From NCBI GenBank assembly GCA_944362965.1, contig CALVTR010000002.1, positions 80,145 through 144,144 of the forward strand: a stretch of 64,000 nucleotides of DNA, written 5' to 3'. Every line of letters starts with the position of its first letter. Position 1 is the first letter of the stretch. Below, piece after piece: positions 1 to 64,000 of this stretch. The translations under genes and the position numbers were made by a program. The stretch comes from an uncultured Clostridia bacterium (GTDB taxonomy: Bacteria; Bacillota; Clostridia; Christensenellales; UBA1242). The notes below the pieces were generated by a model. The model had not been told where the DNA came from and ran no database searches. It saw nothing but the letters and a program-made list of their open reading frames with translations.

Positions 1-394
1 ATCACTCCGCTATAGCTTGCTGAGACACCTTGACTTGTTAAAGTTGTAGGCAGTTCTACGTCAACTATTGTCCACTGAATATCTGTGGTGTTGATTATGT
101 CAAAATATAATGCAAAGGAACCGTGAGCGTTCTCTTCTGTTTCTAAAGAAGTCAAGTCCATATTGAAGCTTCCGTTTATGTAGCCCGGAGTGAAACTTTC
201 AATATCCACCGCTTCACCACCCGCTTCTTGATATCTTACATTTTTCACATACAAGCTTTTATCAGGAACTACAAAGTTTAAGTTCCCTTAATGCTTATTT
301 GCTGTTGCGTTGCCGCAAATACGCCTATGATTAGAACACCTAGCATAAGCATAAATAGTGAAATACATGATATTAGTTTTACTTTTAATGACAT
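1..394 (-). pseudogene. Frameshifted 5' part of a secreted-protein gene, paralog of 61591..62499 (continues past window start)
   Basis: ATG at 394 behind a GGAGA RBS gives signal peptide MSLKVKLISCISLFMLMLGVLIIGVFAATQQQISIKGT, then a stop at 280..278. The adjacent frame continues GNLNFVVPDKSLYVKNVRYQEAGGEAVDIESFTPGY.., colinear with INLKGNVQFNIDDSTLYIKDIRLSDG of the paralog. AAGGGAAAC in the paralog reads AAGGGAAC here (one A missing near 283). Confidence 0.6.
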
Positions 395-647
395 AATTCT
401 TCTCCATTTATATTTCTATTTTGTTAAAACCTGTTGTTTTTATGCAAATTTCGACCTTTTTTGCATATCTTAGCCACATTTTAGCACTCTTGTAATCCCT
501 ATGTCACAAGTGTGACGGCACAATGGCGTCAAATCACGACCAGAATTTTTTAAGCCATTTGATTTGGAGAGCGGAAACAATGTTTATATATCCAACTCAC
601 CCTATCGGACATTCGCTAAGCGTTAGGCTTGAGAGCAGGCGTTAGCC

Positions 648-740
648 CAAGAGCGAATGTCCAAACTCCATAGGAGTTTGTGAAAGGCAAAAGCCTTTCG
701 TAAATTTTTGCCTTTGCAAAAATTTACACATTCGCTCTTG
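648..740. repeat. Three-hairpin junction element E1
   Basis: Closing stem caagagcgaatgt/acattcgctcttg. It encloses hairpins aaactcc-ata-ggagttt, gaaaggc-aaaa-gcctttc and gtaaatttttgc-cttt-gcaaaaatttac. Confidence 0.65.
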
Positions 741-790
741 CGGCGAAGCCGCTCGCGATAGCCGCTTGACGCGTCTATCTTTATGCTATT

Positions 791-818
791 AGTATACCCC
801 CCCCGCAACCCACGTCAA
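791..818 (-). promoter_or_regulatory. Putative sigma-A type promoter with a G8 tract in the spacer (copy 1)
   Basis: Minus strand reads TTGACG-tgggttgc-GGGGGGGG-TATACT with an AT-rich upstream block. The same roughly 55-nt block recurs at 62962..63020, upstream of the paralogous gene, with G7 and TATAAT. Confidence 0.5.
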
Positions 819-943
819 GCAAATTTAACAAATTTTTTAAATTTTTTTGAAAAATTTTTGTTTTCTCGGATTTTTGGTTCAAGAGCGGAAATATAGTTTG
901 TCTCTTATTCTCGCCCTGCCGGACAATCGTCGAACATTTGGTT

Positions 944-1039
944 CGCAAGCGAATGGGTGATTTTTTAACAAAAAATCACAATAGGCAAAACTTGTTTTGC
1001 CTATCGAAAAACTCGAAGAGTTTTTTCCATTCGCTTGCG
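944..1039. repeat. Three-hairpin junction element E2
   Basis: Closing stem cgcaagcgaatgg/ccattcgcttgcg. Hairpins are gtgatttttt-aac-aaaaaatcac, ataggcaaaa-cttg-ttttgcctat and gaaaaactc-gaa-gagttttttc. Confidence 0.65.
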
Positions 1040-1184
1040 TGTGGCAAAGAAACCATATTTTAATCACTAGACATATTAAACAAAAAAAGACACAGAATTG
1101 CGGATTATCCGCTTTCTATGTCTATAATGCAAGTTTTATCAGTTCCATGAGTTCTTCGTCTTTAAACAACATTTTTATAATATA

Positions 1185-2690
1185 TTATTGAACAACAACG
1201 TCACCTTCAAGCCAAGACATGATAAAACCTTCAAGGTCGTAGCCTGTGGAATGATTGAAAGAAGCAATCATATCGGCAGGTGTGGCGTTTTTGAATGAAA
1301 AGTCTTGATAATAATCTTCTAGTGCCTTAAAAAATTTTCTATCTCCCACTGTTTCTCTTATAGCATCAAAAAGAAGTAAACCTTTTGTATAGGTGCATTG
1401 AACATACTCAGGCTCTGTGTTAAAAGCTGAGAGAGCTCTGTCCATGCTGGTGTCAACACTGCCTGTCACATTGGTATAAACACGGACAAAGGTTTTATAG
1501 CTTTGAAGAGCATTGTCAATCATAGTTTCGCTATCCTGCCCATAACTTGAATTATTTTCAAAGAATAGAAGTGTGCTATATTCTGCAAGCCCTTCATCCA
1601 TCCATGCATGGTTATTCTCATCGTTGCCAACAACACCATACCACCATTGGTGAGCAATCTCATGCACAATAACATAGGCAAGATCGTCGCTTGCAACTTC
1701 GTCACTTATTAGCACAAGGTTTGGATATTCCATGCCACCATGAACAAAATTTGATTTAACTATGCTAAGCTGGCTGTATGGATACTCGCCGAATAGTTCG
1801 TTGAAAGTTGCAAGAGCATCTTCGCAGACTTGAAGGCAGGTATCTAAGTTAGTGTCGCCATTATAGCCATAGTAGTTTATTATAGTGTTTCCAACCTTAC
1901 TGCTGGTATGAGAAAAATTTTCACTTAGCACCATGCAAAAGTCCCTTATTTTTTCTCCTGTCATTGTGCTTGTTGTGATATTGTTTTCAGTTGACGCTTC
2001 CATAAGTTGCCCTGAGCTTGCAAGCATATAGTTTGAAGGATAACTTATTGTGACATCATAATCTGCACATTCGCTATAGAATGGGTCGCCATTTGAATGA
2101 TAAAGGTCTGTTTTGAAGCCTACACCGCTTTCATACATGCATATTATTGGGTAAAAGTTGCCTAAGTTTATGGTATTTTCACCATAGCCTAAGCGGTGAT
2201 TGATATTTGCAAGAGTTGTGATAAAATTTATTGTAAAGGTGATGCTTTCATCTGGGTAGACTTCACTAGGAAGCTCCACTCTCAAAATATTTTGGTCTTC
2301 CCCTTCCACATTAAAGTCAATGCTCTCACCGTCACTTGTCACGCTTTGCACTTCAATACTGCCATAGCTTATACCATTTGGATAGGCGTTCTCTTCTTCT
2401 GCTGATGACACAACAGATGCAGATGCACCTTCCCTAAAAGCATTTGGATATAGATGCAAATATAGATATGTGAACATATTATCATAATTATTGACAAAGG
2501 TTATCTCTTCGCTGCCTGAGATAGTATGAGTGGTGTTATCATAAGAAAGCTCCATCTTATAACTAGAAAGTGGCGTTTCTTCTTTCTTTAGCCCTGTTAA
2601 GCACAGAAAAACCACTATTGCAATTATTACCACAAATAAAATTATTGTTGATATAATTTTTGTTTTTTTGTTTAATGTTATCTTTTTCAT
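1185..2690 (-). CDS. Membrane-anchored M1-family zinc aminopeptidase
   Basis: 501-aa ORF with an N-terminal TM helix. It carries a GxMEN-like GGMEYPNL motif and HEIAHQWWYG followed by WMDEGLAEY (HExxH-x18-E). Confidence 0.85.
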   Translation of the reverse strand: MKKITLNKKTKIISTIILFVVIIAIVVFLCLTGLKKEETPLSSYKMELSYDNTTHTISGSEEITFVNNYDNMFTYLYLHLYPNAFREGASASVVSSAEEENAYPNGISYGSIEVQSVTSDGESIDFNVEGEDQNILRVELPSEVYPDESITFTINFITTLANINHRLGYGENTINLGNFYPIICMYESGVGFKTDLYHSNGDPFYSECADYDVTISYPSNYMLASSGQLMEASTENNITTSTMTGEKIRDFCMVLSENFSHTSSKVGNTIINYYGYNGDTNLDTCLQVCEDALATFNELFGEYPYSQLSIVKSNFVHGGMEYPNLVLISDEVASDDLAYVIVHEIAHQWWYGVVGNDENNHAWMDEGLAEYSTLLFFENNSSYGQDSETMIDNALQSYKTFVRVYTNVTGSVDTSMDRALSAFNTEPEYVQCTYTKGLLLFDAIRETVGDRKFFKALEDYYQDFSFKNATPADMIASFNHSTGYDLEGFIMSWLEGDVVVQ

Positions 2691-2790
2691 GCTATAATAT
2701 ACTTGCTTGAATTTTGATTTATAACATTATAAATAAACTTTTACGGGAAAAATATGGCGGAATTTGTGGTAAACTCGGAGCGAGAACAAG

Positions 2791-2886
2791 GGGCGGAAAG
2801 CTTGAAATTTTAAACGAATGTTTAAAATTTGTTTTGCTTGCAAAAGCAAAACAGCAAAGCTTTTAAGCTTTGCAAGCTTTCCGCCC
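2791..2886. repeat. Three-hairpin junction element E3
   Basis: Closing stem gggcggaaagcttg/caagctttccgccc. Hairpins are aaattttaaac-gaat-gtttaaaattt, gttttgctt-gcaa-aagcaaaac and gcaaagctt-tt-aagctttgc. Confidence 0.7.
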
Positions 2887-2969
2887 TGTCAACCGGACAC
2901 ACAAAATTAACTAACAAAAAATGTTTGTAAATTCACAACAACTATGATAAACTATTAACGGAGATAAAA

Positions 2970-4415
2970 ATGGCTTTTTGTAAATATTCAACTGAATTTA
3001 TAGCAAATTCAAAAACTGAAATAGATAATATTTTTTTAAATGACTATCTGCCTTTTTCACAGCCCGAATTTGTGGTTGTGTATATTTATGGTCTATATCT
3101 ATGCAAAAGTAGTTCCTTTGACAATAGTCTTGAAAACTTTGCAAAGACGCTTAACATGAGTGAAGAAGATGTTATTGGTGCTTTTGAATATTGGGAAGAA
3201 CAAGGTCTTGTAAGACTGCTTAGAACTGACCCTATTCAAGTTACATATATTCCACTAAATAATGTTCTAACGGCAAACAAACTATATAAGCCAGACAAAT
3301 ATGAAGTGTTCAATCAACAGGCACAAAACATATTTCAAGGCAAGCGTGCAATATCTAAGCATGAGTATGAAGAATATTATGACTTTTTAGAGAGATATCA
3401 TGTTGAGCAGGAAGCGTTGCTTATGATTATGCAATACTGCGTGGAGACAAAAAAATCTGCCATTGGATACAACTATATTTTAACTGTGGCTAAAAACTGG
3501 GCAAACGAAGGCATAACCACAACAAAACAAGTTGAAGAAAAACTTAAGTCCTTTGAAGATAAAGACCCTGCCCTTGCAGAAATTTTCAATGCTATGGGTA
3601 TAAAGCGTGCCCCTTATGTTGAAGAACGTTCACTTCTAAACAAGTGGCTTAGTGATTATGGTTTCACCCTTGATGTTGTGCTTTATGTGTGCAAAAACTT
3701 TAAGAAAAAAGCAAGATTTTCTTTTGAAAAAGTTGATAGTCTTCTCACTAAATACTATGAAATGCGTCTTTTATCTGTTATGGAAATTGACAATTTCGAG
3801 AAAGAAAAACAAGAGCTTTACACTCTTGCAAAAGAAATCAACAAGACCATTGGCGTATACTATGAAAACCTTGAAGGCGTGGTTGAAAACTATATTCTTA
3901 AATGGATCAACTTGGGCTTTGAAAAAGAGCTTCTTTTAGAAATAGCCAACTATTGCTTTAAAAACTCAATTAGAACGCTTGAAGGTATGGACAGAACGGT
4001 TACTAAATTCTATAAGCTTGGAGTGTTGTCGCTTGACGCATTCAATGAATATATGGGGCATGTGCTTGCAGACGACAACAAGATCAAAGAATTATTGTCT
4101 AAAATGGGGTTGTCAAGAAATGTAAGTTCTTATGATCGCAACAACTATAAAGTATGGACGCAGGATTGGGCACTTAGTGACGACGTTATAGATTATGCAG
4201 CGTCTCTTGCAAATGGCAAGGACAATCCTATCAAATATATATCTAGAGTGCTTGCTGACTATCATGAAAAGGGAATAAAAAATATTGAAGAAGCCAAGAA
4301 TAACACCCCTATCACAGAGAAAGAACCACAAAGAAAATCTAATTTCACTGGGCGTAGTTATTCTAAAGGCGAACTTAATGCACTATTCCAATCTATTGAT
4401 GAAATTGATGTTTAG
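2970..4415 (+). CDS. Replication initiation / membrane attachment protein (Firmicutes DnaB-type, DnaD-domain protein)
   Basis: 481-aa ORF ending 9 nt before dnaI, matching the Bacillus dnaB-dnaI order. It has repeated DnaD-like C-terminal modules (..ILTVAKNWANEGITT.., ..IKYISRVLADYHEKGIKN..). Confidence 0.75.
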   Translation: MAFCKYSTEFIANSKTEIDNIFLNDYLPFSQPEFVVVYIYGLYLCKSSSFDNSLENFAKTLNMSEEDVIGAFEYWEEQGLVRLLRTDPIQVTYIPLNNVLTANKLYKPDKYEVFNQQAQNIFQGKRAISKHEYEEYYDFLERYHVEQEALLMIMQYCVETKKSAIGYNYILTVAKNWANEGITTTKQVEEKLKSFEDKDPALAEIFNAMGIKRAPYVEERSLLNKWLSDYGFTLDVVLYVCKNFKKKARFSFEKVDSLLTKYYEMRLLSVMEIDNFEKEKQELYTLAKEINKTIGVYYENLEGVVENYILKWINLGFEKELLLEIANYCFKNSIRTLEGMDRTVTKFYKLGVLSLDAFNEYMGHVLADDNKIKELLSKMGLSRNVSSYDRNNYKVWTQDWALSDDVIDYAASLANGKDNPIKYISRVLADYHEKGIKNIEEAKNNTPITEKEPQRKSNFTGRSYSKGELNALFQSIDEIDV

Positions 4416-4424
4416 GAGTTTAAT

Positions 4425-5339
4425 ATGAAAACAACCATAATTGAACAAGCAAAAAGAATCATTGACCTGCGAAGATACAAGGCTGAAAATGATGCAATAA
4501 ACAACAAGGTAGAAGCACTGAAAGATGAAAAATTTAAAACGCTTTATCAAACTTATGTGGCTAAAATGATTGAATGTGCAAAAGAAAATAGAGAGTTATC
4601 GGCAGCTGACAATAAACTTAAAACGCAATACCTTGCAAGGCTTAAAGAGCTTGGACTATCTTCTATTGAACCTGACTATACTTGCAAAGAATGTGGTGAC
4701 ACGGGCTATGTTGATGGCAAATACTGCGTTTGTCTTAAAAAAGAGATAAATAAGATTTTAAAAAGAGATAGCGGATTTGACTTCCTTGAAAGCTTTGATG
4801 ATGCCAATTTTGATATATTTGAAAATAAAGAATATATGCAAAAACTTTATGCAAAAATGAAAAAATGGTGTCACTCTGATTTTAAGAAAACTTTGATCTA
4901 TATTGCTGGTGACACAGGTGTTGGCAAAACTCACCTTATAAAATGTATGGCAAATGAGCTTATAAATTTAAACCATATAGTTAGGTTTACAACATCTTTT
5001 TCAATGCATCAAGACTTTGTTAAAAGTTATTCAACAAGAGACCTTGACGAGAAAAACAACCTACTTGAAAAATATCTCGGGGTTGAAGTATTATTTATAG
5101 ATGATTTAGGCACAGAAATTGGCAAGTATCGTGATATAACGCTCAACTATTTATACCAAGTTTTAAATGAAAGAAAGTTAAATAAATTGCCTACCATTAT
5201 AACCTCTAATCTAACTCTTGATGATTTAAAAGACTATTATGACGAACGAATTTCAAGCCGCATAATAGACAAAGACACGGCTGTAACTGTATTTATTTCA
5301 GGTAAAGATTTGAGGCTAAAAGATATAAAAAACAAGTAA
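4425..5339 (+). CDS. dnaI: Primosomal helicase loader DnaI (AAA+)
   Basis: Zinc motif CKECGDTGYVDGKYCVC, Walker A GDTGVGKTH and Walker B LFIDDLG. Confidence 0.85.
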   Translation: MKTTIIEQAKRIIDLRRYKAENDAINNKVEALKDEKFKTLYQTYVAKMIECAKENRELSAADNKLKTQYLARLKELGLSSIEPDYTCKECGDTGYVDGKYCVCLKKEINKILKRDSGFDFLESFDDANFDIFENKEYMQKLYAKMKKWCHSDFKKTLIYIAGDTGVGKTHLIKCMANELINLNHIVRFTTSFSMHQDFVKSYSTRDLDEKNNLLEKYLGVEVLFIDDLGTEIGKYRDITLNYLYQVLNERKLNKLPTIITSNLTLDDLKDYYDERISSRIIDKDTAVTVFISGKDLRLKDIKNK

Positions 5340-5351
5340 AAACACAAAAAA

Positions 5352-5386
5352 ATGCAGAAAAAACATGATTTTTCTGCATTTTTTAT
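5352..5386. terminator. Rho-independent terminator (bidirectional position)
   Basis: atgcagaaaaa-acatga-tttttctgcat followed by a T run. It lies between convergent dnaI and the MBL hydrolase gene. Confidence 0.7.
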
Positions 5387-5410
5387 TAAATTATTGACAA
5401 ATGTTTGAAT

Positions 5411-6037
5411 TTATTGTTTAAATTCTCTTGATAAAAATCTTTTGAAAACGCCTATATTTTTCATTTGAAAAGCATAGTCACTTGTTCCACCATGACCGCT
5501 ATAGACCTTATCAAATTTTACATTTTCGAGCTTGCACAAACTTTCAAACATTTGTTTTTTGTCTGAATTTTTAAGGTCGGTTCTTCCTATTCCATTTTCA
5601 AAAAGCACGTCGCCTGAAAACATTATATTATCTATAACATAGCACTCGCAGCATACAGAATGACCCGGACAATAGTAACAAGAAATATCAAAGCCCCCTA
5701 TTTTTATTTTTCCGTCGCCTTTTATAAATTCAAAGTGTGAAAAGTCGTCTATAGTGGAATAATCTTCGCTATAAATGGCAACAGGGTCTGTCATTGTTGT
5801 TTTAATATTCTCATTTGCGTAAACTTTGGCATTAAACTCTTTCGCGTAGTCATTACAATAGCAAGAGTGGTCAAAGTGTCCATGTGTGAGCAGTATCCCA
5901 ACAACTTTATCTGTTCCAACCGCAACTTTAACTTTGTCAAGTTTAGCTCCGCTATCTATGATTAGACACTCACCGCCTTTCTTTATGACATACACATGTG
6001 CTTCTAAATAGTCACCTAATAATGTTTTTACTTCCAA
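5411..6037 (-). CDS. MBL-fold metallo-hydrolase
   Basis: HGHFDH metal motif and a later CPGHS motif. A TTG at 6037, 4 nt after AAGGAGAG, is a more plausible start than the track start at 6100. Confidence 0.8.
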   Translation of the reverse strand: MEVKTLLGDYLEAHVYVIKKGGECLIIDSGAKLDKVKVAVGTDKVVGILLTHGHFDHSCYCNDYAKEFNAKVYANENIKTTMTDPVAIYSEDYSTIDDFSHFEFIKGDGKIKIGGFDISCYYCPGHSVCCECYVIDNIMFSGDVLFENGIGRTDLKNSDKKQMFESLCKLENVKFDKVYSGHGGTSDYAFQMKNIGVFKRFLSREFKQ

Positions 6038-6154
6038 CGTTCTCTCCTTAAGACACCAATAATTATACCACTTTTTATAAAATAATAAAACTTTTTGCAA
6101 TTATTTTTGACTTTATTATCATTTTTGTTATAATAGATAAAAAGGAAGATAAAG

Positions 6155-7423
6155 ATGCTTAAGTCGCTTTCAAAAAACTATGTTAATGAGTTATTAAATT
6201 ATTTCAGTGTTGAGCACGAAAATTCTTATGAATTTGAAGAAGGTGATATCACTGATATCATCTTTAGTGCACCACACTCTGTTAGTCAAACTAGAAATGG
6301 AAAGATTAAGTGTGCAGAGCCTTACACTGGTGTGATTGCAAAGATTTTACATAAAAATTATGGTTATAGTGTTCTCTACAAAACGAAAAATTGTGGAGAC
6401 GATGCAAATTATGACGAAAAGTCTCCATATAAAAACAAATTGTATGCAATTTGCAGAAAATATAAACCTATTCTAGTGATTGATTTGCATGGACTTTCTA
6501 AAAAACGTGATTGCATTATTAATCTCGGCACTAACTTTGGCAACACCCTTCAAGATGACACTGAAACTTTGAACGAGCTTATACATTGCTTAAGAAATGC
6601 CGGTATAAACAAAATTACAACTGACCACCCTTTCTTTGCAAGTGAAAATACTATAGCAAGTTCTGTTTCAAGAAAACTAAAACAAAAGGCAATACAAATT
6701 GAAATCAATTTTGGGTATTTAGACAAATCACCTGAACATATTTTGAATGTGATAAACGCCCTGCATAGTTTTTGCCAAAAAATTCGAAAACGTAATGTTG
6801 TTCGTTCAAGAGTTATTGATATCGCAAGACTTCGAGACATTGATGAAAAATTCTATCAAAGTCAAAGCCTCAACGATTTTGAATATGTTTCAAGCATGCC
6901 GGAAATTGTGCTTTCTGCCCCACACGCAAAGCAAAGTATGCTCTATGGGAAGGTTAAAGCGAGCGAGAGCATGACAGGAAGTATTTGCAAACTCTTCTAT
7001 AAAGAATTTGGATTTTCAATAATCTACAAAAGCAGAGACAACGAAATTGACTATTTTAACACAAAATATAATGACTATAAAAATACCCTTTTTAAAAACG
7101 TTATCAAAAATCAAACAAAGCTTTTTCTTGAGCTGCATATTCTTAACAAAGAACGCGTGCAAGACGTGACAATGTTCTTGCCTGAAGATTATGATAAAGA
7201 AAAATTTTATCAAATCATAAACATTTTAAATAAGCACGGGCTTGAATATTTCTCAATCAACTCAATATTTGACTCATATAAAAAATCTAGAACAATCAAT
7301 CAAATCAGAAACGATTGTTTCAAACTTCAACTTTGTTTTAATCAGCGTCTTATTGACAATGATGAAACCTTGCTTAATTGCGTAAATGCACTTAAAGACA
7401 TCATATCACTTTTCTTAGATTGA
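6155..7423 (+). CDS. Internally duplicated protein, N-formylglutamate amidohydrolase-like fold (function unknown)
   Basis: Two roughly 200-aa repeats. The first reads SAPHSVSQTRNGKIKCAEPYTG...VIDLHGL and the second SAPHAKQSMLYGKVKASESMTG...LELHIL. The family assignment is tentative. Confidence 0.5.
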   Translation: MLKSLSKNYVNELLNYFSVEHENSYEFEEGDITDIIFSAPHSVSQTRNGKIKCAEPYTGVIAKILHKNYGYSVLYKTKNCGDDANYDEKSPYKNKLYAICRKYKPILVIDLHGLSKKRDCIINLGTNFGNTLQDDTETLNELIHCLRNAGINKITTDHPFFASENTIASSVSRKLKQKAIQIEINFGYLDKSPEHILNVINALHSFCQKIRKRNVVRSRVIDIARLRDIDEKFYQSQSLNDFEYVSSMPEIVLSAPHAKQSMLYGKVKASESMTGSICKLFYKEFGFSIIYKSRDNEIDYFNTKYNDYKNTLFKNVIKNQTKLFLELHILNKERVQDVTMFLPEDYDKEKFYQIINILNKHGLEYFSINSIFDSYKKSRTINQIRNDCFKLQLCFNQRLIDNDETLLNCVNALKDIISLFLD

Positions 7424-7427
7424 TACT

Positions 7428-7457
7428 AAGCCAAGACCAAGTTCTTGGCTTTTTTGT
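7428..7457 (+). terminator. Rho-independent terminator
   Basis: aagccaaga-ccaa-gttcttggctt plus a T run directly after the stop at 7423. Confidence 0.7.
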
Positions 7458-7606
7458 TTTATGTTTTATTTCTAATAATACATTTTTTATTATGCACATA
7501 TATTTAAATCTTTTAAAACCAACTTTTACAAATAAAATCACTAAATTTTGCTATTTTTATTGACTATTTTCCCCTTTTATTGTATCATTATATAGTAAAA
7601 ATTTTT

Positions 7607-7680
7607 AGGGGTGTAGTTCATCGGTAGAATAAGAGTCTCCAAAACTCCTGAGGTGGGTTCGATTCCTACCACCCCTGCCA
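7607..7680 (+). tRNA. trnW: tRNA-Trp (anticodon CCA)
   Basis: Acceptor AGGGGTG/CACCCCT, T-arm GGTTCGATTCC, anticodon loop CTCCAAA and an encoded CCA end. Confidence 0.9.
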
Positions 7681-7690
7681 GAGTTTATCT

Positions 7691-7716
7691 AAAGCACCAT
7701 TTAAGGTGCTTTTTTG
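7691..7716 (+). terminator. Rho-independent terminator after tRNA-Trp
   Basis: aaagcacc-attta-aggtgcttt plus TTTTG. Confidence 0.7.
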
Positions 7717-7816
7717 TTGATGTTTTGTAGAAATTTAGTCACATTTTAGGCACAAAATTTTTTAATTTTTGTTATATTATTAGTTGCAAAAATTTTTGTA
7801 TTTCTTTGTAGGTGTT

Positions 7817-7905
7817 TTCGGGCAAGGAAGCGCGAGCGTGAGCGAGCAAATTGCGAAGCAATTTATAAAATTTTAAGAATTAAAATTTTGGCTTCCTTGC
7901 CCGAA
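7817..7905. repeat. Three-hairpin junction element E4 (first arm degenerate)
   Basis: Closing stem ttcgggcaaggaagc/gcttccttgcccgaa. Hairpins are aaattgc-gaa-gcaattt and aaaattttaa-gaa-ttaaaatttt. The first arm is replaced by non-palindromic gcgagcgtgagcgagc, which resembles the GC-rich repeat family. Confidence 0.55.
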
Positions 7906-7954
7906 CCGCTTGCTTTTGTCGAATTTTATGCTATAATCATTAAGTGAGGTTTTT

Positions 7955-8575
7955 ATGATTATTGGAATTGATATAGACGGCGTGCTATGCAACCTTAATG
8001 GTTATGTGCATAAATACTTTAAAAAATATCTTGAAGAGAATAACATTCCATATAAATTTGATAAAACAAAAGAATACTTTAATGACCAATTTCATGTTGA
8101 AAAGGACTATGAAATTGACTTTTGGCGAGCAGTATCTTTGCACTATGCGAAAAAAGTTGTTATGAAAAATCAAGCAAATTTAGTAACTCATAAATTACAT
8201 AAAGAAGGTCATAAGCTTATTATTGTTACGTCTAGGCTTTATTCAACAGAAGATAGTGATTTTGGAAGAAAAATTCAGGAGCTTGTTTTACAGTGGCTTG
8301 AAAAACATAAAATCTATTATGACAAAATATTCTTTTGTGACGAAAAAATTGGAAAACTTGACGTTATTAAAGAACAAAAAATTGACGTTATGATTGATGA
8401 TTCTCTGCGAAATATAAATGAAATATCTGAAATTATCCCCGTTTTTGTTTTTAGGAACTCAGCAAATAGAAAAGCAAAGGGTAAAAACAAAATAATTGTA
8501 AATGGTTGGAAAGATATTTATAAAAATATTTCAAAAATGAGCAAAGCTCAAAACAAAGAAAAAACACTTAAATAA
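7955..8575 (+). CDS. HAD-superfamily 5'(3')-deoxyribonucleotidase-like phosphatase
   Basis: N-terminal IGIDIDGVL (DxDxV) motif, a later VTSR motif and a MIDD acidic motif. Confidence 0.65.
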   Translation: MIIGIDIDGVLCNLNGYVHKYFKKYLEENNIPYKFDKTKEYFNDQFHVEKDYEIDFWRAVSLHYAKKVVMKNQANLVTHKLHKEGHKLIIVTSRLYSTEDSDFGRKIQELVLQWLEKHKIYYDKIFFCDEKIGKLDVIKEQKIDVMIDDSLRNINEISEIIPVFVFRNSANRKAKGKNKIIVNGWKDIYKNISKMSKAQNKEKTLK

Positions 8576-8586
8576 TTTTAAGTGTT

Positions 8587-8877
8587 TTATTTTTTCAAAA
8601 ATTCTATCAAACTATTCTTTTTGTCGCTTGGAATTGTTTTTATGATTTTTAATAATTCTATATCTGCATCATACCCTTCAAAATCTTCACTAAAAAATTT
8701 TTCTAAAGAACAATCGCATACTTCTAGTATATCTAAGAGCTTTTCCACAGATAAAGTTATTCTCCCGTTTTCTATTTGACTTATACTCATACCTATTCTT
8801 AAACTAAGTTCTCTAGCAGATAGATTAGCTTTATTTCTCACTATGCCTAATCTATTGATGATATCTTTTATTTCCAT
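8587..8877 (-). CDS. XRE-family helix-turn-helix transcriptional regulator
   Basis: 96 aa. The HTH segment reads LSARELSLRIGMSISQIENGRITLSVEKL. Confidence 0.8.
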   Translation of the reverse strand: MEIKDIINRLGIVRNKANLSARELSLRIGMSISQIENGRITLSVEKLLDILEVCDCSLEKFFSEDFEGYDADIELLKIIKTIPSDKKNSLIEFLKK

Positions 8878-8941
8878 AGTATTATTATATCAAAGAAAAA
8901 GAATATTGAAAATATTTTTTATGTATAATTCAATATTTTTT

Positions 8942-9289
8942 TTAAAATCCTAATGAAATTAAAAGTGCCTTGTTGACTTCTCTCATCTTTTCAGGTGAAA
9001 GCGTTGTCACCTTTTCTTGCAAACGGCGTTTATCGAGTGTGCGTATCTGTTCAAGCAGAGCCACAGAGTTTTTAGGCAGGTTATATTTTTCGGCGGGCAA
9101 TTCAATATGGGTCGGCAACTTTGCCTTGCCTAGCTGGCTTGTTATTGCTGATACTATAACAGTTGGTGAATATTTGTTTCCAACATCGTTTTGAATTATA
9201 AGCACAGGACGAACACCACCCTGTTCACTTCCAACAACAGGGCTAAGGTCAGCGTAATAAATTTCTCCGCGTCTTATTTGTCCGTCCAT
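8942..9289 (-). CDS. mazF: Type II toxin MazF/EndoA (PemK family mRNA interferase)
   Basis: [47 protein letters not shown] is near-identical in pattern to Bacillus EndoA. Confidence 0.9.
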
Positions 9290-9509
9290 TCTCTTCCTTT
9301 TTTAAGTAGTCTATCAAATCGGCTTTTTCAAGTGGTGCAAGTTCTTTTAAAGTTTCTCTATAAACTTCTTCAAAAACTTTTTCGTCCTTTACTTCCATTC
9401 TATGCGAGCCGTCACCAAAGTTTGCATGCAAAACTTGACTAATATAGTCGTCTCCGGCTCTCTTTGCATACCTTTTAAGCTTTCTTTTTAACTTTGATTT
9501 TTCAAACAT
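9249..9509 (-). CDS. Putative cognate antitoxin (non-canonical sequence)
   Basis: 86-aa ORF immediately upstream of mazF, overlapping it by 41 nt. The call rests on position only; no obvious RHH/AbrB motif was seen. Confidence 0.5.
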
Positions 9510-9626
9510 GATTATCTCCTAAATAGATTATTTTTAAACTTATTTTCTTTAGTTTGCAAAAAAATCATTTAAATATACAAAAAATGTCAAGGTAAGCTGC
9601 CTTGACATATATATTTAATTATTTTT

Positions 9627-9989
9627 TTATTGAAGGATTGCGATAGCTATTGCCATAACAGGTGTGTGAGAAAGTGAAATCTCTATCTTTTTATCGGCAA
9701 AGTTTTGTTGATATTTTTCAAGTGCCTTTCCGTGCAAAATAACAATAGGCTTGCCACTCTCTTCATGAGAGAGTTCTATATCCTTAAATACAACGCCGCT
9801 ATTTTTGCCCATTTCAAGAGCTTTCATAACAGCTTCCTTTACGCAAAATAATGCACCCGTTCGTTGATGACGCAAACTTTCACAAAAAGATTTTTGAACA
9901 TACTCAATTTCCTTTTCGTTTGCGATTTTTTTTAAAAATTCTTCGCTTTTATCAACTCTTTCAATATCGATTATGTCAATTCCTACCAT
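9627..9989 (-). CDS. acpS: Holo-[acyl-carrier-protein] synthase
   Basis: MVGIDIIDIERV N-terminus and ISLSHT near the C-terminus. The internal Met at 9989 is the likely start. Synteny with mazEF matches Bacillus. Confidence 0.85.
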   Translation of the reverse strand: MVGIDIIDIERVDKSEEFLKKIANEKEIEYVQKSFCESLRHQRTGALFCVKEAVMKALEMGKNSGVVFKDIELSHEESGKPIVILHGKALEKYQQNFADKKIEISLSHTPVMAIAIAILQ

Positions 9990-10611
9990 TTTGAATTTCC
10001 TCCCATGCATTTGCAATTATTCCATAATCATAGCCCTTGCCTGCAAAGTGATTATAAAATTTTTGTTTGTTTTTTATATCAAATTCCTTATTTTTCATGT
10101 ATTTTAAAGCTAAATTTATTAAATTATCTTTTTCTTGCTCGTCACAAAGCAGCTGCTCAAGCTTTTCGTCTATCACGTTTTCTTTGATTCCTTTAGCAAG
10201 CAAATCATACTTCAGTTTACGCTTGCTTTTTGAATTTAAATAGGAATTTATATAATTTTCACAAAACGCAGTGTCATCAATATAGCCATATTCCTTAAGT
10301 TTTTCGCTTGCTTTTTCAATGCAACTTTTAGGATAACCCTTTTCACGCAGATAGTCTTTTAGCATCTTCTCACTTTTCATACTTTTTTCAAGAAGAGTAA
10401 GCCCCCTATTGAAACAAGCATAGTCGCCATTTTCAATCTTCAAATCTTCAAAAAAATCATCATCAAAAGACTGTCCCGTTTTTAGACAGTGTCTAGCAAG
10501 AATTTCCGCTTCATAAACACCAAAAAACTCATCATCAAGATAGAGATTATATCTAAGCCCCTTGCCTATCTTTTTTATTTCAGTTATTGTTTTCATATAT
10601 TTATTATACAA
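9976..10611 (-). CDS. recX: Recombination regulator RecX
   Basis: 211 aa with repeated three-helix modules (..LKDYLREKGYPKSCIEKASEKLKEYGYIDDTAFCENYINS..). Confidence 0.8.
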   Translation of the reverse strand: MYNKYMKTITEIKKIGKGLRYNLYLDDEFFGVYEAEILARHCLKTGQSFDDDFFEDLKIENGDYACFNRGLTLLEKSMKSEKMLKDYLREKGYPKSCIEKASEKLKEYGYIDDTAFCENYINSYLNSKSKRKLKYDLLAKGIKENVIDEKLEQLLCDEQEKDNLINLALKYMKNKEFDIKNKQKFYNHFAGKGYDYGIIANAWEEIQNGRN

Positions 10612-10668
10612 AAAAGCATAAAAATTTAAAAATTTTTTGCCGAATTTATTTAATTTTCAATTTTTATT

Positions 10669-11022
10669 CTACTTAAAAAGCTCCGACGTAACCCTAGCAT
10701 ATATGCGAACAAGTCCGCCAGCACCAAGTTTAACTCCACCAAAATAGCGAACAACAAACACGCATACATTTTGTGCGTCCTTCTTTTGCAGCACTGATAA
10801 AATTGGTCGACCTGCAGTGCCACCTGGCTCGCCATCATCAACCGCCTTTTCGTAGAATGGTGACTTAAGTCTGCAAGCCCAGCATATATGGGTCGCCTTT
10901 TTGTGTTCGCTCTTCAAAAAAGATAGCGCAGCCGTTATCTCATCAAGGCTACAACAAGAAAGCAGATATCCATAAAATTTTGACTTTTTTTCTATTATTT
11001 CTATTGTCTTTGTAAAGTTCAT
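10669..11022 (-). CDS. IMPACT/YigZ-family N-terminal domain protein (short form)
   Basis: The sequence HICWACRL...DDGEPGGTAGRPIL...VVRYFGGVKLGAGGL matches UPF0029. At 117 aa it lacks the usual C-terminal domain. Confidence 0.7.
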   Translation of the reverse strand: MNFTKTIEIIEKKSKFYGYLLSCCSLDEITAALSFLKSEHKKATHICWACRLKSPFYEKAVDDGEPGGTAGRPILSVLQKKDAQNVCVFVVRYFGGVKLGAGGLVRIYARVTSELFK

Positions 11023-11023
11023 G

Positions 11024-11206
11024 TTAATCTTCTAGTCCACACAAATAGTCAGTTGACACATTGAAAAATTTTGCGATAATGACAACCATTTCTAAATTCG
11101 GTATTTGTAGCCCACGCTCCCAGCGGCTAATTGCAATAACACTACAATGTAATTTATCCGCAAGTTCGGTCATCGTCATGTTTTTCTCTATGCGTAATTC
11201 TTTCAA
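11024..11206 (-). CDS. Small XRE-family HTH regulator
   Basis: 60 aa, MTELADKLHCSVIAISRWERGLQIPNLEMVVIIAKFFNVSTDYL. Confidence 0.75.
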   Translation of the reverse strand: MKELRIEKNMTMTELADKLHCSVIAISRWERGLQIPNLEMVVIIAKFFNVSTDYLCGLED

Positions 11207-11557
11207 TCTTTTTGCAAATTTTTCATAATCATTTCAAAATAATTATAAAACAAAAAGATTTAAAATTTTTCACTTTTGCCAATCGGCATAATAAAAGTTT
11301 GACTTTTAGTGTTTTTCTCCTTATTTAAAATTTTTTATAACTGTTTGGTTAAATTGAATTTTTTTATTTATTTTTATTTTATAATTTCACCATGCTCACC
11401 TTATTATACAATATCAGTCGTGCTTAATCAAAGGTTTTTGACAATTTCTAAAAACATAAAAATATTTGTTTAATAAATTTCATGTCCATTTGGACAATTA
11501 AACAAATTTTAAAAATTAATTTGTTATAGTAAGGTGAAATTTTAAAAGGAGAAATAT

Positions 11558-11806
11558 ATGAAAAACAAAAGTAAAAAAAGAAATCTTGAAGGACTTATTA
11601 ATATTGAATTAATACTTGATTTTATACAAAAAAATAAGCTTTCAAAATCCGCCTTTGCTAAGACTTGTGGAATATCAACTGCCCTGCTTACAAAAATTCT
11701 AAACGGCTATTGCGATATGGGCACATCAAAAGTCGTTAAAATTGCAAAAGCTATGGGTGTTAAATTTACACAATTAATTAATGATGACAAGGCTAATAAC
11801 TTTTAA
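11558..11806 (+). CDS. Small XRE-family HTH regulator
   Basis: 82 aa, LSKSAFAKTCGISTALLTKILNG. It is divergent from 11024..11206 across a 350-nt AT-rich spacer. Confidence 0.7.
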   Translation: MKNKSKKRNLEGLINIELILDFIQKNKLSKSAFAKTCGISTALLTKILNGYCDMGTSKVVKIAKAMGVKFTQLINDDKANNF

Positions 11807-12021
11807 CATTTATGTCCGCATGTAAATTAGTCCGTCTTTTTACTAAAAATTGCGAAAAATAAATGTTTATTACACTTAATAAATTTTATCAATGATCTTT
11901 TGATAGTTATAAGTTTTGTCCAAAAAAACTTCACATTTAAACTAGCAAAACATTTTTTAAAATCTTTTGCAACAGACTTACACAAAAGTTATTAATAAAA
12001 CTCGGTAAATAGATAAATAAG

Positions 12022-12395
12022 CAAAGCTGCCGCAAGGTAGAATGTCTTGCGGCGTCGGAGCGTATATAATCGGAGCAGAGCGACACCGCATATTGCCCGT
12101 GTGAGCCTCAGCGAACGTGGGCAGCGGAGCGTGCGAACGGAGTGAGCGTGCGAAGCCAAAAGCGGAGCGGAACGAAGTGAAAGCGGAGCGGAAAGCGGAA
12201 TTGCAGCTGCGTCGTAAGTGCAGCTGCGATGGAGCGCGAAAGCGAGCATAAGCGGTGCGTCAAGGGGTGCACCGCTTGTGCGAGCGGAGCAAGTTGCGAG
12301 CGTGGCGAAGCCGTGCGAGCAAAAAGCGAACGCAGTGAGCAAGCGATGCGAGCGTATGAGCCTTGCGAATGAGCGAGCGGAGCGGAGCGAGTTGA
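12022..12395. repeat. GC-rich structured repeat, copy A (longest)
   Basis: A GC-rich island (clearly above 60% by eye) in an AT-rich genome. Positions 12081..12320 align with 17074..17279. It contains the 13-bp hairpin gcataagcggtgc-N9-gcaccgcttgtgc and many GAGCG/GCGAGC words. Confidence 0.7.
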
Positions 12396-12664
12396 ACAAA
12401 CGAAAAAATAAAAAATACTTTTTTTGTATTCAAGTAAAACGGATTGTTTACGTGAATTAACCCTGCAAAATAAAACATTTACAAAATTATCAAAAAAGTT
12501 TAAATATATTTTTACAAGAATAATAATTAAAAAATATGTTTATTTAAAATCCATATTTTTTAAAAAAATTATAAATAAAAATGACAAAATAATACAAAAT
12601 ATATATATTGATTGCTTTATTATTTTTATTATGTTATAATAAAGCGAAAATACGGAGAATAATT

Positions 12665-13513
12665 ATGTTTTTTGAATACTTAAAAAATTTTGACGATTAT
12701 AGTCTTTTTTCTACAACACATATTTTGCATATTGTTTTTTGCATTGCGATAGCCATTATTCTTGCAATAGTTTTACGAAAGCTAAATAGCAAGCATCAGC
12801 GAATTGTTGGCATTGTTATTGCAAGTGTTGTTATTACGCTGCATATTGCAACTCAAGTTTGGCGTGCTGCTTCTTTTGCAGACGGAAGGTCAAAAGGGAT
12901 AATTGAAAGTGTGGCTTATCTTGTGATGCCTAACGAAATTCTACCTTTTCAACTTTGCAGTATGTTATGTTTCTTAATTCCTATCTGTGTTATGTTAAAT
13001 AAACAATGGATGTATAATGCTCTCGCGCCAATTTGCGTTATCGCAGGCTTTTTATATTTCTTCTTCCCAGATGGAATTATAAATCGCTATCCACCTTTCA
13101 GTTTTAGAGTTCTTGAGAGTATGCTTGTTCATACAGCAATTCTTTTCTATGGCATCTATCTATTCACAAGCAAAAAAGTTGTATTTAAACTTAAAAATAT
13201 GCGTGAAGTTTTCGCGTCCGCTGCTGTTCTCTTTGGCATCGCCATAATTATGAATGTTATAATAACAAACTTTGACCCTAACGTTGACTTCTTCTATATG
13301 ATGAAAGGTTTTGGGCTTGGACTTCACCCTGCAGTTAACGCAATTATAATTGCTCTTGTTGGGACTGCCCTATTCTTTGCGGTATATGGTATATGTCAGC
13401 TATGTTATAAATTGTCCGCAATTTATCAAGAAAAGAAACAACAAAGACTTGCAGTTGCTATTGAAGGAAATATAACACAAGAAGAAAATAACGAAAAAGA
13501 TAACAAAAAATAA
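12665..13513 (+). CDS. Polytopic integral membrane protein (YwaF/TIGR02206-like, tentative)
   Basis: About 7 predicted TM helices. The ATG at 12665, preceded by GGAGA, is preferred over the track start. Confidence 0.55.
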   Translation: MFFEYLKNFDDYSLFSTTHILHIVFCIAIAIILAIVLRKLNSKHQRIVGIVIASVVITLHIATQVWRAASFADGRSKGIIESVAYLVMPNEILPFQLCSMLCFLIPICVMLNKQWMYNALAPICVIAGFLYFFFPDGIINRYPPFSFRVLESMLVHTAILFYGIYLFTSKKVVFKLKNMREVFASAAVLFGIAIIMNVIITNFDPNVDFFYMMKGFGLGLHPAVNAIIIALVGTALFFAVYGICQLCYKLSAIYQEKKQQRLAVAIEGNITQEENNEKDNKK

Positions 13514-13540
13514 AAAGCGTAATTTTTTTACGCTTTTTAT
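13513..13540 (+). terminator. Rho-independent terminator
   Basis: aaaagcgtaa-ttttt-ttacgctttt plus a T run right after the stop. Confidence 0.7.
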
Positions 13541-13605
13541 TTTTCATCCACTTTCTTAGCTTATACATTCAACAAATTTTGCTTTTTAGATAAACTCGGG
13601 GCTTT

Positions 13606-13700
13606 ATAGGCAGCGGAAATTATTTGCTTTAAGCAAACAAAATTGCGATAGCAATTTTAAAATTTTAACTTAGTTAAAATTTTATTTTCGCTGCCCCTAT
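13606..13700. repeat. Three-hairpin junction element E5
   Basis: Bulged closing stem ataggcagcggaaat/attttcgctgcccctat. Hairpins are tttgctt-t-aagcaaa, aaaattgc-gata-gcaatttt and aaaattttaact-t-agttaaaatttt. Confidence 0.55.
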
Positions 13701-13736
13701 GTTATTATAAACATATAACTTATAATCAAAATCAAA

Positions 13737-15521
13737 TTACTTTAAAACAACCTTTATAAAGCTCTTTTTGCCTTTTTTAAGCAAAATTGAGCCATTTTCA
13801 AAGTCTTTTTCAAATATTTTCAATGAGAAGTCACTTATCTTTTCACCTTTAACAGAGATAGCCCCACCTTGGATAAGGCGTCTTGCCTCGCTCTTAGAAG
13901 GTGCAAGCTTAGTTGCAAACAAAAGGTCACAAATAGGCATCCCATCTTTGAAATCTTCTTTTGAAACTTCAAAAGTTGGAGCATCATCACCACCTTGTGT
14001 GAATAAGTTTTCGCTCATTTCTCTAGCCTTAACGGCATCTTCTTCGCCGCGAACAAATTTTGTTATTTCAAAGCATAGAAGTTTTTTTGCTTTGACTATA
14101 TCTTCTTTGATGAGTGCTCGAACCTTTTCCATTGGCTCATCAGTGAAGAGTGCAAACATCATTTCAACACATGCGTCTGGAGTTTGGTAAATACCTTGAT
14201 AAAAATCATAAGCAGAAATCTTATCTTTATCAATCCATATTGCACCCTTTTCAGTTTTGCCCATCTTTTTACCTTCTGGAGTTAAAAGTAGCGGATTTGT
14301 TGCACCAACCATGTTTCTTTCCTTGCCGTCAGCAAAGCTAAGTTTGCGTGCAAGTTTAACACCTGCTGCGATATTTCCCCATTGGTCTGCGCCGCCCCAT
14401 TCAAGAGAACAACCATACTGCTCATTCAAATGAACAAAGTCATAAGCCTGCATTGGCATGTAACCCATTTCAAAGAAAGTTAGTCCGCCTTCTTTCAAAC
14501 GGTTGTCATAGATTTCGCTTGACATCATTTCATTTACGTTGAAGTATTGACCTATATCACGCATAAAATCAATGTATGTGAGATTTTTAAACCAATCATA
14601 GTTATTGACAATTTCCGCTTTATTTTCGCCTTCAAAATCAAGAAAAACCTTTAAAGTGTCTTTGATTTTATCAATATTTGATTGTATTTGTTCTTTTGAC
14701 ATAAGCTTTCGCATATCACTTTTGCCTGACGGGTCACCGATGCAAGCAGTTGCCCCGCCCATCAAAAGATATACCTTATGCCCTGCCTTTTGGAAGCGTC
14801 TCATAATTACGTATGGCACGCAATGACCTATATGAAGGCTATCTGCGGTTGGGTCAGTTCCTTCATAAACGGCAATAGGTTTTCCGCTCTCAAGCATTTT
14901 TTTGAGAGCATCTTCATCAGTGCATTGGTATAAAAGTCCCCTTTCTTTTAATTCTTTAAACAAATTTGTATCTACTTTCATATTTTTCTCCTTTTCTAAA
15001 TCAAAATCGTATCTATTAAAATCTTCACCGCGAAACTCAATTTTATCTCTTAATTTCCCGTCATTTCGCTCAATACACTTTCTGCTTGCAATATTGCTTG
15101 ATTTGCAAGTTAAAAGCACCTTTTGTATCCCTAGTTTTTTGCATTCTTCTAATGCTAATTTTAATCCTATTGTGGCATAGCCTTTCCCCCTTTCGCTTAG
15201 ACGTATGCCATAACCAATATGCCCGCCAACAGTAGAAAGAAAGTCTGTTGCTATGCTATGTCTTATAGAAATATGTCCTAAAATTCTGTCTTCACCTTTA
15301 CGCTTTAAAAAGAAAACTGACGAAGGCACTCTTCCTTCTTCTAGATTGCGCCCTTCTCTTTCATCCTGCTTTATGTTTAGCCAGCTTTCATAGTCATCAC
15401 CTATTTTAAAATCAAGTGGTTTTGATTCTGGATTTGACTTATGAAATTCGTCTATATATGCAAGCCAATCTTTTTTATCACTTAATGCTGGAAAAGCTAA
15501 AATAAATTTATTTTCTTCCAT
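13737..15521 (-). CDS. tyrS: Tyrosine--tRNA ligase with in-frame N-terminal GNAT acetyltransferase domain
   Basis: Residues 181-594 are a complete TyrRS (LHIGH, KMGKT, C-terminal S4 domain). Residues 1-180 are GNAT-like (GYGIRLSERGKGYATIGLKLALEE). No stop separates them. The internal ATG at 14981 has its own AAGGAG SD 7 nt upstream. Confidence 0.9.
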   Translation of the reverse strand: MEENKFILAFPALSDKKDWLAYIDEFHKSNPESKPLDFKIGDDYESWLNIKQDEREGRNLEEGRVPSSVFFLKRKGEDRILGHISIRHSIATDFLSTVGGHIGYGIRLSERGKGYATIGLKLALEECKKLGIQKVLLTCKSSNIASRKCIERNDGKLRDKIEFRGEDFNRYDFDLEKEKNMKVDTNLFKELKERGLLYQCTDEDALKKMLESGKPIAVYEGTDPTADSLHIGHCVPYVIMRRFQKAGHKVYLLMGGATACIGDPSGKSDMRKLMSKEQIQSNIDKIKDTLKVFLDFEGENKAEIVNNYDWFKNLTYIDFMRDIGQYFNVNEMMSSEIYDNRLKEGGLTFFEMGYMPMQAYDFVHLNEQYGCSLEWGGADQWGNIAAGVKLARKLSFADGKERNMVGATNPLLLTPEGKKMGKTEKGAIWIDKDKISAYDFYQGIYQTPDACVEMMFALFTDEPMEKVRALIKEDIVKAKKLLCFEITKFVRGEEDAVKAREMSENLFTQGGDDAPTFEVSKEDFKDGMPICDLLFATKLAPSKSEARRLIQGGAISVKGEKISDFSLKIFEKDFENGSILLKKGKKSFIKVVLK

Positions 15522-15556
15522 AATTTTTCTCCTTTATCTAATTTTTATATAAATTT

Positions 15557-16669
15557 TTAATTTTCTATAATAATAAGTGGCAACAGCATTTCTCGTTTTG
15601 ACAAGCCTGTATGATGCCCCTTATATCTATGGCTATTTTCTTTAAACAAAACTATTTTATTATAATTTTTCACAACACCTATATAGTCGCCTAAATAGCT
15701 AAGCTTATCTGTTTTTGTGCCAAAATAATTTTTATTGATAAGTTCTTGCGACCTATAAAGTTTTATATCCTTCTTATATTTTTTCATTTCATGCAAAAAA
15801 TTTTGTTCTTGACCTTCTTTTACTTGAAAAGCAAAGGCGCGTGGTTCTAGATATATTGGCACTTTAAGCGTGTCAAGAAGCGGCTTATCTTTATAAATTT
15901 CAATATACTCGTCTATGTCAGTTTGACCGTGGTCTGGAGTTATGATTACAAGTGTATTTTTATTATTTTTGACAAAATTTTCAATTTTTTCATTCAAATA
16001 ATTGATAATTTCTTTCGCTTTGTTGCTATTTACGCCATACTCATGCATTGTGCAATCTGGGTTTTCATTATAGCAATAGATAAATTGTTTGCCATCTTTC
16101 TTGCATATTTCATCAAGTTGTGAAAACATTTCATCATTTGTTTTATAATGATAATTTTTGCCCTTTTCCATTGTGATATATGGCGGTGAAATGATATTTA
16201 TTTGATAATCTGTGTTTGTTCTGTCAGTATATGGCGAAATTTTTATAATATCTTCAATTTTTGACATATCAATAGGTTCGCCGCTATATTCGTCTTTGCC
16301 TGTATAAACAGCAACAACGCGGTCTAGTTCTTTAAAATACATGCTCCAGCCGAACATAACATTTTTTGATGGATAATTTGCACATCGAAGCACTGTTGTT
16401 GCATTGGTTGTTGTTGATGGAAAAACTGAAGTTATCGTTTTCTTTATATTCTTATACAAAAATTGGTCCTTTGTTAAATTTGATTTTAAAGGAAAAAGCC
16501 CAAGTCCGTCAAGATTTATATAAACCACATTTTTATATTGTTTTGACAAGCTTTTTTGCAAAATTTTAACTCTTTTTACGTCTTCTAAATCATTGCAGCC
16601 TAAAAATTCAGCAATAGTTGTGCTGACATTTAATATTGAATTTTTAAAATTTGGCTTTATAAATCTCAT
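15557..16669 (-). CDS. Alkaline-phosphatase-superfamily enzyme (nucleotide pyrophosphatase/phosphodiesterase-like)
   Basis: YINLDGLG, a VFPSTTTNATT nucleophile-type motif and ITPDHGQTD. It is the first gene behind the Tyr T-box. Confidence 0.65.
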   Translation of the reverse strand: MRFIKPNFKNSILNVSTTIAEFLGCNDLEDVKRVKILQKSLSKQYKNVVYINLDGLGLFPLKSNLTKDQFLYKNIKKTITSVFPSTTTNATTVLRCANYPSKNVMFGWSMYFKELDRVVAVYTGKDEYSGEPIDMSKIEDIIKISPYTDRTNTDYQINIISPPYITMEKGKNYHYKTNDEMFSQLDEICKKDGKQFIYCYNENPDCTMHEYGVNSNKAKEIINYLNEKIENFVKNNKNTLVIITPDHGQTDIDEYIEIYKDKPLLDTLKVPIYLEPRAFAFQVKEGQEQNFLHEMKKYKKDIKLYRSQELINKNYFGTKTDKLSYLGDYIGVVKNYNKIVLFKENSHRYKGHHTGLSKREMLLPLIIIEN

Positions 16670-16683
16670 AATTTTCTCCTTAC

Positions 16684-16925
16684 AAAAAAAACACGCCGGC
16701 CTAAAGTTTTAGGACGAGCGTGCTCGTGGTACCACCTAAATTTATGCGAGGACAACCAAAAACATAGATTTTTTTCTGTCTTTGCACCTTATTTTCTCGT
16801 TCGTGAGAATAACGCAAAACTTGAAATAAATGTAATTCGCTTTATAGTGTCATTCAGGCTTTCACCAACCGCCCTATCTCTTTATGCCCATTTATAAAAC
16901 TACTGATTTTACTCCGCCATTTTGT
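16684..16925 (-). promoter_or_regulatory. T-box riboswitch leader (probable Tyr specifier)
   Basis: The minus strand shows AAAGAGATAGG, GGTGAAAG, the T-box AAATTTAGGTGGTACCACGAGC and a terminator ending in a T run. A UAC triplet (GAAUUACAUU) lies in the specifier region, and tyrS is downstream. Confidence 0.8.
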
Positions 16926-17064
16926 TTTTGCTAAAAAATTACTGCAATAAGCATATAATTTATTTTATTATAAAAGTTGAAAATCAAATTGTCAACACTT
17001 ATTTGAAATTTTATAAAAATATTTAAAAAAGGTCAATGTATTGCAATTTAATTTTATAAATTGG

Positions 17065-17330
17065 AACGAAAGTGACACCGCATGTTGCCCGTGTGAGCTA
17101 TAGCGAACGTGGGCACGCGGAGCGTGCGAGCAAAGCGAGCGTGCGGAGCGAAGAGCGGAATTGCAGCGTCACGTGAAGTGGTGCTGCGATGGAGCATAAA
17201 AGCGAGCATAAGCGGTGCGTCAGGGGTGCACCGCTTATGCGAGCGGAGCAAGTTGCGAGCGTGGCGAAGCCGTGCGAGCGGAGCGGAAAGTAAGAGAATG
17301 AACCTAGCGAGTGTGTGAGCGGATAAGAAG
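17065..17330. repeat. GC-rich structured repeat, copy B
   Basis: Aligns with copy A. It shares gacaccgcatgttgcccgtgtgagc and the perfect 13-bp hairpin gcataagcggtgc-gtcaggggt-gcaccgcttatgc, followed by gagcggagcaagttgcgagcgtggcgaagccgtgcgagc. Confidence 0.7.
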
Positions 17331-17486
17331 AGATAATTCTATAATCAGTAGAATATAAGAAATAACAAGTCCATTTTGAGAACGAAACAAAAGAGGCGGA
17401 AAAATAAAGTTAATTTAATAAATCTAAATGAAAAAAACAAAATAAAAGTAGAACGAAGAAAAAAACTAAATTACAGGTAAATTTGG

Positions 17487-17663
17487 ACGAAGAGATGAGC
17501 GAGCATAAGCGGTGCGTCAGGGGTGCACCGCTTATGCGAGCGGAGCAAGCTGCGAGCGTGATCGTAGGTCGTGCGAGCGGAGCGAAGCAGGAAAACAAAA
17601 TTAAAAAACAAAATAAAAAATGTGTAAATAAAGCTTTTACGCCGTGCGAGAAGGAAAGCACGT
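17487..17663. repeat. GC-rich structured repeat, copy C (partial)
   Basis: Repeats the hairpin core gagcgagcataagcggtgcgtcaggggtgcaccgcttatgcgagcggagcaag. A further fragment, acgccgtgcgag, lies at about 17640. Confidence 0.6.
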
Positions 17664-17765
17664 AATATGGCAAAGTAAAATTTTTTTAAAATTAAAAATA
17701 CAAAAAAAATAATGAAAAATATTCTTACAATAAAATACCAGTTCACTGGTGATTTTAATTTTAGT

Positions 17766-17860
17766 TACTTATTCTCTTTATTATAATTTGTTTCAATGTT
17801 TGTTGTGTCGATATCTTCCACATTTATTATTGTTCCATTAACTGACTCTTCTGTCTCTTT
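17766..17860 (-). pseudogene. Remnant of a duplicated 3' end of the neighbouring membrane-protein gene
   Basis: The minus-strand translation ..EESVNGTIINVEDIDTTNIETNYNKENK* parallels the C-terminus ..TNETIINVEDNSTQTNDTTNTETYNNEENK* of 17941..18639. No start codon is present. Confidence 0.5.
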
Positions 17861-17940
17861 TATCTGTTTGATAAAAAAACTTTTAAGATTGTTATCAAAA
17901 AAAGCCATCAATTTCTTGATGGCTTTGCTTATTACATTTG

Positions 17941-18639
17941 TTATTTATTCTCTTCGTTATTATATGTTTCGGTGTTTGTTGTGTCGTTTGTTTGCGTGCT
18001 ATTATCTTCTACGTTTATTATTGTTTCATTAGTTGTTGTTCCTGTTGTTGCATTGTCCTTAGGTTCTGTATCAATAACTACAGGTTGGGCATTTTTTGTT
18101 TTTAAATATAATTTATATGAATATTCAGCAACCCAAATTAAGCCTATTGTTACAACACCCATGACAATTACAAAGGCAATCATACCACCACAAACAAAGG
18201 TTTCTCCAGTATCGGCATCTCTTATGCCAAACATACCCATTGTTATAACTTGATCGCTTGCCCAATACTGATCTTTTTCAGTTTGAGAGAGTGCATTGTA
18301 TTCGTCAACTGCCTGTCTATAGTCTTCTTCTGTGTAAGTTCCATTTGAGCCATCTCCTTTAGCACCAATCATGCCAACTTGGCTGCCGTTTGTGATTATG
18401 TAAATATCAGTAGAAACATTTGTGTTTCCGTCAGAGACTTTTAGAGTCATGGTCTTACTGCTATTAATTGTCATTGACATTTTTACGCCTTCAATGTTAG
18501 CTGTATATGCCATGTTATAGTTGATAGGTCTTACAAGAACGTATATGTAGATTATTGCAAGTATTGCTGCAACTACCACAAGTGCTATCATGACACCCTT
18601 TTTCTTTAAAAATTCATTTGCTTTTTCTTTAAACTTCAT
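17941..18639 (-). CDS. Membrane protein with T/N-rich C-terminal tail (unknown function)
   Basis: 232 aa with an N-terminal TM, a second TM near residue 150, and a low-complexity Thr/Asn tail. Confidence 0.6.
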   Translation of the reverse strand: MKFKEKANEFLKKKGVMIALVVVAAILAIIYIYVLVRPINYNMAYTANIEGVKMSMTINSSKTMTLKVSDGNTNVSTDIYIITNGSQVGMIGAKGDGSNGTYTEEDYRQAVDEYNALSQTEKDQYWASDQVITMGMFGIRDADTGETFVCGGMIAFVIVMGVVTIGLIWVAEYSYKLYLKTKNAQPVVIDTEPKDNATTGTTTNETIINVEDNSTQTNDTTNTETYNNEENK

Positions 18640-18803
18640 ATTTCTCTCCTTAAAGTTATTATAACATAATAATATATAATTTACAAGTAAAATGTTGTTT
18701 TTCGCCTTTTAAATTATTAATTTATTTAATTAATTATATTTTATCATTTTATTTTGAAATTTGAGTTAGTTTCCCTATAATAAATATTGGAGGAAATAAA
18801 TTT

Positions 18804-19472
18804 ATGAGTTGTCCTATGAATATGACAGGCTTTGGACCTTCCCCTATTCCAGAAGAGGCGAATTGGGTTCAATTAAAAGACATAAAACAAGTTTCTGGAT
18901 TTTCGCATGGTTGTGGAAAATGTGCTCCACAACAAGGCACTTGCAAGCTTACTCTTAATGTTAAAGACGGCATTATCAAAGAAGCTCTTGTGGAGACAAT
19001 CGGTTGCAGTGGTATGACACACTCTGCCGCTATGGCAGCTGAGATACTGCCAGGCAAGACTCTTCTTGAAGCACTCAACACCGACCTTGTTTGTGATGCT
19101 ATCAATGACGCAATGAAAAATATATTCTTGCAACTTGTATACGGAAGAAGTCAATCTGCTTTTTCTGAAAACGGACTTGCAGTAGGCTCTGCACTTGAGG
19201 ATCTTGGAAAAACACTATCTTCAAATGTTGGAACTATCTATTCTCAAGATGGAAAAGGCACGCGTTATCTCAACCTTGCTGAAGGTTACATTACTAAGGA
19301 AGGGCTTGATGAAAATGGTGAAATCATTGGATATGAATATGTTGCTATTGGCAGTCTTATGAAATCTCTTCGCGAAGGTGTGGATGCACAAGAAGCTATC
19401 AAAAAAGCCACAAAAACTTATGGCAGATTTAGTGAAGCGGTCAGCGTGATTGACCCAAGGAGGGACGCCTAA
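18804..19472 (+). CDS. NifU/IscU-like Fe-S scaffold-type protein, partner of the GGGtGRT protein
   Basis: Cys-containing segments GCGKCAPQQGTCKL and ETIGCSGMTHSAAMAAE, then LPGKTLLEAL. The stop overlaps the start of the next gene. Confidence 0.6.
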   Translation: MSCPMNMTGFGPSPIPEEANWVQLKDIKQVSGFSHGCGKCAPQQGTCKLTLNVKDGIIKEALVETIGCSGMTHSAAMAAEILPGKTLLEALNTDLVCDAINDAMKNIFLQLVYGRSQSAFSENGLAVGSALEDLGKTLSSNVGTIYSQDGKGTRYLNLAEGYITKEGLDENGEIIGYEYVAIGSLMKSLREGVDAQEAIKKATKTYGRFSEAVSVIDPRRDA

Positions 19473-20458
19473 TGGATTTAACGGTAAAACAAACAACCAT
19501 TGATGAAACTTTGAAAAAATATGGCATCAAAAGCCTAGATGAAGCAAAACAAATTTGTTTAGATGCTGGAATCAATGTGGAAGAAGTTGTTAAAGGCGTG
19601 CAGCCTATTTGTTTTGACAACGCTGTGAAAGCTTATGAGCTGGGGGTTGCCATTGCACTCAAAACAGGTGCTAAAAAGGCTAGTGACGCTGCCCTTAAGA
19701 TTGGCGAAGGGTTGCAGGCTTACTGTGTGAAAGGTTCTGTTGCTGATGAGCGTAAGATTGGACTTGGGCACGGCAGACTTGGAAGCATGCTTTTAAAAGA
19801 AGAGACCAAGAGTTTCTGTTTCCTTGCAGGTCATGAAAGTTTTGCTGCGGCAGAAGGTGCTATTGGAATTGTTACATCTGCAAACAAAGTTAGAAAAACA
19901 CCGCTTAACGTTATTCTCAATGGTCTTGGCAAAGATGCAGCCTACATTATATCAAGAATAAATGGCTTCACTTTTGTCAACACTTCTTATGACCATAAAA
20001 CCGGTGAGCTTAAAATAGTTGGTAAAAAGGCCTTCTCAAATGGCGAGCGAGCTAAAGTTAAAGTTTATGGTGCTTACGACGTGCCTGAAGGCGTTGCCAT
20101 TATGCAACATGAAAAAGTTGACGTTTCTATTACAGGCAACTCAACAAACCCTATGCGTTTCCAACACCCTGTTGCTGGAATCTACAAAAAATGGTGCTAT
20201 GAAAATGGACATGACTACTTCTCAGTGGCATCAGGTGGCGGCACAGGACGAACACTTCACCCTGACAACATGAGATGCGGTCCTGCAAGTTATGGACTTA
20301 CTGACACTATGGGAAGAATGCATTGCGATGCACAGTTTGCTGGCTCTTCATCTGTTCCTGCTCACGTTGAAATGATGGGCTTTATTGGAATGGGCAACAA
20401 CCCTATTGTTGGTGCTACTGTGGCTCTTTCCGTTGCAGTTGAAACAAGTAGTAAATAA
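19472..20458 (+). CDS. GGGtGRT-family protein (uncharacterised conserved family)
   Basis: 328 aa carrying the signature SGGGTGRTLHPDNM. It is translationally coupled (ATG overlaps the upstream TAA). Confidence 0.75.
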   Translation: MDLTVKQTTIDETLKKYGIKSLDEAKQICLDAGINVEEVVKGVQPICFDNAVKAYELGVAIALKTGAKKASDAALKIGEGLQAYCVKGSVADERKIGLGHGRLGSMLLKEETKSFCFLAGHESFAAAEGAIGIVTSANKVRKTPLNVILNGLGKDAAYIISRINGFTFVNTSYDHKTGELKIVGKKAFSNGERAKVKVYGAYDVPEGVAIMQHEKVDVSITGNSTNPMRFQHPVAGIYKKWCYENGHDYFSVASGGGTGRTLHPDNMRCGPASYGLTDTMGRMHCDAQFAGSSSVPAHVEMMGFIGMGNNPIVGATVALSVAVETSSK

Positions 20459-20484
20459 ATTGTAAAATAAATTATTGATTATAA

Positions 20485-20520
20485 AAAACAAGCTAAAATT
20501 CTTTAATTAGCTTGTTTTTT
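20485..20520 (+). terminator. Rho-independent terminator
   Basis: aaaacaagctaa-N8-ttagcttgtttttt after the stop at 20458. Confidence 0.7.
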
Positions 20521-20630
20521 ACTGTTTTGATAATTTCTTGTGTTTTAATAATTTTTTTAAAACAATATAAGAAAAACTTGAACACTTAAATAAAGTTTAT
20601 TCAGGGAGACGCGGTTTGCGTGAGACAATT

Positions 20631-20722
20631 ACGGCAAGAAAAAGCGGCACATTTTTTGTGCCGCCGCAAAAACTCTTGTTTTTGCCTGCTTTTAACAAGT
20701 TGAAAGCAGATTTTCTTGCCGT
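20631..20722. repeat. Three-hairpin junction element E6
   Basis: Closing stem acggcaagaaaa/ttttcttgccgt. Hairpins are gcggcac-atttttt-gtgccgc, gcaaaaac-tctt-gtttttgc and ctgcttt-taacaagttg-aaagcag. Confidence 0.7.
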
Positions 20723-20764
20723 ATTTAGATTAATAACCTATAAAAATTAGTTTTTCATCATCAA

Positions 20765-22261
20765 TTATTCTATTTCATCGTCTCTATCAAAATAGCTAGC
20801 ACCTTCCACTGGTTTAAGCTTATTGATATCAAAGGCAGCAAAACCTTTTGTTACAAGTTTTTCAAAGTCGCCTTCATAGAAAATGCAAACATCTTCAAAC
20901 TGAGTTTTAAGTTCATTTATCGCATTATCAATGAAGGCTTGTCTGTCTTCTTCTGTTGAGAATTTATTATTGTCTATTGAATAATCATAGCCATTTTTAA
21001 AATATGAACACAAAAATCTTATCAAATGCAAGAAATAGTAGTCACTTTGTTCAATCATATACCTTCTATAACGTGCACTAAGTTCTGCGTCATAGAAATA
21101 TTTTTCTGACTTCATAGGGTCATTACGTTTTACTGAGAACAATGAAAAAGCGTAATTTCTTGGATAAAAGCCTCCCCTGATGTTATGTGAATTAGGATTT
21201 AACATGATGGTTGCATCACCATTAACTCTGTAAACTACCCTATGCTTCAGTTGTTTCTCACCGTTTTTTGTTTCTCTTTCAAATCTTATTTTTCCATTGC
21301 TTTCTACACTTGCAATATGTTGAGATAAGATATCAAGCATTTCCTTTTCGCTAATTTTTTCTACTGGGAACATATCAAGCATATTTGACAAAGTGTTTTT
21401 GAACTTCTGTAGTTTATCATAAGAAATACTGCTTTCAAATTCAGTTGCTTCAGTATGTTCTTCATCTTCATAAACTATTTCATCTTGCAATCTGCGGCGA
21501 ATCTCGCCAAGAGTATCATTGTCAACTTCACCAATATAATTTTTTATTCTTTGTGGAGAAATCACTTTCAAAACTGGAACGAGATAGCTTGTGAGATCGG
21601 TAAATTTGCCAACTTCGTAGCTGTCTTTTTTAAGTTTGTCAGTAAGCGGAACACAATAATATACGCATTTATTTTTACTTCTACCAATTATCACGACCGG
21701 TCTTTCGCCGCCAAACTCTTCTCCAACAACAGGATTTAGATCTGCAAAGTATACGCCCTTTATCTTAATCTCTCTATCTTTTCTGTAATAGCGATTTTCA
21801 ATCATTTTGAACTCAACATGGTTGCCTATTTGCACATGTCCCATTTTAGCTAGCAGTCTGCACCTTGCGTCAGCTTTTACCATATTTTCCCATTCTTCAA
21901 TACGAGTGCTATATAGCGACTTTATTAAGGCTTCCTGTATTTGTTTCCCTGCTTCTTCGGCAAGCTTTTCAAATTCTTCCTTTAAAGTGCCAATTTCGGT
22001 ATACTTGCTTGCTATATAGTCAACAAGCGTCCTTTTAAGTTTTGTCTCTAGGGTTTTATTTCCGCATTGAATGTAAATCTCATTATTATATAACTTTAAA
22101 AGCACATTCTCTTTGCTGTGCGTGTCTTGAACTGTAAGTATAATTTGGCTGCTATCTGGCTTTAATTTTTCAAAAGACAACACGTCATACCCTTTCTTAA
22201 ATACCTTAAGAAAAGGAACCTTTAGTTCTTCTAAATCTAGACATATTTTAAAATCACTCAT
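20765..22261 (-). CDS. Large multidomain protein with an embedded MazF/PemK-like domain
   Basis: 498 aa. Residues about 165-275 read KGVYFADLNPVVGEEFGGERPVVIIGRSKN...VISPQRIKNYIGEVDNDTLGEIRRRL, parallel to the canonical MazF at 8942..9289. The flanking domains of roughly 165 aa (N-terminal) and 220 aa (C-terminal) are unassigned. Confidence 0.7.
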   Translation of the reverse strand: MSDFKICLDLEELKVPFLKVFKKGYDVLSFEKLKPDSSQIILTVQDTHSKENVLLKLYNNEIYIQCGNKTLETKLKRTLVDYIASKYTEIGTLKEEFEKLAEEAGKQIQEALIKSLYSTRIEEWENMVKADARCRLLAKMGHVQIGNHVEFKMIENRYYRKDREIKIKGVYFADLNPVVGEEFGGERPVVIIGRSKNKCVYYCVPLTDKLKKDSYEVGKFTDLTSYLVPVLKVISPQRIKNYIGEVDNDTLGEIRRRLQDEIVYEDEEHTEATEFESSISYDKLQKFKNTLSNMLDMFPVEKISEKEMLDILSQHIASVESNGKIRFERETKNGEKQLKHRVVYRVNGDATIMLNPNSHNIRGGFYPRNYAFSLFSVKRNDPMKSEKYFYDAELSARYRRYMIEQSDYYFLHLIRFLCSYFKNGYDYSIDNNKFSTEEDRQAFIDNAINELKTQFEDVCIFYEGDFEKLVTKGFAAFDINKLKPVEGASYFDRDDEIE

Positions 22262-22371
22262 CTTTATCTCCTATGTTTATTATACAACAATAAAATGTCA
22301 ACGTCAATACTTATTAATACTTGTTTGACATTTTATTTGACCTAAAATTACTTTTTTTATATAATAAAAAT

Positions 22372-23031
22372 ATGATACAAATAAGAAAAAGTTGGTATGA
22401 ACTGCTAAAAGACGAATTTAATAAAGATTATTTCAAAAAATTGCAAGAATTTTTAAAAGAAGAATATTCTACTCGAGAGATTTATCCAAGTGAGCAAAAT
22501 ATCTTTAATGCTTTAAATCATGTTCCACTTGATAAAATAAAGGTTGTTATAATCGGGCAAGACCCTTATCATGAGCCAAATCAAGCTCAAGGGTTATCCT
22601 TCTCTGTGCCAGAGAATGTTGACATTCCCCCTTCGCTTGTCAATATAATGAAAGAGATTGAAGACGACCTACATATAACCTGCTATAAAAATGGCAATCT
22701 TGAACGTTGGGCAAATCAAGGCGTGCTGCTTTTGAACACTGTTTTAACTGTTCGACGTGGAATGGCTAATTCACATAAGGACAAAGGTTGGGAGATTTTG
22801 ACGAGAAGGATTATTGAAATTGTCGGGCAGAGAGAGAAACCTGCTGTGTTTATGCTTTGGGGCTCTTATGCACAAAGTTTTGCACCGCTTATCGCCAAAC
22901 AACACCTTGTTTTAAAAGCTCCACACCCTAGTCCGCTTTCGGCATATCGTGGTTTCTTTGGATGCAAACATTTTTCTAAGTGCAATGAATTTTTGATAAA
23001 AAACGGAGAAAGCCCGATAGATTGGAGATAG
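22372..23031 (+). CDS. ung: Uracil-DNA glycosylase
   Basis: GQDPYH, a LLLNTVLTV-type motif and HPSPLSAYRGFFG. The ATG at 22372 is the likely start. Confidence 0.9.
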   Translation: MIQIRKSWYELLKDEFNKDYFKKLQEFLKEEYSTREIYPSEQNIFNALNHVPLDKIKVVIIGQDPYHEPNQAQGLSFSVPENVDIPPSLVNIMKEIEDDLHITCYKNGNLERWANQGVLLLNTVLTVRRGMANSHKDKGWEILTRRIIEIVGQREKPAVFMLWGSYAQSFAPLIAKQHLVLKAPHPSPLSAYRGFFGCKHFSKCNEFLIKNGESPIDWR

Positions 23032-23117
23032 CTTGCAATCATATCAAAAAAAATGTTTAGCCAAATTGTTTATAAAAGGCAAGCTTTCATTTTAAAAAAT
23101 AAATAATTTTTATGTGC

Positions 23118-23148
23118 AAAAAACGCAGACTTAATTGTCTGCGTTTTT
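23118..23148. terminator. Bidirectional rho-independent terminator
   Basis: aaaaacgcagac-ttaatt-gtctgcgttttt between convergent genes. Confidence 0.7.
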
Positions 23149-23201
23149 ATATCTATAGTGAAAATTTATTTTATAATCCTTAGAATTATCTTGTTTCTCT
23201 T

Positions 23202-24362
23202 TTACTCAGCATCAGCTGTATCGTCAGCGTCGTCATCAGACTTTAGACTATCAATAGCTTCTTGAAGGTTTTTGATATCTTCTTTGATTTGTGCGTTTTG
23301 AGATGTGAGTAAATTGAAGATTTGTTCAAGAAGTGGGTATCTTTCTGCATTCTTTTCCATTACTTCTTCGCAATGTTGAACTGAAAGCTTAAGACCATCA
23401 TAAAGGTCAAGGTCTTCTGCAAGCTTCTTTGCCTTTTCTTCATCAAGGTCTGCATAGTTGTTTACGCCATAAAGAACAGTCTTTTGTTTTGCAACAAGAG
23501 CTTCTTTTCTTTGAAGTTTCTTCTTATCGCTGTCAAGAGTTTTCTTTATTCTTCTTAGTGGAATAAACTCTTTCTTGCACTTGCGAAGTTCTTTCTCGTT
23601 TGCCTTCAATCTTTCTTGTTCTTCAGCAAGTTTTGCTTCAAGTTCTTCAAGTGACATTGCAGAAGCAAGAGCATTTGAATCATCCTTAACTTCTTCATAT
23701 GTATTTTCTATAGTTGCATCTTTTACTTCAGCCTTCTTTGGCTCTTCTGCTGGCTTCTCTTCAACAGGCTCTTCGCTCTCTTCAGTTGTTTCTTCTGTTT
23801 CTTCGGTTTCGTCTGTTAAATCAACTGTATTGTCGTCTTCTTCGCTTTCTTCGGTCTCTTCAGCTTCTTCCTGTGCACTTTGCATTCTTGCAAGTCTTTC
23901 CATAAGCTCACGACGACGTTGTTTGATGAAGTCAGTTGTGTCGTCTTCTTCCTCTTCGGTCTCTTCAGTTGTTTCTGTCTCTTCTGCAGGTGTTTCTTCT
24001 TCAGTTTCTTCTGTTTCGTTTGTCTCTTCGGTCTCTTCAGGCTCTTCTTCTACAGTTTGTGTTGCAGACTCAGCCTCTGGGTTGTAATCTTCAACAATAA
24101 CGCCGCCATTATTTGCGCCATTATAAAGAATTGTTGCAATTTCTGGGTCTTTTTTAACTTGGTCAGCTTTTTCAAGAGCGTCAACTCTCTTTCTTAAATC
24201 AGCTGTTTCTTCTTGTTGTTTCTTTGATATTGCATCTGTATCCTTGTTTTTATGTGAAAGACTCATAAAAAGGTCGCCCATAAAATATAGGAGAAATCCA
24301 CCTGCTACAATAATTCCAAGAACAACAACTACGGTAATAATTACAGAACTCATAATTTTCAC
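23202..24362 (-). CDS. Membrane-anchored, highly acidic Glu/Thr-repeat coiled-coil protein (unknown function)
   Basis: 386 aa with an N-terminal TM, EETEETxE repeats, then a K/E-rich coiled coil. The antisense Ser-rich ORFs are artefacts of the repeat. Confidence 0.6.
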   Translation of the reverse strand: MKIMSSVIITVVVVLGIIVAGGFLLYFMGDLFMSLSHKNKDTDAISKKQQEETADLRKRVDALEKADQVKKDPEIATILYNGANNGGVIVEDYNPEAESATQTVEEEPEETEETNETEETEEETPAEETETTEETEEEEDDTTDFIKQRRRELMERLARMQSAQEEAEETEESEEDDNTVDLTDETEETEETTEESEEPVEEKPAEEPKKAEVKDATIENTYEEVKDDSNALASAMSLEELEAKLAEEQERLKANEKELRKCKKEFIPLRRIKKTLDSDKKKLQRKEALVAKQKTVLYGVNNYADLDEEKAKKLAEDLDLYDGLKLSVQHCEEVMEKNAERYPLLEQIFNLLTSQNAQIKEDIKNLQEAIDSLKSDDDADDTADAE

Positions 24363-24411
24363 TTCCTTTTCTTATTTTTGTTTTGGCATTTTTTTTGGGC
24401 CCATGCTTTTT

Positions 24412-24808
24412 TGGTGGAGACGGCGGGAATTGAACCCGCTTCCGAAAAACTTGTTTAAAACTTTTCTACATGTTTAGTTTATGTTATTTTTTAATTATTA
24501 ACCCGAACATAAACAAAATTAAGTTAATAACTAGCCTTTGTTTTTATAAATAGAGTCAAGGCTTTTTCTATTTACAGAGCACCGCTTAAACCCTTAGAGC
24601 AACTTGGTGAAATTGCAATGGGTTGATTGAAAATTGTTCAATCGTGATTTTTTTGTGTTCGATTAGGCAGCGTAAGCTAAGCTTGCATTGTCCATACGAA
24701 CAACTTTGTTTTCGTTTGCGTTTATTTGCGCGTGTCCTTTTTAGGTGTAGACTCACCACATGCTTTACATTTTAACCAATGCTCCCCGTCGAAACCAATA
24801 ACGCCCCC
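24412..24808 (-). ncRNA. ssrA: tmRNA (SsrA)
   Basis: The minus strand starts GGGGGCGTTATTGGTTTCGACGGGGA and ends GGGAATTGAACCCGCCGTCTCCACCA. A candidate tag frame reads ..ANENKVVRMDNASLAYAA-stop. It lies directly downstream of smpB. Confidence 0.9.
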
Positions 24809-24823
24809 AAGCGTTAGCGGTTG

Positions 24824-25264
24824 TTACCTTTTAAGCACTCGGTCAAGGTCCCTCTGGACTGCCCTTTCCTTTAGAACCTGTCTCTTATCATAAAGTTTTT
24901 TACCTTTCGCAAGTCCTATTTCAACCTTAGCTTTTCCGCCGCTCATATATACCTTTGTTGGCACTATTGAGTAGCCTTTTTCTAAGGTCTTACGTTCAAG
25001 TGAAAGGATTTCAGCCTTATGTAAGAGTAACTTCCTTGTTCGCTTTGTCTCACTGTCAAGGTGACTTGAATTTTCAGTAGGTGCAATATAGCAATTTCTT
25101 AAATACGCTTGCCCGTCTTTTATGACAACATAGCTGTCACTGAGACTAATCTTGCCCTTACTTACTGATTTAATCTCACCGCCTTTCAGCTCGATGCCGG
25201 CTTCAAGTAAGTCTGAAACGAAGAAATTATGGTAGGCTTTTTTATTATTAGTCAGTATCCTCAT
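24824..25264 (-). CDS. smpB: SsrA-binding protein SmpB
   Basis: NKKAYHNFFVSDLLEAGIELKGGEIKS... and a KRQVLKERAVQRD tail. The start at the internal Met (25264) is preferred. Confidence 0.9.
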   Translation of the reverse strand: MRILTNNKKAYHNFFVSDLLEAGIELKGGEIKSVSKGKISLSDSYVVIKDGQAYLRNCYIAPTENSSHLDSETKRTRKLLLHKAEILSLERKTLEKGYSIVPTKVYMSGGKAKVEIGLAKGKKLYDKRQVLKERAVQRDLDRVLKR

Positions 25265-25552
25265 CTCGTCTCCTATTATAACACTGATTGCAATGATTTT
25301 CAATACCCTATTTAAAAAAAATTGATAAAATGTTAAATTTTTTGCAATTTTCTTTAAAAAAACGAGTAAAAATCACTTTTTTTCGACTTTTTAGCATAAA
25401 AAACATAAATTTTGGAAATTTTTATCTTTGCCATTATGTATTTATACGTTCACTTATATTTTACACTATTTTTAAAATAAAATATACTTTTTTCAAAAGA
25501 AAAATATAAAAAACTTGAATTAAATGTCGGAAGTGGGTTCTGTGGATTAATA

Positions 25553-25692
25553 GGGGTTTGCGTGAGAGAAGAGCCACGCGGAAACGCACGCCTGACAAGG
25601 CGTGCAAGGGCTTTTTGAGAGAAAAGCCCTAAATTTTGAAAACTCGTTTTTCAAAATTTGTTTCCGCGTGCCCTTTTTCTCACGCACACCCC
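25553..25692. repeat. Three-hairpin junction element E7 (double closing stem)
   Basis: Nested stems ggggtttgcgtgaga/tctcacgcacacccc and ccacgcggaaac/gtttccgcgtg. Hairpins are gcacgcc-tgacaa-ggcgtgc, agggctttt-tgagag-aaaagccct and aaattttgaaaa-ctcg-tttttcaaaattt. Confidence 0.7.
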
Positions 25693-25790
25693 TTTTCTTA
25701 TATATAAAAGCCACTGTTAAACAAATCAAAAATTTGCCAAACGCTCTCGTCAACTAATTTAATAAAAAAGAGCAAGTTTACCCCTGCCCT

Positions 25791-27887
25791 TTATTTTATA
25801 AATCTTACAAATTCAAAGTCTATCTTTCGAGTGTAGATATTTGATGCTGTCAATTTGACAACTATCTTGTCGCCAACTGAGAAAGAAAGCTTTTGTCCTT
25901 TAAGTTTAAGTTGTTTTTCAAATAGCAAGAAACCGCTATCTGGCAAATCTTCCACCTTTATCATACCTTCAACGGTGTTAGGGAGTTCAACAAAGATACC
26001 AAAATTGGTGACAGAAGAAACAACTCCTTCAAACTCTTGACCAACTTTATCTCGCATAAGATATGCTTTCCATAGGTCGTCAACTTCACGTTCACACTTG
26101 TCGGCATTCTTTTCAGTTAGGCTTGATTGCTCGCCTGCTTCAAAAGTAAAGCTTTCAAGTTCTGCCTTTCTTTGCTCGCCTAATGTCTTTTTATGCAACA
26201 CTTCTTTGATGATTCTATGAATTGTAAGGTCTGGATAACGGCGAATTGGCGAAGTGAAATGGCAGTAATACTTGAGTGCCAAGCCAAAGTGACCTAGACA
26301 CTGATTGGTATATCTTGCCTTTTGCATAGAGCGAAGAATGACTTTGTTGACAGTTTCGGTGTAAGACTGACCGCTACAACGTTTGATTAACTCTTGATAA
26401 TACTCTGGCGTGATATTGTCAGGCAATGCTGGAACTTTTATTCCCAGTCCCTTTAAATATTCAATAACATTTTCAGCTTTTTCCTTTCTTGGACTTTCAT
26501 GCACGCGGTATAGGAAAGGTATCTTGTTATCACAATATTCTTTTGCCACCGTTTGATTTGCAAGCACCATAAAGTCTTCAATAAGGCGGTGTGCATCATT
26601 GCGCTCGCGTTTTGTGAAGTCAACAGCCATGCCATTTTCGTCAAATACAAATTGCACTTCTGGGATTTCAAAATCAAGAGAGCCTGCTGCTGCCTTCTTT
26701 GCCTGGATTTTCTTAGATATTTCATGCATAAGTTTAAGCTCTTCTTTGACGCTTTCTGTTTTTTCGTCGGCTAGCTGGTCACAGAGAACTTTATAGACAT
26801 TTGTATAGTTAAGTCTTGCCTTGCTTTTTATAACGCTCTCACAAATTTGATGAGAGATGACATTTGCATTTTCATCAAGCGTCATAATGCAAGATAACGT
26901 CAATCTTTCAACGCCTTCATTGAGTGAGCATATGCCATTTGAGAGCTCTTTAGGAAGCATTGGAAGCACAGATGTTGGAAAGTAAACACTTGTGCCACGA
27001 TTGTAGGCTTCTTCGTCTAGCAAGCTGTCATACTTAACATACTCGCCAACATCGGCAATGTGGACACCTAAGATATAGCCATTTTCTGTTTTTTCTATTG
27101 ACACGGCGTCATCTAAGTCTTTTGCGTCTTCGCCGTCTATTGTGAAAGTCACCTTATCAGTAAGGTCAAGTCTGCCCTTCTTCTGCTCTTCGGTCACCTT
27201 TTGTGGCAACGCATTTGCTTCTTCTAGCACTTCAGAAGAAAAGGTTTCATATAGCTGATGGTCGCGAATTATTGCAAGTTCACAAGCCTTAACGTCATCA
27301 CTTTTGCCAAGAACTTCTGTTACCACGCCTAAAAATTTGCCGTTATGACGGGTTAAGTTTATAACAACCCTGTCATCTTCCCTTGCACGAAGTCCACCCT
27401 TAATTAGCAAGATTTTAAAAGGTATACGAGTGTTGTCTGGTTCAACAAAAAGATTGCCGCCAACCTTTTCCACAACTCCCGCAACACTTTTGACAGGCTT
27501 AAAGATGCTGACAACTTGCCCGTCACTTTCGTTGCCATTTTTTGATAAAATCTTAACAATTACGCGGTCTCCATCGACGGCACCATTTTGCATATTTGCT
27601 GGAATAAAGACATCTTCTTCACTAGAATTGTCTATTTGACAAAAGCCAAAACCTTTTGCATTGCCAACGAAAGTTCCGCGCATATAGTCGCCTGATGGCA
27701 CAACCACATACTTATCTTTTTGCTCTTTATATATAAGCCCATCTTTTTCAAGTTTTTTAAAATCACTCTTTACTTCTTCATAGGCAATACCATATGTATT
27801 TTCTATAAAATAAAAAAGATTGTCTAGCCTTTTGAAAGCCAAACCATCTTTTTTTAACAGCTCTAGTATTATATTTTTAGCCTGCAC
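25791..27887 (-). CDS. rnr: Ribonuclease R
   Basis: 698 aa with cold-shock-like N-terminal domains, an RNB core (..DGEDAKDLDDAVS.., HFGLALKYYCHFTSPIRRYPD) and a C-terminal S1 domain (GVVSSVTNFGIFVEL). Confidence 0.9.
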   Translation of the reverse strand: MQAKNIILELLKKDGLAFKRLDNLFYFIENTYGIAYEEVKSDFKKLEKDGLIYKEQKDKYVVVPSGDYMRGTFVGNAKGFGFCQIDNSSEEDVFIPANMQNGAVDGDRVIVKILSKNGNESDGQVVSIFKPVKSVAGVVEKVGGNLFVEPDNTRIPFKILLIKGGLRAREDDRVVINLTRHNGKFLGVVTEVLGKSDDVKACELAIIRDHQLYETFSSEVLEEANALPQKVTEEQKKGRLDLTDKVTFTIDGEDAKDLDDAVSIEKTENGYILGVHIADVGEYVKYDSLLDEEAYNRGTSVYFPTSVLPMLPKELSNGICSLNEGVERLTLSCIMTLDENANVISHQICESVIKSKARLNYTNVYKVLCDQLADEKTESVKEELKLMHEISKKIQAKKAAAGSLDFEIPEVQFVFDENGMAVDFTKRERNDAHRLIEDFMVLANQTVAKEYCDNKIPFLYRVHESPRKEKAENVIEYLKGLGIKVPALPDNITPEYYQELIKRCSGQSYTETVNKVILRSMQKARYTNQCLGHFGLALKYYCHFTSPIRRYPDLTIHRIIKEVLHKKTLGEQRKAELESFTFEAGEQSSLTEKNADKCEREVDDLWKAYLMRDKVGQEFEGVVSSVTNFGIFVELPNTVEGMIKVEDLPDSGFLLFEKQLKLKGQKLSFSVGDKIVVKLTASNIYTRKIDFEFVRFIK

Positions 27888-27889
27888 TG

Positions 27890-28189
27890 TTATACACCTA
27901 TGAACAATTCAGTTACAAAGAATAATATTATACATATAAAGATTATTATTCCCATAGAAATAGTTATTCTCTTTAAAATACTGTCACGTGACGCGCCCTT
28001 ATTTTGCGAATAGTAGCTCTCTTGGCTTGCACCTGTGAAAGCGTCTAGGCTTTTTGACGAATCATTTGATTGCATAAGTGTTGTAATTATCATAACTATT
28101 GCAGCGGCTATTATTATTCCAAATAACACATATCTAAATATTGGAAGAAAGTCAGCCCAAAAGTCACTTACAAGTTGATCATTATTCAT
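27890..28189 (-). CDS. secG: Probable preprotein translocase subunit SecG
   Basis: 99-aa two-TM protein with a central LMQSNDSS...FTGAS loop. Its position immediately upstream of rnr-smpB-ssrA matches Firmicutes synteny. Confidence 0.6.
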   Translation of the reverse strand: MNNDQLVSDFWADFLPIFRYVLFGIIIAAAIVMIITTLMQSNDSSKSLDAFTGASQESYYSQNKGASRDSILKRITISMGIIIFICIILFFVTELFIGV

Positions 28190-28202
28190 TGTTTATTCTC
28201 CT

Positions 28203-28442
28203 TTATAATCTAGTTAAGGTGCAGAACCATATTGTGAGAAGCACAAATATTATCAAAAATATAATTTGCACCCATTTTATTTTCATTTTTGTTTTGTTTA
28301 TTGATGCACTTAATATATTTTTTAGTAGCCATAGTGAACATACTGCGAACACACATATAAGCACTATAAGCCAAGTGTTACCTAAGCCATCATGTATAGC
28401 TCTTCCCCAATCATCAAACCAATTCAAAAGTAGACTATTCAT
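28203..28442 (-). CDS. Small membrane protein (unknown)
   Basis: 79-aa ORF with two hydrophobic helices, tandem with secG. Confidence 0.4.
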   Translation of the reverse strand: MNSLLLNWFDDWGRAIHDGLGNTWLIVLICVFAVCSLWLLKNILSASINKTKMKIKWVQIIFLIIFVLLTIWFCTLTRL

Positions 28443-28626
28443 TTTTACCCCTTTTGCCTTATTTTAGCACAACTTAATCGCAATTTCAATACATTGATGA
28501 AATTTTAAAGAGCATATTACCTTTTTATTATAAACATTTTAGAAATTAAGTCAAATAAATATCAAGGTTTTCAAGTTTTTTATTAAAATCTTTTGTCTAA
28601 TTTTAGTAAAAAGTGCTTGGCTAAAT

Positions 28627-28659
28627 AAAAAACACCTTTCTTTTAAAAAGGTGTCTTTT
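28627..28659 (-). terminator. Rho-independent terminator
   Basis: The minus strand reads aaaagacaccttt-ttaaaag-aaaggtgtttttt, downstream of 28674..28898. Confidence 0.65.
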
Positions 28660-28673
28660 AGCTTGGCTTTTTA

Positions 28674-28898
28674 TTAAATGTTGATAAGACGCATAATTCT
28701 GCCATTGACAATCATAAGAATTAAGTCGATAATCCAAATAATGTTCCAGCCTAGAATAATTCTTAAAAGTGCTGCAACAATCTTTCCTTCAGTTAATCTT
28801 GTTACAAAACCAAGAATAAGTGCTGTGATAGGAATGATTGCAAGAATTATACTTAATACTCTATTCCAGCCAAAATAATCTTTACCTGTTTTTGCCAT
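28674..28898 (-). CDS. Small two-TM membrane protein (unknown)
   Basis: 74 aa with two clear hydrophobic segments, its own RBS and a terminator. Confidence 0.5.
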   Translation of the reverse strand: MAKTGKDYFGWNRVLSIILAIIPITALILGFVTRLTEGKIVAALLRIILGWNIIWIIDLILMIVNGRIMRLINI

Positions 28899-28966
28899 AT
28901 TGCCCCCCTAAAATTATTATACAATATTTTTTTTGTAATAACAATCATTTTTTGTAATTTTTTGAT

Positions 28967-29632
28967 TTAATTTATTGACCACTCCATTGTGACATTTGCT
29001 TCAATCTTGATGTCGTCAACATTGATTGATTCCATGCTTCCTGCAACTGATGCCTGTTTTGCCATTATAGCTCCATCATATTCTGCTGAAAACTGTCTTG
29101 GCTGATATACATTCACCTGTCTAAAACTATGGTCTATAAGCACGATTTGACCAAGTTTGACTCCTGCACTTTCAGCTAGAAGCGAAGCTTTTTCTTTTGC
29201 ATCAGCCACTGCCTGTTTTAAGGCTTGGTTTTTAAGAGTCGATGTATCTTCTACTGAAAAGTTGATTCTAAGTGTTGGGTTTGCAAGTGCTGACGAAAGT
29301 GTGTCTATGCACTTTGAAAGTTTCTTTCTATCATAATCGAATTTTATTTCAAGGCTATGAGTGATTACGTATTTATCAAATACACGCTTACTTGTTTTGA
29401 AGCTTTCAACGTATTTTGTTGCGGTATTAACCCTGAAATCAGTGGTTTTTATGCTGTCTTCTTTAAATCCATTTTTTGCTAGCTTTGCCTTTAGGTTGAC
29501 AACAAGTTTGTCGCACTCTTCCATTGCCTTTTGATACTCTTTGTTTTCTCCAGTTACTGAAAGTGAAACTGTGATTGTGTCTGGTGCTTGCATGGCAGTG
29601 CCAAGACCTGTTAATCTTATAATTCTATCCAT
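28967..29632 (-). CDS. SIMPL (DUF541) domain protein
   Basis: ITVSLSVTGENKEYQKAMEE and LKQAVADAKEKASLLAESAGVKLGQIVLIDH are typical of the SIMPL / 26-kDa periplasmic immunogenic protein family. Confidence 0.7.
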   Translation of the reverse strand: MDRIIRLTGLGTAMQAPDTITVSLSVTGENKEYQKAMEECDKLVVNLKAKLAKNGFKEDSIKTTDFRVNTATKYVESFKTSKRVFDKYVITHSLEIKFDYDRKKLSKCIDTLSSALANPTLRINFSVEDTSTLKNQALKQAVADAKEKASLLAESAGVKLGQIVLIDHSFRQVNVYQPRQFSAEYDGAIMAKQASVAGSMESINVDDIKIEANVTMEWSIN

Positions 29633-29684
29633 ATTTTTCTCCCCTTTTTATGTATTTTTTGTTTCAATTTTGGTTATTTTAGTA

Positions 29685-29779
29685 GGCGGGCGAAAGTTGC
29701 TCGCTCGCAGAGCGAGCCCAAGAAAGCAAAAGCTTTCTTGAAAAATTTTTAGGCTTAAAAATTTTTACTTTCGCCTGCC
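29685..29779. repeat. Three-hairpin junction element E8
   Basis: Closing stem ggcgggcgaaag/ctttcgcctgcc. Hairpins are gctcgctc-gca-gagcgagc, agaaagc-aaaa-gctttct and aaaaattttta-ggc-ttaaaaattttt. Confidence 0.7.
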
Positions 29780-29827
29780 GCCCCTGAATCCAGATAAAGT
29801 TTAAAAAAACTATCAATCTTTAAAATT

Positions 29828-30226
29828 TTATAGTTTGTCATACTCTTCATCTGAGACAGGTTCAAGCCACTCATTGCTTCCACCTTCTGCAGGAATTTCT
29901 ATAGCAACATGAGTAAACCAACTGTCTCTTGCTGCACCATGCCAGTGCTTAACTTCTGGTGCAATGTATACAACATCGCCCGGTTTTAGTTCTTGTGCTT
30001 TTTTGCCATATTCTTGATACCAACCTTTTCCATCGGTGCATAGCAAAATTTGTCCGCCCTTATGGTGAATATGCCAGTTATTTCTGCATCCCGGTTCAAA
30101 GGTTACATTTGCAATGCTAACTCCCTTGCTATTCAATGGCTTTAAATAGCTGTTGCCAATAAAATACTTTGCAAACGCGGTGTTAGGTTGTCCTAGCCCA
30201 AATAATGAATCACTTTCTTTTTTCAT
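29828..30226 (-). CDS. Cupin-domain protein
   Basis: The sequence NVTFEPGCRNNWHIHHKGGQILLCTDGKGW...HWHGA carries cupin motifs. The ATG at 30226 is the likely start. Confidence 0.75.
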   Translation of the reverse strand: MKKESDSLFGLGQPNTAFAKYFIGNSYLKPLNSKGVSIANVTFEPGCRNNWHIHHKGGQILLCTDGKGWYQEYGKKAQELKPGDVVYIAPEVKHWHGAARDSWFTHVAIEIPAEGGSNEWLEPVSDEEYDKL

Positions 30227-30281
30227 ATTTATCTCCTTTTCTTTGTTAATTTTAACATAAATCAAGACAATATCAAAACAA

Positions 30282-30614
30282 TTAGTTTAATTTTTTTAGG
30301 TCATAGATATCATCAAAATAAATCTTTTTATAGTCTATTTCAAGATAATGTTCTTCTATATGTAAAGATGGTTTGCCATGAAGTTCTACATAATGCTCAT
30401 TTTCATAAAATTTTACAGAAATTGTATCATTTTTGCTTAAATTTAATAGTATTTTTGTTATTTCCGCTGCTTTTTCTTCGCTAAGCTGTCCTTTTACAAC
30501 TCTTTCATGCTCATACTCTTTCATTCTTAAGGCATCATGCAAGCCCTTTAAAGTGTCAAAAGGCATAAACTGTTTTGCTCGCTCTCTCTGCGGCATTTTA
30601 ACTCTCTCCGCCAT
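30282..30614 (-). CDS. YolD-like protein (partner of Y-family polymerase)
   Basis: The 110-aa protein has RAKQFMPFDTLKGL.. It overlaps the end of the polymerase gene, as in Bacillus uvrX/yolD-type pairs. Confidence 0.65.
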   Translation of the reverse strand: MAERVKMPQRERAKQFMPFDTLKGLHDALRMKEYEHERVVKGQLSEEKAAEITKILLNLSKNDTISVKFYENEHYVELHGKPSLHIEEHYLEIDYKKIYFDDIYDLKKLN

Positions 30615-31872
30615 TGTGTCCCCCTATAAGTTTATTGCGTTCTATCATAGTGGCATTTTCTTGCAAATCCATACCCTTCAAGACCGCATTCTTGCCATAC
30701 TTATCTTGCAGTTTCAAAAGGCTTTCAACAAGTTTCTTTTCCTTTCTGACCTTTTCAATATCCGTAAATAGGTCATAACTTTCCTGCCCCATATCCTTTA
30801 AATCACCATAGTCATAGCCTAGTTGCCTGATAGCCCTGTGTTTGTCAACAATTTTATCAAAGAGTGACAGAGCGTAGCCTTCTATAAAGGAATAGAGATT
30901 TGTGGTCTCTTTCATACGCACACTCCCCTTTACAAACTCTTTATTTTTGTCGCCATATCGGATATATAAGTGAAGCAGTTGCGTGACGTAGCCATCTTTA
31001 TAAAGTCTATAACAACCTGATTGTAACATTTCTTTCATTACAAGCTTTGCATCTTCAAAATTATAGTTTTTCGGCAAAATTTGCATATTTGATATTGATT
31101 TTTTCTTAGTTTTATAAGCCTTTATATCTTTAATTGTGCAACTTTCTCTTCCCCATGCGTGGTCTATCATAAGTTCTGCATTGATACCAAATTCCTTATA
31201 AAGCATATCTTCATAAGCATGAGCAAGGTCGAACATGTCATAGATATTTAGTCTTTCAAGATGCTTTTCTGTTCCCTTTGATATACCCCAAAAGTCTGTG
31301 ATGGGTTTGTGGTGCCATAGCTTTTCACGATATTTCTCTTCGGTTAGCCAACCTATAAAATCTTTCGAATGTTTCGCCGTTATATCCAGTGCAATCTTTG
31401 CAAGATACATATTGCTTCCAATGCCTGCCGTTGACGGAATATGAAGTGTATCTTTGATTTCTCCCATCAGTTTTTCAGCAAACTGCTTTGCTTTTAAGTT
31501 ATACATTTTTAAATAGTCAGTTGCATCTATAAAGCATTCGTCAATGGAGTAGACATGAATATCATTTTTATCTATATATTTTAAATAAATGCCATATATT
31601 TCAGCTGCATATTCAATATATTTTTTCATTCGCGGCTTGGCAATAATATATTTGATATCTTTTGGTATTTCAAAGAGCCTGCATCTATTTCGAACGCCCT
31701 GAGCTTTCATTTTAGGAGTGACTGCAAGACAAATGCCGCCTTCTCCGCGCGACTCGTCTGCAACAACTAGGTTGGTCTCAAATGGATTTAGACCACGCTC
31801 AGCACATTCGACGGACGCAAAAAAGGTTTTCATATCAATCACAAAATATACTCTTTGCTTTTTATCAGTCAT
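30598..31872 (-). CDS. Y-family translesion DNA polymerase (UmuC/UvrX-like)
   Basis: YFVIDMKTFFASVECAERGLNP..VVADESRGEGGICLAVTPKMK..YSIDECFID. The ATG at 31872 is preceded by GGAGA. Confidence 0.85.
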   Translation of the reverse strand: MTDKKQRVYFVIDMKTFFASVECAERGLNPFETNLVVADESRGEGGICLAVTPKMKAQGVRNRCRLFEIPKDIKYIIAKPRMKKYIEYAAEIYGIYLKYIDKNDIHVYSIDECFIDATDYLKMYNLKAKQFAEKLMGEIKDTLHIPSTAGIGSNMYLAKIALDITAKHSKDFIGWLTEEKYREKLWHHKPITDFWGISKGTEKHLERLNIYDMFDLAHAYEDMLYKEFGINAELMIDHAWGRESCTIKDIKAYKTKKKSISNMQILPKNYNFEDAKLVMKEMLQSGCYRLYKDGYVTQLLHLYIRYGDKNKEFVKGSVRMKETTNLYSFIEGYALSLFDKIVDKHRAIRQLGYDYGDLKDMGQESYDLFTDIEKVRKEKKLVESLLKLQDKYGKNAVLKGMDLQENATMIERNKLIGGHNGGES

Positions 31873-31961
31873 ACATTCTCCAATTTTATTATACCACAAA
31901 ATCACATAATAACAATAAAAAAACAAGGATAACCCTTGTTTGATATTTTAAATTTTAGCTT

Positions 31962-32540
31962 TTATTTTATCTTACCTTTGTTATGCTCTCTTTCTCGTTG
32001 TCCCCTATAATTTAAAAATCTATTGTTCCACAAAGTTAAGGGCTCGTTTGTAAGTGCTTTTGAATAAATGACAATGTTTCCGATATCAGTTGTAACATCA
32101 TCGTTATTTTTATAAAGCTCCTTTGTCATGCCCATCTTTTCATACAATTTGCAAGCACAAGCATTGTCTATATCATCTGTGTATAGTCTTATAACCTTAA
32201 AGCCGTTTTCTTTTGCCCAATTTTCAAACATCCTAAAGATTTCGGTGCCATAACCGTGATTACGCTTATCTTCTCTAACGCCATACCAGCCAAGCCAACA
32301 TTCGTCAAGGTCGCCTTCAATATAATGTCCCCATAGACCTATGATTTCACCTTCACCATCTTTTACTATAAAATATTCATATTGATATTTTCTTGGCAAG
32401 TCACTATTCAAATTTTGCTCTATAGCTTCAAAATAATTTTGCTCCGCATCTTCTCGTGGAAAAATTGCATGCTGAAGATGGAGAGCCTGCTTGATGTTAT
32501 CTTGTGTTATAAGCTCGCTAATCAAATTTAATTTTTTCAT
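31962..32540 (-). CDS. GNAT-family N-acetyltransferase
   Basis: GVREDKRNHGYGTEIFRMFENWAKENGFKVIRLYT matches acetyl-CoA binding motif A. Confidence 0.75.
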   Translation of the reverse strand: MKKLNLISELITQDNIKQALHLQHAIFPREDAEQNYFEAIEQNLNSDLPRKYQYEYFIVKDGEGEIIGLWGHYIEGDLDECWLGWYGVREDKRNHGYGTEIFRMFENWAKENGFKVIRLYTDDIDNACACKLYEKMGMTKELYKNNDDVTTDIGNIVIYSKALTNEPLTLWNNRFLNYRGQREREHNKGKIK

Positions 32541-33058
32541 TCATTCCCTTTTATTTTTCCATCAAACGTTACATTATTCGCCCTTGCCATATTGATAAAT
32601 TCTTGAATGTTCTTATTCATATTTGAAAGCGAAAAAATCTTTTTATCACCTATGTATACCGCATAGTTTATTATTCCATAATTGAGCTCTCTAACTTTTA
32701 TATAGCTTATATCTTTAACATTAAATCGCATTGTCTTTTTAAATGACGGTGTGTAGATTATCATTGTGTCAAAAACAACGACCTTAAACCTTAATATAAC
32801 AATAAAAAGTATACAAAACAAGGCAAGACAGCCTAGAATAATATAATAATAAAATTCAACATTTGCAAAAATACCGATTATAGCGAGTATACAAGTAAGT
32901 GCAAGAAAAACTATAAAAGTGATTCTAAAGCCCTTATATTCTATAACAAAATGCAGTTTGTATTCGTCTTTTAGCTCAATCTTTTTCTGTAGTAAATTAT
33001 ATATTAAAGGCACAACAAATGCAACAATAATACATGTTATAATAGTCGCAATATTCAT
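32537..33058 (-). CDS. Membrane protein (unknown)
   Basis: 173 aa with three N-terminal TM helices plus a soluble C-terminal domain. Its start overlaps the stop of the upstream ORF. Confidence 0.5.
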   Translation of the reverse strand: MNIATIITCIIVAFVVPLIYNLLQKKIELKDEYKLHFVIEYKGFRITFIVFLALTCILAIIGIFANVEFYYYIILGCLALFCILFIVILRFKVVVFDTMIIYTPSFKKTMRFNVKDISYIKVRELNYGIINYAVYIGDKKIFSLSNMNKNIQEFINMARANNVTFDGKIKGNE

Positions 33059-33059
33059 A

Positions 33060-33524
33060 TCATTCCTTTTTATTTAATATTTCCATTATCTTACCACTAA
33101 AAAGTGAAACACGCTTTGCACTTGTTGTGCCATAATTTATATGCTTGTCATCTTTTGTAAATTCTCCAACGTAGTATGTTTCATTTCCGTCAAAGCTTTC
33201 ACCTTTTTCGTATAAAAAAAGCCTAAATTCACTATCCTTGCTTATTGCGATAGCTATTGCATAACAATCTGTTACGTTTTTTACAAATGTATCTTCAAAT
33301 TCAACGAACAATACTATACTTTGTGAATGTTCAAAGTCCGCAGTTATGTTTTTTACAGGAACTTTTTCATATTCTTCACTAAATCTTTCACATATCATTC
33401 TAGGAGCATCTTCACTAATGAAATATTCAAGATTTTTTGGGTTTGGAGCTATTGTATTTATAAAAAAATCTTTATTAGCATAAATTACGTTTAATAAATT
33501 TGAAAAATATATGTATTTATTCAT
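33060..33524 (-). CDS. Hypothetical cytoplasmic protein
   Basis: 154-aa ORF tightly packed with the downstream ORFs. No motif was recognised. Confidence 0.45.
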   Translation of the reverse strand: MNKYIYFSNLLNVIYANKDFFINTIAPNPKNLEYFISEDAPRMICERFSEEYEKVPVKNITADFEHSQSIVLFVEFEDTFVKNVTDCYAIAIAISKDSEFRLFLYEKGESFDGNETYYVGEFTKDDKHINYGTTSAKRVSLFSGKIMEILNKKE

Positions 33525-33625
33525 AAATTATCCCTTTTATATAAAATTATTATATCATAAATTTCCCACTTTTAAAAATATATTTTGCGAATACATATAA
33601 ATACACTAAATATAATTGGTGCGAA

Positions 33626-33704
33626 AGCGGCGAAAACAAATGTTAAGGCGCAGATTTTCGCTTTTAAAAAAGCGAAAACAAGCAACAATGCAGTTTTCGC
33701 CGCT
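33626..33704. repeat. Reduced junction-type element abutting the tRNA-Pro 3' end
   Basis: 12-bp stem agcggcgaaaac/gttttcgccgct, whose right arm ends at the tRNA CCA end. The inner hairpin is ttttcgctttt-aa-aaaagcgaaaa. Confidence 0.5.
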
Positions 33705-33779
33705 GGTCGAGATGGCGGGATTCGAACCCACGACCTCACGGTCCCGAACCGTGCGCGCTACCAACTGCGCTACATCTCG
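33704..33779 (-). tRNA. trnP: tRNA-Pro (anticodon CGG)
   Basis: The minus strand reads CGAGATGTAGCGCAGTTGGTAGCGCGCACGGTTCGGGACCGTGAGGTCGTGGGTTCGAATCCCGCCATCTCGACCA, with anticodon loop TTCGGGA. Confidence 0.88.
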
Positions 33780-33991
33780 CTATTTTTAGCAAAAATAAAT
33801 AATAATTAAATAAATTAAAGATTGTTGAATTGTTTTTTGTTTTTAATAATTACCGCAAGTCAGCAAAGCTTAATCCTTTGTTGCATTAACAAAGTTTGAT
33901 GCTTACCCAAATATATGATATTTCAATTTAGTGTGTTTTAAAACAAAACTAAAAATGTTTAATTTTTAACATCAGATAGTTTATTTTTCAT

Positions 33992-34426
33992 TTAAATATT
34001 TGAAATAAGCATAATCTTCACCATAATTTTGTTTCTTATAAAATTTTCTTGACTGTTATTTTCATAATCACATGTAAGCATGATAAGATCAGCATTTATC
34101 TTTTTTGCAAAGTCTTCAACAAAAGTCATTATTTTTGAGCCTATTCCCCTGTTGCGATACTCTGGGTGAACCCTTAAATTCCATATCATCAAGATTGGCT
34201 TTTGCTTTTCAACAATATCATGATTTACAACAAGAGAGCAAAAGCCGAGTAATTTTTCACCCTCAACTGCTGATACAAATTTATAATCTTCATTTTTTAT
34301 AAGTTCTTCATATTTACGATACATTCCATCGACATCAGTTTCAAGCCCATTATCACCATTATAGTATTGCCTATAAAGCCATGGAAGTTGCGATAAATCT
34401 TTCTTTATTGTAAAACGTATTTCCAT
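33992..34426 (-). CDS. GNAT-family N-acetyltransferase
   Basis: LRVHPEYRNRGIGSKIMTFVEDFAKKINADLIMLTC matches motif A. Confidence 0.75.
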   Translation of the reverse strand: MEIRFTIKKDLSQLPWLYRQYYNGDNGLETDVDGMYRKYEELIKNEDYKFVSAVEGEKLLGFCSLVVNHDIVEKQKPILMIWNLRVHPEYRNRGIGSKIMTFVEDFAKKINADLIMLTCDYENNSQENFIRNKIMVKIMLISNI

Positions 34427-34452
34427 ATTTCTCCTAAAAAAATAACTTTGAT

Positions 34453-34824
34453 TTAGTTTTCTCTTTCAAACACATAATATGTTGCAGGTTTTCCGCCATA
34501 AATTACTAAAATAAAATTTTCATCATCCTTTACTTCAATAAACATATATTCGCAATCATCTATATTTTTTATTGTGTATCTGTAAGTTAAAATAGGGTCG
34601 TCACCGCCATAATGTATTGCAAGATAACCCTTTGTCCACCCTTCAAAAATCCAATAACCCTTGCCATCCGGCAAAAAATATATTTCATCAAATCCGTCTT
34701 CATTGATTGTTTTCTTTATTTGATAAGGATTAAACTCTGCAATACTATCTATTGTGTCAGCATATACCCACTTTCCAATAGCCTTTTCATCATTAACAAA
34801 TTCCATCCCATTTGCAATTTTCAT
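34453..34824 (-). CDS. Hypothetical protein
   Basis: The ORF has a GGAGA RBS before the internal ATG at 34824 (MKIANGMEFVNDEK..). No motif was recognised. Confidence 0.45.
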   Translation of the reverse strand: MKIANGMEFVNDEKAIGKWVYADTIDSIAEFNPYQIKKTINEDGFDEIYFLPDGKGYWIFEGWTKGYLAIHYGGDDPILTYRYTIKNIDDCEYMFIEVKDDENFILVIYGGKPATYYVFEREN

Positions 34825-35029
34825 AAAAGTTCTCCGAATTAAGCTATGTGATATCAAAACATTAGCGTTTGATGCGAAAAGACGAAAACAAACAACAATC
34901 TTCATCTTTTCCTTATGAAAGCCGCACTAAATTCACACCGTGAATTTACGCTTGGTGCGAAATTGAAAATTTTGAGTGATATCGCGAGATGTGCCAATGG
35001 CACAATCCGCCTGAACGTAAAAATTTTCA

Positions 35030-35103
35030 TGGAGCAGGTGACGGGAATCGGACCCGCGAATTACGCTTGGGAAGCGCACATTTTACCACTAAATTACACC
35101 TGC
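35030..35103 (-). tRNA. trnG: tRNA-Gly (anticodon CCC)
   Basis: The minus strand reads GCAGGTGTAATTTAGTGGTAAAATGTGCGCTTCCCAAGCGTAATTCGCGGGTCCGATTCCCGTCACCTGCTCCA, with anticodon loop TTCCCAA. Confidence 0.85.
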
Positions 35104-35198
35104 ATAGTGCCCTTTTGGGCTTTTATTTAAGTTATATTATATTACTTTTTTTATTTTATTGCAACTTTTTTATTTTATTTTTTTACCGCATGAGAAAA

Positions 35199-35293
35199 GT
35201 GGCGGAAGAGCCGCAAGCATTTAGCTTGCAATAAAAAGCGAATGCTTTTTATTTAATTTTCAAAAAGAATTTGAAAATTTGCTCTTCCGCCAC
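35199..35293. repeat. Three-hairpin junction element E9 (cleanest example)
   Basis: Perfect 13-bp closing stem gtggcggaagagc/gctcttccgccac. Hairpins are gcaagc-attta-gcttgc, aaaaagc-gaat-gcttttt and ttttcaaa-aagaa-tttgaaaa. Confidence 0.75.
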
Positions 35294-35418
35294 TCCTATT
35301 TCACACTCGTTTCACTTTTCTAACGCGTCACACTCTTACGTTATCAACAATTTTTGTTCACCATTTACAATATACTCCCGCCCGCTCAAATTTTATAGTA
35401 AACATAATTTTTCAACGA

Positions 35419-37179
35419 CTATTCAACTGTTACACTTTTTGCAAGATTTCTTGGCTTATCTGGATCATAGCCCTTAGTGACGGCAGTAAAATAGGCAAGT
35501 TTTTGTAAACTTAAAATAATTTGAAGTGGCATAAAATCTTTTTCTGGCTTTTTAACCTTTATAATATAATCAAACGCTTTTTCTGTTTCGCTGTCAGTGT
35601 TTAAAGTTGTGAAAAGAACAAGTTTTCCGCCGCGTGCTTTAATCTCATAAGCATTATTGAGCGTTTTGTTAAATAAATTTTCATCGGTGGCAATTACAAT
35701 GACAGGAACGGATTTATCAATCAGAGCTATCACGCCATGTTTAAGCTCTCCACTTGGCTGCGCGGTAGAGAAAATGTATGTTATCTCCTTTAATTTTAGT
35801 GAAGCTTCCTGCGCTGTTATATAATCTCTGCCTCGACCTATAAAAAACACCTTATCGTAACCTGCAAGTTTTTCAGCAAGAGTTTTGAGAATGTTATCAT
35901 CACCAAAATCTATCTGCCGTTTAAAGTTGTAAAGTGGCAAGATATAATCGTTGCCTTTAAGATAACTTGTTAAGATATACAAAACAATACATTGGGCAAA
36001 ATACGCTTTTGTTGAAGCAACCGCTTTTTCCTGCCCTGCACAAATAGGAAAGTTTATGCTTGCTTTTCTAGCGATGCTGCTATACTCGGTGTTGGTTACG
36101 GCAACAATAATTCCGCCCCTACTTTTGCAATATTCAAGTGCGGCTAGTGTGTCCGCTGTTTCTCCGCTTTGAGATATAAAAATGCAAAGACTTTTTTCAT
36201 CAATATTAAGATTTTTATACATTATTTCGCTGGCAATTTCACAAAAGACATCTATATTAAAGGCTTCACGCATATAGCTTCCACCAATAAGTCCTGCATG
36301 ATACGCCGTGCCACAACCGATAAGGTAAATCCTGTCAAATTCATAGTTTTTAAGTTCTTTTAGTTTTTCTTTTATGTCGTAACTACGATAGACTTCCATA
36401 ATCTTTTCAAGGGCAAGTCTTGATTGATAAATTTCTTTTAGCATAAAATGTTGATAACCTGATTTTTCTTCATTTATAAAGCTGAAATCAAGTTTTTGTG
36501 GCTGTTTTTTCACAATTTTATCATTTTTATCATAAATTATCACTTCTTTTTGAGAAAATTTGCCATATTCGCCGTCTTCTAATGTTATATAGCCATCAGC
36601 AAAACCAACAAAACACGAAGGGTCGCTTGCAATAAGAGCACACTCGCTGCCAAGAGCTATATAAAGCGGACTTTTATTTTTTGCAAAATAAATATAATCG
36701 CTGTTCTTTGAAATTATGGCAAGAGCGTAGGAGCCAACAAGTTTTTTCTTAACCCTTCTTAAATTGTTTATATCAAGTTTGCAATCAAAAAGTTTTGCAA
36801 TCACTTCGCTGTCGGTTTGCCCATAAAAATACTTACCTTTTTTGATTAAATCATCTTTCAGTTCTTCATAATTTTCAATAATTCCATTATGAACAAGAGC
36901 CGTGCTTCCATTTGATGAAAAATGTGGATGACAATTCTCTATTGAAATTTGCCCATGCGTTGCCCACCTTGTGTGAGCAATGCCTATGCCAAATTCTTCA
37001 TTTTCTTTTATCGTTGACTTTAATTTTTCAACAACGCCTGTTGCCTTATATGTTGTGAAATCATTATTTCTTTTTATAGTCATGCCTGAAGAATCATAGC
37101 CGCGATATTCAAGCCGCTCAAGCCCTAGATACAAATTACTTTCAACATTACTTCCAATGTAGCCAATTATTCCGCACAT
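35419..37179 (-). CDS. glmS: Glutamine--fructose-6-phosphate aminotransferase
   Basis: MCGIIGY N-terminal nucleophile, two SIS domains and a C-terminal ..LAKSVTVE. Confidence 0.95.
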   Translation of the reverse strand: MCGIIGYIGSNVESNLYLGLERLEYRGYDSSGMTIKRNNDFTTYKATGVVEKLKSTIKENEEFGIGIAHTRWATHGQISIENCHPHFSSNGSTALVHNGIIENYEELKDDLIKKGKYFYGQTDSEVIAKLFDCKLDINNLRRVKKKLVGSYALAIISKNSDYIYFAKNKSPLYIALGSECALIASDPSCFVGFADGYITLEDGEYGKFSQKEVIIYDKNDKIVKKQPQKLDFSFINEEKSGYQHFMLKEIYQSRLALEKIMEVYRSYDIKEKLKELKNYEFDRIYLIGCGTAYHAGLIGGSYMREAFNIDVFCEIASEIMYKNLNIDEKSLCIFISQSGETADTLAALEYCKSRGGIIVAVTNTEYSSIARKASINFPICAGQEKAVASTKAYFAQCIVLYILTSYLKGNDYILPLYNFKRQIDFGDDNILKTLAEKLAGYDKVFFIGRGRDYITAQEASLKLKEITYIFSTAQPSGELKHGVIALIDKSVPVIVIATDENLFNKTLNNAYEIKARGGKLVLFTTLNTDSETEKAFDYIIKVKKPEKDFMPLQIILSLQKLAYFTAVTKGYDPDKPRNLAKSVTVE

Positions 37180-37337
37180 ATCTCGCTCCTTAAATGTAAA
37201 CTAAAGCCAAGTTAAATCTTACAGTAATTTTTATGAATAGAAGCAATTTTTGTTGATTAAAAATAAATTATTTTTCTTTTTTAAATATCGCAACAATTAA
37301 ATGAATATTTCATAAAAAATAGTATTTAGGAGCTTTT

Positions 37338-37952
37338 ATGACAAAATTTTTAAATAAAAATAGTTGTTTTATTGGTAAAAATGTGAAATTCGGCAAACAT
37401 GTGACCATTTATGAAAACAATCATATAGATGGTGATTGTTATATTGATGATGATACAGTGCTGCTTCCTAATAATTTTATAACAAATAGCAGTATCGGTA
37501 AAAACTGCAAAGTGCACGCTAGCGTGATTGAAGACAGCAAACTAAATGACAATGTTTCAATCGGACCTTTTGCAAGATTGCGTCCAGGTAGCGAGATAAA
37601 AGATGGTTGCAAAATAGGCAATTTTGTGGAAATAAAAAATTCTTGTGTTGGGGAAGGCTGCAAAATAAGCCATTTAGCCTATGTTGGAGACAGCGATATT
37701 GGGCAGAATTGCAATATCGGCTGCGGCGTTATCTTTGCAAACTATAATGGAAAAGAGAAAAATAAATGCAAAGTTGGCAGTCACGTGTTTATTGGCTCTA
37801 ACTGCAATATTATTGCACCCGTCACTATTGATGACGATAGCTTCATTTGTGCGGGAACGACTGTGACTGAAAATGTGGCAAAAGAAGATTTTGTGATTGG
37901 CAGAGCAAAGCAAGAAAATAAACCGCATAGAGCAAAAAGATATTGGAATTAA
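37338..37952 (+). CDS. Stand-alone left-handed beta-helix acetyltransferase equivalent to the GlmU C-terminal domain
   Basis: IGPFARLRPGSEIKDGCKIGNFVEIKNSCVGEGCKISHLAYVGDSDIGQNCNIGCGVIFANYNGKEKNK matches the GlmU acetyltransferase domain. No uridyltransferase domain is encoded. Confidence 0.8.
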   Translation: MTKFLNKNSCFIGKNVKFGKHVTIYENNHIDGDCYIDDDTVLLPNNFITNSSIGKNCKVHASVIEDSKLNDNVSIGPFARLRPGSEIKDGCKIGNFVEIKNSCVGEGCKISHLAYVGDSDIGQNCNIGCGVIFANYNGKEKNKCKVGSHVFIGSNCNIIAPVTIDDDSFICAGTTVTENVAKEDFVIGRAKQENKPHRAKRYWN

Positions 37953-38099
37953 AAATTAAAAAAAATTTTTAAATAATATTTTTAATAATTAAATAAAAAT
38001 ATAATTTATTTTTTATTTTTCAATTATTTTTTATTATTTTCACGATTTTTTTGATGATTTTTGTCAAATTTTTATAATTTTATTTTAAAGGAGAAAATT

Positions 38100-39401
38100 A
38101 TGGGTATTTATTTTGGAACTGATGGCTTGCGGGGCGTGTATGGCGAAGAACTTACGCCCAGCGTTGCCTTTAAATGCGGAAATAGTTTAAGCAGATTTTG
38201 CAAAAAGAAAAAGGTTATTATTGGAAAAGACCCAAGAGTGACTGGTGACATCATATCACTTTCAGTGGCAAACGGGCTTATGCAAAATGGAGTCAATGTG
38301 ATAGATGTTGGCTTGATCACCACCCCTGCTGTTGCCTTTCTTACAAAAGTGCTTGATTGCGACTATGGTGTGGTGATATCAGCGTCACACAACCCGCCAA
38401 TGCACAACGGAATTAAAATCTTTGATAGTGACGGCTACAAAATTTCAGAAACGCTTGAGAACAGCATTGAACGCAGGTTTATGTTGCAAGCAAGCCAGCC
38501 TTATTATAATGTTGGAAGATACAGCTATCAGCCTGAGCATATCAAAAAATACATAGAAAAAATAACAGCAAATATTGGCGACCTTAGTGGCTTAAAAATT
38601 GTTATTGATTGTGGAAATGGTGCTTCAAGCAAAATTGCTAAGGGTATCTTTAAAAATTTGGGTGCAAATGTTTTTATAATCAACAATAAAACTGATGGGT
38701 TAAGCATAAATGAAGAGTCAGGCGCGCTATATCCGCAAGGCATGGCGGCAAAGGTTATAAAAGAAAAAGCCAATCTTGGGCTTGCCTTTGATGGTGACGC
38801 GGACAGAATTATTGCGTGTGACGAAAATGGCAATTTAGTTGATGGTGACGATATTTTATATATTCTTGCAACCTTCTTTAAGGACAAAACAAGTGCTGTG
38901 GTTGGAACGACCATGTCTAACAAGGGTTTTGAAAATGCGTTAAATAAAAAAGGCATCAGTCTGCTGCGAGCTGATGTTGGTGATAAATATGTTATTGAAA
39001 AAATGAAAAGTAATAATATCCTGCTTGGCGGAGAGCCTTCTGGTCACATCATTGTTAAGTCTTATAGCACAACCGGTGATGGAATTTTGACAGGATTACT
39101 TCTTGCCGACATTATCAAAAAAACTGCAAAGCCGCTATCTAAGCTTATAAACTATAAAAAATACCCGCAGATAAATATCAATGTTGAAGTGATTGATAAA
39201 TTCCGTATTTTAAATAGTGAAAAGCTTACAAATGAAACATTGCGTTTGCAGCAGCAATTTGCTAGCTTTGGGCGTGTGCTTGTGAGAGCAAGTGGAACAG
39301 AAAACAAAATCCGCATAATGTGTGAGCATAAGTCAAGATTAGTCGCTTTAAGGTCGGCACAGGGTTTAGAAAAAATTGTTAAGGAAATTAGTCAAAGATA
39401 A
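38100..39401 (+). CDS. glmM: Phosphoglucosamine mutase
   Basis: MGIYFGTDGLRG, the phosphoserine loop ISASHNPPMHNGIK, FDGDADR and GGEPSGH. The ATG at 38100 follows AAAGGAG. Confidence 0.95.
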   Translation: MGIYFGTDGLRGVYGEELTPSVAFKCGNSLSRFCKKKKVIIGKDPRVTGDIISLSVANGLMQNGVNVIDVGLITTPAVAFLTKVLDCDYGVVISASHNPPMHNGIKIFDSDGYKISETLENSIERRFMLQASQPYYNVGRYSYQPEHIKKYIEKITANIGDLSGLKIVIDCGNGASSKIAKGIFKNLGANVFIINNKTDGLSINEESGALYPQGMAAKVIKEKANLGLAFDGDADRIIACDENGNLVDGDDILYILATFFKDKTSAVVGTTMSNKGFENALNKKGISLLRADVGDKYVIEKMKSNNILLGGEPSGHIIVKSYSTTGDGILTGLLLADIIKKTAKPLSKLINYKKYPQININVEVIDKFRILNSEKLTNETLRLQQQFASFGRVLVRASGTENKIRIMCEHKSRLVALRSAQGLEKIVKEISQR

Positions 39402-39475
39402 AAAGTCAAAATTCATTGTTATTATAAAAATTTATTTATTAAAAACTTCTTATAAAAAATTTTGCATGATTGAAA

Positions 39476-39504
39476 AAAGTGGGCTTTTAAATAAAACCCA
39501 CTTT
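39476..39504. terminator. Bidirectional rho-independent terminator
   Basis: aaagtgggctttt-aaat-aaaacccacttt between convergent glmM and the lipoprotein gene. Confidence 0.7.
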
Positions 39505-39524
39505 GTTTTCTTAAAATTTATAGA

Positions 39525-40244
39525 TTATTCTGCAGCTACTACCTCATAGATATCTTGGCTGTTTTCAACAAGTTGTGCAGTATAGCCTTCTGCAACGAAG
39601 CTTGTGTTTTCACCTTCTGCTAGGTTGTCTGCAGGGTTGAAATTATGGAATGTTCCACCTGTTACTGTGATTGATGCTTTTTGTGCTGCATAATTTATAT
39701 CTTCGCAGTTTAAAGTAAACCTGCAATCATCAGATGGGCTGAGTTGTTGAATAGAGTATTCCCCGCCTTTAATTTCAACAGTGCCTTCATAGCTATAAAT
39801 AGCAGTAACGTTTCCGATAAATGTGCCATTTTCAATTACAAGTCTGCCCGTATCCATAACGTCAAGAGCATAGCAGTCATTTTCAAGTGCATGGACAGTG
39901 CCGTTTCCAGTGATAGTTAAATTTCCATTCTCGCGAACAGAAATAACAGACCATTTGTTTGCTCCAGGTGTTACATCCCATAATGGCATTTCGTTTGAAA
40001 GTGTTTTGCCGTTTAGGTCAAGTTTAACTTCGCGTGTCACCACAACAACATCTTCTACAACTATATTGTCTGTGAGTTTGATTATATCATCATCTCCTTC
40101 AAGAGCATTGACAAGTTCTTGATATGATGATACTTCAGCTGTTGTCTCATCATCGCCACAAGCTGTAAGCATGAAGAGTGTTGAAACCATCATGATTAGA
40201 GCAACGATTGATATGATAATTTTTTTAGATTTTGTTAATTGCAT
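39525..40244 (-). CDS. Lipoprotein (unknown function, possible beta-helix repeats)
   Basis: Signal peptide with lipobox LTAC-G. It is the last gene of the ABC cluster. Confidence 0.65.
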   Translation of the reverse strand: MQLTKSKKIIISIVALIMMVSTLFMLTACGDDETTAEVSSYQELVNALEGDDDIIKLTDNIVVEDVVVVTREVKLDLNGKTLSNEMPLWDVTPGANKWSVISVRENGNLTITGNGTVHALENDCYALDVMDTGRLVIENGTFIGNVTAIYSYEGTVEIKGGEYSIQQLSPSDDCRFTLNCEDINYAAQKASITVTGGTFHNFNPADNLAEGENTSFVAEGYTAQLVENSQDIYEVVAAE

Positions 40245-40343
40245 ATTCCCTCCTCCTTTCTTATTAGCAATTTATCTATTTTCATTATAACACTTTTCTT
40301 TTTTTTAAGCAAACAATTTTGCATCTTTTTTGCATCTTTTTAT

Positions 40344-42002
40344 TTATAATGGCAAATCTTTCTTGTCAAAGCGGAAGATGCCGATTATAAAGGTTACTAT
40401 TCCTATGGCTAGAAGGATTCCAAATTTCCATAGATAGCTCAGCGAGCCTGTCATTATTGCTGTGATATCGTAGAGTGTGATTATTGACAGATAGTTAAAG
40501 AAGTTCATAGCTGAAATTCTCATGGCTGATGGAATTACGTTTGAACCAAATAGTCCCAAGATTGTGCAGACAAGAGAGAAGATGGTTATGCCGCCACCCA
40601 CGCCCATTGAGTATTTTGTTCTATTAAATATAGCAGAGCACATATAGCAGAAACCAGCAAAGGCAAACATTGTTAAGAATGCACCTAAGTTATAAAGCAG
40701 AATTTGACCATAGTTGATTGCAAATGCGTTTCCGCCTGAAATCCATACTGCTATAACGCTTGTAACAGTGAGAAGTGCAAACATTGCAAAAAGTGCAACA
40801 ACTAGATATACCATTTGTGTTACTGCAACTGTTCTACGCTTGGTTGGAGTTGAAAGAACATACGCCATTGAGCCTGAGTCCACCTGCCCTGCAAGCAAGC
40901 CGTTTGCTGTCATGATGACGAATACCATTGGAAGCAAGAGACCTGCAATGCGGTAGAAGATTGAGCCTATGATAAGGCTATAGATATCCATGTTGCCAAG
41001 TTCGCTAAGTGCTTCTGATACCTTCTCTGGTATTTGGTCTGTTATACTTGCAGTAGCTTCGGTATAAGCCTGCTCCTGCGCACCTTCTACGTCTCCAAGC
41101 TCGGCAAGCCACAGCTCATAGGTGCTGATTGCTGTGTTTGAAAGCACTTTAACAGTGACTGCATAGAGCTCGGCATTCTCTCCGGCTTCTTCATCAGTCA
41201 TGCCACCTACGACTGATTGGTCATAGTAGGTTTTATATGTCACGTCGTGCATCATTTGATTGACTGCTGTGGTGGCGGCTTCTTTATATGGCTCTGCGTC
41301 AAATTCACCTTCTGGAGCTGTGTATGATGCCATTGCCTGTTCAATCATTGTGCGAGTAAGAGTTGCAGAGTAGGCAGCAAGCTCCTGCGTTGTTGTTTCT
41401 TGTTCTAGAGCTTGAGCATAGGCACCTTGATAGATAACGCCAAGATAAGCCTCCTTTAAAAGAGCCTTTGATTTGTCCGCAAAACTTTCATCTTCGCTTG
41501 TAAATCTATCTTGGTCATATGTGGTATAAAGAGCTGTAAGGAAGGCTATCTGTTGGTCACTTGTTAAAAATGAAAGCTGTGGGGCTAAGCTTAAGAGAAT
41601 TTTAACTTGGTCTATAGTTTGATTTCTTATAGTCTCTAAAGTTTCACCTGTTGGTTCTTGCCCGTCATTCGCGTTTTTATACTCATCTATTGCTTGATTA
41701 TAAGGAGTCAAAATATAGTCATAGACAAGGGTTAGCGTGCTTTCATCCATATTTTGAAACGTCCCTTCAAGCTCGACTGATGTTAAATATAGATTGTAGC
41801 TATCTATCGAGTTCTCTTTTAAATAGGATTCTTGGTCTGCCTGCGTGAACACATCACTTAGCGAGTCGCGGATGTCATTTATTCCTAAATTGCCAAGCAC
41901 AATTATGACTATAGCAAGCATGATGACTGTTGGCAAGGTTACGCATAGCCATTTCACCCAGTTGGCTTTCATGGATTGTTTGAAAAGTGCTTTACTAAAC
42001 AT
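40344..42002 (-). CDS. ABC transporter permease with large extracytoplasmic domain
   Basis: 552 aa with one N-terminal TM, a soluble loop of about 300 aa and five C-terminal TMs. It overlaps the upstream ATPase gene. Confidence 0.7.
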   Translation of the reverse strand: MFSKALFKQSMKANWVKWLCVTLPTVIMLAIVIIVLGNLGINDIRDSLSDVFTQADQESYLKENSIDSYNLYLTSVELEGTFQNMDESTLTLVYDYILTPYNQAIDEYKNANDGQEPTGETLETIRNQTIDQVKILLSLAPQLSFLTSDQQIAFLTALYTTYDQDRFTSEDESFADKSKALLKEAYLGVIYQGAYAQALEQETTTQELAAYSATLTRTMIEQAMASYTAPEGEFDAEPYKEAATTAVNQMMHDVTYKTYYDQSVVGGMTDEEAGENAELYAVTVKVLSNTAISTYELWLAELGDVEGAQEQAYTEATASITDQIPEKVSEALSELGNMDIYSLIIGSIFYRIAGLLLPMVFVIMTANGLLAGQVDSGSMAYVLSTPTKRRTVAVTQMVYLVVALFAMFALLTVTSVIAVWISGGNAFAINYGQILLYNLGAFLTMFAFAGFCYMCSAIFNRTKYSMGVGGGITIFSLVCTILGLFGSNVIPSAMRISAMNFFNYLSIITLYDITAIMTGSLSYLWKFGILLAIGIVTFIIGIFRFDKKDLPL

Positions 42003-43209
42003 CTTCTTCCTCCTTCTCTAGTTTTAATTTTGACTTTTCTTCTCTTTTTTGCTGTTTTAAGCGAAGTTTTCTGTCTCTCCTACCTGTTTTAAGAAATTCT
42101 TTCTTGACATGTGAAAATTCTTTATTCTGCGCTTTGTCAGTCTTTTTTCTATCTTTTTCTTTCTTCTTATTGAAGAATTTTTCATTCTTTTCGGCAAGAT
42201 TTTCTTGTTTTTTTGCCTTTTTATGCTCTAATTTTTCTCGTTTTAGTTCTTTCTCAGATAATTTTTGTCCTTTCGCCTTTTCTTCATTGCGTTTTTTCTC
42301 TTCTTCCAGTCTCTGATATTCCTTTGCAAGTATCTCTTTAAAGTGCTTTTCAAGATTATATTTGACTTCTGCGATAAACTTTAAATGATAGTTTTTTAGA
42401 GTGTTAAACAACCTATTTAAATCCTTATCGTAGACCTTGATTGTGACTTGATTATATTTTTCTTGGTCACGGACTATCTCATACTTAAGCCTTTTGAATT
42501 TTAAATAATCTTCTCTTGATAAAAACTCAACCTTATATGTTTTATATGGAAGGTTTGTAAGTTCTTTCATATCGGCAACGTCAATTATTCTTCCGTTGAA
42601 GATAAGTGCCACTCTGTCACAAACGCCTTCAAGCTCGTCAAACATTTGACTGCTCATCAAAATTGTTTTGCCCTTTTTCTTCTCGGCAAGCAAAAGCTCA
42701 ACAAAGGTTTCTCGCATTAGTGGGTCAAGTCCGGTGCTTGGCTCATCTAAAATCAAGATATCCTTGTCTGCCATAAAAGCTGCGACTATTGCGGTTTTTT
42801 GCTTCATACCCTTGCTCATACGCTTAAGGTTGGCTGAAGGGTCAAGTTGTAGCCGCTCTACAAGATAATTTGCAAAGCTCATATCTTTGATCCCTAAAAG
42901 CTCGGCTTGAGCTTTTAAGAAAGTTGTGCCGTCTCTAAGGTCTGGAAAAGCTATTTCGCCTGGCACATATTCCACAAACTTTTTAATCTCGCAGGCATTC
43001 TTCCATGCGTCAAGCCCTAAAACGTGGGCGCTGCCTTGCTCTGGTTTTAAAAAGCCCATGATATGTCTTATCGTTGTGGTCTTGCCACTGCCATTTGTGC
43101 CGACAAAACCGAAGGTCTCACCCTTTTTGACAGTGAAACTTAGGTCAAATATACCCTTACCATCACCATAGTCTTTTGTAAGGTGTTCTACTTTAATTAC
43201 TTCGTCCAT
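41995..43209 (-). CDS. ABC transporter ATP-binding protein with Lys/Glu-rich C-terminal extension
   Basis: Walker A GTNGSGKTT, signature MSKGMKQK and Walker B ILILDEP. The tail of roughly 110 aa is K/E-rich low complexity. Confidence 0.9.
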   Translation of the reverse strand: MDEVIKVEHLTKDYGDGKGIFDLSFTVKKGETFGFVGTNGSGKTTTIRHIMGFLKPEQGSAHVLGLDAWKNACEIKKFVEYVPGEIAFPDLRDGTTFLKAQAELLGIKDMSFANYLVERLQLDPSANLKRMSKGMKQKTAIVAAFMADKDILILDEPSTGLDPLMRETFVELLLAEKKKGKTILMSSQMFDELEGVCDRVALIFNGRIIDVADMKELTNLPYKTYKVEFLSREDYLKFKRLKYEIVRDQEKYNQVTIKVYDKDLNRLFNTLKNYHLKFIAEVKYNLEKHFKEILAKEYQRLEEEKKRNEEKAKGQKLSEKELKREKLEHKKAKKQENLAEKNEKFFNKKKEKDRKKTDKAQNKEFSHVKKEFLKTGRRDRKLRLKQQKREEKSKLKLEKEEEDV

Positions 43210-44159
43210 TAGAATGCACCTCCAAAATTTTTGTCTTCCTTATAGAATTGCATGAAATAATCTTCAAGTGTAAACTTGACTTGCGTGAAAGATTTGACGC
43301 TATACTGACTTAAAATATCAACCAAGCTGTTTATATCTTTGTCGTTTGCTGCAACTATAGCTGTTAAATTATCTTTATCACTATCTCTGACCGATATTTT
43401 TTTGATATTTACTGCATTTTTGCGAAGTTTAGGCATATTTGCAATAAATTTTTCAAAATCCTTGACATCTTTAAATTCAACGCGGAAATTTTTATTTTCA
43501 TTGTGTGTTATGTAGCTAGTGTCAAATTCTGAAACAATACGCCCGTCTTTGATTATGGCTATGCGGTCGCAGGTTGCTTCAACTTCATTGAAGATATGAG
43601 AAGAGAGCAAGATTGTTTTGCCGCGTTTTTTCTCATCCTTTACAAAATCTATGAAGGTTTGTTGCATAACAGGATCTAGTCCACTTGTTGGCTCGTCTAG
43701 AATAAGCACTTCAGGGTCATGCATGAACGCTGTGATTATTGCAAGTTTACGCTTGTCGCCAAGACTCATTTTCTTAGTTTCAATGGACGGGTCAAGCTTA
43801 AACATATCAAGAAGATAGTCAAGACGCTCTCTATTTTCAACCTTTCTTAGACTCCACATCATCTTTATAAACTCCCAGCCCGTCAAACCTTCTGGAAGAG
43901 CTATTTCACCTGGCAAGTAGCCTATTTTATCAAGTATTTTATAGTAATTTTTGAAAGTCTCTAGCCCAAAAACCTTGATTTCACCCTTCTGTGGACGAGA
44001 AAAGCCCATGATGTGTCTGATAGTTGTTGATTTGCCTGCACCATTAGGTCCTAAAAAGCCAAAAACTTCCCCTCGTTTTACCGAAAAAGAAACATCAAAA
44101 ACCCCTCTGCCATGACCATAGTCTTGCGTTAAAGAATCAACTACGATAACATTTTCCAT
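43209..44159 (-). CDS. ABC transporter ATP-binding protein
   Basis: Walker A GPNGAGKST, signature LSLGDKRK and Walker B VLILDEP. Confidence 0.9.
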   Translation of the reverse strand: MENVIVVDSLTQDYGHGRGVFDVSFSVKRGEVFGFLGPNGAGKSTTIRHIMGFSRPQKGEIKVFGLETFKNYYKILDKIGYLPGEIALPEGLTGWEFIKMMWSLRKVENRERLDYLLDMFKLDPSIETKKMSLGDKRKLAIITAFMHDPEVLILDEPTSGLDPVMQQTFIDFVKDEKKRGKTILLSSHIFNEVEATCDRIAIIKDGRIVSEFDTSYITHNENKNFRVEFKDVKDFEKFIANMPKLRKNAVNIKKISVRDSDKDNLTAIVAANDKDINSLVDILSQYSVKSFTQVKFTLEDYFMQFYKEDKNFGGAF

Positions 44160-44316
44160 CTTCCGCCTCCGCTTTAATGATGCTTCCTTTTATTTTTATT
44201 CATTTATAAATTTTTATGTTTATTGTGTAAAAAATTTATAAATATATTTTTGTAAATTTATTATAACAAAAAATAAAGCAAAAGCAAACCTTTTATAGAT
44301 TTTTTTATTTTTAATT

Positions 44317-44431
44317 TTTGCGGAAGAGAAAGCCGCGAGATTGCATGAGCGGCTTTGAAACGCAAGGGCTTTCTGCGAAAGAACTTGCGTTTGCTTCACA
44401 AACTTTGTTTTGTGAAGCGCTCTTCCGCAAA
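44317..44431. repeat. Three-hairpin junction element E10
   Basis: Closing stem tttgcggaagag/ctcttccgcaaa. Hairpins are aaagccgc-N12-gcggcttt, aaacgcaag-N17-cttgcgttt and cttcacaaaac-ttt-gttttgtgaag. Confidence 0.7.
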
Positions 44432-44570
44432 ATCGAATAAAAACAAAAATCACCTTTGAATTATAAAAAAATACTATATTTTTCTTAAATTTTCTAAAAA
44501 AACAAGAAAACACCTTATTTTTACTAAAAAAATGCAAATATTTTGTCAAAATACTTGCATTTTTATTAAA

Positions 44571-44939
44571 TTATTTTTCATTCAATTTACAAAACATTTG
44601 AACATATGATATCGCCATAACAAAGATGTTGTAGTTTAGATAAATTAGGTCCTTGCTTGTTTTCATTGATAGCGAGTCATCTTCAAGAGAAATATTAAAC
44701 TTGCTAAGATGTTTTGTTAAAATTGCAATATCGCTTTCATTAAGGTTTATATTCTCAAGAGTATAGCCAAAGTCAACAAAATATACGTTCTCTCCAACTT
44801 CTGTTAAGAAAACTGGAAGCTGGTCAAAGGAGTCGATGAGAACTAGGTCTGATTTGACAAAATATCTACCCACGCCTTGTTTTTCAAGTTTTTCTTTTCC
44901 AAGCTGTTTTGCAAGGTTTTCTACATATTCTTCTATCAT
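44571..44939 (-). CDS. Hypothetical small acidic protein, second gene of an unknown two-gene operon
   Basis: 122-aa ORF whose ATG overlaps the stop of the upstream 491-aa ORF (ATGA). Confidence 0.55.
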   Translation of the reverse strand: MIEEYVENLAKQLGKEKLEKQGVGRYFVKSDLVLIDSFDQLPVFLTEVGENVYFVDFGYTLENINLNESDIAILTKHLSKFNISLEDDSLSMKTSKDLIYLNYNIFVMAISYVQMFCKLNEK

Positions 44940-46411
44940 TCTCCCCCCCCGATGACTATTTCGTCCGCATCTAACTTTTCATCTTTTTCTTGTGGCGGTT
45001 TCGTTTTGTCTGAAGATTTTTTGACTAAATAATCACCTTTCATCACATATTTAGGTTGACAGTTCTTTTGCATTGCCTGTTCTCTGCTGTTTGTGATAGA
45101 GTTCATAACGTCATTGGCGCACACTATTTCAAGCTGTGAAAGTGCTTCAAGCTCGCCTAAATCACTGGTGTTTATACGCTCATCATAGATAAATTGCAAA
45201 AATTTTAGAGAAGAGATAAGCCTTGCAAAACATTTGCCTGCTGCAGTTTGCTCTGGATTTAAAAGCTTGAATTTCTGGACAAGTCCTTGCAAATATTCAT
45301 GGTTATCCTTACCATTTTTATAGTCATCAACTATTGCGTTTATAGACTTTGTATAGAAAACCTTTTTATTGAACTTTGCTTCTAAAAATGGCATATTATA
45401 ATGAGCACCTTCAAAAAACTGCTGGGCAACTTTTTTCTCAGATATATTATCAAGTTCTGTAAGATAGCTTACAAGGTGTTTTACGTCAATAGCGTTGCAT
45501 CTGCCCGTCTTCCATTTGATTTGTCTATGCTCATCCCTAAACTTTTTCATACATAATAGGTTGTCATCTTCGTTTTGAAAGTGGAAGTGTGGATTGCCCG
45601 TTTCATAGCCAAAGACCCGCTCACGCTTGTCAGGACCAATATACACATTGCGGTGCGACTTATTTGAACTGTCATATCGCATATACATGTGCGTCTTTTT
45701 AGGGTCGCCTTCAAGCATAACATACATTGAAATAGAAAAGGACCTATCATAGACGCTTGGCATATAGATAAGTTTCTCTTGTTCCTGCTTTGATGGATGA
45801 AGTTTTTTATATTCCCTTAGAACTGCTGGACTAGTTGGGACGAAAATCAAGTTTGTAACTTTAGAAAAGAGCATCTTTTCATCGCTTGAGATAAAAAACT
45901 GCACATCATTTGAATTATGTATATTTCTCTTTCTAAATTTTTCTTCAGTTTGAAAGTTTATATTGTTTTTGAAGGTGTATAGTGGCATAGAATAATCATA
46001 TTGTTCAATAAAAATTGGGTATTTCTTCTTTCTTTGAATATCAAGATAATCACGCGTTTTCAATATAAAAGGTATGTATTGCCATTTTCTGTCTATAAAA
46101 CCATCTGAATCAAAACCTGTTAGCGCATCAGAGTAACCATATTTTAAAGTTGCTCCGCTATCGTCTGCTTCATCATTGTATCTTTTGATATTATCTTTTA
46201 TAGCATCTTTGACCACCCCTTTAATTATATGCGGCGGTATATGTAAATTTTCAAGTGCTGCTGTCAGCTTATACACAGCACCTAATCCACTCGTAGTCAA
46301 AAACGCTTCCACATCTCTTCTGATTTCGCCGCTATTTATCTTTCTTGTGCCGGAACGCTTTTTATGATAATATTTAATTGACCCTTTATTACGCATTTTA
46401 CTTTTATTCAT
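44936..46411 (-). CDS. Hypothetical 491-aa protein (no recognised family)
   Basis: Long uninterrupted ORF with a basic N-terminus, a central segment THMYMRYDSSNKSHRNVYIGPDKRERVFGYETGNPHFHFQNEDD and an acidic tail. Confidence 0.6.
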   Translation of the reverse strand: MNKSKMRNKGSIKYYHKKRSGTRKINSGEIRRDVEAFLTTSGLGAVYKLTAALENLHIPPHIIKGVVKDAIKDNIKRYNDEADDSGATLKYGYSDALTGFDSDGFIDRKWQYIPFILKTRDYLDIQRKKKYPIFIEQYDYSMPLYTFKNNINFQTEEKFRKRNIHNSNDVQFFISSDEKMLFSKVTNLIFVPTSPAVLREYKKLHPSKQEQEKLIYMPSVYDRSFSISMYVMLEGDPKKTHMYMRYDSSNKSHRNVYIGPDKRERVFGYETGNPHFHFQNEDDNLLCMKKFRDEHRQIKWKTGRCNAIDVKHLVSYLTELDNISEKKVAQQFFEGAHYNMPFLEAKFNKKVFYTKSINAIVDDYKNGKDNHEYLQGLVQKFKLLNPEQTAAGKCFARLISSLKFLQFIYDERINTSDLGELEALSQLEIVCANDVMNSITNSREQAMQKNCQPKYVMKGDYLVKKSSDKTKPPQEKDEKLDADEIVIGGGE

Positions 46412-46601
46412 ACGCCCTCGTCTTATGAATAGTTTAACATACTTTTACACATAATTGCAATATAGTAATTAAATTTTTTCTATTTTTAGATAAATATAGA
46501 CAAATTATTTTAAAAATTATATAATTTTTGATATAATAGGTTTACGTATACACAAATTTAACGCTAAAATGCGTTTTTAATAATCATTTTTAGGAGAAAT
46601 T

Positions 46602-47744
46602 ATGAAAATTGTTATTGTTTGTGATATTCTAGGAAAGAAAAACAATGGCACGACCATTGCTTCATATAATCTTATAAATTTCTTAAAATCTAAAGGTCAT
46701 GACATTAAAGTTATCTGTTGCGACAACGACAAAGACGAAAGTCAAGAGGGTTTTGTGTTTTTAAATCAAGTCAATCTTGGACCACTGAACAAAATTGTGG
46801 AAAGAAATGGGGTTAGTCTTCCACATAAAGACAAAAAACTTATTGTTGAAACCATTAAAGGCTGCGACATCGTGCATATAATGATGCCATTTCCTGTTGG
46901 CATTGCTGCTTGCAAAATAGCAAAGAAACTTGGAAAACCTGTCACTGCTGGATTTCACTGCCAAGCAGAGCTTGTTTCAAGTCATCTTGGACTTATGAAT
47001 TGCGAGCCTGTCAACAGACTTATCTATAAAGGCTTTTATGATAAACTCTATCAGTTCTGCGATGCAATACACTATCCAACGCAGTTTATCTGTGATGTGT
47101 TTGAAAATATTGTGGGACCAACAAACCACTACATAATCAGCAATGGCGTAAACAAATATATGGAGCATAAGAAATGTGAAAAACCTGAGAACCTTAAAGA
47201 CAAATTTGTCATTTTAAGCACTGGCAGGCTTTGCAAAGAAAAAGCACATATCATTTTGTTTAAGGCTGTGGCTTTGTCAAAATATAATAAAGATATACAG
47301 CTTGTGATTGCAGGACAAGGACCACTTCAGGGAAGGCTTGAAAAGTTTGCAGAAGAAAACATTGCAAACAAACCTATCATCAAATATTTTTCAAGAGATG
47401 AAATGGTTGACCTTGTCAACTTTTCTGACCTTTATGTTCACCCTGCAGAGGCTGAGCTTGAAGGGATTGCATGTCTTGAAGCGATAGTTTGCGGGCTGGT
47501 GCCTGTGGTTTCTAATTCTAGAAAAAGTGCGACTAAGGACTTTGCTATAACTGATAAAAACCTATTTCAATATGATGACCCGCAGGACCTTGCAAATAAA
47601 ATTGACTATTGGATTGAACACCCACAGGAGAAAGAAGAATACAAAACAAAATATCTTCAGTTTGGCGAAAAGTTCAATCAAGAAGATTGCATGAACAAAA
47701 TGGAAGAGATGTTTATGGAAACCTTAAACAAAAGAATAAAATAA
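46602..47744 (+). CDS. GT4-family glycosyltransferase
   Basis: GT-B architecture with C-terminal YVHPAEAELEGIACLEAIVCGLVPVV (EX7E-type motif). Confidence 0.8.
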   Translation: MKIVIVCDILGKKNNGTTIASYNLINFLKSKGHDIKVICCDNDKDESQEGFVFLNQVNLGPLNKIVERNGVSLPHKDKKLIVETIKGCDIVHIMMPFPVGIAACKIAKKLGKPVTAGFHCQAELVSSHLGLMNCEPVNRLIYKGFYDKLYQFCDAIHYPTQFICDVFENIVGPTNHYIISNGVNKYMEHKKCEKPENLKDKFVILSTGRLCKEKAHIILFKAVALSKYNKDIQLVIAGQGPLQGRLEKFAEENIANKPIIKYFSRDEMVDLVNFSDLYVHPAEAELEGIACLEAIVCGLVPVVSNSRKSATKDFAITDKNLFQYDDPQDLANKIDYWIEHPQEKEEYKTKYLQFGEKFNQEDCMNKMEEMFMETLNKRIK

Positions 47745-47766
47745 ACTTATACATTAAGGAGAAAAA

Positions 47767-48471
47767 ATGAAAATTACGATAGTGGGCAACCATTGCACCT
47801 GGACAAAAGAGTTGTCAACAAGCTATATTCTTAATGACGACACCCTTATCGACGTTCCGCAAGGCTCTTTTAAAACACTTTATAACGATTATGATTTAAG
47901 CAAAATTGAAAATATATTTATCACTCATTTCCATAGCGACCATTTTTCTGATATCCACTATGTTATTGATATATTTGATAAAAAACAAGATAAAAAGTTG
48001 AATATTTTGGCACCTAAGGGTTGCAAAGAGAGAATGGTTCAGCTGTTTAAAATATTGGAAGTTTCTTATCTTGAAAAATATTTAGATGACAATGTGACAT
48101 TCTATGATTGTGAAAATGGAAAGACTTGCAAGATAGGCAAATATAAAATAAAAATATATAAAGTCACACACAAAAATCTTGATGCGTATGGTTTTGTGAT
48201 TGACGATGGAAAAGTAAAAATAGGTTTTTCTGGAGACAGCTGCATGTGCAATAGTTTGCATAAGATATTAAAACATTCAAAGGCAGCTTTTATTGATTGT
48301 GCATCTACGCATATAAATAACAGCCATTTGACTGTAGATGAAGTAGTTTCACTTCAAAATGAATATAAAGACGTTCTTTTATATCCTGTTCATTTTTCTG
48401 CAAACTCTGAAAGTGCGGCACAAAAAACAAACCTTGCAAGAACTTTTCCAGGACAAATTATAGAAATATAA
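47767..48471 (+). CDS. MBL-fold hydrolase (RNase Z-like)
   Basis: HFHSDH motif. It lies 22 nt downstream of the glycosyltransferase gene. Confidence 0.7.
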   Translation: MKITIVGNHCTWTKELSTSYILNDDTLIDVPQGSFKTLYNDYDLSKIENIFITHFHSDHFSDIHYVIDIFDKKQDKKLNILAPKGCKERMVQLFKILEVSYLEKYLDDNVTFYDCENGKTCKIGKYKIKIYKVTHKNLDAYGFVIDDGKVKIGFSGDSCMCNSLHKILKHSKAAFIDCASTHINNSHLTVDEVVSLQNEYKDVLLYPVHFSANSESAAQKTNLARTFPGQIIEI

Positions 48472-48658
48472 AAAAAATCAAAATTTATTTTTAATTAAAA
48501 AAATTAAAAGATATAAAAATATTTAATAAAAATTTAAAAAAATAAATTTAAAAAATAAATAAAATAAAAATATCCGCGTTAATTTTTTGCGGATATTTTC
48601 TATTTTTTTATCATTTTTAATGATTTTTCGTTATATTTTTTATAATTTTTAAAAATTT

Positions 48659-50437
48659 TTATTCGTTTATTAAATCTTCCCAATCTTTAAGCATCTTTTG
48701 CAGATATTCAAAGCAGCTTGAGAATGTTTTTTCTTGCATTAGGTCACACCCTGACTTTTGCAAGGTCTTTATAGGGTTATCGCTGCAGCCAGCTGATAAA
48801 AATTTGATATAATCGCTAACCGCATTTTCCTGTTTTGCCAAGATTTTATTTGCAAAACAAATTGCCGAAATCATGCCTGTTGCGTATTTGAACACATAGA
48901 AAGCGTTGAAGAAATGTGGTATTCTTGCCCATTCATACCTAATTTCGTCTATGAGTTTTGTCTCGCCAAAATATTTTTTATTTAAAACATAATATATGCC
49001 GCAAAGTCTATCCTTAGTGAGTGGCTCGCCCGCTTCGTGAAGAGAATGTATTTTCTCTTCAAACTCTGAAAACATGGTTTGTCTATAGATTGTGCCCTTG
49101 ACTTCGTCAAAAAGTTTGTTATAAAGTGCAATTTTTTCTTCCTTGCTATTTGACGTAGACAAAAGATAATTTATAAGCAGCATCTCATTTGTTGTGCTTG
49201 CAATTTCGGCTAGGAAAATTGGATAGTATGCTTTAGCATAGGGTTGATTTTTGCAAGAAAAATATGTGTGCATGGCATGACCGAGCTCATGCGCCAAAGT
49301 GAATACTGAATCAAGGTCGCCCTCAAAATTTGTCATAACATAAGGGTGCAAGCCATAAACACCCGTTTCATAAGCACCAGACGCCTTATCTTTACTTGGA
49401 TAGACGTCAATCCAACGTTCGTTTTTTGTCCTATCTATAAGTTTGACATATTCATCCCCAAGTGGAGAAAGCGCTTTCTTGATAATCTCAATCGCTTCGT
49501 CATAGGTGTATTTTTTAGTCATCTCTTTACCCACTTCTGCCATATGGTCATAGATATAGAAAGTTTTAATACCTAAAAGCTGTTTTTTGATGTCAAAATA
49601 TTTGAATAGTATTTTAAGGTTTTTGCTCACCTGCTTTATTAGCATATCATAAACTCTTTTGTCAACTTCTTCTGACTTTAGCTCTCGGTCAAGTGCCGAC
49701 TTATATTTCCTTACTTTTGCAAAATAGCAGTCTGCTTTGACGTCGTTTATATAGTTGTTTGCAAGTGTGTTGATATACTGTCCAAAAGTGCCATTGAGTT
49801 TTGTCATAACTGCCTTTCTAAGTTTTCGGTCGCTGCTTCGAATTAAACTTGAATAGTTTGACTGAGTAAGCTCATATGCCTTTCCATTTGAATCTTTAAC
49901 CTTGCCAAATTTTATATCAACGTCTGCAAGCATATCCATATTGCTTGAAAAACCAGATAAAAAGCCCATGCCTGAAAGCAATTTTTCTTCACCTTTAGAA
50001 AGCTTGTGCTTTTTGTTTCTCTTGATATAGTCAAAATTTCTGTCGTAATCTTTAAAATTTGGGTCAGAAATTATGTCATCAAGCATGCTGTCAGAAAGTT
50101 TGTTGAGCTCTGATGACACAAAAGATGTTTCAACTGAGATGTTATCAAGAATGTTTGAAAGTTTCTCTGACATTTCCTGTCTTGTGCTATCCGACAATAC
50201 TTCATCTGACCTTAAGTGTGCATATAATGCTAGCGGCTCAACAAAGCGAGAAAACTCATCATCAAGTTTTAAATATTCTAAAATGGTCTTCTTGTTGTTG
50301 AGTTTGCCTTCAAACGCCTTGATTTTAGGTAAATAATCATTGATTTTATCAATTTTTTGATAAAACTCTTTATCATCTTTACATAATGGAGTTAAATCCC
50401 AAGTAAACTTACTTTCTATCTCTTCTCTTTTTTTCAT
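48659..50437 (-). CDS. pepF: Oligoendopeptidase F (M3B)
   Basis: The HELGHAMH zinc motif and a length of about 590 aa. The ATG at 50437 (MKKREEIESKFTWDL) is preferred, because the track start lies inside a non-coding repeat. Confidence 0.9.
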   Translation of the reverse strand: MKKREEIESKFTWDLTPLCKDDKEFYQKIDKINDYLPKIKAFEGKLNNKKTILEYLKLDDEFSRFVEPLALYAHLRSDEVLSDSTRQEMSEKLSNILDNISVETSFVSSELNKLSDSMLDDIISDPNFKDYDRNFDYIKRNKKHKLSKGEEKLLSGMGFLSGFSSNMDMLADVDIKFGKVKDSNGKAYELTQSNYSSLIRSSDRKLRKAVMTKLNGTFGQYINTLANNYINDVKADCYFAKVRKYKSALDRELKSEEVDKRVYDMLIKQVSKNLKILFKYFDIKKQLLGIKTFYIYDHMAEVGKEMTKKYTYDEAIEIIKKALSPLGDEYVKLIDRTKNERWIDVYPSKDKASGAYETGVYGLHPYVMTNFEGDLDSVFTLAHELGHAMHTYFSCKNQPYAKAYYPIFLAEIASTTNEMLLINYLLSTSNSKEEKIALYNKLFDEVKGTIYRQTMFSEFEEKIHSLHEAGEPLTKDRLCGIYYVLNKKYFGETKLIDEIRYEWARIPHFFNAFYVFKYATGMISAICFANKILAKQENAVSDYIKFLSAGCSDNPIKTLQKSGCDLMQEKTFSSCFEYLQKMLKDWEDLINE

Positions 50438-50484
50438 ATTAAATTTCCTTTTAAAAATAATCGTTATAAATTTACCCTTATAAT

Positions 50485-50727
50485 CCACCCCTTGCGGGTC
50501 CAAACATTAGCTCACAAAAAATCTATTAAATTTTAAAAACTAAAATAAGTTCACCCCTTGCGGGTCCTTATTGAGGTAAAAAATCTAGAAGATTTTTTGT
50601 CGAGAGTGAAGGGGGAGTTGGGAGGAGAAACAAAAGCATACAAGGTATTATATACCGAAGTATGCGGTTCATAGCTGTTAGCCTTGCGTAGCAAGGCGTG
50701 TCAGCGTCATGAATTTGTTGCCACCCC
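50485..50727 (-). ncRNA. Candidate structured RNA, copy 1 (homolog of 63083..63275)
   Basis: Shares with copy 2 the core GYKGTTAGSCTTGCRTWGCAAGRCGTGTCMGCGTMATGA (50674..50712), a GGGAGRAGAAAC arm with compensated pairing, an AT hairpin, and CCC-TTGC-GGG hairpins (GCAA loops on the minus strand) at 50485..50501 and 50551..50567. Confidence 0.4.
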
Positions 50728-50732
50728 AAATT

Positions 50733-51569
50733 TCATCTTATAAAATACTTCTCCATGTAGAAATATGACCACGGCTTTGCGTCTAAGTCTGGCGGACAAG
50801 CAAAGGTCATCTTCTGTTTTGTAACCGGGTGGACAAACTCAAGCCGCCCTGCCCACAAGCCAAGATTGTTTGACTGTCTGCTTTTTTCTTTGCCATATTT
50901 ATTGTCGCCATAAAGTGGGCAGTTGATACCTGCAAGTTGCACTCTTATTTGGTGCGACCTTCCTGTGACGAGCTTTACTTCAAGAAGTGCAAAGTCATCT
51001 TTTGTTTGTAAAACCTTATAACTAAGCTCGGCTCGCTTTGTGCCCTGTTCGCTCTGCGGTGCAATCTTGACAATATTGTTTTTCTCGTCCTTCTTTAAAT
51101 AATTTATAAGGGTGTCGCTTTTTAGCTGTGGAACTTTGCTCGTGACTGCATAATAGGTTTTATGCATCTGACCACTTTTTATTTGATTTGAAAGACGCTC
51201 AGCCGCCTTTGATGTTCTTGCAAAAACCATAATACCACCTGTTGGACGGTCTAGGCGATGAACAAGCCCAATGTAAGCATCCCCTTCCTTATTATATTTT
51301 TCTTTGACATATTTTTTAACCTTTGAAAGCATATCTTCATCACCGCTGATATCTGATTGTGACGGAATGTTTTGCGGTTTGATTGCAACTATTATGTGGT
51401 TATCTTCATATAGCACAAATAGGTCTGTTGAATTTTTGCTAGCTGCCGCAGGTTTTTCTTCAGCTGTTAAATTTTCATTATTTGATTGATTTTCTTGAGT
51501 TTTTTGCGTTTTTTCGCCATTTTTTTGCATTTTTTCTACATTTTCCGTTAAATTTTCTTTTATTTCCAT
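50733..51569 (-). CDS. RluA-family pseudouridine synthase (no S4 domain, low-complexity N-terminus)
   Basis: HRLDRPTGG catalytic motif and LVTGRSHQIRVQL. The ATG at 51569 behind AAGGGGA is the likely start. Confidence 0.85.
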   Translation of the reverse strand: MEIKENLTENVEKMQKNGEKTQKTQENQSNNENLTAEEKPAAASKNSTDLFVLYEDNHIIVAIKPQNIPSQSDISGDEDMLSKVKKYVKEKYNKEGDAYIGLVHRLDRPTGGIMVFARTSKAAERLSNQIKSGQMHKTYYAVTSKVPQLKSDTLINYLKKDEKNNIVKIAPQSEQGTKRAELSYKVLQTKDDFALLEVKLVTGRSHQIRVQLAGINCPLYGDNKYGKEKSRQSNNLGLWAGRLEFVHPVTKQKMTFACPPDLDAKPWSYFYMEKYFIR

Positions 51570-52408
51570 AATTTTAATCCCCTTGCCCCACATGGCAATA
51601 CAATTTTTTCATCAGTTGGAAGCCCTATTTCGTCAGCGTCAATATTGCCTTCGTCGAAGATAAGCGTCAATATATTTTTAAGCACGCTTGCCTGCAAGCC
51701 TGTTGTGTAAGATGAGATAAGCACAAAGAGTGGTTTATCTGAAAGAACCTTTTTTGTCAGTTCTACAAAATCATATAAGTTGTCTTCGAGCTTCCACATC
51801 TCGCCATTTGTTCCACGCCCATAACTTGGCGGGTCCATGATGATTGCGTCATAGAAGTTGCCGCGTCTTATCTCCCGCTCTACAAACTTTTGGCAGTCGT
51901 CAATGATATAGCGTATATTTGTGATGCCGTTGAGAGTGGCATTCTCTTTCGCACGCTCCACCATGCCCTTACTTGCGTCAACATGAGTAACTGACGCCCC
52001 AGCCTTAGCACAAACAACACTTGCCGCACCTGTGTAGGCAAATAAATTTAGCACCTTAATTGGTCTGTTAGCTTCTTTTATAGCCTTCATTATATCATTC
52101 CAATTTACCGCTTGTTCTGGGAAGAGCCCTGTATGTTTGAAGCCCATTGGTTTTATTATAAACTTTATTCCCTTCCAACTTATTTGCCAAGTCTCTGGAA
52201 CGTGGTGCAAAAACTGCCAACTTCCACCACCTGAAGATGAACGTTTATAATGTCCATCAAGATTTTTATATTTTGCTAGGTCCTGTTTTGCATGCCATAT
52301 AACCTGCGGGTCTGGGCGAAGCAAGGTAAACTCTCCCCACTTCTCAAGCTTTTCGCCATCACCTGTTGCAATCACTTTATAATCTTTCCAATCGTTTGCT
52401 ATTTTCAT
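51560..52408 (-). CDS. Class I SAM-dependent RNA methyltransferase (RlmI/RlmK-like)
   Basis: VLNLFAYTGAASV SAM motif I and IIMDPPSYGRG motif IV. Confidence 0.75.
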   Translation of the reverse strand: MKIANDWKDYKVIATGDGEKLEKWGEFTLLRPDPQVIWHAKQDLAKYKNLDGHYKRSSSGGGSWQFLHHVPETWQISWKGIKFIIKPMGFKHTGLFPEQAVNWNDIMKAIKEANRPIKVLNLFAYTGAASVVCAKAGASVTHVDASKGMVERAKENATLNGITNIRYIIDDCQKFVEREIRRGNFYDAIIMDPPSYGRGTNGEMWKLEDNLYDFVELTKKVLSDKPLFVLISSYTTGLQASVLKNILTLIFDEGNIDADEIGLPTDEKIVLPCGARGLKLWK

Positions 52409-52540
52409 AAAAAATCCCTTACGTTAAGTATAACAAAATAATATCTTTTTATCAATTATTTTTAACTACTTTTTAACTTTTGATATTGACACGGGATGAT
52501 ATTTATGTTATAACAAATATGGATAAAAAAAGGAGAAATT

Positions 52541-53215
52541 ATGACAAACGACAATATTACAATGACTATGTTTGAGCTTTATTCAAAGTATCGTGATGGA
52601 GAATTAAGTTTGGAAAGAGCTTCATATTTTATTAAAAAACTTGATGACATTCGTCATGACAAGAAGATTTCAGATTTATTTGATAATAAACAAGATTTAT
52701 TTGATATTGTCAATATTCATTGCAATGAAATTGACATACTTTTTGATGCAAGTGACAATTATAAAACTACAGCTCTTGAAGAAGAAAACAAAGGAAAAGT
52801 TATATGTGACATCTTCTTTAAAAAAGAAGGAAAGAATCATCTTTTCTTAGGCAGATTTGTAAACGTTGACGCAGACACTGCCCGTGCGATTAAAAACTTT
52901 TTGAGAAATGGTATATATGCACCACATATTTTTAGCTATGATTATGACAATCAAAGATTTGATAGAGAGCGCTTCTCTAAGTTATCAAATAAAGGGCTTA
53001 TGCAATACAAAGATTACATTGATTCAAATATCGACTGCCTTACTGAAGTGACATGCATATCTGAAAGTAGTGACGCCCTACGTGATGACATCAAAAAAGG
53101 TATAGTTGAGGCTTGGAGAAGAAATATGATACAAAGTCATCTTGATTATCGACTTACCGCCTATGAAAGGGCTTGTGAAATTGAAAATGGTGATGGTGAA
53201 GACGAGAGAGAATAA
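52541..53215 (+). CDS. Paralog 1 of an uncharacterised tandem family
   Basis: 224 aa. It shares the N-terminal pattern (..ELYSKYRDGELS..YFIKKLD), a central FFKKEGKN..LG block and an acidic tail (ENGDGEDERE) with the next three ORFs. Confidence 0.65.
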   Translation: MTNDNITMTMFELYSKYRDGELSLERASYFIKKLDDIRHDKKISDLFDNKQDLFDIVNIHCNEIDILFDASDNYKTTALEEENKGKVICDIFFKKEGKNHLFLGRFVNVDADTARAIKNFLRNGIYAPHIFSYDYDNQRFDRERFSKLSNKGLMQYKDYIDSNIDCLTEVTCISESSDALRDDIKKGIVEAWRRNMIQSHLDYRLTAYERACEIENGDGEDERE

Positions 53216-54466
53216 CAAAGGAGAAATTTATGGAAATAGACAATATCAAATTTGCAATGCTTGGAATTTATGATAAGTATAAGCAAGGAAAAATCAGTCA
53301 AGAAGTGGCAGAATATTTTGTATCTCATCTTGATAGCGTGCAAAGAAAAAATGGCGTGCAAAATTTATCACAAGTCATCTATGATTATGAACATGCTGAA
53401 ATTGGTATAAGTTTTGCAACAGTCGGCAAGCCATACATCTTTGAAGAAGAAAATAGCAAACTTGTTCGTGAGCTATTCTTTATGGATCAAGGCGAAAAAT
53501 ACCCTATCTATCTTGGTGATATAATTAAGCTTAATAAAAATGTTGAAAATAGACTTGAATACTTTTTAGAGCAAGGTGTTTATTACCCAAGTGTTCAAGC
53601 TTTTCATTGGGGTGAAACCGACTTGGAAAATGACAAGCGAAGATTTAGACTATTGCCAATGGAAGAGCTAAAGAAATATAGAAAATATATAAACGACCTT
53701 ATTAATAGTCGTAGCGTTATGAAATTTGGTAAAGACTGCCCTTACCATATTGAGCAAAAGAGATTTGAAGCTGAAATGTTTACAAAATGGCAAGTATATA
53801 TGTTAAACAGACCAATGCTTTATAGAATTGATGCTTACAATCTTATTGATAGAAGCGAGGCTGAAAGAAATAAAATTGACGAAAACGGAGATGGCGAGAG
53901 AGAATAACAAAGGAGAAATTTATGGAAATAGACAATATCAAATTTGCAATGCTTGGAATTTATGATAAGTATAAGCAAGGAAAAATCAGTCAAGAAGTGG
54001 CAGAATATTTTGTATCTCATCTTGATAGCGTGCAAAGAAAAAATGGCGTGCAAAATTTATCACAAGTCATCTATGATTATGAACATGCTGAAATTGGTAT
54101 AAGTTTTGCAACAGTCGGCAAGCCATACATCTTTGAAGAAGAAAATAGCAAACTTGTTCGTGAGCTATTCTTTATGGATCAAGGCGAAAAATACCCTATC
54201 TATCTTGGTGATATAATTAAGCTTAATAAAAATGTTGAAAATAGACTTGAATACTTTTTAGAGCAAGGTGTTTATTACCCAAGTGTTCAAGCTTTTCATT
54301 GGGGTGAAACCGACTTGGAAAATGACAAGCGAAGATTTAGACTATTGCCAATGGAAGAGCTAAAGAAATATAGAAAATATATAAACGACCTTATTAATAG
54401 TCGTAGCGTTATGAAATTTGGTAAAGACTGCCCTTACCATATTGAGCAAAAGAGATTTGAAGCTGA
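53203..54466 (+). repeat. Direct tandem duplication, 692-bp period
   Basis: Positions 53203..53774 appear identical by eye to 53895..54466 (572 bp, including RBS AAAGGAGAAATTT and 181 codons). The copies diverge from 53775/54467 onward, with a short re-matching patch. Confidence 0.8.
53230..53907 (+). CDS. Paralog 2 of the tandem family
   Basis: 225 aa. The first 185 aa are identical to paralog 3. The tail reads ..FTKWQVYMLNRPMLYRIDAYNLIDRSEAERNKIDENGDGERE. Confidence 0.65.
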   Translation: MEIDNIKFAMLGIYDKYKQGKISQEVAEYFVSHLDSVQRKNGVQNLSQVIYDYEHAEIGISFATVGKPYIFEEENSKLVRELFFMDQGEKYPIYLGDIIKLNKNVENRLEYFLEQGVYYPSVQAFHWGETDLENDKRRFRLLPMEELKKYRKYINDLINSRSVMKFGKDCPYHIEQKRFEAEMFTKWQVYMLNRPMLYRIDAYNLIDRSEAERNKIDENGDGERE

Positions 54467-54599
54467 GATGGTTGAAGAATGGCAAAAATATATGATAAAA
54501 AATCAAATGGCTTATAGAATTGATGCTTACAATCTTATTGGCAGAAACGAGGCTGAAAGCGAAGAAACGAGCGAAATTGGTGATGACGAGCGAGAATAA
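53922..54599 (+). CDS. Paralog 3 of the tandem family
   Basis: 225 aa. The tail reads ..VEEWQKYMIKNQMAYRIDAYNLIGRNEAESEETSEIGDDERE. Confidence 0.65.
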   Translation: MEIDNIKFAMLGIYDKYKQGKISQEVAEYFVSHLDSVQRKNGVQNLSQVIYDYEHAEIGISFATVGKPYIFEEENSKLVRELFFMDQGEKYPIYLGDIIKLNKNVENRLEYFLEQGVYYPSVQAFHWGETDLENDKRRFRLLPMEELKKYRKYINDLINSRSVMKFGKDCPYHIEQKRFEAEMVEEWQKYMIKNQMAYRIDAYNLIGRNEAESEETSEIGDDERE

Positions 54600-54830
54600 A
54601 TTTGACTTCTAAATATCAGCAGTGATTTTGACAAATTACATAATTAAATAAAAATGACATAAAATAACAAAAAAATCAGCAAAAAAATAGAAAAATTGCT
54701 GATTTTTTATTTTAATTATTTTTTGATTAAGACTGATTTTTTATTATTTCCTGAATTATTTTTATTGTTAAGTATAAGTATTTGACTTTTAATAAATTAT
54801 TTTATAAAATATTATTATACAAGGGGGAAA

Positions 54831-55475
54831 ATGAAAAATATTAACAACATTAAAATAGCAATTATGGAGCTTTTTGACAAAGCACAAAAAGGTGAAATAA
54901 AGGAACGCGTTGCCGTTTATTTTATAGAGCATCTCGACGCCATCACAACTGAGCCGAATGAACTTTTGAAATCTTATTCTCGCACACGAGTGCTTACAAA
55001 TAAAAATATTTCTGATATCGTTGAATATTTAGTGCCTGAACTTGTTTTTGAAGATGACAGAAAGGGAAAGTTTTATCTTAATGAAAATAAGCAAGCTGAA
55101 AATGCTAGAGAAATTTTGTTTATGAAGGACGGAAAAAACTATATCTATCTTGGCTCACTTATTGATATCGACGAGGACATAACAAAAGAAATATATTTAA
55201 ATATTGCAAAAGCAAATGAGTCCCCTTCTCTTTATAGGCAAGTGCATGATGACAAGGCTTTATTTGATACGCTCGATAAAAAATATATTGATAAATATCA
55301 AAAATTCATAGAAAAAAATTTGCGTTGCTTAAGTGCGATTGTAAATAAAGATAAAGAAAAAACATATCAAAACCTTTTAAATGAGCTTACCAAAAAACTT
55401 GAAAAACGTGACTTGACACACCGAATTGAAATCATTGAAAATTTGAGAAACAATGATGATAAGGAAACAAAATAA
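54831..55475 (+). CDS. Paralog 4 of the tandem family (most divergent)
   Basis: 214 aa. It begins NNIKIAIMELFDKAQKGEIKERVAVYFIEHLDA and has a LFMKDGKNYIYLGS core. Confidence 0.6.
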   Translation: MKNINNIKIAIMELFDKAQKGEIKERVAVYFIEHLDAITTEPNELLKSYSRTRVLTNKNISDIVEYLVPELVFEDDRKGKFYLNENKQAENAREILFMKDGKNYIYLGSLIDIDEDITKEIYLNIAKANESPSLYRQVHDDKALFDTLDKKYIDKYQKFIEKNLRCLSAIVNKDKEKTYQNLLNELTKKLEKRDLTHRIEIIENLRNNDDKETK

Positions 55476-55536
55476 ATTTATTTAAAAATAAATATTTGGC
55501 TTAAAAAATATATACTAAAATATTAACTAAAAATAT

Positions 55537-55568
55537 AAAAAATCAGCTTTAATTTAAGCTGATTTTTT
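55537..55568. terminator. Bidirectional rho-independent terminator
   Basis: aaaaaatcagctt-taattt-aagctgatttttt between convergent genes. Confidence 0.7.
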
Positions 55569-55577
55569 CGTTAATAA

Positions 55578-56480
55578 TTATAAAACAAAGAATAATATTA
55601 TAACAACAACCGAGATTGCAAGTTCTATATAGACCATTTTCTTTGATTTTGCAAAATTTTTTGCTATTTGCTTTCTCACTTCAGGCATTTTTGCATTATC
55701 ACCTATACATATTTCACATTCATTTTTGAACTGATTATAGTCATTTTTATAAATGCTTCTATATTTTTCTGAGTCATAACCTGAATAAACTTGTTCAAAC
55801 TTAAAATTTTTATATAAAGAATGATTTTTTGTTGGAATGAGCAGCGAGCCTATAAATGAAACTAACACTAAAATAGCAGTTGAAATTAGTGGGATTATAT
55901 AGTCATTTGAAAAGTCAAAAGGTAAAATATCTAATTTGCTTAGCACAAAAAACACAGCTGACAAGATTATACCTATTATTAAACTTATGCTTAATGATGG
56001 CACTATTTTTCTTATATTATCTTTTTGAACAAGCGTATCATATCGTGCTGGAAGGTTGCCAAGAAAATTCTCTATTTCCCTGAAAAGCTGATTTTTGCCA
56101 ATATCAAGGGATGAAGAATTTATATCTATCCTTTTCTGAGTGGCATATATGGACAATGATTCAAATTTATTATCATTGCTTGCACTAACATAGATATCAA
56201 ACTCCTTTATTGATTTAGCTGAAGTTTTTATGTTGTCTTTAAACCATTCCGGGTCGTTCTTTTCTTTTATTGTTTCATTGTTGTTTAGGGTTAGAGAATA
56301 TGTTATGTCGGCATATACATTCTTGGCAAAATAATATTCACCTTTTGCCTTTGCAGTTTTTTCTTTACTACGCTCTTCTTCTTGAAGAGCTTTCACATCT
56401 TTATAATAGGATTCAATGATATTAACAAGTTCAATAATATTTTCCTGCGTCAATATCTTGTTTGTAAACTTTTTCTCCAT
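55578..56480 (-). CDS. Membrane protein (soluble N-domain, 2 central TM, C-terminal TM; unknown)
   Basis: 300-aa ORF with hydrophobic segments at about 165-185, 200-220 and 280-300. It is convergent with the paralog array. Confidence 0.55.
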   Translation of the reverse strand: MEKKFTNKILTQENIIELVNIIESYYKDVKALQEEERSKEKTAKAKGEYYFAKNVYADITYSLTLNNNETIKEKNDPEWFKDNIKTSAKSIKEFDIYVSASNDNKFESLSIYATQKRIDINSSSLDIGKNQLFREIENFLGNLPARYDTLVQKDNIRKIVPSLSISLIIGIILSAVFFVLSKLDILPFDFSNDYIIPLISTAILVLVSFIGSLLIPTKNHSLYKNFKFEQVYSGYDSEKYRSIYKNDYNQFKNECEICIGDNAKMPEVRKQIAKNFAKSKKMVYIELAISVVVIILFFVL

Positions 56481-56557
56481 TATATCCCCCTAAAACATAA
56501 ACTTTATTGATTATTATAACAAATTATTGTTTATTATCAAACATTTTGCTTAACTAA

Positions 56558-59500
56558 TTATATTTTTGCTATAAACACTTGAACTTGTTTTGAGTTAAAA
56601 TCAAATTCCATTGAATTTGTTCCGTTTGTGCCTAGTTTAACTTCATCGCAGAGCGTTCCTTTCTTGATTGTATCAGAATATTTAAGTAGCATATTTGCAA
56701 GCTCTTCGTCACCGCTAAGCTCTATCTTTATATGGTTTACAACTTCAAAACCGCTTTCTTTGCGAAGATTTTGCACCTTTGATACAAATTCTTTAACCAT
56801 ACCCTTTTCAATTAGGTCTTGTGTCAAGTTAGTGTCAAGCACAACTGTCATCTCGCCATTTGTTTCGCTTGAATAACCTTCTTTATTTTTAAGACCAATG
56901 AGAAGGTCTTCTTCGCCAAGTGATACTTCTTGTCCGTTTACTGTGAACTCAAGTTTGCCGCCCTGACGAACCTTATTGACATTTTCCGCACTTCCTGCAT
57001 TTGCAAGATACGCTTTTATTCCGCCTAAAAGTTTGCCATACTTTGGTCCAACTGTGCGAAGTTGTGGTTTAAGCTCGTAAGAGACAAATTCATCCGCATT
57101 GTGCAAAATTTCAATTTCTTCAACATTGAGCTCGTCTTTGATAAGTGCTTGAAGCTCGCCGTCAAGAGAAAGTTCCTTGCTTGTGCAAACGATAACCTTT
57201 GAAAGTGGTTGACGGTTTTTGACATTGCTTGCTGAGCGGCATGATCTACCCAAGTTTACAATTTCAAGAACTTTATCCATGCCTTCGTTAAGACGCGCAT
57301 CAATCATGCTTTCATCTGCTGTTGGGTAGCTGCAGAAATGCACGCTTTCTGGCGAATTTTTATCAAGGCTTCTTACAAGGTTTTGATATATTTCTTCTGC
57401 CATAAATGGAACAAAAGGTGCGATAAGTTTGCTGAGCGACACAAGAACTTCATAAAGAGTTTTATATGCAGCCTTCTTGTCGTCGTTTTCTTCACTTCCC
57501 CAGAACCTTTCACGGGAACGGCGAATATACCAGTTTGAAAGTCTATCAACAAACTCACTGATTGCAGCTGCTGGCGTTTTCATATCATATTTTTCAAGCC
57601 CTTCTTCTACCACCTTTATTAGTGCGTTATAGTCTGAAAGTAACCACTTATCAAGGAAAGTCAGTTTGCAATCTTTCAGGCTATACTTGCTTGGGTCGAT
57701 TTTATCAATCTCTGCATAAAGGACATAGAAATAGTAGACATTCCACAATGTTCCCATAAACTTACGTTGAAGGTCAACAAGATTTTCTTCTATAAATGGC
57801 AGTCCTTGTGCCGGGTTGCAACTTGAGAAGAAATACCAGCGGACACCGTCAGCACCATATTTGCCAAGCACTTCCCATGGGTCTACACCATTTTTAAGGC
57901 TCTTTGACATCTTAAGTCCATTTTTATCAAGCACAAGTCCTAGCACATTGCAGGCTTTAAATGGTGCTTTATCAAAGACCGCCGTGTTGACCGTGAGAAG
58001 TGTGTAGAACCAGCCACGTGTCTGGTCAATAGCTTCGCTGATATAATCTGCCGAGAACGCCTTTTTGAAGGTCTCTTGATTTTCAAATGGATAGTGATAT
58101 TGTGCAAATGGCATAGAGCCGCTATCAAACCAACAGTCCATGACTTCTGGTGTTCTATGCATAGTCTTGCCACAAACTGGGCATGGGAAAGTTATCTTAT
58201 CAAGCGTTGGCTTGTGCAGATCAAGCTCACCTGTGGCGCCTGAAAGCTGACGCAGCTCTTCAACTGAGCCTATAACATGAACGTGACCATTTTCGCATTT
58301 CCAGAAAGGAAGTGGCGTTCCCCAATAACGATTACGTGAAATATTCCAATCTATATTATTTGCAAGGAAGTTGCCCATACGCCCATTTTTAATGTGGTCT
58401 GGTATCCAATTTATACCCTGATTGTTTTTTACAAGTTGGTCACGGATTGCGGTGGTCTTAACAAACCACGCGTCTTGTGCGTAGTAAAGAAGTGGGCTTT
58501 TGCATCTCCAGCAATGTGGATATGAGTGCTCTATTGGTTGAACCTTGAACATCTTATCTTCATTTTTCAATTTTTCTATGATAAGCTTGTCGGCATCTTT
58601 GACAAAAAGTCCACCAAAGTCGGTTTTATCGCTCATGTGCCCGCTTTCATCAACGAGCTGAACGAAGGTTAAACCATACTTTACACCTGCTTTATAGTCA
58701 TCTTCGCCAAAAGCTGGAGCAATATGAACGATACCTGTTCCGTCTTCGGTTGTAACATAGTCGTCAACTATAACAAAATAGCCTTTTTTAACTTCATCTT
58801 TAACATAATCAAAGAGTGGTTCATACTTATGATACTCAAATTCCTTACCCTTCTTTGTGTAAACCTTTGTGAAAGTGCCTTCTTCAAAAAGTGTTGGTAT
58901 AAGTTTGTCAAGCATGATATAATTTTTGCCTTCAAAGCAAAGTTTTGTATAGTCTTCATTTGGATTCATACAAAGTGCAACGTTTGATGGAAGAGTCCAT
59001 GGTGTTGTTGTCCATACAAGGAAATATGTGTTGTCTTCTTCAAGACTTTTCATCTTAACATAAACAGAATTTTCTTTTAATATCTTATAATTGTCGCCAT
59101 TTTCAAGTTCTGCTTTTGACAGGCTTGTTCCACATCTTGGGCAATATGGCACAACTTTATGACCTTGATAGATAAGCCCTTTCTTGTCCATCTCCTTAAG
59201 AGCCCAAAACACACTTTCAATATAATTATTGTCGTAGGTTATATAAGGATTGTCCATATCAACCCAATAGCCAATCTTTTTAGTCAAATCTTCCCACATT
59301 GACTTATATTCCCAGACTGACTTCTTGCAAAGGTCAATAAACTTATCAATCCCATAATTTTCTATGTCTTTTTTGCCGTTAAAGCCAAGTTTTTTCTCAA
59401 CTTCAACTTCTACAGGAAGTCCATGTGTGTCCCACCCTGCTTTGCGGTAGATATAATAGCCCTTCATTGCCTTGAAACGTGGAATGACGTCCTTCATAGC

Positions 59501-59689
59501 TCTTGTGAGAACGTGTCCAATATGTGGCTTACCATTTGCAGTTGGTGGACCATCATGCAAAACAAAGCTCTTATCGCTATTTTTGTTTAAATCAAGTCCT
59601 TTTTTGATTATATTGTTCTCTTCCCAAAATTTTAGGATTTTTGCTTCATTTGCAACGAAATCTAGTTTAGAATCAACCTTTTTATACAT
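56558..59689 (-). CDS. ileS: Isoleucine--tRNA ligase (type 2, about 1040 aa)
   Basis: PPTANGKPHIGH (HIGH), LKMSKSLKN (KMSKS), a CP1 editing domain and a long C-terminal extension. Confidence 0.95.
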   Translation of the reverse strand: MYKKVDSKLDFVANEAKILKFWEENNIIKKGLDLNKNSDKSFVLHDGPPTANGKPHIGHVLTRAMKDVIPRFKAMKGYYIYRKAGWDTHGLPVEVEVEKKLGFNGKKDIENYGIDKFIDLCKKSVWEYKSMWEDLTKKIGYWVDMDNPYITYDNNYIESVFWALKEMDKKGLIYQGHKVVPYCPRCGTSLSKAELENGDNYKILKENSVYVKMKSLEEDNTYFLVWTTTPWTLPSNVALCMNPNEDYTKLCFEGKNYIMLDKLIPTLFEEGTFTKVYTKKGKEFEYHKYEPLFDYVKDEVKKGYFVIVDDYVTTEDGTGIVHIAPAFGEDDYKAGVKYGLTFVQLVDESGHMSDKTDFGGLFVKDADKLIIEKLKNEDKMFKVQPIEHSYPHCWRCKSPLLYYAQDAWFVKTTAIRDQLVKNNQGINWIPDHIKNGRMGNFLANNIDWNISRNRYWGTPLPFWKCENGHVHVIGSVEELRQLSGATGELDLHKPTLDKITFPCPVCGKTMHRTPEVMDCWFDSGSMPFAQYHYPFENQETFKKAFSADYISEAIDQTRGWFYTLLTVNTAVFDKAPFKACNVLGLVLDKNGLKMSKSLKNGVDPWEVLGKYGADGVRWYFFSSCNPAQGLPFIEENLVDLQRKFMGTLWNVYYFYVLYAEIDKIDPSKYSLKDCKLTFLDKWLLSDYNALIKVVEEGLEKYDMKTPAAAISEFVDRLSNWYIRRSRERFWGSEENDDKKAAYKTLYEVLVSLSKLIAPFVPFMAEEIYQNLVRSLDKNSPESVHFCSYPTADESMIDARLNEGMDKVLEIVNLGRSCRSASNVKNRQPLSKVIVCTSKELSLDGELQALIKDELNVEEIEILHNADEFVSYELKPQLRTVGPKYGKLLGGIKAYLANAGSAENVNKVRQGGKLEFTVNGQEVSLGEEDLLIGLKNKEGYSSETNGEMTVVLDTNLTQDLIEKGMVKEFVSKVQNLRKESGFEVVNHIKIELSGDEELANMLLKYSDTIKKGTLCDEVKLGTNGTNSMEFDFNSKQVQVFIAKI

Positions 59690-59774
59690 AATTTTCTCCT
59701 TTTTTTGTTTTTCCTACCACATTTTTGTAACTTTGTGTTTGCATTGCACTCGGGCTTATGAGATAAAGCTGGGG

Positions 59775-59850
59775 TTTAGACAAAGCGAGCCGTGCGGGCG
59801 CGTCAGCGGTGCGACCGCGTGGCGAGCGGAGCGAAGCTTCTTTGCGTTTT
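59775..59850. repeat. GC-rich repeat fragment (copy D) inside the ileS leader
   Basis: gcgagccgtgcgggcgcgtcagcggtgcgaccgcgtggcgagcggagcgaagc shares GCGAGCGGAGC words and a gcggt-gcg-accgc hairpin with copies A-C. Confidence 0.45.
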
Positions 59851-60021
59851 AAAGTGCAGCGAATCTCTTTACTCTTTATAGGCAAACCGCTTTTTAATAA
59901 AAATGTTCTATTGCCATATATGCTTTTAATCTTTTTTGCCTATTATATTTTCTTTCGCAAACATTATTCGCCCTGCTTAGCCAAAAAACAATATGCATTA
60001 CAAAGTGTTTCAATATGTTAA

Positions 60022-60275
60022 ATCTAACAAAAAGCCCATTAAGTTACAAGAACCTAATGGGCCAAACCACTTGTAATCTTATAGCCGAGCAAACACTCGC
60101 CCCTTCTATAACGGGAAGTCCCGACAATTTTTACACAAGAATTTATAAAAAATATCCTTTTTCAAAATTGCAACTCCGAAAGTGATAATTTTTAAGCCTT
60201 TCTATTGCCTTCCACCACAAACGGCAACTCTCTGGATGAACCTAACTTAAAAACCTTGTCTTTCATCAACGCTTT
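60022..60275 (-). promoter_or_regulatory. T-box riboswitch leader (probable Ile specifier AUC)
   Basis: The minus strand shows GTTGATGAAAGACAAG, CCAGAGAGTTGCC..GGTGGAAGGCAA, the specifier-region triplet AUC (AAAUUAUCACUU), a degenerate T-box AAGTGGTTTGGCCC and the terminator gcccattaggtt-N6-aacttaatgggc plus TTTTTG. Confidence 0.65.
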
Positions 60276-60374
60276 TATTATTACTAAACATTATTTATTT
60301 TAGTCACTTAAAACACATTTGTCAATAAATTTTATCTATTTTTAGGGAAAAGAGATGGTATCATCTCTAATTAT

Positions 60375-61115
60375 CTAATACTGCTCAAGTATCTTTTGAG
60401 CCTCTGAAACATTTGCACCCGTCATAATTCCTAGCGGCATTTCATTGTTAAGCCCATTTTTTGTAAAAAGTATAGCAAGGAGTTTATGGTTGTTATAGAA
60501 CTCATTTAACGCTTCTTCTATAGTGCAGTCAGCTTTCTTTACAACATAATAATTGCTATTTTGAAGCGACGAAAGCATATCTTCTATTTGAACATTGTCA
60601 AGAAATGCACCACATTTCCCGCCGGCGATTAAAAACTGTCCCATAGAATTTAGTATCTTTTGACCATTTGCAACACCAATCAAATGATTATCTTTGTATA
60701 CAGGAATATTGCTGAAATTGGAACTTGCCATAAGAGTTATAACTTCTCTCATGCTCTTTCCTGCATAGGTTATAACAACATCTTTTCTTCCAACTGTGTC
60801 GAGTGCCTTTGGCGGTGTTGTAAGCAGTTTTTCAATGTGTTCTATATCTTCAACAACGCTATCATGTGGCTCGGCAATGACAAAATCCTCATTATTATTG
60901 TGAATTATTGCATTGCGAAGCCTGCCATAGTCAATAAGTTCATCTTCATATTTGCGGACAACATAATTCATAACAACGCTCTTTCTTATTAAATCTGAAA
61001 AGCCCATTGCCCTATTTAAGCCATAACGTGTCTTTAGCGCATAATCTATATTGTTGTAGGCATCTAAGAACCTTTTTGCATTGCTCTTTCTAAAATCTTT
61101 TTTGTCTTCTTCCAT
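60375..61115 (-). CDS. CBS-pair protein with N-terminal HEPN-like (Swt1-type) domain
   Basis: The C-terminal half has two CBS repeats. The N-terminal 100 aa end in YGRLRNAIIHN, which fits the HEPN Rx4-6H motif. Confidence 0.65.
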   Translation of the reverse strand: MEEDKKDFRKSNAKRFLDAYNNIDYALKTRYGLNRAMGFSDLIRKSVVMNYVVRKYEDELIDYGRLRNAIIHNNNEDFVIAEPHDSVVEDIEHIEKLLTTPPKALDTVGRKDVVITYAGKSMREVITLMASSNFSNIPVYKDNHLIGVANGQKILNSMGQFLIAGGKCGAFLDNVQIEDMLSSLQNSNYYVVKKADCTIEEALNEFYNNHKLLAILFTKNGLNNEMPLGIMTGANVSEAQKILEQY

Positions 61116-61278
61116 AATATCTCCAAGCAGTATTTAAATACCTTATTATCATAACATATTTTAAAAAAATTACATACAAAATTTGACGATTATTTCAAAA
61201 TTCTTGTGTTTGCACTAAAATATCTTTCAAATTTGCTGAAAAATATTGCAAAAATCATTGTTTTATGCTAAAATATAG

Positions 61279-61550
61279 AAACCGAGATAGATGGAGAGTT
61301 AGCGGTGCTCTGTAACCCACAATCCGCTATAGTGGGATTGAACGCTTGTGTGCGGTTTGATTTTGTCAAATATGTGTATGGGCTTTAGGTGAGGAAATCA
61401 AGGTCTTATGCAATCAAAATCTTTGAACCATGTCAGAGCCTGACGGCAGCATCATTAAGGAGACACTTTGGTGTGCCATAAGGTAGCTTTGGTGGAGCTT
61501 AAAGTTTGTGAGGCAGTTGGTGAAATCTTATCAAGCCAAGTTCTCGGTCC
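61279..61550 (+). ncRNA. ffs: Signal recognition particle RNA, large Bacillus type with Alu domain
   Basis: AGCGGTGCTCTGTAACCCACAATCCGCTATAGTGGGATTGAAC resembles the B. subtilis scRNA Alu domain. The GAACCATGTCAG...GGCAGCATCATTAAGG segment resembles domain IV. The 5' ACCGAGA pairs with the 3' TCTCGGT. Confidence 0.85.
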
Positions 61551-61562
61551 TTTAAAAAATAC

Positions 61563-61588
61563 AAGGTAGGCAAAAGCCTACCTTTTTT
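61563..61588. terminator. Bidirectional rho-independent terminator
   Basis: aaggtaggc-aaaa-gcctacctt plus TTTT. It serves SRP RNA (+) and the convergent gene ending at 61591. Confidence 0.75.
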
Positions 61589-61590
61589 GG

Positions 61591-62499
61591 TTAAATATTA
61601 CCATTTTGTAATTCAATAGTGCAATCATTTATAAGATTTCTTGTTAAGATATCACCATTTAGTTCCCAGTTTTCATCATACGACGGCACCTCAACATCAA
61701 TAACAGTTGCTCTCCAAGCACCATTACTATAACACACACCAGAACCCACGCCGTTTAACACTATAAGATAGTCATATGTAGTTGGCGTTGGTGCATAAAG
61801 CTCAATTTTATTTAAACTATTATAAGATATTGCTTGTGTTGTATTTAAGCTATTTTCTTCTAGTGCCAAGTAGAATTTTGAGCCGTTAAGGTATACTACT
61901 TCTCCATTCCCAACTGCTTGCACTTCACCATTATCCATTTTAACATAAGCAGTAGCAGAACTGCTGTTAGTAAATGTCACATTAAAGTCTTGCAATTCAG
62001 CAATATCTATTATTATATTATCAAGGTTTATACTAGTTGAGCTTGTGACCTGAACACTAATGTATATTGTGCCGGAGATACCATCGTAGGTTGCAACTTG
62101 GTCTAGTGGAACGCTATCTCCTGCTATCGTTCCGCTTACTGACAAGGTCGCATTTGACAAGCTTGACTGACTGCTTGCGTTATATGTGGTTGCGGTTGTG
62201 TTGATAACGTCAATTTCAATGGATATTGTTCCGCTATCTGAGCTTACAGTGCCAAAATCAAGCTCAAAACTTTCCCATACAAAGCCCGGTAAAAAATTAT
62301 CAATAGTTTCGCCTTCTGTTTGCCCATCAGACAGCCTTATATCTTTGATATAGAGTGTTGAATCGTCTATATTAAATTGAACGTTTCCCTTTAAATTTAT
62401 TGTAAAACTGCCCGTTGCGGCTAGCACACCAACGAGTAGCATACTTAGCACCAAGATAAATACTGAAACAACTGAAATCAATTTTACTTTAAGTGACAT
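61591..62499 (-). CDS. Secreted/cell-surface protein of unknown function (intact paralog of 1..394)
   Basis: 302 aa with signal peptide MSLKVKLISVVSVFILVLSMLLVGVLAATG. The mature part is Ser/Thr/Asn-rich and beta-rich. Confidence 0.65.
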   Translation of the reverse strand: MSLKVKLISVVSVFILVLSMLLVGVLAATGSFTINLKGNVQFNIDDSTLYIKDIRLSDGQTEGETIDNFLPGFVWESFELDFGTVSSDSGTISIEIDVINTTATTYNASSQSSLSNATLSVSGTIAGDSVPLDQVATYDGISGTIYISVQVTSSTSINLDNIIIDIAELQDFNVTFTNSSSATAYVKMDNGEVQAVGNGEVVYLNGSKFYLALEENSLNTTQAISYNSLNKIELYAPTPTTYDYLIVLNGVGSGVCYSNGAWRATVIDVEVPSYDENWELNGDILTRNLINDCTIELQNGNI

Positions 62500-62665
62500 A
62501 ATAAAAAACTCCTTTTTTATTTTTCTTTTTAGTTTGTTGAAAGATGCCTGTTTTATGCAAAATGTGACTTATTTTGCATTTTTCAGCCCTAGTTTAGCAC
62601 TTTTAATCTCTTTGTCTTAAGTGTGACGGCACTATGGCGTCACAAAATTTAAAATTTTTTATAAC

Positions 62666-62681
62666 TGTGACATTTGTCACA
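62666..62681. promoter_or_regulatory. Perfect CRP/FNR-type palindrome TGTGA-N6-TCACA in the leader
   Basis: TGTGACATTTGTCACA, read directly. It lies between the putative promoter (62962..62988) and the start codon at 62499. Confidence 0.35.
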
Positions 62682-62790
62682 CTTTAAGTATAAGAGCAAC
62701 AACTTCCCCTTTGATAAAATTTGATTAGTTTGAAAGAAATTTAGTGCGGGTTTGATATCGCTTGCCCTTAAATAAAAACTGTGCGGGTTT

Positions 62791-62921
62791 GGCTGTGAGC
62801 TTTAGCTCTGCCCAAGAAAACATGCGAATTTTTCAAATTCGCATTATGACGCAAAGGCTTTTGCGTCATCAGAAACTCTTTCGAGTTTCTGTTTTCTTGG
62901 GCAGTTGCTAAAGCCACAGCC
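62791..62921. repeat. Three-hairpin junction element E11 (31-bp closing stem)
   Basis: Closing stem ggctgtgagctttagctctgcccaagaaaac/gttttcttgggcagttgctaaagccacagcc (3 mismatches). Hairpins are atgcgaattt-ttc-aaattcgcat, atgacgcaaa-ggct-tttgcgtcat and cagaaactc-tttc-gagtttctg. Confidence 0.75.
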
Positions 62922-62961
62922 TCTGCTTTTAAGATAATATTATTATATCTTAATTTATCTT

Positions 62962-62988
62962 TATTATACCCCCCCGCAACCCACGTCA
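62962..62988 (-). promoter_or_regulatory. Putative sigma-A type promoter with a G7 tract in the spacer (copy 2)
   Basis: The minus strand reads TTGACG-tgggttgc-GGGGGGG-TATAAT. The block is shared with 791..850. Confidence 0.5.
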
Positions 62989-63082
62989 AGCAAATTTAAC
63001 AAATTTTTTAAATTTTTTTATTTTTTTTTGAAAAATATTAAAATTATATTTTTGTCCATTTATTTACATTATATAATCCTTT

Positions 63083-63275
63083 TTAGCCCTTGCGGCTCAA
63101 TATTACGACGAAATTTACAAAGTAAATTTCTAGGGGCGGAAGAGGCTTGGGAGAGAAACCAAAACCTTAGCGGTTAGGCTTGCATTGCAAGACGTGTCCG
63201 CGTATGATTACAAAAAATTTATAAAGTCTTAACATTAAAATTTTTTGTAAAAGGTTTTGGTGTCTCACCAACTTG
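63083..63275 (-). ncRNA. Candidate structured RNA, copy 2 (homolog of 50485..50727)
   Basis: Core gcggttaggcttgcattgcaagacgtgtccgcgtatga (63170..63207). The arm gggagagaaaccaaaacc pairs with ggttttggtgtctcacc. There is also the hairpin agcc-cttgc-ggct (GCAA loop on the minus strand). Confidence 0.4.
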
Positions 63276-63324
63276 CACTACTTGCATTTATAAAATAAGC
63301 AGCTTTTTATTTGCTGCTTATTTT

Positions 63325-63564
63325 TTAATTTTGTTTATTTTCAGTTTTATTCATTTTATTTTCCATAGCTTTTACGCCATCTTTGACTTTCTTTTCAATC
63401 TCGTCCATGCCCTGTTCGGCTTTCTTTTCCATTTGCTTTGCGGTTTTTACTACTTTCTTCTCACCTTTATCTATCATTTCCTTTGTTCCTTGAGAATATT
63501 TGTAAAGAAGTGCACCTGTTAAAAGTCCCATACTGAAGCCTACTAGCATCATTATATCTTTCAT
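63325..63564 (-). CDS. YtxH-domain protein
   Basis: 79 aa with an N-terminal hydrophobic helix, then K/E-rich helices (..KTAKQMEKKAEQGMDEIEKKVKDGVKAMENK). A terminator hairpin lies at 63293..63322. Confidence 0.7.
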   Translation of the reverse strand: MKDIMMLVGFSMGLLTGALLYKYSQGTKEMIDKGEKKVVKTAKQMEKKAEQGMDEIEKKVKDGVKAMENKMNKTENKQN

Positions 63565-63695
63565 ATTGTCCCCCTTTCAGCATTAGTATGGGCAAAAGAT
63601 AAAATATTATTCAATTAAACCCTATGAATTTATCTATGTATATTTGTGCGGGAGATAATGAAAGAACATAGATAAAGTATGTGCGGGTGAAATAG

Positions 63696-63781
63696 GCTTG
63701 CGGAAGTGCTGGCTCTTGGAGCCAGCGGAAAAGCAAAAGCTTTTCCAAAATTTTGAAGTTTCAAAATTTACTTCCGCAAGC
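63696..63781. repeat. Three-hairpin junction element E12
   Basis: Closing stem gcttgcggaagt/acttccgcaagc. Hairpins are gctggctc-ttg-gagccagc, ggaaaagc-aaaa-gcttttcc and aaattttgaa-gt-ttcaaaattt. Confidence 0.75.
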
Positions 63782-63867
63782 TTCGCAAAACAGCCTTAAA
63801 ACATTTAATCTATCGTATTTCTTAATTAAAAAAATACTACATATGAAAATGCAGTATTTTTATCTCA

Positions 63868-64000
63868 TTACATCTCTTTAAGAGCTTTTTTCTCTTCTCT
63901 TTCCTTTCTTTTATAATAATCTTCAACAGCGTTGTTGATTGCTTCTTCAACGATAACAGCTGAATAATATCTATTTTGTGGAATATCGTTTTCAATATGC
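63868..64000 (-). CDS. 3' end of an unidentified gene (partial, continues past window end)
   Basis: The minus-strand frame is open to the edge: ..HIENDIPQNRYYSAVIVEEAINNAVEDYYKRKEREEKKALKEM-stop. A hairpin terminator follows. Confidence 0.4.
   Translation of the reverse strand, partial: HIENDIPQNRYYSAVIVEEAINNAVEDYYKRKEREEKKALKEM

Follow-up and report, generated by a model that had tools for sequence, protein, structure and literature searches.

Poly-G tracts of variable length in the spacer of a predicted promoter of a putative surface-protein gene family of uncultured Clostridia

Repeat-based phase variation in promoter spacers is textbook knowledge for Neisseria, Haemophilus, Treponema, and Mycoplasma. 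In Mycoplasma hyorhinis, for instance, each gene of the vlp family of variable surface proteins carries a homopolymer, in this case poly-A, between its -35 and -10 boxes, and the family as a whole provides a combinatorial repertoire. Genes for abundant surface-layer proteins typically have long structured leaders and tandem promoters. The G-tract of the Bifidobacterium breve pilus reportedly lies inside a coding sequence, where it serves as a frameshift ON/OFF switch, and not in a promoter spacer. Published work on this Gram-positive commensal describes replication slippage as the cause of switching of the sortase-dependent pilus (PMC9187656). For the sabA adhesin of Helicobacter pylori, a promoter-near poly-T tract gives graded and not all-or-none expression (PMC4081817). 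The most closely related designs are found at porA of Neisseria meningitidis and tp0126 of Treponema pallidum, where a poly-G tract between -35 and -10 works optimally at a spacing of 17 nt (PMC7864442). Members of the T. pallidum tpr family (tprE/G/J/F/I/L) likewise have a poly-G tract of variable length (7-11) in or beside each promoter, and at tprE/G/J a CRP homologue acts together with tract length (PMC7864442).

A related arrangement is present in a 64,000-nt stretch of DNA from an uncultured Clostridia bacterium (hereafter the window; GC content 34.5%), in which a promoter-like block, referred to as P1, occurs twice on the minus strand. The initial annotation had described the same block, made up of TTGACG, tgggttgc, a G-run, and TATACT or TATAAT, before two paralogous genes, and this description is borne out, with 51 nt being 100% identical between the copies (798-848 versus 62969-63019). 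Copy 1 (791-818) consists of a -35 box TTGACG (818-813), a 16-nt spacer (812-797) in which TGGGTTGC (812-805) is followed by G8 (GGGGGGGG; 804-797), and a -10 box TATACT (796-791). In copy 2 (62963-62989), TTGACG (62989-62984) and TATAAT (62968-62963) enclose a 15-nt spacer (62983-62969) formed by TGGGTTGC (62983-62976) and G7 (62975-62969). The proposed spacings of 16 and 15 nt therefore agree with the minus-strand reading of both copies, as does the position of G8 at 797-804; the G7 run, which had been placed at 62968-62974, is one base off and occupies 62969-62975. Before the -35 box, the identical span includes an AT-rich block (AAAAAAATTTAAAAAATTTGTTAAATTTGC) whose A-tracts are phased; it lies at 819-850 in copy 1 and 62990-63020 in copy 2 (both minus strand) and resembles an UP element. 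From the -10 box to the start codon there are 396 nt in copy 1 (ATG at 394) and 463 nt in copy 2 (ATG at 62499), in keeping with the 400-460 nt estimated earlier.

The P1 boxes were assigned by consensus match and conservation only. In a consensus scan, P1 of copy 1 was the top promoter-like site of its region, with 10/12 matches and a 16-nt spacer; P1 of copy 2 is missing from the scan list because its 15-nt spacer falls outside the 16-18 range of the scan. The 21-mer core TTGACGTGGGTTGCGGGGGGG occurs twice in the window, compared to 0 expected from 100 shuffles. Runs of at least seven G or C are scarce in this DNA, numbering only three in the window versus about 0.5 expected for independent bases, and two of the three are the P1 tracts. 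The third, a G8 at 44943-44950, lies at the junction of two ORFs.

Both downstream ORFs begin with MSLKVKLIS... and are paralogues. Copy 1 of the gene (1-394, minus strand) runs off the window and is frameshifted near 290, so that a TAA at 280-278 ends the ORF after 38 codons; relative to the intact orthologue L002, the lesion is a 1-nt deletion near 290 (ATGCAAGGG in L002 versus AT-TAAGGG in the window). Copy 2 (61591-62499, minus strand) is intact and encodes a product of 302 aa, in which a hydrophobic helix at the N-terminus is followed by a conserved domain of about 170 aa and a variable C-terminal part. Its 80 homologues, all without name, share this helix and domain and have a hypervariable C-terminal part, which in some members ends in BspA-type LRR or DUF6273 domains, and several paralogues are found per genome. 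Searches of five family members against Pfam and NCBIfam returned no family for the protein core. The AlphaFold model of the 302-aa product (mean pLDDT 66) is all-beta after the helix, and the best Foldseek matches are to the adhesin domain of the streptococcal (S. pyogenes) protein Epf with an E-value of 6e-5, but are weak, with TM-scores of only 0.18. Based on the all-beta model and these weak matches, the family product is called, with modest confidence, a probable surface or secreted adhesin-like protein. An N-terminus of the type MSLKVKL... would presumably also suit a TasA or camelysin protein with a SipW-type signal peptide; this identity is unsupported, since the five family members gave no NCBIfam or Pfam match.

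Related loci came from several sources. A metagenome scan for the P1 block yielded five loci, all from one near-identical strain (ERZ1090861, L002-L007). Another 19 family loci were located in five MAGs of uncultured Clostridia or Firmicutes when representative genomes were scanned, and protein-based look-ups contributed L010, L011, and L031-L037. L001, with only 32 nt upstream of the gene, was unusable, and L008 and L009 were rejected as P1 loci, being chance 21-mer matches in unrelated GC-rich DNA. An exact search for the block among representative genome contigs gave no match, the window's species being absent from that set, and the window protein, P0001, P0048, and P0016 likewise had no match in look-ups for identical proteins.

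The P1 layout, comprising TTGACR (TTGACA/G), 6-8 nt, a G-run, and TAnAnT, precedes the gene at 28 family loci, which come from at least six genomes or MAGs of uncultured Clostridia. The hexamers are conserved across these loci, while the fixed part of the spacer is clade-specific (tgggttgc, cgcgttgc, aaaaatgc, or aaaattc) and the G-run is retained. At least five to seven paralogues per genome each have their own tract, and P1 is oriented toward the family gene wherever downstream sequence could be examined, with L007, which retains only a gene fragment, as a partial exception. P1 tracts account for 24 of the 25 G/C runs of at least seven in the 220,572 bases of the window and all family loci. 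The earlier proposal of a G-run in the spacer of a promoter common to a surface-protein family is supported by these 28 loci, at least six genomes, and 24 of 25 long runs. We propose P1 as a putative sigma-70/sigma-A-type promoter common to a multigene family whose adhesin-like products would be secreted or anchored in the membrane.

Several other readings of the block were considered and abandoned. A promoter for a sporulation sigma factor, whose -10 consensus we take to be GGnnAnAnT and which the P1 -10 region loosely fits, was set aside on account of the clean TTGACA/G at -35. A G-quadruplex was rejected, as other clades have an A-rich spacer with a single G-run and therefore no conserved four-run motif. 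An inverton was also rejected: P1 faces the gene at all 28 loci and never inverts, and orthologues keep the orientation of their modules, which differs only between paralogues. Separately, the CALVNW and CAMLSW genomes have a hairpin directly behind the -10 box that reaches back into both this box and the G-run (GGGGTAAAAT...ATTTTACCCC); it may be an upstream terminator, an operator, or an accident.

Uninterrupted G-runs across the P1 loci extend from G6 to G10, and the spacers measure 15 nt at six loci, 16 at nine, 17 at seven, 18 at three, 19 at two, and 12 at one. If these lengths are real, the promoters with 19-nt or 12-nt spacers would be poor or dead. Some tracts are interrupted, such as those of L033 (GGGGTGGGTGG, spacer of 17 nt, where the orthologue L012 reads G8 followed by CGG), L016 (GGGAGGGGAGG), and L027 (GGGGGAGG), and L028 has A7 where other P1 loci have the G-run. 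To judge from these interruptions, the tracts of several paralogues are 'locked' and would be unable to slip.

The initial annotation took the length difference between the two copies in one genome as proof that the tract is unstable. Between paralogues this argument is insufficient; it is the comparison of orthologues that reveals changes in tract length. At the P0012-type locus, L006 has G8, L010 G9, and L011 and L036 G7, with flanks 99.3-100% identical, and thus the comparison among strains and MAGs that had been suggested as a check returned G7, G7, G8, and G9 at one locus of near-identical strains. Between L010 (G9) and L011 (G7) the tract is the sole difference, with 0 substitutions in 4002 columns. 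Copy 2 of the window and L005 differ by 35 substitutions over 3029 columns, in which G7 versus G8 is the only indel; copy 1 and L002 both have G8, unchanged. A/T runs of at least seven in the same orthologue alignments almost never change in length. Read from these alignments, closely related strains differ in the length of the P1 tract at one and the same locus.

All tract lengths given here are consensus calls of metagenome assemblies, in which homopolymers are the most error-prone sites, and the differences could in principle be sequencing or assembly errors around a stable tract with one true length. Coverage is low in some contigs (about 2.8x for L037), and L010 and L011 might be two assemblies of one sample. 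We nevertheless consider this explanation unlikely. Lengths from 6 to 10 recur in independent assemblies made with different assemblers, A/T runs of 7-9 are almost invariant in the same contigs, and interrupted variants such as that of L033 are substitutions and not length miscalls. A consensus error is also an improbable source of a 2-nt change, from G9 to G7, where 4 kb of sequence are otherwise the same, and were L010 and L011 derived from one sample, the discrepancy itself would indicate mixed reads.

The reading we consider probable places P1 among the promoter-spacer contingency loci, of which porA and tp0126 are examples: slippage among spacings of 15, 16, and 17 nt would tune each paralogue independently, and a second promoter, P2, would add regulated expression. 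Briefly, slipped-strand mispairing during replication would add or remove a G; in the window's species, G7, G8, and G9 would set the spacing at 15, 16, and 17 nt and alter how RNA polymerase engages both boxes, with 17 nt predicted to be strongest and 15 nt weak by analogy with the described systems. Tract-dependent expression from P1 and its high-frequency, reversible switching are what we infer from this design. Each family gene would then probably be turned up or down at random through the length of its tract, and, as every paralogue has its own, a population would be a mixture of cells with differing sets and levels of these proteins. In the genome of the window, the frameshifted copy 1 has G8 and a 16-nt spacer, and the intact copy 2 has G7, whose 15-nt spacing is presumably weak. 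The commonest state of P1, G8 with a 16-nt spacer, is not the canonical optimum of 17 nt, which counts against the contingency-locus reading.

Alignment of the upstream regions of the two window copies reveals two conserved pieces, a distal one that corresponds to P1 and a proximal one that starts some 140 nt before the ORF and continues into it, while the middle 280-330 nt between them are unrelated. The proximal piece contains P2, which sits 90-110 nt before the ATG of both genes. In copy 1 (478-531, minus strand) P2 comprises a palindrome TGACG-N9-CGTCA (531-513), a -35 box GTGACA (507-502), an 18-nt spacer with a TG motif, and a -10 box TAAAAT (483-478), and a hairpin follows downstream of the promoter. 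In copy 2 (62591-62642, minus strand) the same palindrome (62642-62624) precedes AAGACA (62618-62613), a 16-nt spacer with TG, and TAAACT (62596-62591). Upstream of P2 in copy 2 lies a further perfect palindrome, TGTGACAAATGTCACA (TGTGA-N6-TCACA; 62666-62681, minus strand), which is CRP/FNR-like, is also present in L018 and L022, and suggests a regulator of the CRP/FNR-type family. P2 is conserved at homologous loci of other species together with palindromic operator-like sites, and it probably provides regulated expression that is independent of the tract at the many loci where it lies nearer to the gene than P1.

The two promoters are not inseparable. In three samples, the orthologue of copy 2 (L034, L035, and L037) is without P1 and has P2 only, and a 442-nt segment with a divergent HTH_3/XRE-type gene stands in place of a 610-nt segment of the window (62665-63274, minus strand) that holds a structured element, P1, its leader, and the CRP-like palindrome. 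The flanks of this swap are 98.5-99.6% identical. Judging by the swap, P2 alone can serve the copy-2 gene, and P1 and its leader behave as an add-on cassette. Both window genes have P2, and P2 is all that the copy-2 orthologues of three samples have; P1 would therefore only modulate these two genes. Of the ON/OFF or rheostat switch proposed in the initial annotation, the ON/OFF part would not hold for the window genes, as P2 is also present in both, and a rheostat is the more fitting prediction.

This prominence of P2 also lends itself to a different explanation, in which P1 is a real promoter whose G-run is kept for structure or protein binding and drifts only slowly, while P2 and its regulators set expression and no rapid phase variation takes place. 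The conservation of P2 and its operator-like sites across species is consistent with such a division of labour, as are the three samples in which the copy-2 orthologue has only P2 and a divergent XRE-type gene, and all five P1 copies of the ERZ1090861 strain are G8. Slow drift, in contrast, fits poorly with tract lengths that differ between strains 99.3-100% identical over kilobases; the G-run is the only conserved feature in the 3' half of the spacer, and many loci are without any P2. We regard the explanation as improbable and retain the contingency-locus reading.

P1 is the only promoter-like site in L004, L006/L010/L011, L012/L033, L021, and L031, where the leader leads directly to the ribosome-binding site, 213-244 nt or more downstream, and no terminator-like site is visible. 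In the loci with short leaders, the 213-244 nt that separate P1 from the ATG contain no further promoter-like site. From the putative transcription start at P1, the predicted transcript would first form a hairpin, 3-5 nt away from that start, then a long rod with a three-hairpin junction at its tip, and would continue through an A-rich linker to the ribosome-binding site, so that a 5' hairpin and a very stable structured leader would precede the gene; such a leader may serve as a 5' untranslated region with a stabilising role. Near the predicted 5' end, copy 1 has a conserved hairpin GATAG..CTATC (757-779, minus strand; class I leader) and copy 2 a hairpin at 62929-62953 (minus strand; class II leader). 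Pairing in this first hairpin is kept in 88% of the cells scored, with weak covariation, most pairs being invariant and two changing on both sides. The junctions that follow consist of three near-perfect hairpins on a closing stem, a '4WJ' module at 644-744 in copy 1 (minus strand; -60.6 kcal/mol, z -11.3) and, on a long closing stem, at 62795-62918 in copy 2 (minus strand; -83.1 kcal/mol, z -14.8). Compensatory changes in the junction module are clear between window copy 2 and L006. A second type of structured element lies upstream of P1 at about 63100-63280 and recurs near P1 in L017, L020, L021, and L032.

Three-hairpin junctions are not confined to these leaders. The 64-kb window has 9-10 copies, distributed over divergent, convergent, and tandem intergenic regions, and the module is found in both orientations, with window copy 1 and the paralogous, not orthologous, L012/L033 being reverse complements. 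Their overall sequences differ, and only short hairpin themes are shared (AAATTTT.., AAGGC..GCCTT, and AAACTC..GAGTTT); AGCGAATG occurs 7 times versus 2 expected. Junction elements also occur in close relatives, but the loci of the more distant MAGs lack them. In copy number, occurrence in either orientation, and presence in all intergenic types, these modules look REP- or MITE-like. At the gathering threshold, Rfam reported nothing in the window except SRP RNA, tmRNA, and tRNAs, and a search of the two intergenic regions with E up to 5 gave chance-level matches only and no family for the leaders or other structured elements; the junction elements are not described in the literature covered by a non-exhaustive search. 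The window also has three G+A-rich non-coding stretches of GAGCG/GCGGA motifs with hairpins, at 12060-12395, 17055-17320, and 17490-17595.

It may be asked whether P1 serves the downstream gene at all. The block might drive a separate structured small RNA, or mark one end of an intergenic cassette that recombines or is mobile, given that the window copies share no sequence between P1 and P2, that each has its own very stable element, that three-hairpin junctions occur genome-wide in every intergenic type, and that the segment with P1 and its leader is present or absent between near-identical strains. Yet inspection by eye revealed no terminator-like site on the way from the structured element to P2 or to the ribosome-binding site, where scans list junction-internal hairpins only. 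The short-leader loci, together with the orientation of P1 toward the family gene at the examined loci (L007 being the partial exception), further argue against both versions, which we judge very improbable. Under the favoured contingency-locus reading, P1 promotes the family gene.

A more far-reaching synthesis can be offered tentatively, as a possibility that we ourselves regard with some doubt. P1, its hairpin, and the structured leader could together be a portable 'stochastic-expression cassette' that is homogenised by recombination among the paralogues of a genome and is able to replace regulator-based (XRE-type) control, with the junction elements forming an undescribed class. The A-tract/TTGACG half of P1 and the matching half of P2 share 86% identity, and this homology suggests a route for exchange by recombination. 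If the synthesis were true, this Clostridia lineage would toggle genes between deterministic control by a regulator and P2 and bet-hedging control by a G-tract P1, the swap would use the A-tract/TTGACG homology between the two promoters, and the three-hairpin junctions recruited into the leaders would represent a class of structured intergenic repeats that is specific to the lineage and not described before.

Taken together, a whole family of variable surface proteins in uncultured Clostridia is apparently wired through spacer tracts, in a design conserved across several species-level genomes. Should read data confirm this, the family proteins would become candidates for interaction with a host or with phages, 'homopolymer errors' at such sites in metagenomes would carry biological signal, and the P1/P2 layout with its regulator swap would offer a testable case of the trade-off between regulated and stochastic control. 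A non-exhaustive literature search for poly-G promoter switches in Clostridia found none.

In comparison with the described systems, P1 is like porA in that a G homopolymer occupies the sigma-70-type spacer of a surface-protein promoter and its length sets the spacing. Unlike the Clostridia family, porA is a single gene of a Gram-negative pathogen for which switching has been shown, and the Clostridia tracts differ further by being shorter (7-9), by belonging to at least five to seven paralogues per genome, by a long structured leader, and often by a second promoter. The likeness to tp0126 and the tpr genes of T. pallidum lies in a multigene family of putative surface proteins with a variable poly-G tract at each promoter, and the CRP homologue at tprE/G/J is paralleled by the CRP-like palindromes near P2. 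In this spirochaete, however, the protein family is unrelated, most tpr tracts lie just upstream of the transcription start and not in the spacer, and length heterogeneity and reporter effects were measured, whereas the P1 tracts were read from assemblies. The vlp tracts of M. hyorhinis are poly-A and not poly-G, and they control lipoproteins of a wall-less organism with neither a structured leader nor a second promoter. In H. pylori, the sabA tract reportedly adjoins the -35 box, works by way of DNA geometry and contacts of the UP type, and leaves the -35/-10 spacing unchanged, unlike that of P1. The mechanism proposed here is thus of a known type, and its proposed occurrence in uncultured Clostridia and in this protein family is new, while the layout of two promoters and a structured leader, combined with a cassette swap that involves a regulator gene, is unusual.

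Within the window, the intergenic regions carry a family of elements, each 100-150 nt long, that share a common architecture in which a closing stem of 12-30 bp encloses three near-perfect hairpins, with linkers almost absent. These three-hairpin elements are found at positions 644-744, 940-1043, 2787-2890, 7811-7911, 20626-20727, 25555-25690, 29685-29779, 35194-35298, 44310-44438, 62795-62918, and 63692-63785, in either orientation and in all types of intergenic region, and two of them lie in the leaders of copy 1 (1..394, minus strand) and copy 2 (61591..62499, minus strand) of the surface-protein family, the leader being the segment between the gene and its putative promoter P1. Eight of the elements were folded together with shuffled sequences, and their z-scores lie between -6.8 and -14.8. 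From element to element the sequence varies, yet hairpin themes return. Elements of this type are also present at loci of close relatives (L002-L014, L018, L031, and L033) and were not found at the more distant MAG loci; searches yielded no Rfam match and, within a limited literature survey, no description.

Another structured element that recurs (GGTGAGACACCAAAACC ... GGTTTTGGTTTCTCTCCC ... CGTCGTAA ... GAGCCGCAAGGGCT), likewise without an Rfam match, is located upstream of P1 in the window (63100-63280, minus strand), whereas in other species it lies within the P1 leaders (L017, ~990-1300; L020, ~1110-1480; L021, ~1310-1400; L032, ~400-950). Locus L021, from a related MAG, additionally contains an OLE RNA (Rfam RF01071, 371 bits) at 2436-3013, downstream of a family gene. 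In the CALVNW and CAMLSW genomes, a perfect hairpin of 13-20 bp followed by a T-rich stretch is positioned directly 3' of the P1 -10 box (L015, L016, L019, L023, L024, L026, and L027), with pairing that also takes in bases of the -10 box and of the G-run lying between the two promoter boxes (GGGGTAAAAT...ATTTTACCCC). This hairpin may be a terminator overlapping the promoter, an operator, or a cruciform.

Besides the P1 tracts, the sole further long G/C run in the window is a G8 on the minus strand at 44943-44950. This run supplies both the final codons of ORF 44936..46411(-) and, for the ORF that overlaps it, 44571..44939(-), the ribosome-binding site (GGGGGGGGAGAATG); both ORFs lack a Pfam match. 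Slippage could also take place at this G8, which would be usable as a control tract.

Relative to its intact orthologue L002, copy 1 carries a 1-nt deletion and a substitution at 278-292 on the minus strand (ATGCAAGGG to AT-TAAGGG), and the resulting frameshift leads to a TAA after 38 codons. The deletion site lies outside any repeat, and copy 1 is therefore a pseudogene or a sequence error. At L007 (1312-1910), no full family gene follows P1 and a leader of the copy 1 type (class I); in its place stand a CA-repeat and a fragment that codes for leucine-rich repeats of the BspA type. This arrangement resembles a remnant of recombination and suggests that cassettes are shuffled inside the family. 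Elsewhere in the window, 52541-54599 holds three paralogous ORFs of ~225 aa each in tandem, and two of these repeats (53195-53494 and 53887-54186) are 99% identical over 300 nt.

Three non-coding stretches of the + strand (12060-12395, 17055-17320, and 17490-17595) display a strong G+A bias and a GC content of 58-61%, compared with 34% for the genome. GAGCG, GCGAGCG, and GCGGA motifs alternate there with perfect hairpins, GAGCG occurring 13 times against ~1 expected, and a TATAAT-like box precedes the first two stretches. None of the three matched Rfam; their appearance is that of sponge-type small RNAs with multiple protein-binding sites.

Follow-up and report, generated by a model that had tools for sequence, protein, structure and literature searches.

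The window analysed here, the whole stretch of 64,000 nucleotides, has a GC content of 34.5%. Four islands with a GC fraction of 0.59-0.61 were detected in it using sliding windows (12046-12395, 17061-17320, 17486-17600, and 59746-65). This agrees with a preliminary description of the DNA, which had recognized GC-rich islands in an AT-rich genome and had placed four repeat copies, here called A to D, at the positions that we also found. The genes identified with Pfam within about 10 kb of the copies encode TyrRS, a phosphodiesterase-family protein, GGGtGRT-family proteins, HTH proteins, a TMEM164-like protein, IleRS, and a CBS protein, and genes for a methyltransferase and a pseudouridine synthase were also present within this distance. 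Genes for transposases, reverse transcriptases, or Cas proteins were absent from the approximately 10 kb around copies A-D in the Pfam analysis, and the preliminary description had likewise seen none adjacent to the repeats. The copies and their parts are:

12022-12395, plus strand: copy A, the longest, with a 5' hairpin, H1, linker words, H3, the H4 core, H5, and 3' linker words
12029-12053, plus strand: extra 5' hairpin of copy A only, GCCGCAAG ... CUUGCGGC, read from the sequence and the fold
12095-12122, plus strand: H1 hairpin of copy A, GCCCGUG...CGUGGGC with a tandem G·U
12201-12229, plus strand: H3 hairpin of copy A, based on fold z-scores
12242-12285, plus strand: H4 core of copy A, composed of GCGAGC, a 16-bp helix, a 4-nt loop, and GCGAGC; 77.7 bits with the covariance model R1
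12296-12320, plus strand: H5 hairpin of copy A, GCGAGC-GUGGC-GAA-GCCGU-GCGAGC
17020-18747, no strand: strain-variable block that holds copies B and C and a gene for a 232-aa membrane protein
17055-17330, plus strand: copy B, H1-H2-H3-H4-H5; its homology with copy A starts at a TATAAAT box
17202-17244, plus strand: H4 core of copy B; 79.9 bits with R1
17487-17600, plus strand: copy C, with the lead GACGAAGAGAUGAGCGAGC, H4 (17499-17541), and H5
59705-60022, no strand: 318-nt insert carrying copy D, flanked by the T-box terminator and the ribosome-binding site of ileS; mostly AT-rich
59775-59850, plus strand: copy D, a minimal unit of the H4 core (59785-59827) plus GAGCGGAGCGAAGC; antisense to the ileS leader

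On the plus strand of the islands, G is about twice as frequent as C and A about twice as frequent as T, resulting in a strong purine bias (138 G, 77 C, 89 A, and 46 T in copy A). All four window copies have the identical, direct orientation. Copies A and B share about 77% identity over 244-261 nt, which bears out the alignment of the preliminary description, and copy C has the core hairpin and the next hairpin in common with them. The core common to all four islands reads, on the plus strand, AGCGAGC, 9 nt, GCGTC, a loop of 3-4 nt, GGTGC, 9 nt, and GCGAGCGGAGC. When the window was searched with the degenerate core pattern GCGAGC-N9-GCGTCA-N1-4-GGTGC-N9-GCGAG, four matches were obtained, namely copies A, B, C, and D, exclusively on the plus strand, and 100 shuffles yielded no match. 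The word GCGGAGC was confined to the islands (13 of 13 window occurrences), as were 20 of the 30 plus-strand occurrences of GCGAGC. A regular repeat period was not found in the islands, and Tandem Repeats Finder reported only short and weak arrays in the linkers (period 5-13, 3-4 copies). Because the tandem arrays are short and confined to linkers, simple expansion accounts for only a small part of the sequence. The low-complexity alternative raised in the preliminary description is thereby restricted to short linker stretches.

The islands also contain long ORFs on the pyrimidine-rich strand, i.e. an ORF of 135 aa across copy A and a gene of 123 aa that was called in L001, and the length of an indel that separates copies A and B, 33 nt, is divisible by three. 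These features would fit the remnant of a GC-rich protein-coding gene or small ORFs, and an assembly artefact was considered together with them; we regard this group of explanations as hardly credible. The ORFs are not common to the copies, and an indel in the loop as well as a 52-nt indel disrupt the frames. For the 135-aa minus-strand ORF, a word-indexed search of 5.8 billion clustered proteins revealed no homologue. The matches of the 123-aa ORF were itself and the same locus in another strain, and a HMMER search of 1.84 billion representative proteins retrieved only the ORF itself. Base composition alone accounts for a pyrimidine-rich strand without stop codons, and the same sequences were recovered from five independent assemblies and are thus not an artefact.

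A comparison with Rfam had been proposed as a check in the preliminary description. With Rfam 15 at gathering thresholds no match for the islands was found, and the matches in the whole window were the SRP RNA, the tmRNA, and three tRNAs only. Permissive scans of 11800-17900 and 59000-61000 yielded two T-boxes and otherwise chance matches of at most 28 bits. Several further classes were considered and rejected: a CRISPR array (no regular period, no Cas domains nearby), domain V of a group II intron (no bulge, no Rfam match), a retron or DGR RNA (no reverse transcriptase nearby), an integron attC site (no core-site motifs by eye), a kink-turn (tandem G·A present, 3-nt bulge absent), and a G-quadruplex (no G runs). 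An IS200/IS605-derived element with a guide (omega) RNA is likewise not supported, as genes for TnpA or TnpB are absent near all copies and no relatives were found in the collections scanned. The family is therefore unexplained by any library that was searched.

Covariation, folding strand, and modular architecture

On the plus strand, the H4 core forms a helix of 16 bp, in which GCGUC and GGUGC pair via a tandem G·U and the helix is extended by GCGAGC:GCGAGC. The preliminary description had proposed a 13-bp hairpin for the three longer copies; the hairpin itself was found, whereas the tandem G·U and the GCGAGC extension make it longer than had been stated. Two details of that proposal were confirmed: the A-to-G change in the right arm of copy A results in a U-G pair, and the indel that distinguishes CAAGGGG from CAGGGG falls in the loop. 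With R1, a covariance model of the H4 core, copies C and D scored 76.2 and 72.1 bits, respectively.

Pairing was quantified for five distinct cores in a gapless alignment and for seven distinct cores aligned to the covariance model. In the five-core alignment 98.8% of the cells were paired, and double changes were found at 8 of the 16 pairs. The covariation score was not reached by any of 500 shuffles, and slid controls were at most 60% paired. In the seven-core alignment, which was fitted to the structure and comprises related paralogous or orthologous copies, 97.3% of the cells were paired and 17 cells were doubly changed. As the copies are few and related, the covariation events are few and not independent. 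The tandem G·U of H4 and its flanking C-G pairs are invariant across the cores, while the pair beneath the tandem G·U is changed from G-C to A-U in F2, one of two copies in a relative described below. These results show that the pairing of the H4 helix is maintained by selection, and, together with the unshared ORFs, they substantiate the proposal that structure rather than coding capacity is conserved. For its size, the structural evidence is good.

The distribution of non-Watson-Crick pairs allowed us to distinguish between the two strands. Among the 112 cells of H4, 24 contained G·U and none contained A·C. Read on the minus strand, the 24 G·U cells are mismatches, and pairing would drop to about 76%. 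The base composition of the islands predicts about equal frequencies of G·T and A·C; the presence of G·U without A·C, against this expectation, indicates that the purine-rich plus strand is the folding strand.

These data also bear on a very improbable reading, namely that the islands are double-stranded DNA sites, i.e. clusters of Chi-like or protein-binding words, that make the borders of accessory segments a hotspot of recombination. The word AGCGG is found 21 times on the plus strand within the islands, and copy A accounts for 10 of these occurrences. In the rest of the window, its distribution over the two strands (24:49) favours the putative leading strand, a skew that Chi sites also show, and the islands lie at the borders of strain-variable blocks. 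However, AGCGG is the Chi sequence of AddAB of Bacillus subtilis and may not be that of the host, the skew outside the islands also tracks a general purine and coding-strand bias, and within the islands AGCGG is oriented opposite to the genomic skew. Moreover, a double-stranded DNA site leaves the compensatory changes and the G·U-only asymmetry unexplained.

The other hairpins of the folding plus strand obey the same rules as H4. R1 also matches other hairpins of the islands, at low scores, which indicates that the islands reiterate one design. The stem of H1 is invariant across the copies, and its loop is CUC, UAU, or GAA. H3 has three unrelated sequences in copy A, in copy B, and in F1, the other copy of the relative, L047, and all of them fold, with z-scores of -4.7, -4.8, and -2.3 and with the loops GUAA, GUGAA, and GUUA, respectively. 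H3 is the second hairpin that had been described as compensated between copies, and its sequence indeed differs between A and B while both fold. In copy C, H5 reads GCGUGAUC-GUA-GGUCGUGC; pairing is retained, the loop is of the GNA type, and one extra compensated pair is present. Thus, compensatory changes on one strand back the helix of H4, and H3 and H5 keep their pairing with differing sequences.

GCGAGC flanks every hairpin on both sides, and in RNAfold predictions its outer GC dinucleotides pair across a 2x2 GA/GA internal loop. In RNA thermodynamics, 5'-CGAG-3' opposite 5'-CGAG-3' is a classic tandem sheared G·A motif. According to the predicted fold, the GCGAGC:GCGAGC closure can thus form tandem G·A pairs. 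In the closing word, one G·A is changed to G·U by A12283T, a strain variant present in L002/L003. A tandem G·U step recurs in every stem, as CGUG:CGUG in H1, H2, and H5 and as CGUC:GGUG in H4. The loops are short and variable and often of the GNRA or GNA type (GAA or GUA in H5), and the linkers between the modules are purine-rich (GCGGAGC, GCGAAGC, and GCGAAAGC).

Folding of the whole copies was consistent with the strand assignment. The plus strand of copy B folded into a row of hairpins, H1-H5, with an RNA z-score of -3.69 versus -2.77 for the minus strand, and the z-scores of copy A were likewise better on the plus strand. With DNA parameters, the z-score of copy B was about -1.5 on either strand. 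In this region the minus strand is probably the leading strand, as judged from GC skew and the orientation of the genes. The plus strand would thus be the leading-strand template and not the strand most exposed as single-stranded DNA, and this position, the GNRA-like loops, and the better RNA z-scores together suggest that RNA is more likely than single-stranded DNA as the folded form. In single-stranded DNA, too, G·T pairs, tandem G·A pairs, and mini-hairpins of the GCGNAGC type are stable, as known from the literature on d(GCGAAGC), so that a single-stranded DNA form of the element is possible.

Distribution, strain variability, and the ileS leader

A search of metagenomes for the hairpin core had been suggested, and we extended the search to several collections. 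An exact-pattern scan of 185,579 species genomes, in which the source genome itself was not among the matches, resulted in 17 matches, all of which are spurious, because the hosts have a GC content of 51-74% and none of the matches has a complementary stem. The JGI metagenomes contained 11 spurious matches and otherwise only contigs of the same organism. The single metagenome assembly that holds the organism had five core matches on three contigs, a low count, although repeats break assemblies. Three scans of IMG/VR with different module patterns yielded no match, nor did a blastn search with copy A against plasmids and phages, and R1 detected no copy in roughly 250 kb of sequence from less close relatives. 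Because the scans of the collections demanded an exact match to a strict pattern, distant relatives of the family may have been missed. Judging from the sequences covered, the family appears to be restricted to this organism and its close relatives.

Within this lineage, further copies were found. In other samples of the same species, on contigs with the same TyrRS, copies A, B, and C are 99.7-100% identical to those of the window. The metagenome scan revealed a fifth locus, E, a 70-nt minimal unit upstream of genes for an rlmB-like protein and a sigma-factor-like protein. The minimal units D and E consist of a single hairpin with the invariant flanks AGCGAGC and GCGAGCGGAGC. Relatives with a 94.6% identical IleRS have retained copy D in the ileS leader (D'), and L047, with a 96% identical TyrRS, contains two tandem copies, F1 and F2, at the A locus.

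The preliminary description had asked whether copies sit at variable loci, and this turned out to be the case. Where the window has the block at 17020-18747, 28 nt are found in L047 and 111 nt in L044. The A locus lies in a segment that is flanked by tyrS and an Impact_N gene and is likewise variable; in other relatives this segment contains a Fic gene or nothing. Thus, copies are gained and lost together with small accessory DNA segments. The copies themselves are also remodelled. Copy C is 52 nt shorter than its counterpart C' in L001, which belongs to the same species, and the indel lies between GCGAGCGTG repeats. F1 of L047 has lost H4 by a deletion between GCGAGC repeats, and F2 has the permuted module order H4-H1-H2. 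These comparisons show that modules are deleted, duplicated, and permuted at GCGAGC and GCGAGCGUG repeats, by slippage or recombination. Taken together, folding of the plus strand, lineage restriction, strain-variable loci, and modular grammar go beyond what the preliminary description contained. Whether the islands act as RNA or move as single-stranded DNA, they mark the edges of strain-variable segments and generate indels at repeated words, which matter for the assembly and strain typing of such metagenome-derived genomes.

Copy D is located beyond the T-box terminator of the ileS leader and lies on the other strand. The preliminary description had noted its presence correctly and had regarded it as a fragment; instead, the unit is minimal but complete and is antisense to ileS. 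The 318-nt insert with copy D is present in the window and in L039/L040 and absent from L054, L041-43, and L055. Ordered by IleRS identity, the relative at 96.8% cleanly lacks the insert, the relative at 94.6% has it, and it is missing again at 90% and 87%. A comparison of the window with L039 gave identities of 85% for the D core, 86% for the T-box, 42% for the adjacent AT-rich spacer, and 74% for the stretch from D to the ribosome-binding site. The orthologous copy in the ileS leader is thus as conserved as the neighbouring T-box. The retention of a segment with 75% GC under AT-biased mutation points to constraint or to gene conversion from other copies. Since mutation depletes GC in AT-rich genomes, islands of 60-75% GC that carry compensatory changes and are conserved like a riboswitch-like leader are unlikely to be neutral in such a genome. 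For the minus strand, i.e. the ileS leader mRNA, folding gave nothing beyond chance (z = +0.2).

The presence and absence of copies raised the question of mobility. The element could be mobile but not autonomous and could move in a single-stranded DNA form, similar to REP/BIME or to a palindromic element derived from IS200/IS605. Its plus-strand hairpins and conserved flanks would then be recognized by a Y1/HUH transposase with a gene at another genomic site. We assign a low probability to this reading. Several observations fit it. In the solo units D and E, invariant flanks enclose a single hairpin that is imperfect and strand-specific, the four window copies share a single orientation, and the distribution of the ileS insert is at odds with the IleRS tree, the 94.6% relative being filled and the 96.8% relative having a clean empty site. 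In addition, GCGAAGC and GCGGAGC are of the GCGNAGC type, and such words form very stable DNA mini-hairpins. On the other hand, a convincing target-site duplication was found neither at the filled and empty ileS sites nor at the junctions of the B/C block, and terminal inverted repeats are absent, as the plus strand is purine-rich from end to end and the termini cannot be reverse complements. The ileS insertion comprises 318 nt of mostly AT-rich DNA and not the hairpin alone, a transposase gene was absent within about 10 kb of any copy, the copy number seen is low, the collections scanned contained no match in other taxa, and the fold z-scores were weaker with DNA parameters. Furthermore, the folding plus strand would be the leading-strand template and not the lagging-strand template that is favoured by IS200/IS605.

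The comparison with REP/BIME, which together with the RAYT transposases is reportedly treated by Gilson et al., Nunvar et al. 2010, and Bertels and Rainey 2011, points in both directions. Like these elements, the islands are GC-rich imperfect palindromes with conserved flanks and strand-specific imperfections, with the flanks being conserved in D and E, and they are clustered as mosaics in which linker motifs connect several hairpins. In contrast to them, the islands lack a GTAG-type head, their hairpins are direct and not alternating or inverted, and inverted pairs (REPINs) are absent. A RAYT gene was absent within about 10 kb of copies A-D, the copies seen are few instead of hundreds, and the host belongs to the Clostridia and not to the Proteobacteria. 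If the islands moved as single-stranded DNA, REP-like elements would be extended to Clostridia.

Proposed transcription and action, and similar systems

The reading that we favour, albeit tentatively and with somewhat less than even confidence, is that the islands are lineage-restricted, non-coding, modular interspersed repeats that act as plus-strand RNA. Inspection of the sequences revealed that GATAAA, TATAAA, or GTAAAT precedes each unit. D and D' have both kept TTGCAW, 17 nt, and GATAAR, while the intervening spacer has diverged. From their sequence and position, the upstream hexamers are possible promoters of the units. A consensus scan revealed neither a plus-strand sigma-70 promoter nor an intrinsic terminator for copies A and B, and for copy D only a weak terminator-like site of 5 bp. 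Because B/C and D are oriented against the neighbouring genes, each would need a promoter of its own. The HTH gene that precedes the element at the A locus also precedes it at the F1/F2 locus, and gene and element share a strand.

Under the favoured reading of plus-strand RNA repeats, the islands would be transcribed from the plus strand and would be neither a protein-coding region nor a double-stranded DNA site. The product would be a compact, nuclease-resistant RNA domain with several hairpins that acts locally, on transcripts that contain it or are antisense to it. At locus A the domain would lie within the 3' region of the HTH-gene transcript, and at locus D it would be a cis-antisense RNA to the ileS leader. 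The repeated words drive the rapid remodelling of modules, and no dedicated enzyme is encoded near the copies.

A second RNA-based explanation is a multi-copy family of trans-acting regulatory sRNAs, the purine-rich linkers of which titrate an RNA-binding protein, as a CsrA-type sponge, or mimic Shine-Dalgarno motifs; copy D would additionally be a cis-antisense RNA on the ileS leader. We consider this explanation unlikely. It accommodates the covariation of H4 and the strand evidence, the T-box-like conservation of D, and the conserved hexamers similar to -35 and -10 motifs upstream of D and D'. Moreover, copies occur as tandem pairs (B-C and F1-F2), as in some multi-copy sRNA families, and the linkers between the hairpins contain many GGA motifs (GCGGAGC, ACGGAG, AUGGAG). 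However, the loops (AGG, AAGG, AGC, AAG, GAA, UUUU) have no conserved GGA, clear promoters or terminators were not found in the consensus scans, the module content is freely variable, and copies are absent from very close relatives, which would be odd for a core regulator. The sponge RNAs CsrB and RsmZ carry GGA in conserved loops and have clear promoters and terminators. The islands resemble them in having a series of hairpins separated by GGA-rich single-stranded segments and in being multi-copy paralogues, and they differ in that the GGA of the sponges is in conserved hairpin loops, whereas the island loops are not conserved, and in that promoters and terminators are clear for the sponge genes and not evident for the islands. 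To our knowledge, no CsrA-antagonist sRNA is known in Firmicutes.

The reading of the islands as plus-strand RNA repeats can be extended further. They could represent a new class of structured accessory RNAs that have a defined cellular role and an architecture spelled in quasi-palindromic purine words, a proposal that is speculative and that we regard as rather unlikely. In this case GCGAGC could pair with itself by tandem sheared G·A and CGUG with itself by tandem G·U, so that direct repeats could act as inverted repeats at the RNA level. Examples of roles could be the cis-antisense control of aminoacyl-tRNA-synthetase leaders and the sequestration of an RNA-binding protein. The former example is based on the positions of the copies, as tyrS is flanked by copies, the ileS leader contains one, and another precedes the rlmB-like gene. 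If the plus strand is transcribed, an uncultured Clostridia lineage of the gut type would have yielded a new structured RNA. With helices that would rely on tandem G·A and G·U, this RNA would be a useful case for RNA structure prediction and for searches that start from GC-rich intergenic regions.

Among interspersed repeats in general, the mobile GC clusters of yeast mitochondria are short GC-rich hairpin elements scattered in an extremely AT-rich genome, and they are strain-polymorphic and associated with rearrangements. The islands are similar in these respects. In contrast to the islands, the yeast clusters belong to a eukaryotic organelle, are much shorter and true palindromes, and have neither a purine strand bias nor a modular G·A/G·U grammar.

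In their behaviour, the islands are closest to the BOX and STAR elements, and they also resemble REP/BIME mosaics. As terminal inverted repeats, target-site duplications, the STAR consensus, and inverted pairs are absent, they belong to the general kind of interspersed structured intergenic repeats and not to any named family. STAR of Staphylococcus aureus is a 14-bp direct repeat, T(G/A/T)TGTTG(G/T)GGCCC(C/A), with spacers of about 40 bp (PMC3532100). Like STAR, the islands are GC-rich intergenic direct repeats in an AT-rich Firmicute, with expanding and contracting loci and locations that vary between species and lineages (PMC3532100). However, STAR is defined by a short direct repeat and the islands by covarying hairpins. 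In the window, the STAR consensus had one match with two mismatches, outside the islands, versus 1.7 expected by chance.

BOX of Streptococcus pneumoniae has the organization boxA-boxB(n)-boxC, with terminal inverted repeats, target-site duplications, and about 125 copies (PMC3049150). The islands differ from BOX in that sequence similarity is not evident by eye, that they lack terminal inverted repeats and target-site duplications, and that about 5 copies were seen compared with about 125. They also differ in that all islands have one orientation, a strongly purine-rich strand, and a GC content far above that of the genome. Nevertheless, both are repeats that lie between the genes of a low-GC Firmicute and are built from modules that vary in number, stable stem-loops are predicted upon transcription, large copies have ORFs on both strands, the elements are confined to one species group, and new insertions are slow (PMC3049150). 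One BOX element forms a composite structure with T-box leaders (PMC3049150), and copy D of the islands is likewise situated in a T-box leader.

Cloverleaf loci and a shared 51-nt block

Three loci in the window were found to have a cloverleaf architecture, and two of them have an identical 51-nt block at a distance of about 50 nt:

645-745: cloverleaf locus, RNA fold z-score about -10
7815-7905: cloverleaf locus, z-score about -8
62800-62915: cloverleaf locus, z-score about -11
798-848 and 62969-63019: 51-nt block, CCCCCCCGCAACCCACGTCAAGCAAATTTAAC...

At each locus, three near-perfect hairpins are enclosed by an outer stem of 12-16 bp, and the z-scores are similar on both strands. The three loci do not share a common sequence, and none of them matched Rfam. 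Because the reverse complement of the 51-nt block contains an A/T-rich tract, which is followed by TTGACG-15 nt-TATACT or TATAAT, the block looks like a shared promoter on the minus strand, directed at the cloverleaf. The locus at 7815-7905 includes a hairpin, GCGAGC-GUGA-GCGAGC, in the style of the GC-rich hairpin repeat family. This locus is kept in two contigs from relatives, L044 and L047, with GAA, AAA and GGA as loop changes.

T-box leaders and a TyrRS fusion

Two T-box leaders and a fused synthetase gene were identified, all on the minus strand:

16707-16925, minus: T-box leader upstream of the phosphodiesterase-tyrS operon, 81.7 bits
60044-60278, minus: T-box leader upstream of ileS, 67.8 bits
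13737-15521, minus: 594-aa TyrRS, GNAT acetyltransferase domain at its N terminus

Both leaders score under the Rfam gathering cut-off for T-box (93 bits) and are clearly real, as judged from their positions upstream of the phosphodiesterase-tyrS operon and ileS. A perfect TTGACA-17-TATAAT promoter sequence is found at 16995-16967. In relatives, a plain TyrRS of 414 aa is 83-96% identical over the synthetase part, and in contig L050 from one relative a separate GNAT gene is located nearby.

Variable and duplicated regions

The segment from tyrS to the Impact_N gene was compared with contigs L044, L047 and L048, and duplicated units were found in contigs L050 and L051:

10669-13737: small variable island
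L050:15776-16015 and L051:6946-7180: tandemly duplicated GC-rich units, about 145 nt each

The core of the island is a divergent HTH (XRE-type) gene pair. Its cargo consists of a TMEM164-like gene and copy A, the longest repeat copy, in the window, of two repeat copies in L047, and of a Fic-domain gene in L048, while L044 has no cargo. The duplicated units, each terminating in a partial tRNA 3' half, are adjacent to a complete tRNA gene and resemble scars left by repeated integration at a tRNA.

Tandem paralogues and PemK-domain genes

52541-54599: three tandem paralogous genes, 224-225 aa
8942-9289, minus: standard PemK/MazF-type toxin gene, 115 aa
20765-22261, minus: 498-aa protein with a PemK_toxin domain match

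The paralogues had no match in Pfam, and a 300-nt stretch within them (53195-53494 versus 53887-54186) is 99% identical. The 498-aa protein is unusually long for the PemK_toxin family.

Follow-up and report, generated by a model that had tools for sequence, protein, structure and literature searches.

A lineage-specific family of intergenic four-way-junction elements in uncultured gut Clostridia

The window analysed here, a 64,000-nt stretch of DNA from an uncultured Clostridia bacterium, has a GC content of 34% and a cumulative GC skew that declines steadily, and its proteins include a DnaD-domain protein, TyrS, RNase R, GlmS and IleS. The organism is a low-GC Firmicute. Approximately 71% of the coding sequence lies on the - strand, and a third-position decomposition of the skew suggests, if only weakly, that this is the likely leading strand. 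An Rfam scan identified one large SRP RNA, tmRNA and three tRNAs, together with two T-box leaders scoring slightly under the Rfam gathering score. Between genes, and with tyrS, rnr, smpB, glmS and tRNA genes as neighbors, lie twelve complete copies and one reduced copy of a structured element, listed in Table 1. All 13 are intergenic and dispersed one or two per spacer, with a density of approximately 1 copy per 5 kb and a typical unit of about 95 bases.

Table 1. Copies of the four-way-junction element in the window, with their strand, supporting scores, genomic setting and same-site orthologues in related loci (bits, covariance model score; z, folding stability against dinucleotide shuffles).
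Feature	Position	Strand	Evidence	Setting	Orthologues
Complete element	648..740	-	29.4 bits (-) vs 17.1 (+); DNA z = -13.2	5' leader of a - strand gene, downstream of promoter block 791-818	
Complete element	944..1039	. (orientation ambiguous)	31.9 bits (-) vs 31.6 (+); z = -10.9	Between the terminator of gene 1185-2690 (-) and the following promoter	
Complete element	2791..2886	+	49.7 bits (+) vs 19.6 (-); z = -9.9	Divergent spacer, upstream of both promoters; only clear window copy with the AT-rich hairpin first on the + strand	
Complete element	7817..7905	-	26 bits on -; z = -8.5	Between a tRNA gene terminator (7691-7712) and the -35 box of gene 7955-8575 (+); antisense to both neighbors; probably not transcribed	
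Complete element	13606..13700	-	55.8 bits (-) vs 26.3 (+)	Convergent spacer; tyrS stop codon 36 nt before, bidirectional terminator (13506-13544) 60 nt after	
Complete element	20631..20722	-	27.7 bits (-) vs 25.6 (+)	Convergent spacer; stop of gene 20765-22261 42 nt before; TTTTCTTGCC after both end hairpins, giving a terminator-like look	L001 16101; L022 9920
Complete element, extended 31-bp outer stem	25553..25692	-	Fold; orthologues with 15 compensated pairs	Between the rnr terminator (25767-25792) and the smpB promoter	L001 12208; L020 12127
Complete element	29685..29779	-	45.4 bits (-) vs 19.7 (+)	Between tandem - strand genes; 48 nt past a stop codon, next start 52 nt on	L001 8137
Reduced copy, closing stem and one central hairpin	33626..33704	.	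Covariance model E = 0.003	Starts 2 nt past the tRNA-Pro 3' end	
Complete element, copy named in the preliminary description	35199..35293	-	Fold; z = -11.5	125 nt past the glmS stop; followed after ~35 nt by the -35 box of a tRNA promoter	L001 3698; L007 4392
Complete, larger element	44317..44431	-	30.2 bits (-) vs 16.5 (+)	Downstream of a terminator and a promoter-like site (44460-44488), therefore probably in a 5' leader	
Complete element, 31-bp outer stem	62791..62921	+	40.8 bits (+) vs 34.2 (-)	5' leader of gene 61591-62499 (-)	
Complete, compact element near the family consensus	63696..63781	-	54.8 bits (-) vs 32.3 (+); z = -10.6	74% identical to 29683-29774	

The preliminary description of this DNA had proposed twelve complete copies and a reduced one with a conserved four-way-junction fold, and every one of these folds was confirmed. 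Checks that it had suggested, namely folding against shuffles, a covariance model scan, covariation and the comparison of presence and absence among relatives, all gave positive results. In all 12 complete copies the minimum free energy structure is one closing stem around three adjacent simple hairpins, while the closing stem of the reduced copy encloses a single central hairpin. Complete units measure 86-140 nt and are built of four perfect helices, with closing arms of 8-34 nt and hairpin stems of 6-16 bp capped by loops of mainly 3-4 nt; the junction linkers are 0-1 nt in 106 of 116 cases, leaving a four-way junction that is nearly linker-free. The 5' closing arms have a purine fraction of 0.68 and a GC fraction of 0.56, in keeping with the GC-rich, left-purine closing stem originally reported. 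A purine-rich left arm is, however, true on both strands of any inverted repeat and so gives no orientation, which is instead provided by the order of the hairpins. The fold was the same with DNA parameters (+ strand, z = -5.5 to -17.4 against dinucleotide shuffles) and with RNA parameters (- strand, z = -6.3 to -14.7), and for each copy none of 200 shuffles folded as well as the native sequence.

An RNALfold-style scan for local multiloops proved noisy and missed copies, and purpose-built detectors were used instead. A strict detector that accepts perfect stems only found 7 three-hairpin junctions in the window versus none in 20 shuffles, and a relaxed detector found 10 versus none in 8 shuffles; two- or four-hairpin junctions were found by neither. 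For comparison we assembled 23 loci of 22 kb each (labelled L001, L007 and so on) by an RNase R search of species-representative genomes, the RNase R being 68-95% identical to that of the window, and all 23 derive from metagenome-assembled genomes (MAGs) of uncultured gut Clostridia of human, mouse, ruminant or other origin. On eight related loci ARAGORN reported tRNA-Gly, tRNA-Pro and tmRNA genes and no others. With GlmS as the query, a metagenome search gave one identical contig and, at ~40% identity, 79 unrelated bacteria that were used solely as a negative control, and a homologue search with a 302-aa window protein gave distant relatives only. An energy-density detector was not comparable on the GC-rich GlmS loci, and the strict detector and a covariance model took over as controls. 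With the strict detector, 13 junctions were found in 370 kb of related MAG loci as opposed to 0 in 713 kb of unrelated bacteria. Since copies recur in MAGs from many independent studies, we rejected an assembly artefact as their source.

The original suggestion that the fold is conserved while the sequence is not had to be revised. MAFFT fails at the structural alignment of paralogous copies, so the rest were aligned by a covariance model trained on one orthologue set, namely three rnr-smpB orthologues only (window 25570-25675, L001 and L020). Run on the window with filters off, this model recovered all 12 complete copies (E = 1e-14 to 1e-5 for the 11 outside the training set) and also the reduced copy, making 13 out of 13; one extra weak candidate appeared at 811-905 (E = 0.007), and the remaining matches were plain terminators with E > 0.01. 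In the window and related MAG loci together (273 kb) there were 23 matches at E < 1e-4, 3 of them training sequences, as compared with nothing below E = 0.006 in the 713 kb of unrelated bacteria, and the matches show a clear strand preference. Because a model of one copy recovers the other loci, the copies are not unrelated in sequence, even though a BLAST search of the window against itself detects two weak paralogous pairs only (74% and 81% identity). What they have in common is a degenerate consensus consisting, when most window copies are read on the - strand, of a closing arm of the type GCGGAAG, GGCGAAAG or GGCAAGAAAA, a first hairpin of A and T only ("AAATTTT" type, AAATTTTGAAA..TTTCAAAATTT), a middle hairpin that is often GAAAGC-TTTT-GCTTTC, and a GC-rich third hairpin, always in the order AT-rich, middle, GC-rich. 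The elements are thus one lineage-specific family located between transcription units, in which a closing inverted repeat surrounds three perfect palindromes, each independent of the others, in a fixed polar order.

The distribution of the family is also narrower than had been thought: rather than most spacers longer than about 150 bp, 11 of the 28 spacers of at least 150 bp (39%) contain an element. Spacers of tandem (7), convergent (2) and divergent (1) genes are all used, as had been noted before, plus 1 tRNA gene-to-gene spacer. Of the 13 window copies, 10-11 have the 3' end of a gene on one side or both, and among divergent spacers 1 of 7 holds a copy. At approximately 12 independent loci the element lies 23-145 nt past a stop codon with its AT-rich hairpin first on the coding strand. 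Orientation follows the gene-rich (likely leading) strand in 9 clear window copies versus 1, and the AT-rich hairpin comes first on the gene-rich strand in 5 of 5 independent convergent spacers and at 7817; within the window, gene orientation is confounded with the direction of replication. We found no fixed relation to transcription signals. The copies at 13606 and at L022 7297 precede a canonical terminator, those at 25553, 944, 44317 and L022 9920 follow a terminator, those at 648 and 62791, and probably 44317, lie in 5' leaders, and several copies are probably not transcribed at all. A terminator scan flagged hairpins in 20631, 62791, 944, 2791 and 29685 only, mostly via internal A/T runs, the flagged hairpins inside 20631 and 62791 each being followed by TTTTCTTG. 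The typical 3' arms are CTTCCGC or CTTTCGCC, and most hold only 2-4 T and no U-tract, which agrees with the earlier view that the elements are not simply terminators.

Four copies, those following rnr and glmS and those at 29685 and 20631, have same-site orthologues (Table 1) among L001, L007, L020 and L022. Many copies are vertically inherited, holding their position across genomes whose RNase R is 80-95% identical, where they form alignable islands inside otherwise unalignable spacers. In pairwise alignments, identity between orthologues is 89% in stems, 55% in loops and linkers and 60% in the 60-nt flanks, and RNAalifold folds each of three orthologue sets into the four-way junction, the pairs with changes on both sides numbering 2, 15 and 4. 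In a model-derived alignment of 23 sequences, whose absolute figures lean towards structure because it was fitted to structure, 96.6% of cells are paired (54% when shuffled and 35-54% when slid), two-sided changes occur at 41 of 41 pairs and one-sided changes in 2 of 882 cells. A base-anchored count of 'double' changes was dropped, being trivial for perfect helices and inflated by register shifts. Template switching can both create and repair perfect stems (PMC8794818); however, stems changing more slowly than loops and flanks is unexpected from template switching alone, and we therefore infer that purifying selection at the host level preserves the pairing of the element helices. Overall the family is real, selected and apparently undescribed.

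The presence of copies is polymorphic among relatives. In 14 of them the rnr-smpB spacer is without an element and has a plain terminator there, while in L019 and L014 the same spacer has an unrelated-looking copy with the opposite hairpin order; copy density differs strongly, and many loci carry none. The reduced copy is not at the tRNA-Pro site in L001 and L007, and relative to L001 it is an insertion of approximately 88 nt after the tRNA-Pro CCA end, with flanks (TCGACCA...TCGCACCA) that form a possible imperfect direct repeat of 7-8 bp. Apart from this one, no consistent direct repeats of the target-site duplication kind were found around 29 copies. L007 is without the 29685 copy but also without the adjacent gene, and is therefore not a clean empty site; the copy at L021 17390 was considered as a transposed paralogue and rejected, since its right flank is common with the others, and it is not evidence of mobility. 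A different type of rearrangement is seen in the copies at 648 and 62791, which lie in two paralogous gene leaders with a 97% identical promoter block and the first closing-stem bases in common. Here the interiors of 648-740 and 62791-62921 align once one of them is reverse-complemented, with a score of 20 (shuffles -9.8 +/- 4.2, forward -10), whereas the flanks align directly. Judging from these alignments, the closing inverted repeat evidently lets the three-hairpin cassette flip in place.

The elements had implicitly been treated as RNA, but their pair and loop statistics point rather to DNA as the selected fold. Structured RNAs tolerate G-U on their functional strand and differ between strands, as do the SRP RNA, tmRNA, tRNAs and T-boxes of this window with 9-20% G.U on the sense strand and fewer antisense. 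In the elements, G.T pairs make up 1.3% of 1178 predicted pairs and are equal on both strands, an argument for DNA that is weakened by the plain terminators in the window, which are also perfect, purely Watson-Crick palindromes. The loops are strand-specific. On the strand with the GC-rich hairpin first (in most window copies the + strand), G..A accounts for 22 of 87 loops and GNAB for 3 more, as opposed to 4 and 1 on the opposite strand (25 versus 5 of 87), with G as the first loop base in 34% and A as the last in 52%. Copy 2791 is the exception to the rule tying loop strand to hairpin order. Most of the G..A tetraloops are not RNA GNRA loops, and in one orthologue set GTTA, GCAA, GATA and GCTA occur at the same c-g closed loop, such that the NN of c-GNNA-g varies. 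Exact GCGAAGC and GCGATAGC mini-hairpin motifs are found among the loops; GCGNAGC and GCGNNAGC are known as 'mini-hairpin DNA' and are of extraordinary stability (PMC13037366), and a d(GNA) loop relies on closure by a C-G pair (PMC3201870). Position is a third line of evidence, in view of the several copies that are probably untranscribed.

Most structured intergenic repeats described so far come from Proteobacteria and a few pathogens, and there is continuing debate about what they do. We found no matching description in the literature on cloverleaf, four-way-junction or multi-hairpin intergenic repeats, one copy, compared by BLAST with plasmid and phage collections, matched nothing there, and in an Rfam scan of the window no family overlapped any element even at E <= 1, consistent with the preliminary description, which had recognised no known repeat or RNA family. 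Identities as a tRNA-like element, a ribozyme or a riboswitch were rejected, and the 'cuckoo RNA' family, which is defined by a loop motif, is unrelated. CRISPR was also rejected, as the copies are dispersed and differ in sequence, unlike regularly spaced identical direct repeats.

The closest likeness is to the REP/BIME sequences of Enterobacteria and Pseudomonas. These too are abundant extragenic palindromes found mostly at gene 3' ends in convergent or tandem spacers, have stems that are GC-rich for their genome and locations that vary among relatives, and have had both DNA-level (gyrase, HU or IHF binding, topological insulation) and RNA-level (stabiliser, attenuator) roles proposed for them. 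However, a REP consists of just one imperfect hairpin, 20-40 nt long and headed by a conserved sequence, whereas the elements have four perfect helices and a degenerate consensus, and where BIMEs form alternating arrays linked to a RAYT (Y1/HUH) transposase, the elements form no alternating array and no RAYT was found among the 20 window proteins scanned. MITEs and similar structured repeats (Correia, RUP, BOX, ERIC, bcr1, SMAG) are of a similar size class, intergenic and predicted to fold stably, with terminal inverted repeats such as the 8-34 bp closing stem of every copy here. MITE copies are nonetheless similar within a genome and come with target-site duplications and a cognate IS element, while the elements, with two weak pairs in the window and no plasmid or phage match, mostly escape BLAST, are conserved at orthologous sites and have compensated changes in every helix.

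The integron attC site is the classic fold-defined site in single-strand DNA, and it is likewise strand-specific with an orientation that matters relative to replication, but it is one imperfect hairpin with extrahelical bases and R/L boxes in cassette arrays beside intI. The elements have perfect stems, three hairpins, housekeeping neighbors and no integrase. Bidirectional intrinsic terminators of AT-rich Firmicutes are perfect palindromes of an A-tract, a GC core and a T-tract that resemble the closing arms (GGCAAGAAAA...TTTTCTTGCC) and the middle hairpin (AATAAAAAGC..GCTTTTTATT) of the elements and occupy the same spacers in relatives; in contrast, most elements are without a U-tract after any hairpin, several lie downstream of a genuine terminator, and few show anything close to the arrangement that defines an intrinsic (Rho-independent) terminator, a GC-rich hairpin directly followed by a U-tract. 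Yeast mitochondrial GC clusters and the double-hairpin elements of Allomyces are also short, fold-recognised multi-hairpin palindromes that spread in AT-rich intergenic DNA, but they belong to eukaryotic organelles, have conserved sequences and two hairpins, and form no four-way junction. As the elements depart from the defining features of REP, MITE, attC, intrinsic terminator, CRISPR and every Rfam family, we class them as structured extragenic palindromic repeats outside any named family.

Taking these observations together, we tentatively read the elements, with somewhat less than even confidence, as REP/BIME-like, DNA-level four-way-junction boundary elements that are kept by the host at transcription-unit boundaries, the DNA level being drawn from statistics. 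The selected object would most likely be folded DNA that forms a compact four-way junction, whether as an extruded cruciform or as a single strand. Local melting, which allows the DNA to fold, could begin at the AT-rich hairpin, and the G..A mini-loops would stabilise one strand. At 3' ends, and in the stretch from a terminator to the following promoter, the junction would then serve as a boundary element, by binding a structure-specific protein or by acting as a supercoil sink. In transcribed copies the fold would incidentally block 3' exonucleases or attenuate read-through, as in REP elements. New arrangements come about through rare insertion and through the cassette inverting between the closing-stem repeats. 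Further findings count against a DNA-level fold. Most copies (approximately 12 independent loci) are sense-oriented after stops with the GC-rich hairpin last and then a pyrimidine-rich arm, and the stable loops belong to the likely leading-strand template, not to the strand that is usually single-stranded. It is tempting to speculate that the more foldable strand is kept off the lagging-strand template to avoid palindrome instability. A wider formulation, which we regard as doubtful, is that these are host-selected DNA cloverleaves, chromosomal sites that would need a junction built of DNA in order to function, with one preferred, G..A-stabilised strand, oriented to replication and invertible via their closing repeats, and that they constitute a fold-defined, sequence-independent class of chromosome element (boundary, insulator or protein-landing site) distinct from REP, MITEs, attC and known RNA families.

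The main rival to a DNA-level boundary element, less probable in our judgement but serious, is an RNA four-way junction transcribed in mRNA 3' UTRs, and sometimes in 5' leaders, that acts as an obstacle to 3'-to-5' exonucleases and/or a weak factor-assisted terminator. The GC-rich last hairpin and pyrimidine-rich 3' arm would then correspond to a hairpin plus U-tract, with the 5' arm clamping the released 3' end. The sense-oriented position at 3' ends, together with the simple terminator at the same place in element-less relatives such as those at rnr-smpB, is the pattern that an RNA 3'-end role predicts. The proximity of gene 3' ends and the scarcity of copies in divergent spacers also favor it, as do the hairpins flagged by the terminator scan in 20631 and 62791 and the location of 648, 62791 and 44317 downstream of promoters, and E. 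coli REP elements have been reported as dual terminator-stabilisers (bioRxiv 10.64898/2026.03.23.713779). Against a transcribed RNA stand the near lack of G.U pairs and their symmetry between strands, the stable G..A loops on the strand antisense to the upstream gene, and the 3' arms that mostly fall short of U-tracts. Moreover, several copies are placed between a terminator and the promoter that follows, or run antisense to both neighbors (7817, L019 12169), and a four-way junction is unnecessary for termination. Still smaller, and indeed very slight, is the probability that the elements are independent small-RNA genes with their own promoter and terminator, or riboswitch-like cis-regulators. 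Their fold is stable, conserved and covarying, but the flanks differ among orthologues, neither a conserved promoter nor a conserved terminator accompanies the element, the loops vary freely, Rfam gives no match, and with linkers of 0-1 nt and no conserved unpaired bases there is no conserved core resembling a ligand pocket.

We consider it improbable that the elements are purely selfish, MITE- or REPIN-like and without host function, in which case the closing stem would be a terminal inverted repeat and the perfect stems would be kept by template switching during replication (quasipalindrome correction) rather than by selection. Such an origin would account for the variable presence at the same spacer among relatives, the reduced copy as an insertion with its imperfect direct repeat, the unrelated-looking opposite-orientation copy in the rnr-smpB spacer of L019 and L014, and the strong density differences, from 1 per 5 kb here to none in many loci; template switching, moreover, can make and mend perfect stems (PMC8794818). 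The copies are nevertheless old and positionally conserved, their stems change several-fold more slowly than loops and flanks, which unbiased arm-to-arm correction does not predict, and with two BLAST-detectable pairs only, the paralogues are too diverged for recent bursts. The lack of consistent target-site duplications also speaks against a selfish element, as does the finding of no transposase among the window proteins scanned against NCBIfam and Pfam.

With a complex, near linker-free junction, 41 covarying pairs and orthologues across many gut MAGs, the family is informative, and its internal markers (Watson-Crick-only pairs, strand-specific loops of DNA type, polar order and inversion) make the choice between DNA and RNA a question that can be asked directly. 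If the fold is one of DNA, this would be one of few examples in which selection acts on a non-B DNA fold throughout a bacterial chromosome; if it is one of RNA, the elements would make up a new type of 3'-UTR module, abundant in uncultured Clostridia. Finally, the elements do create fake open reading frames, as had been pointed out for this window (e.g. 623-808, 25547-25753, 44220-44549 and 62768-62989), and because of these spurious ORFs they should be masked in the annotation of these genomes.

All three tRNA genes of the window have a four-way-junction element 2-140 nt away, and elements were also found close to tRNA-Pro in two related gut Clostridia loci, at a distance of 17 nt in L002 and 38 nt in L004 (coordinates of these and other features are listed in the table). 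In L007, which is the closest relative (RNase R 95% identical), we found that a 145-aa cupin-like gene is missing together with its downstream element (window ~29658-30220), as are two further stretches that include small genes and flank tRNA-Pro (~32540-33703 and ~33816-34918). Given their absence from L007, these small genes have been gained or lost within the lineage.

The motif CTCACGCAAAC makes up the outer stem of the element in the rnr-smpB spacer (25556-25566 on the - strand and 25679-25689 on the + strand), and it is found again at 20614-20624 (-), immediately outside the element at 20631-20722, with the same placement in the related locus L001. This placement may point to a further outer layer or half-site. 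The covariance model of the element gave a weak match to an AT-rich sequence at 811-905 (+; 16.9 bits, E = 0.007), which sits between the two elements of spacer 255-1184 and may be a decayed copy. A marginal match (20.5 bits, E = 0.006) was also obtained for an AT-rich sequence of 73 nt that is identical in two unrelated metagenome contigs of the control set (L040 6736-6808 and L042 4366-4438).

Coordinates of repeat blocks, tRNA genes, promoter blocks and T-box leaders
Feature	Sequence	Positions	Strand	Remark
Second-family block	window	12063-12390	+	
Second-family block	window	17055-17290	+	
Second-family block	window	17498-17590	+	
Second-family block	window	59800-59840	+	
tRNA gene	window	7607-7677		
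tRNA gene	window	33707-33779		
tRNA gene	window	35033-35103		
tRNA-Pro	L002	5886-5961		
tRNA-Pro	L004	5504-5579		
Promoter block, 60 nt	window	789-848	-	TTGACG..TATACT
Promoter block, 60 nt	window	62961-63019	-	TTGACG..TATACT
T-box leader	window	16707-16925	-	81.7 bits; upstream of operon ending in tyrS
T-box leader	window	60044-60278	-	67.8 bits; upstream of ileS

Besides these elements the window contains a second repeat family, consisting of GC-rich and purine-rich blocks that are built from the units GCGGAGC, GCGAAGC and GCGAGCG, include several perfect hairpins (e.g. CATAAGCGGTGCGTCAGGGGTGCACCGCTTATG) and overlap spurious ORFs. Across the window we counted 32 occurrences of the mini-hairpin motif GCGNAGC, where 14.5 ± 3.5 would be expected; 26 of them lie on the + strand. 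BLAST of the blocks against the related loci returned no match.

The two copies of the promoter block, each preceding one of two paralogous genes, are 97% identical, whereas the 5′ regions of the same genes (308-531 and 62413-62642) share only 72% identity, a difference that suggests gene conversion or strong promoter constraint. At 52541-54599 lie three paralogous genes in tandem, each encoding about 225 aa, and the 95% DNA identity between the second and third across 713 nt indicates a recent tandem duplication.

Both T-box leaders score below the Rfam gathering threshold of 93 bits, and the one preceding ileS is separated from the start of that gene by about 350 nt of unassigned sequence. 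Many Firmicutes carry a glmS ribozyme upstream of glmS; in the window none was detected by Rfam at E ≤ 1 upstream of this gene (35419-37179). Finally, the 498-aa protein encoded at 20765-22261 (-) is of unusual architecture, its sole Pfam match being a PemK/MazF-like toxin domain located mid-protein (residues 170-259).
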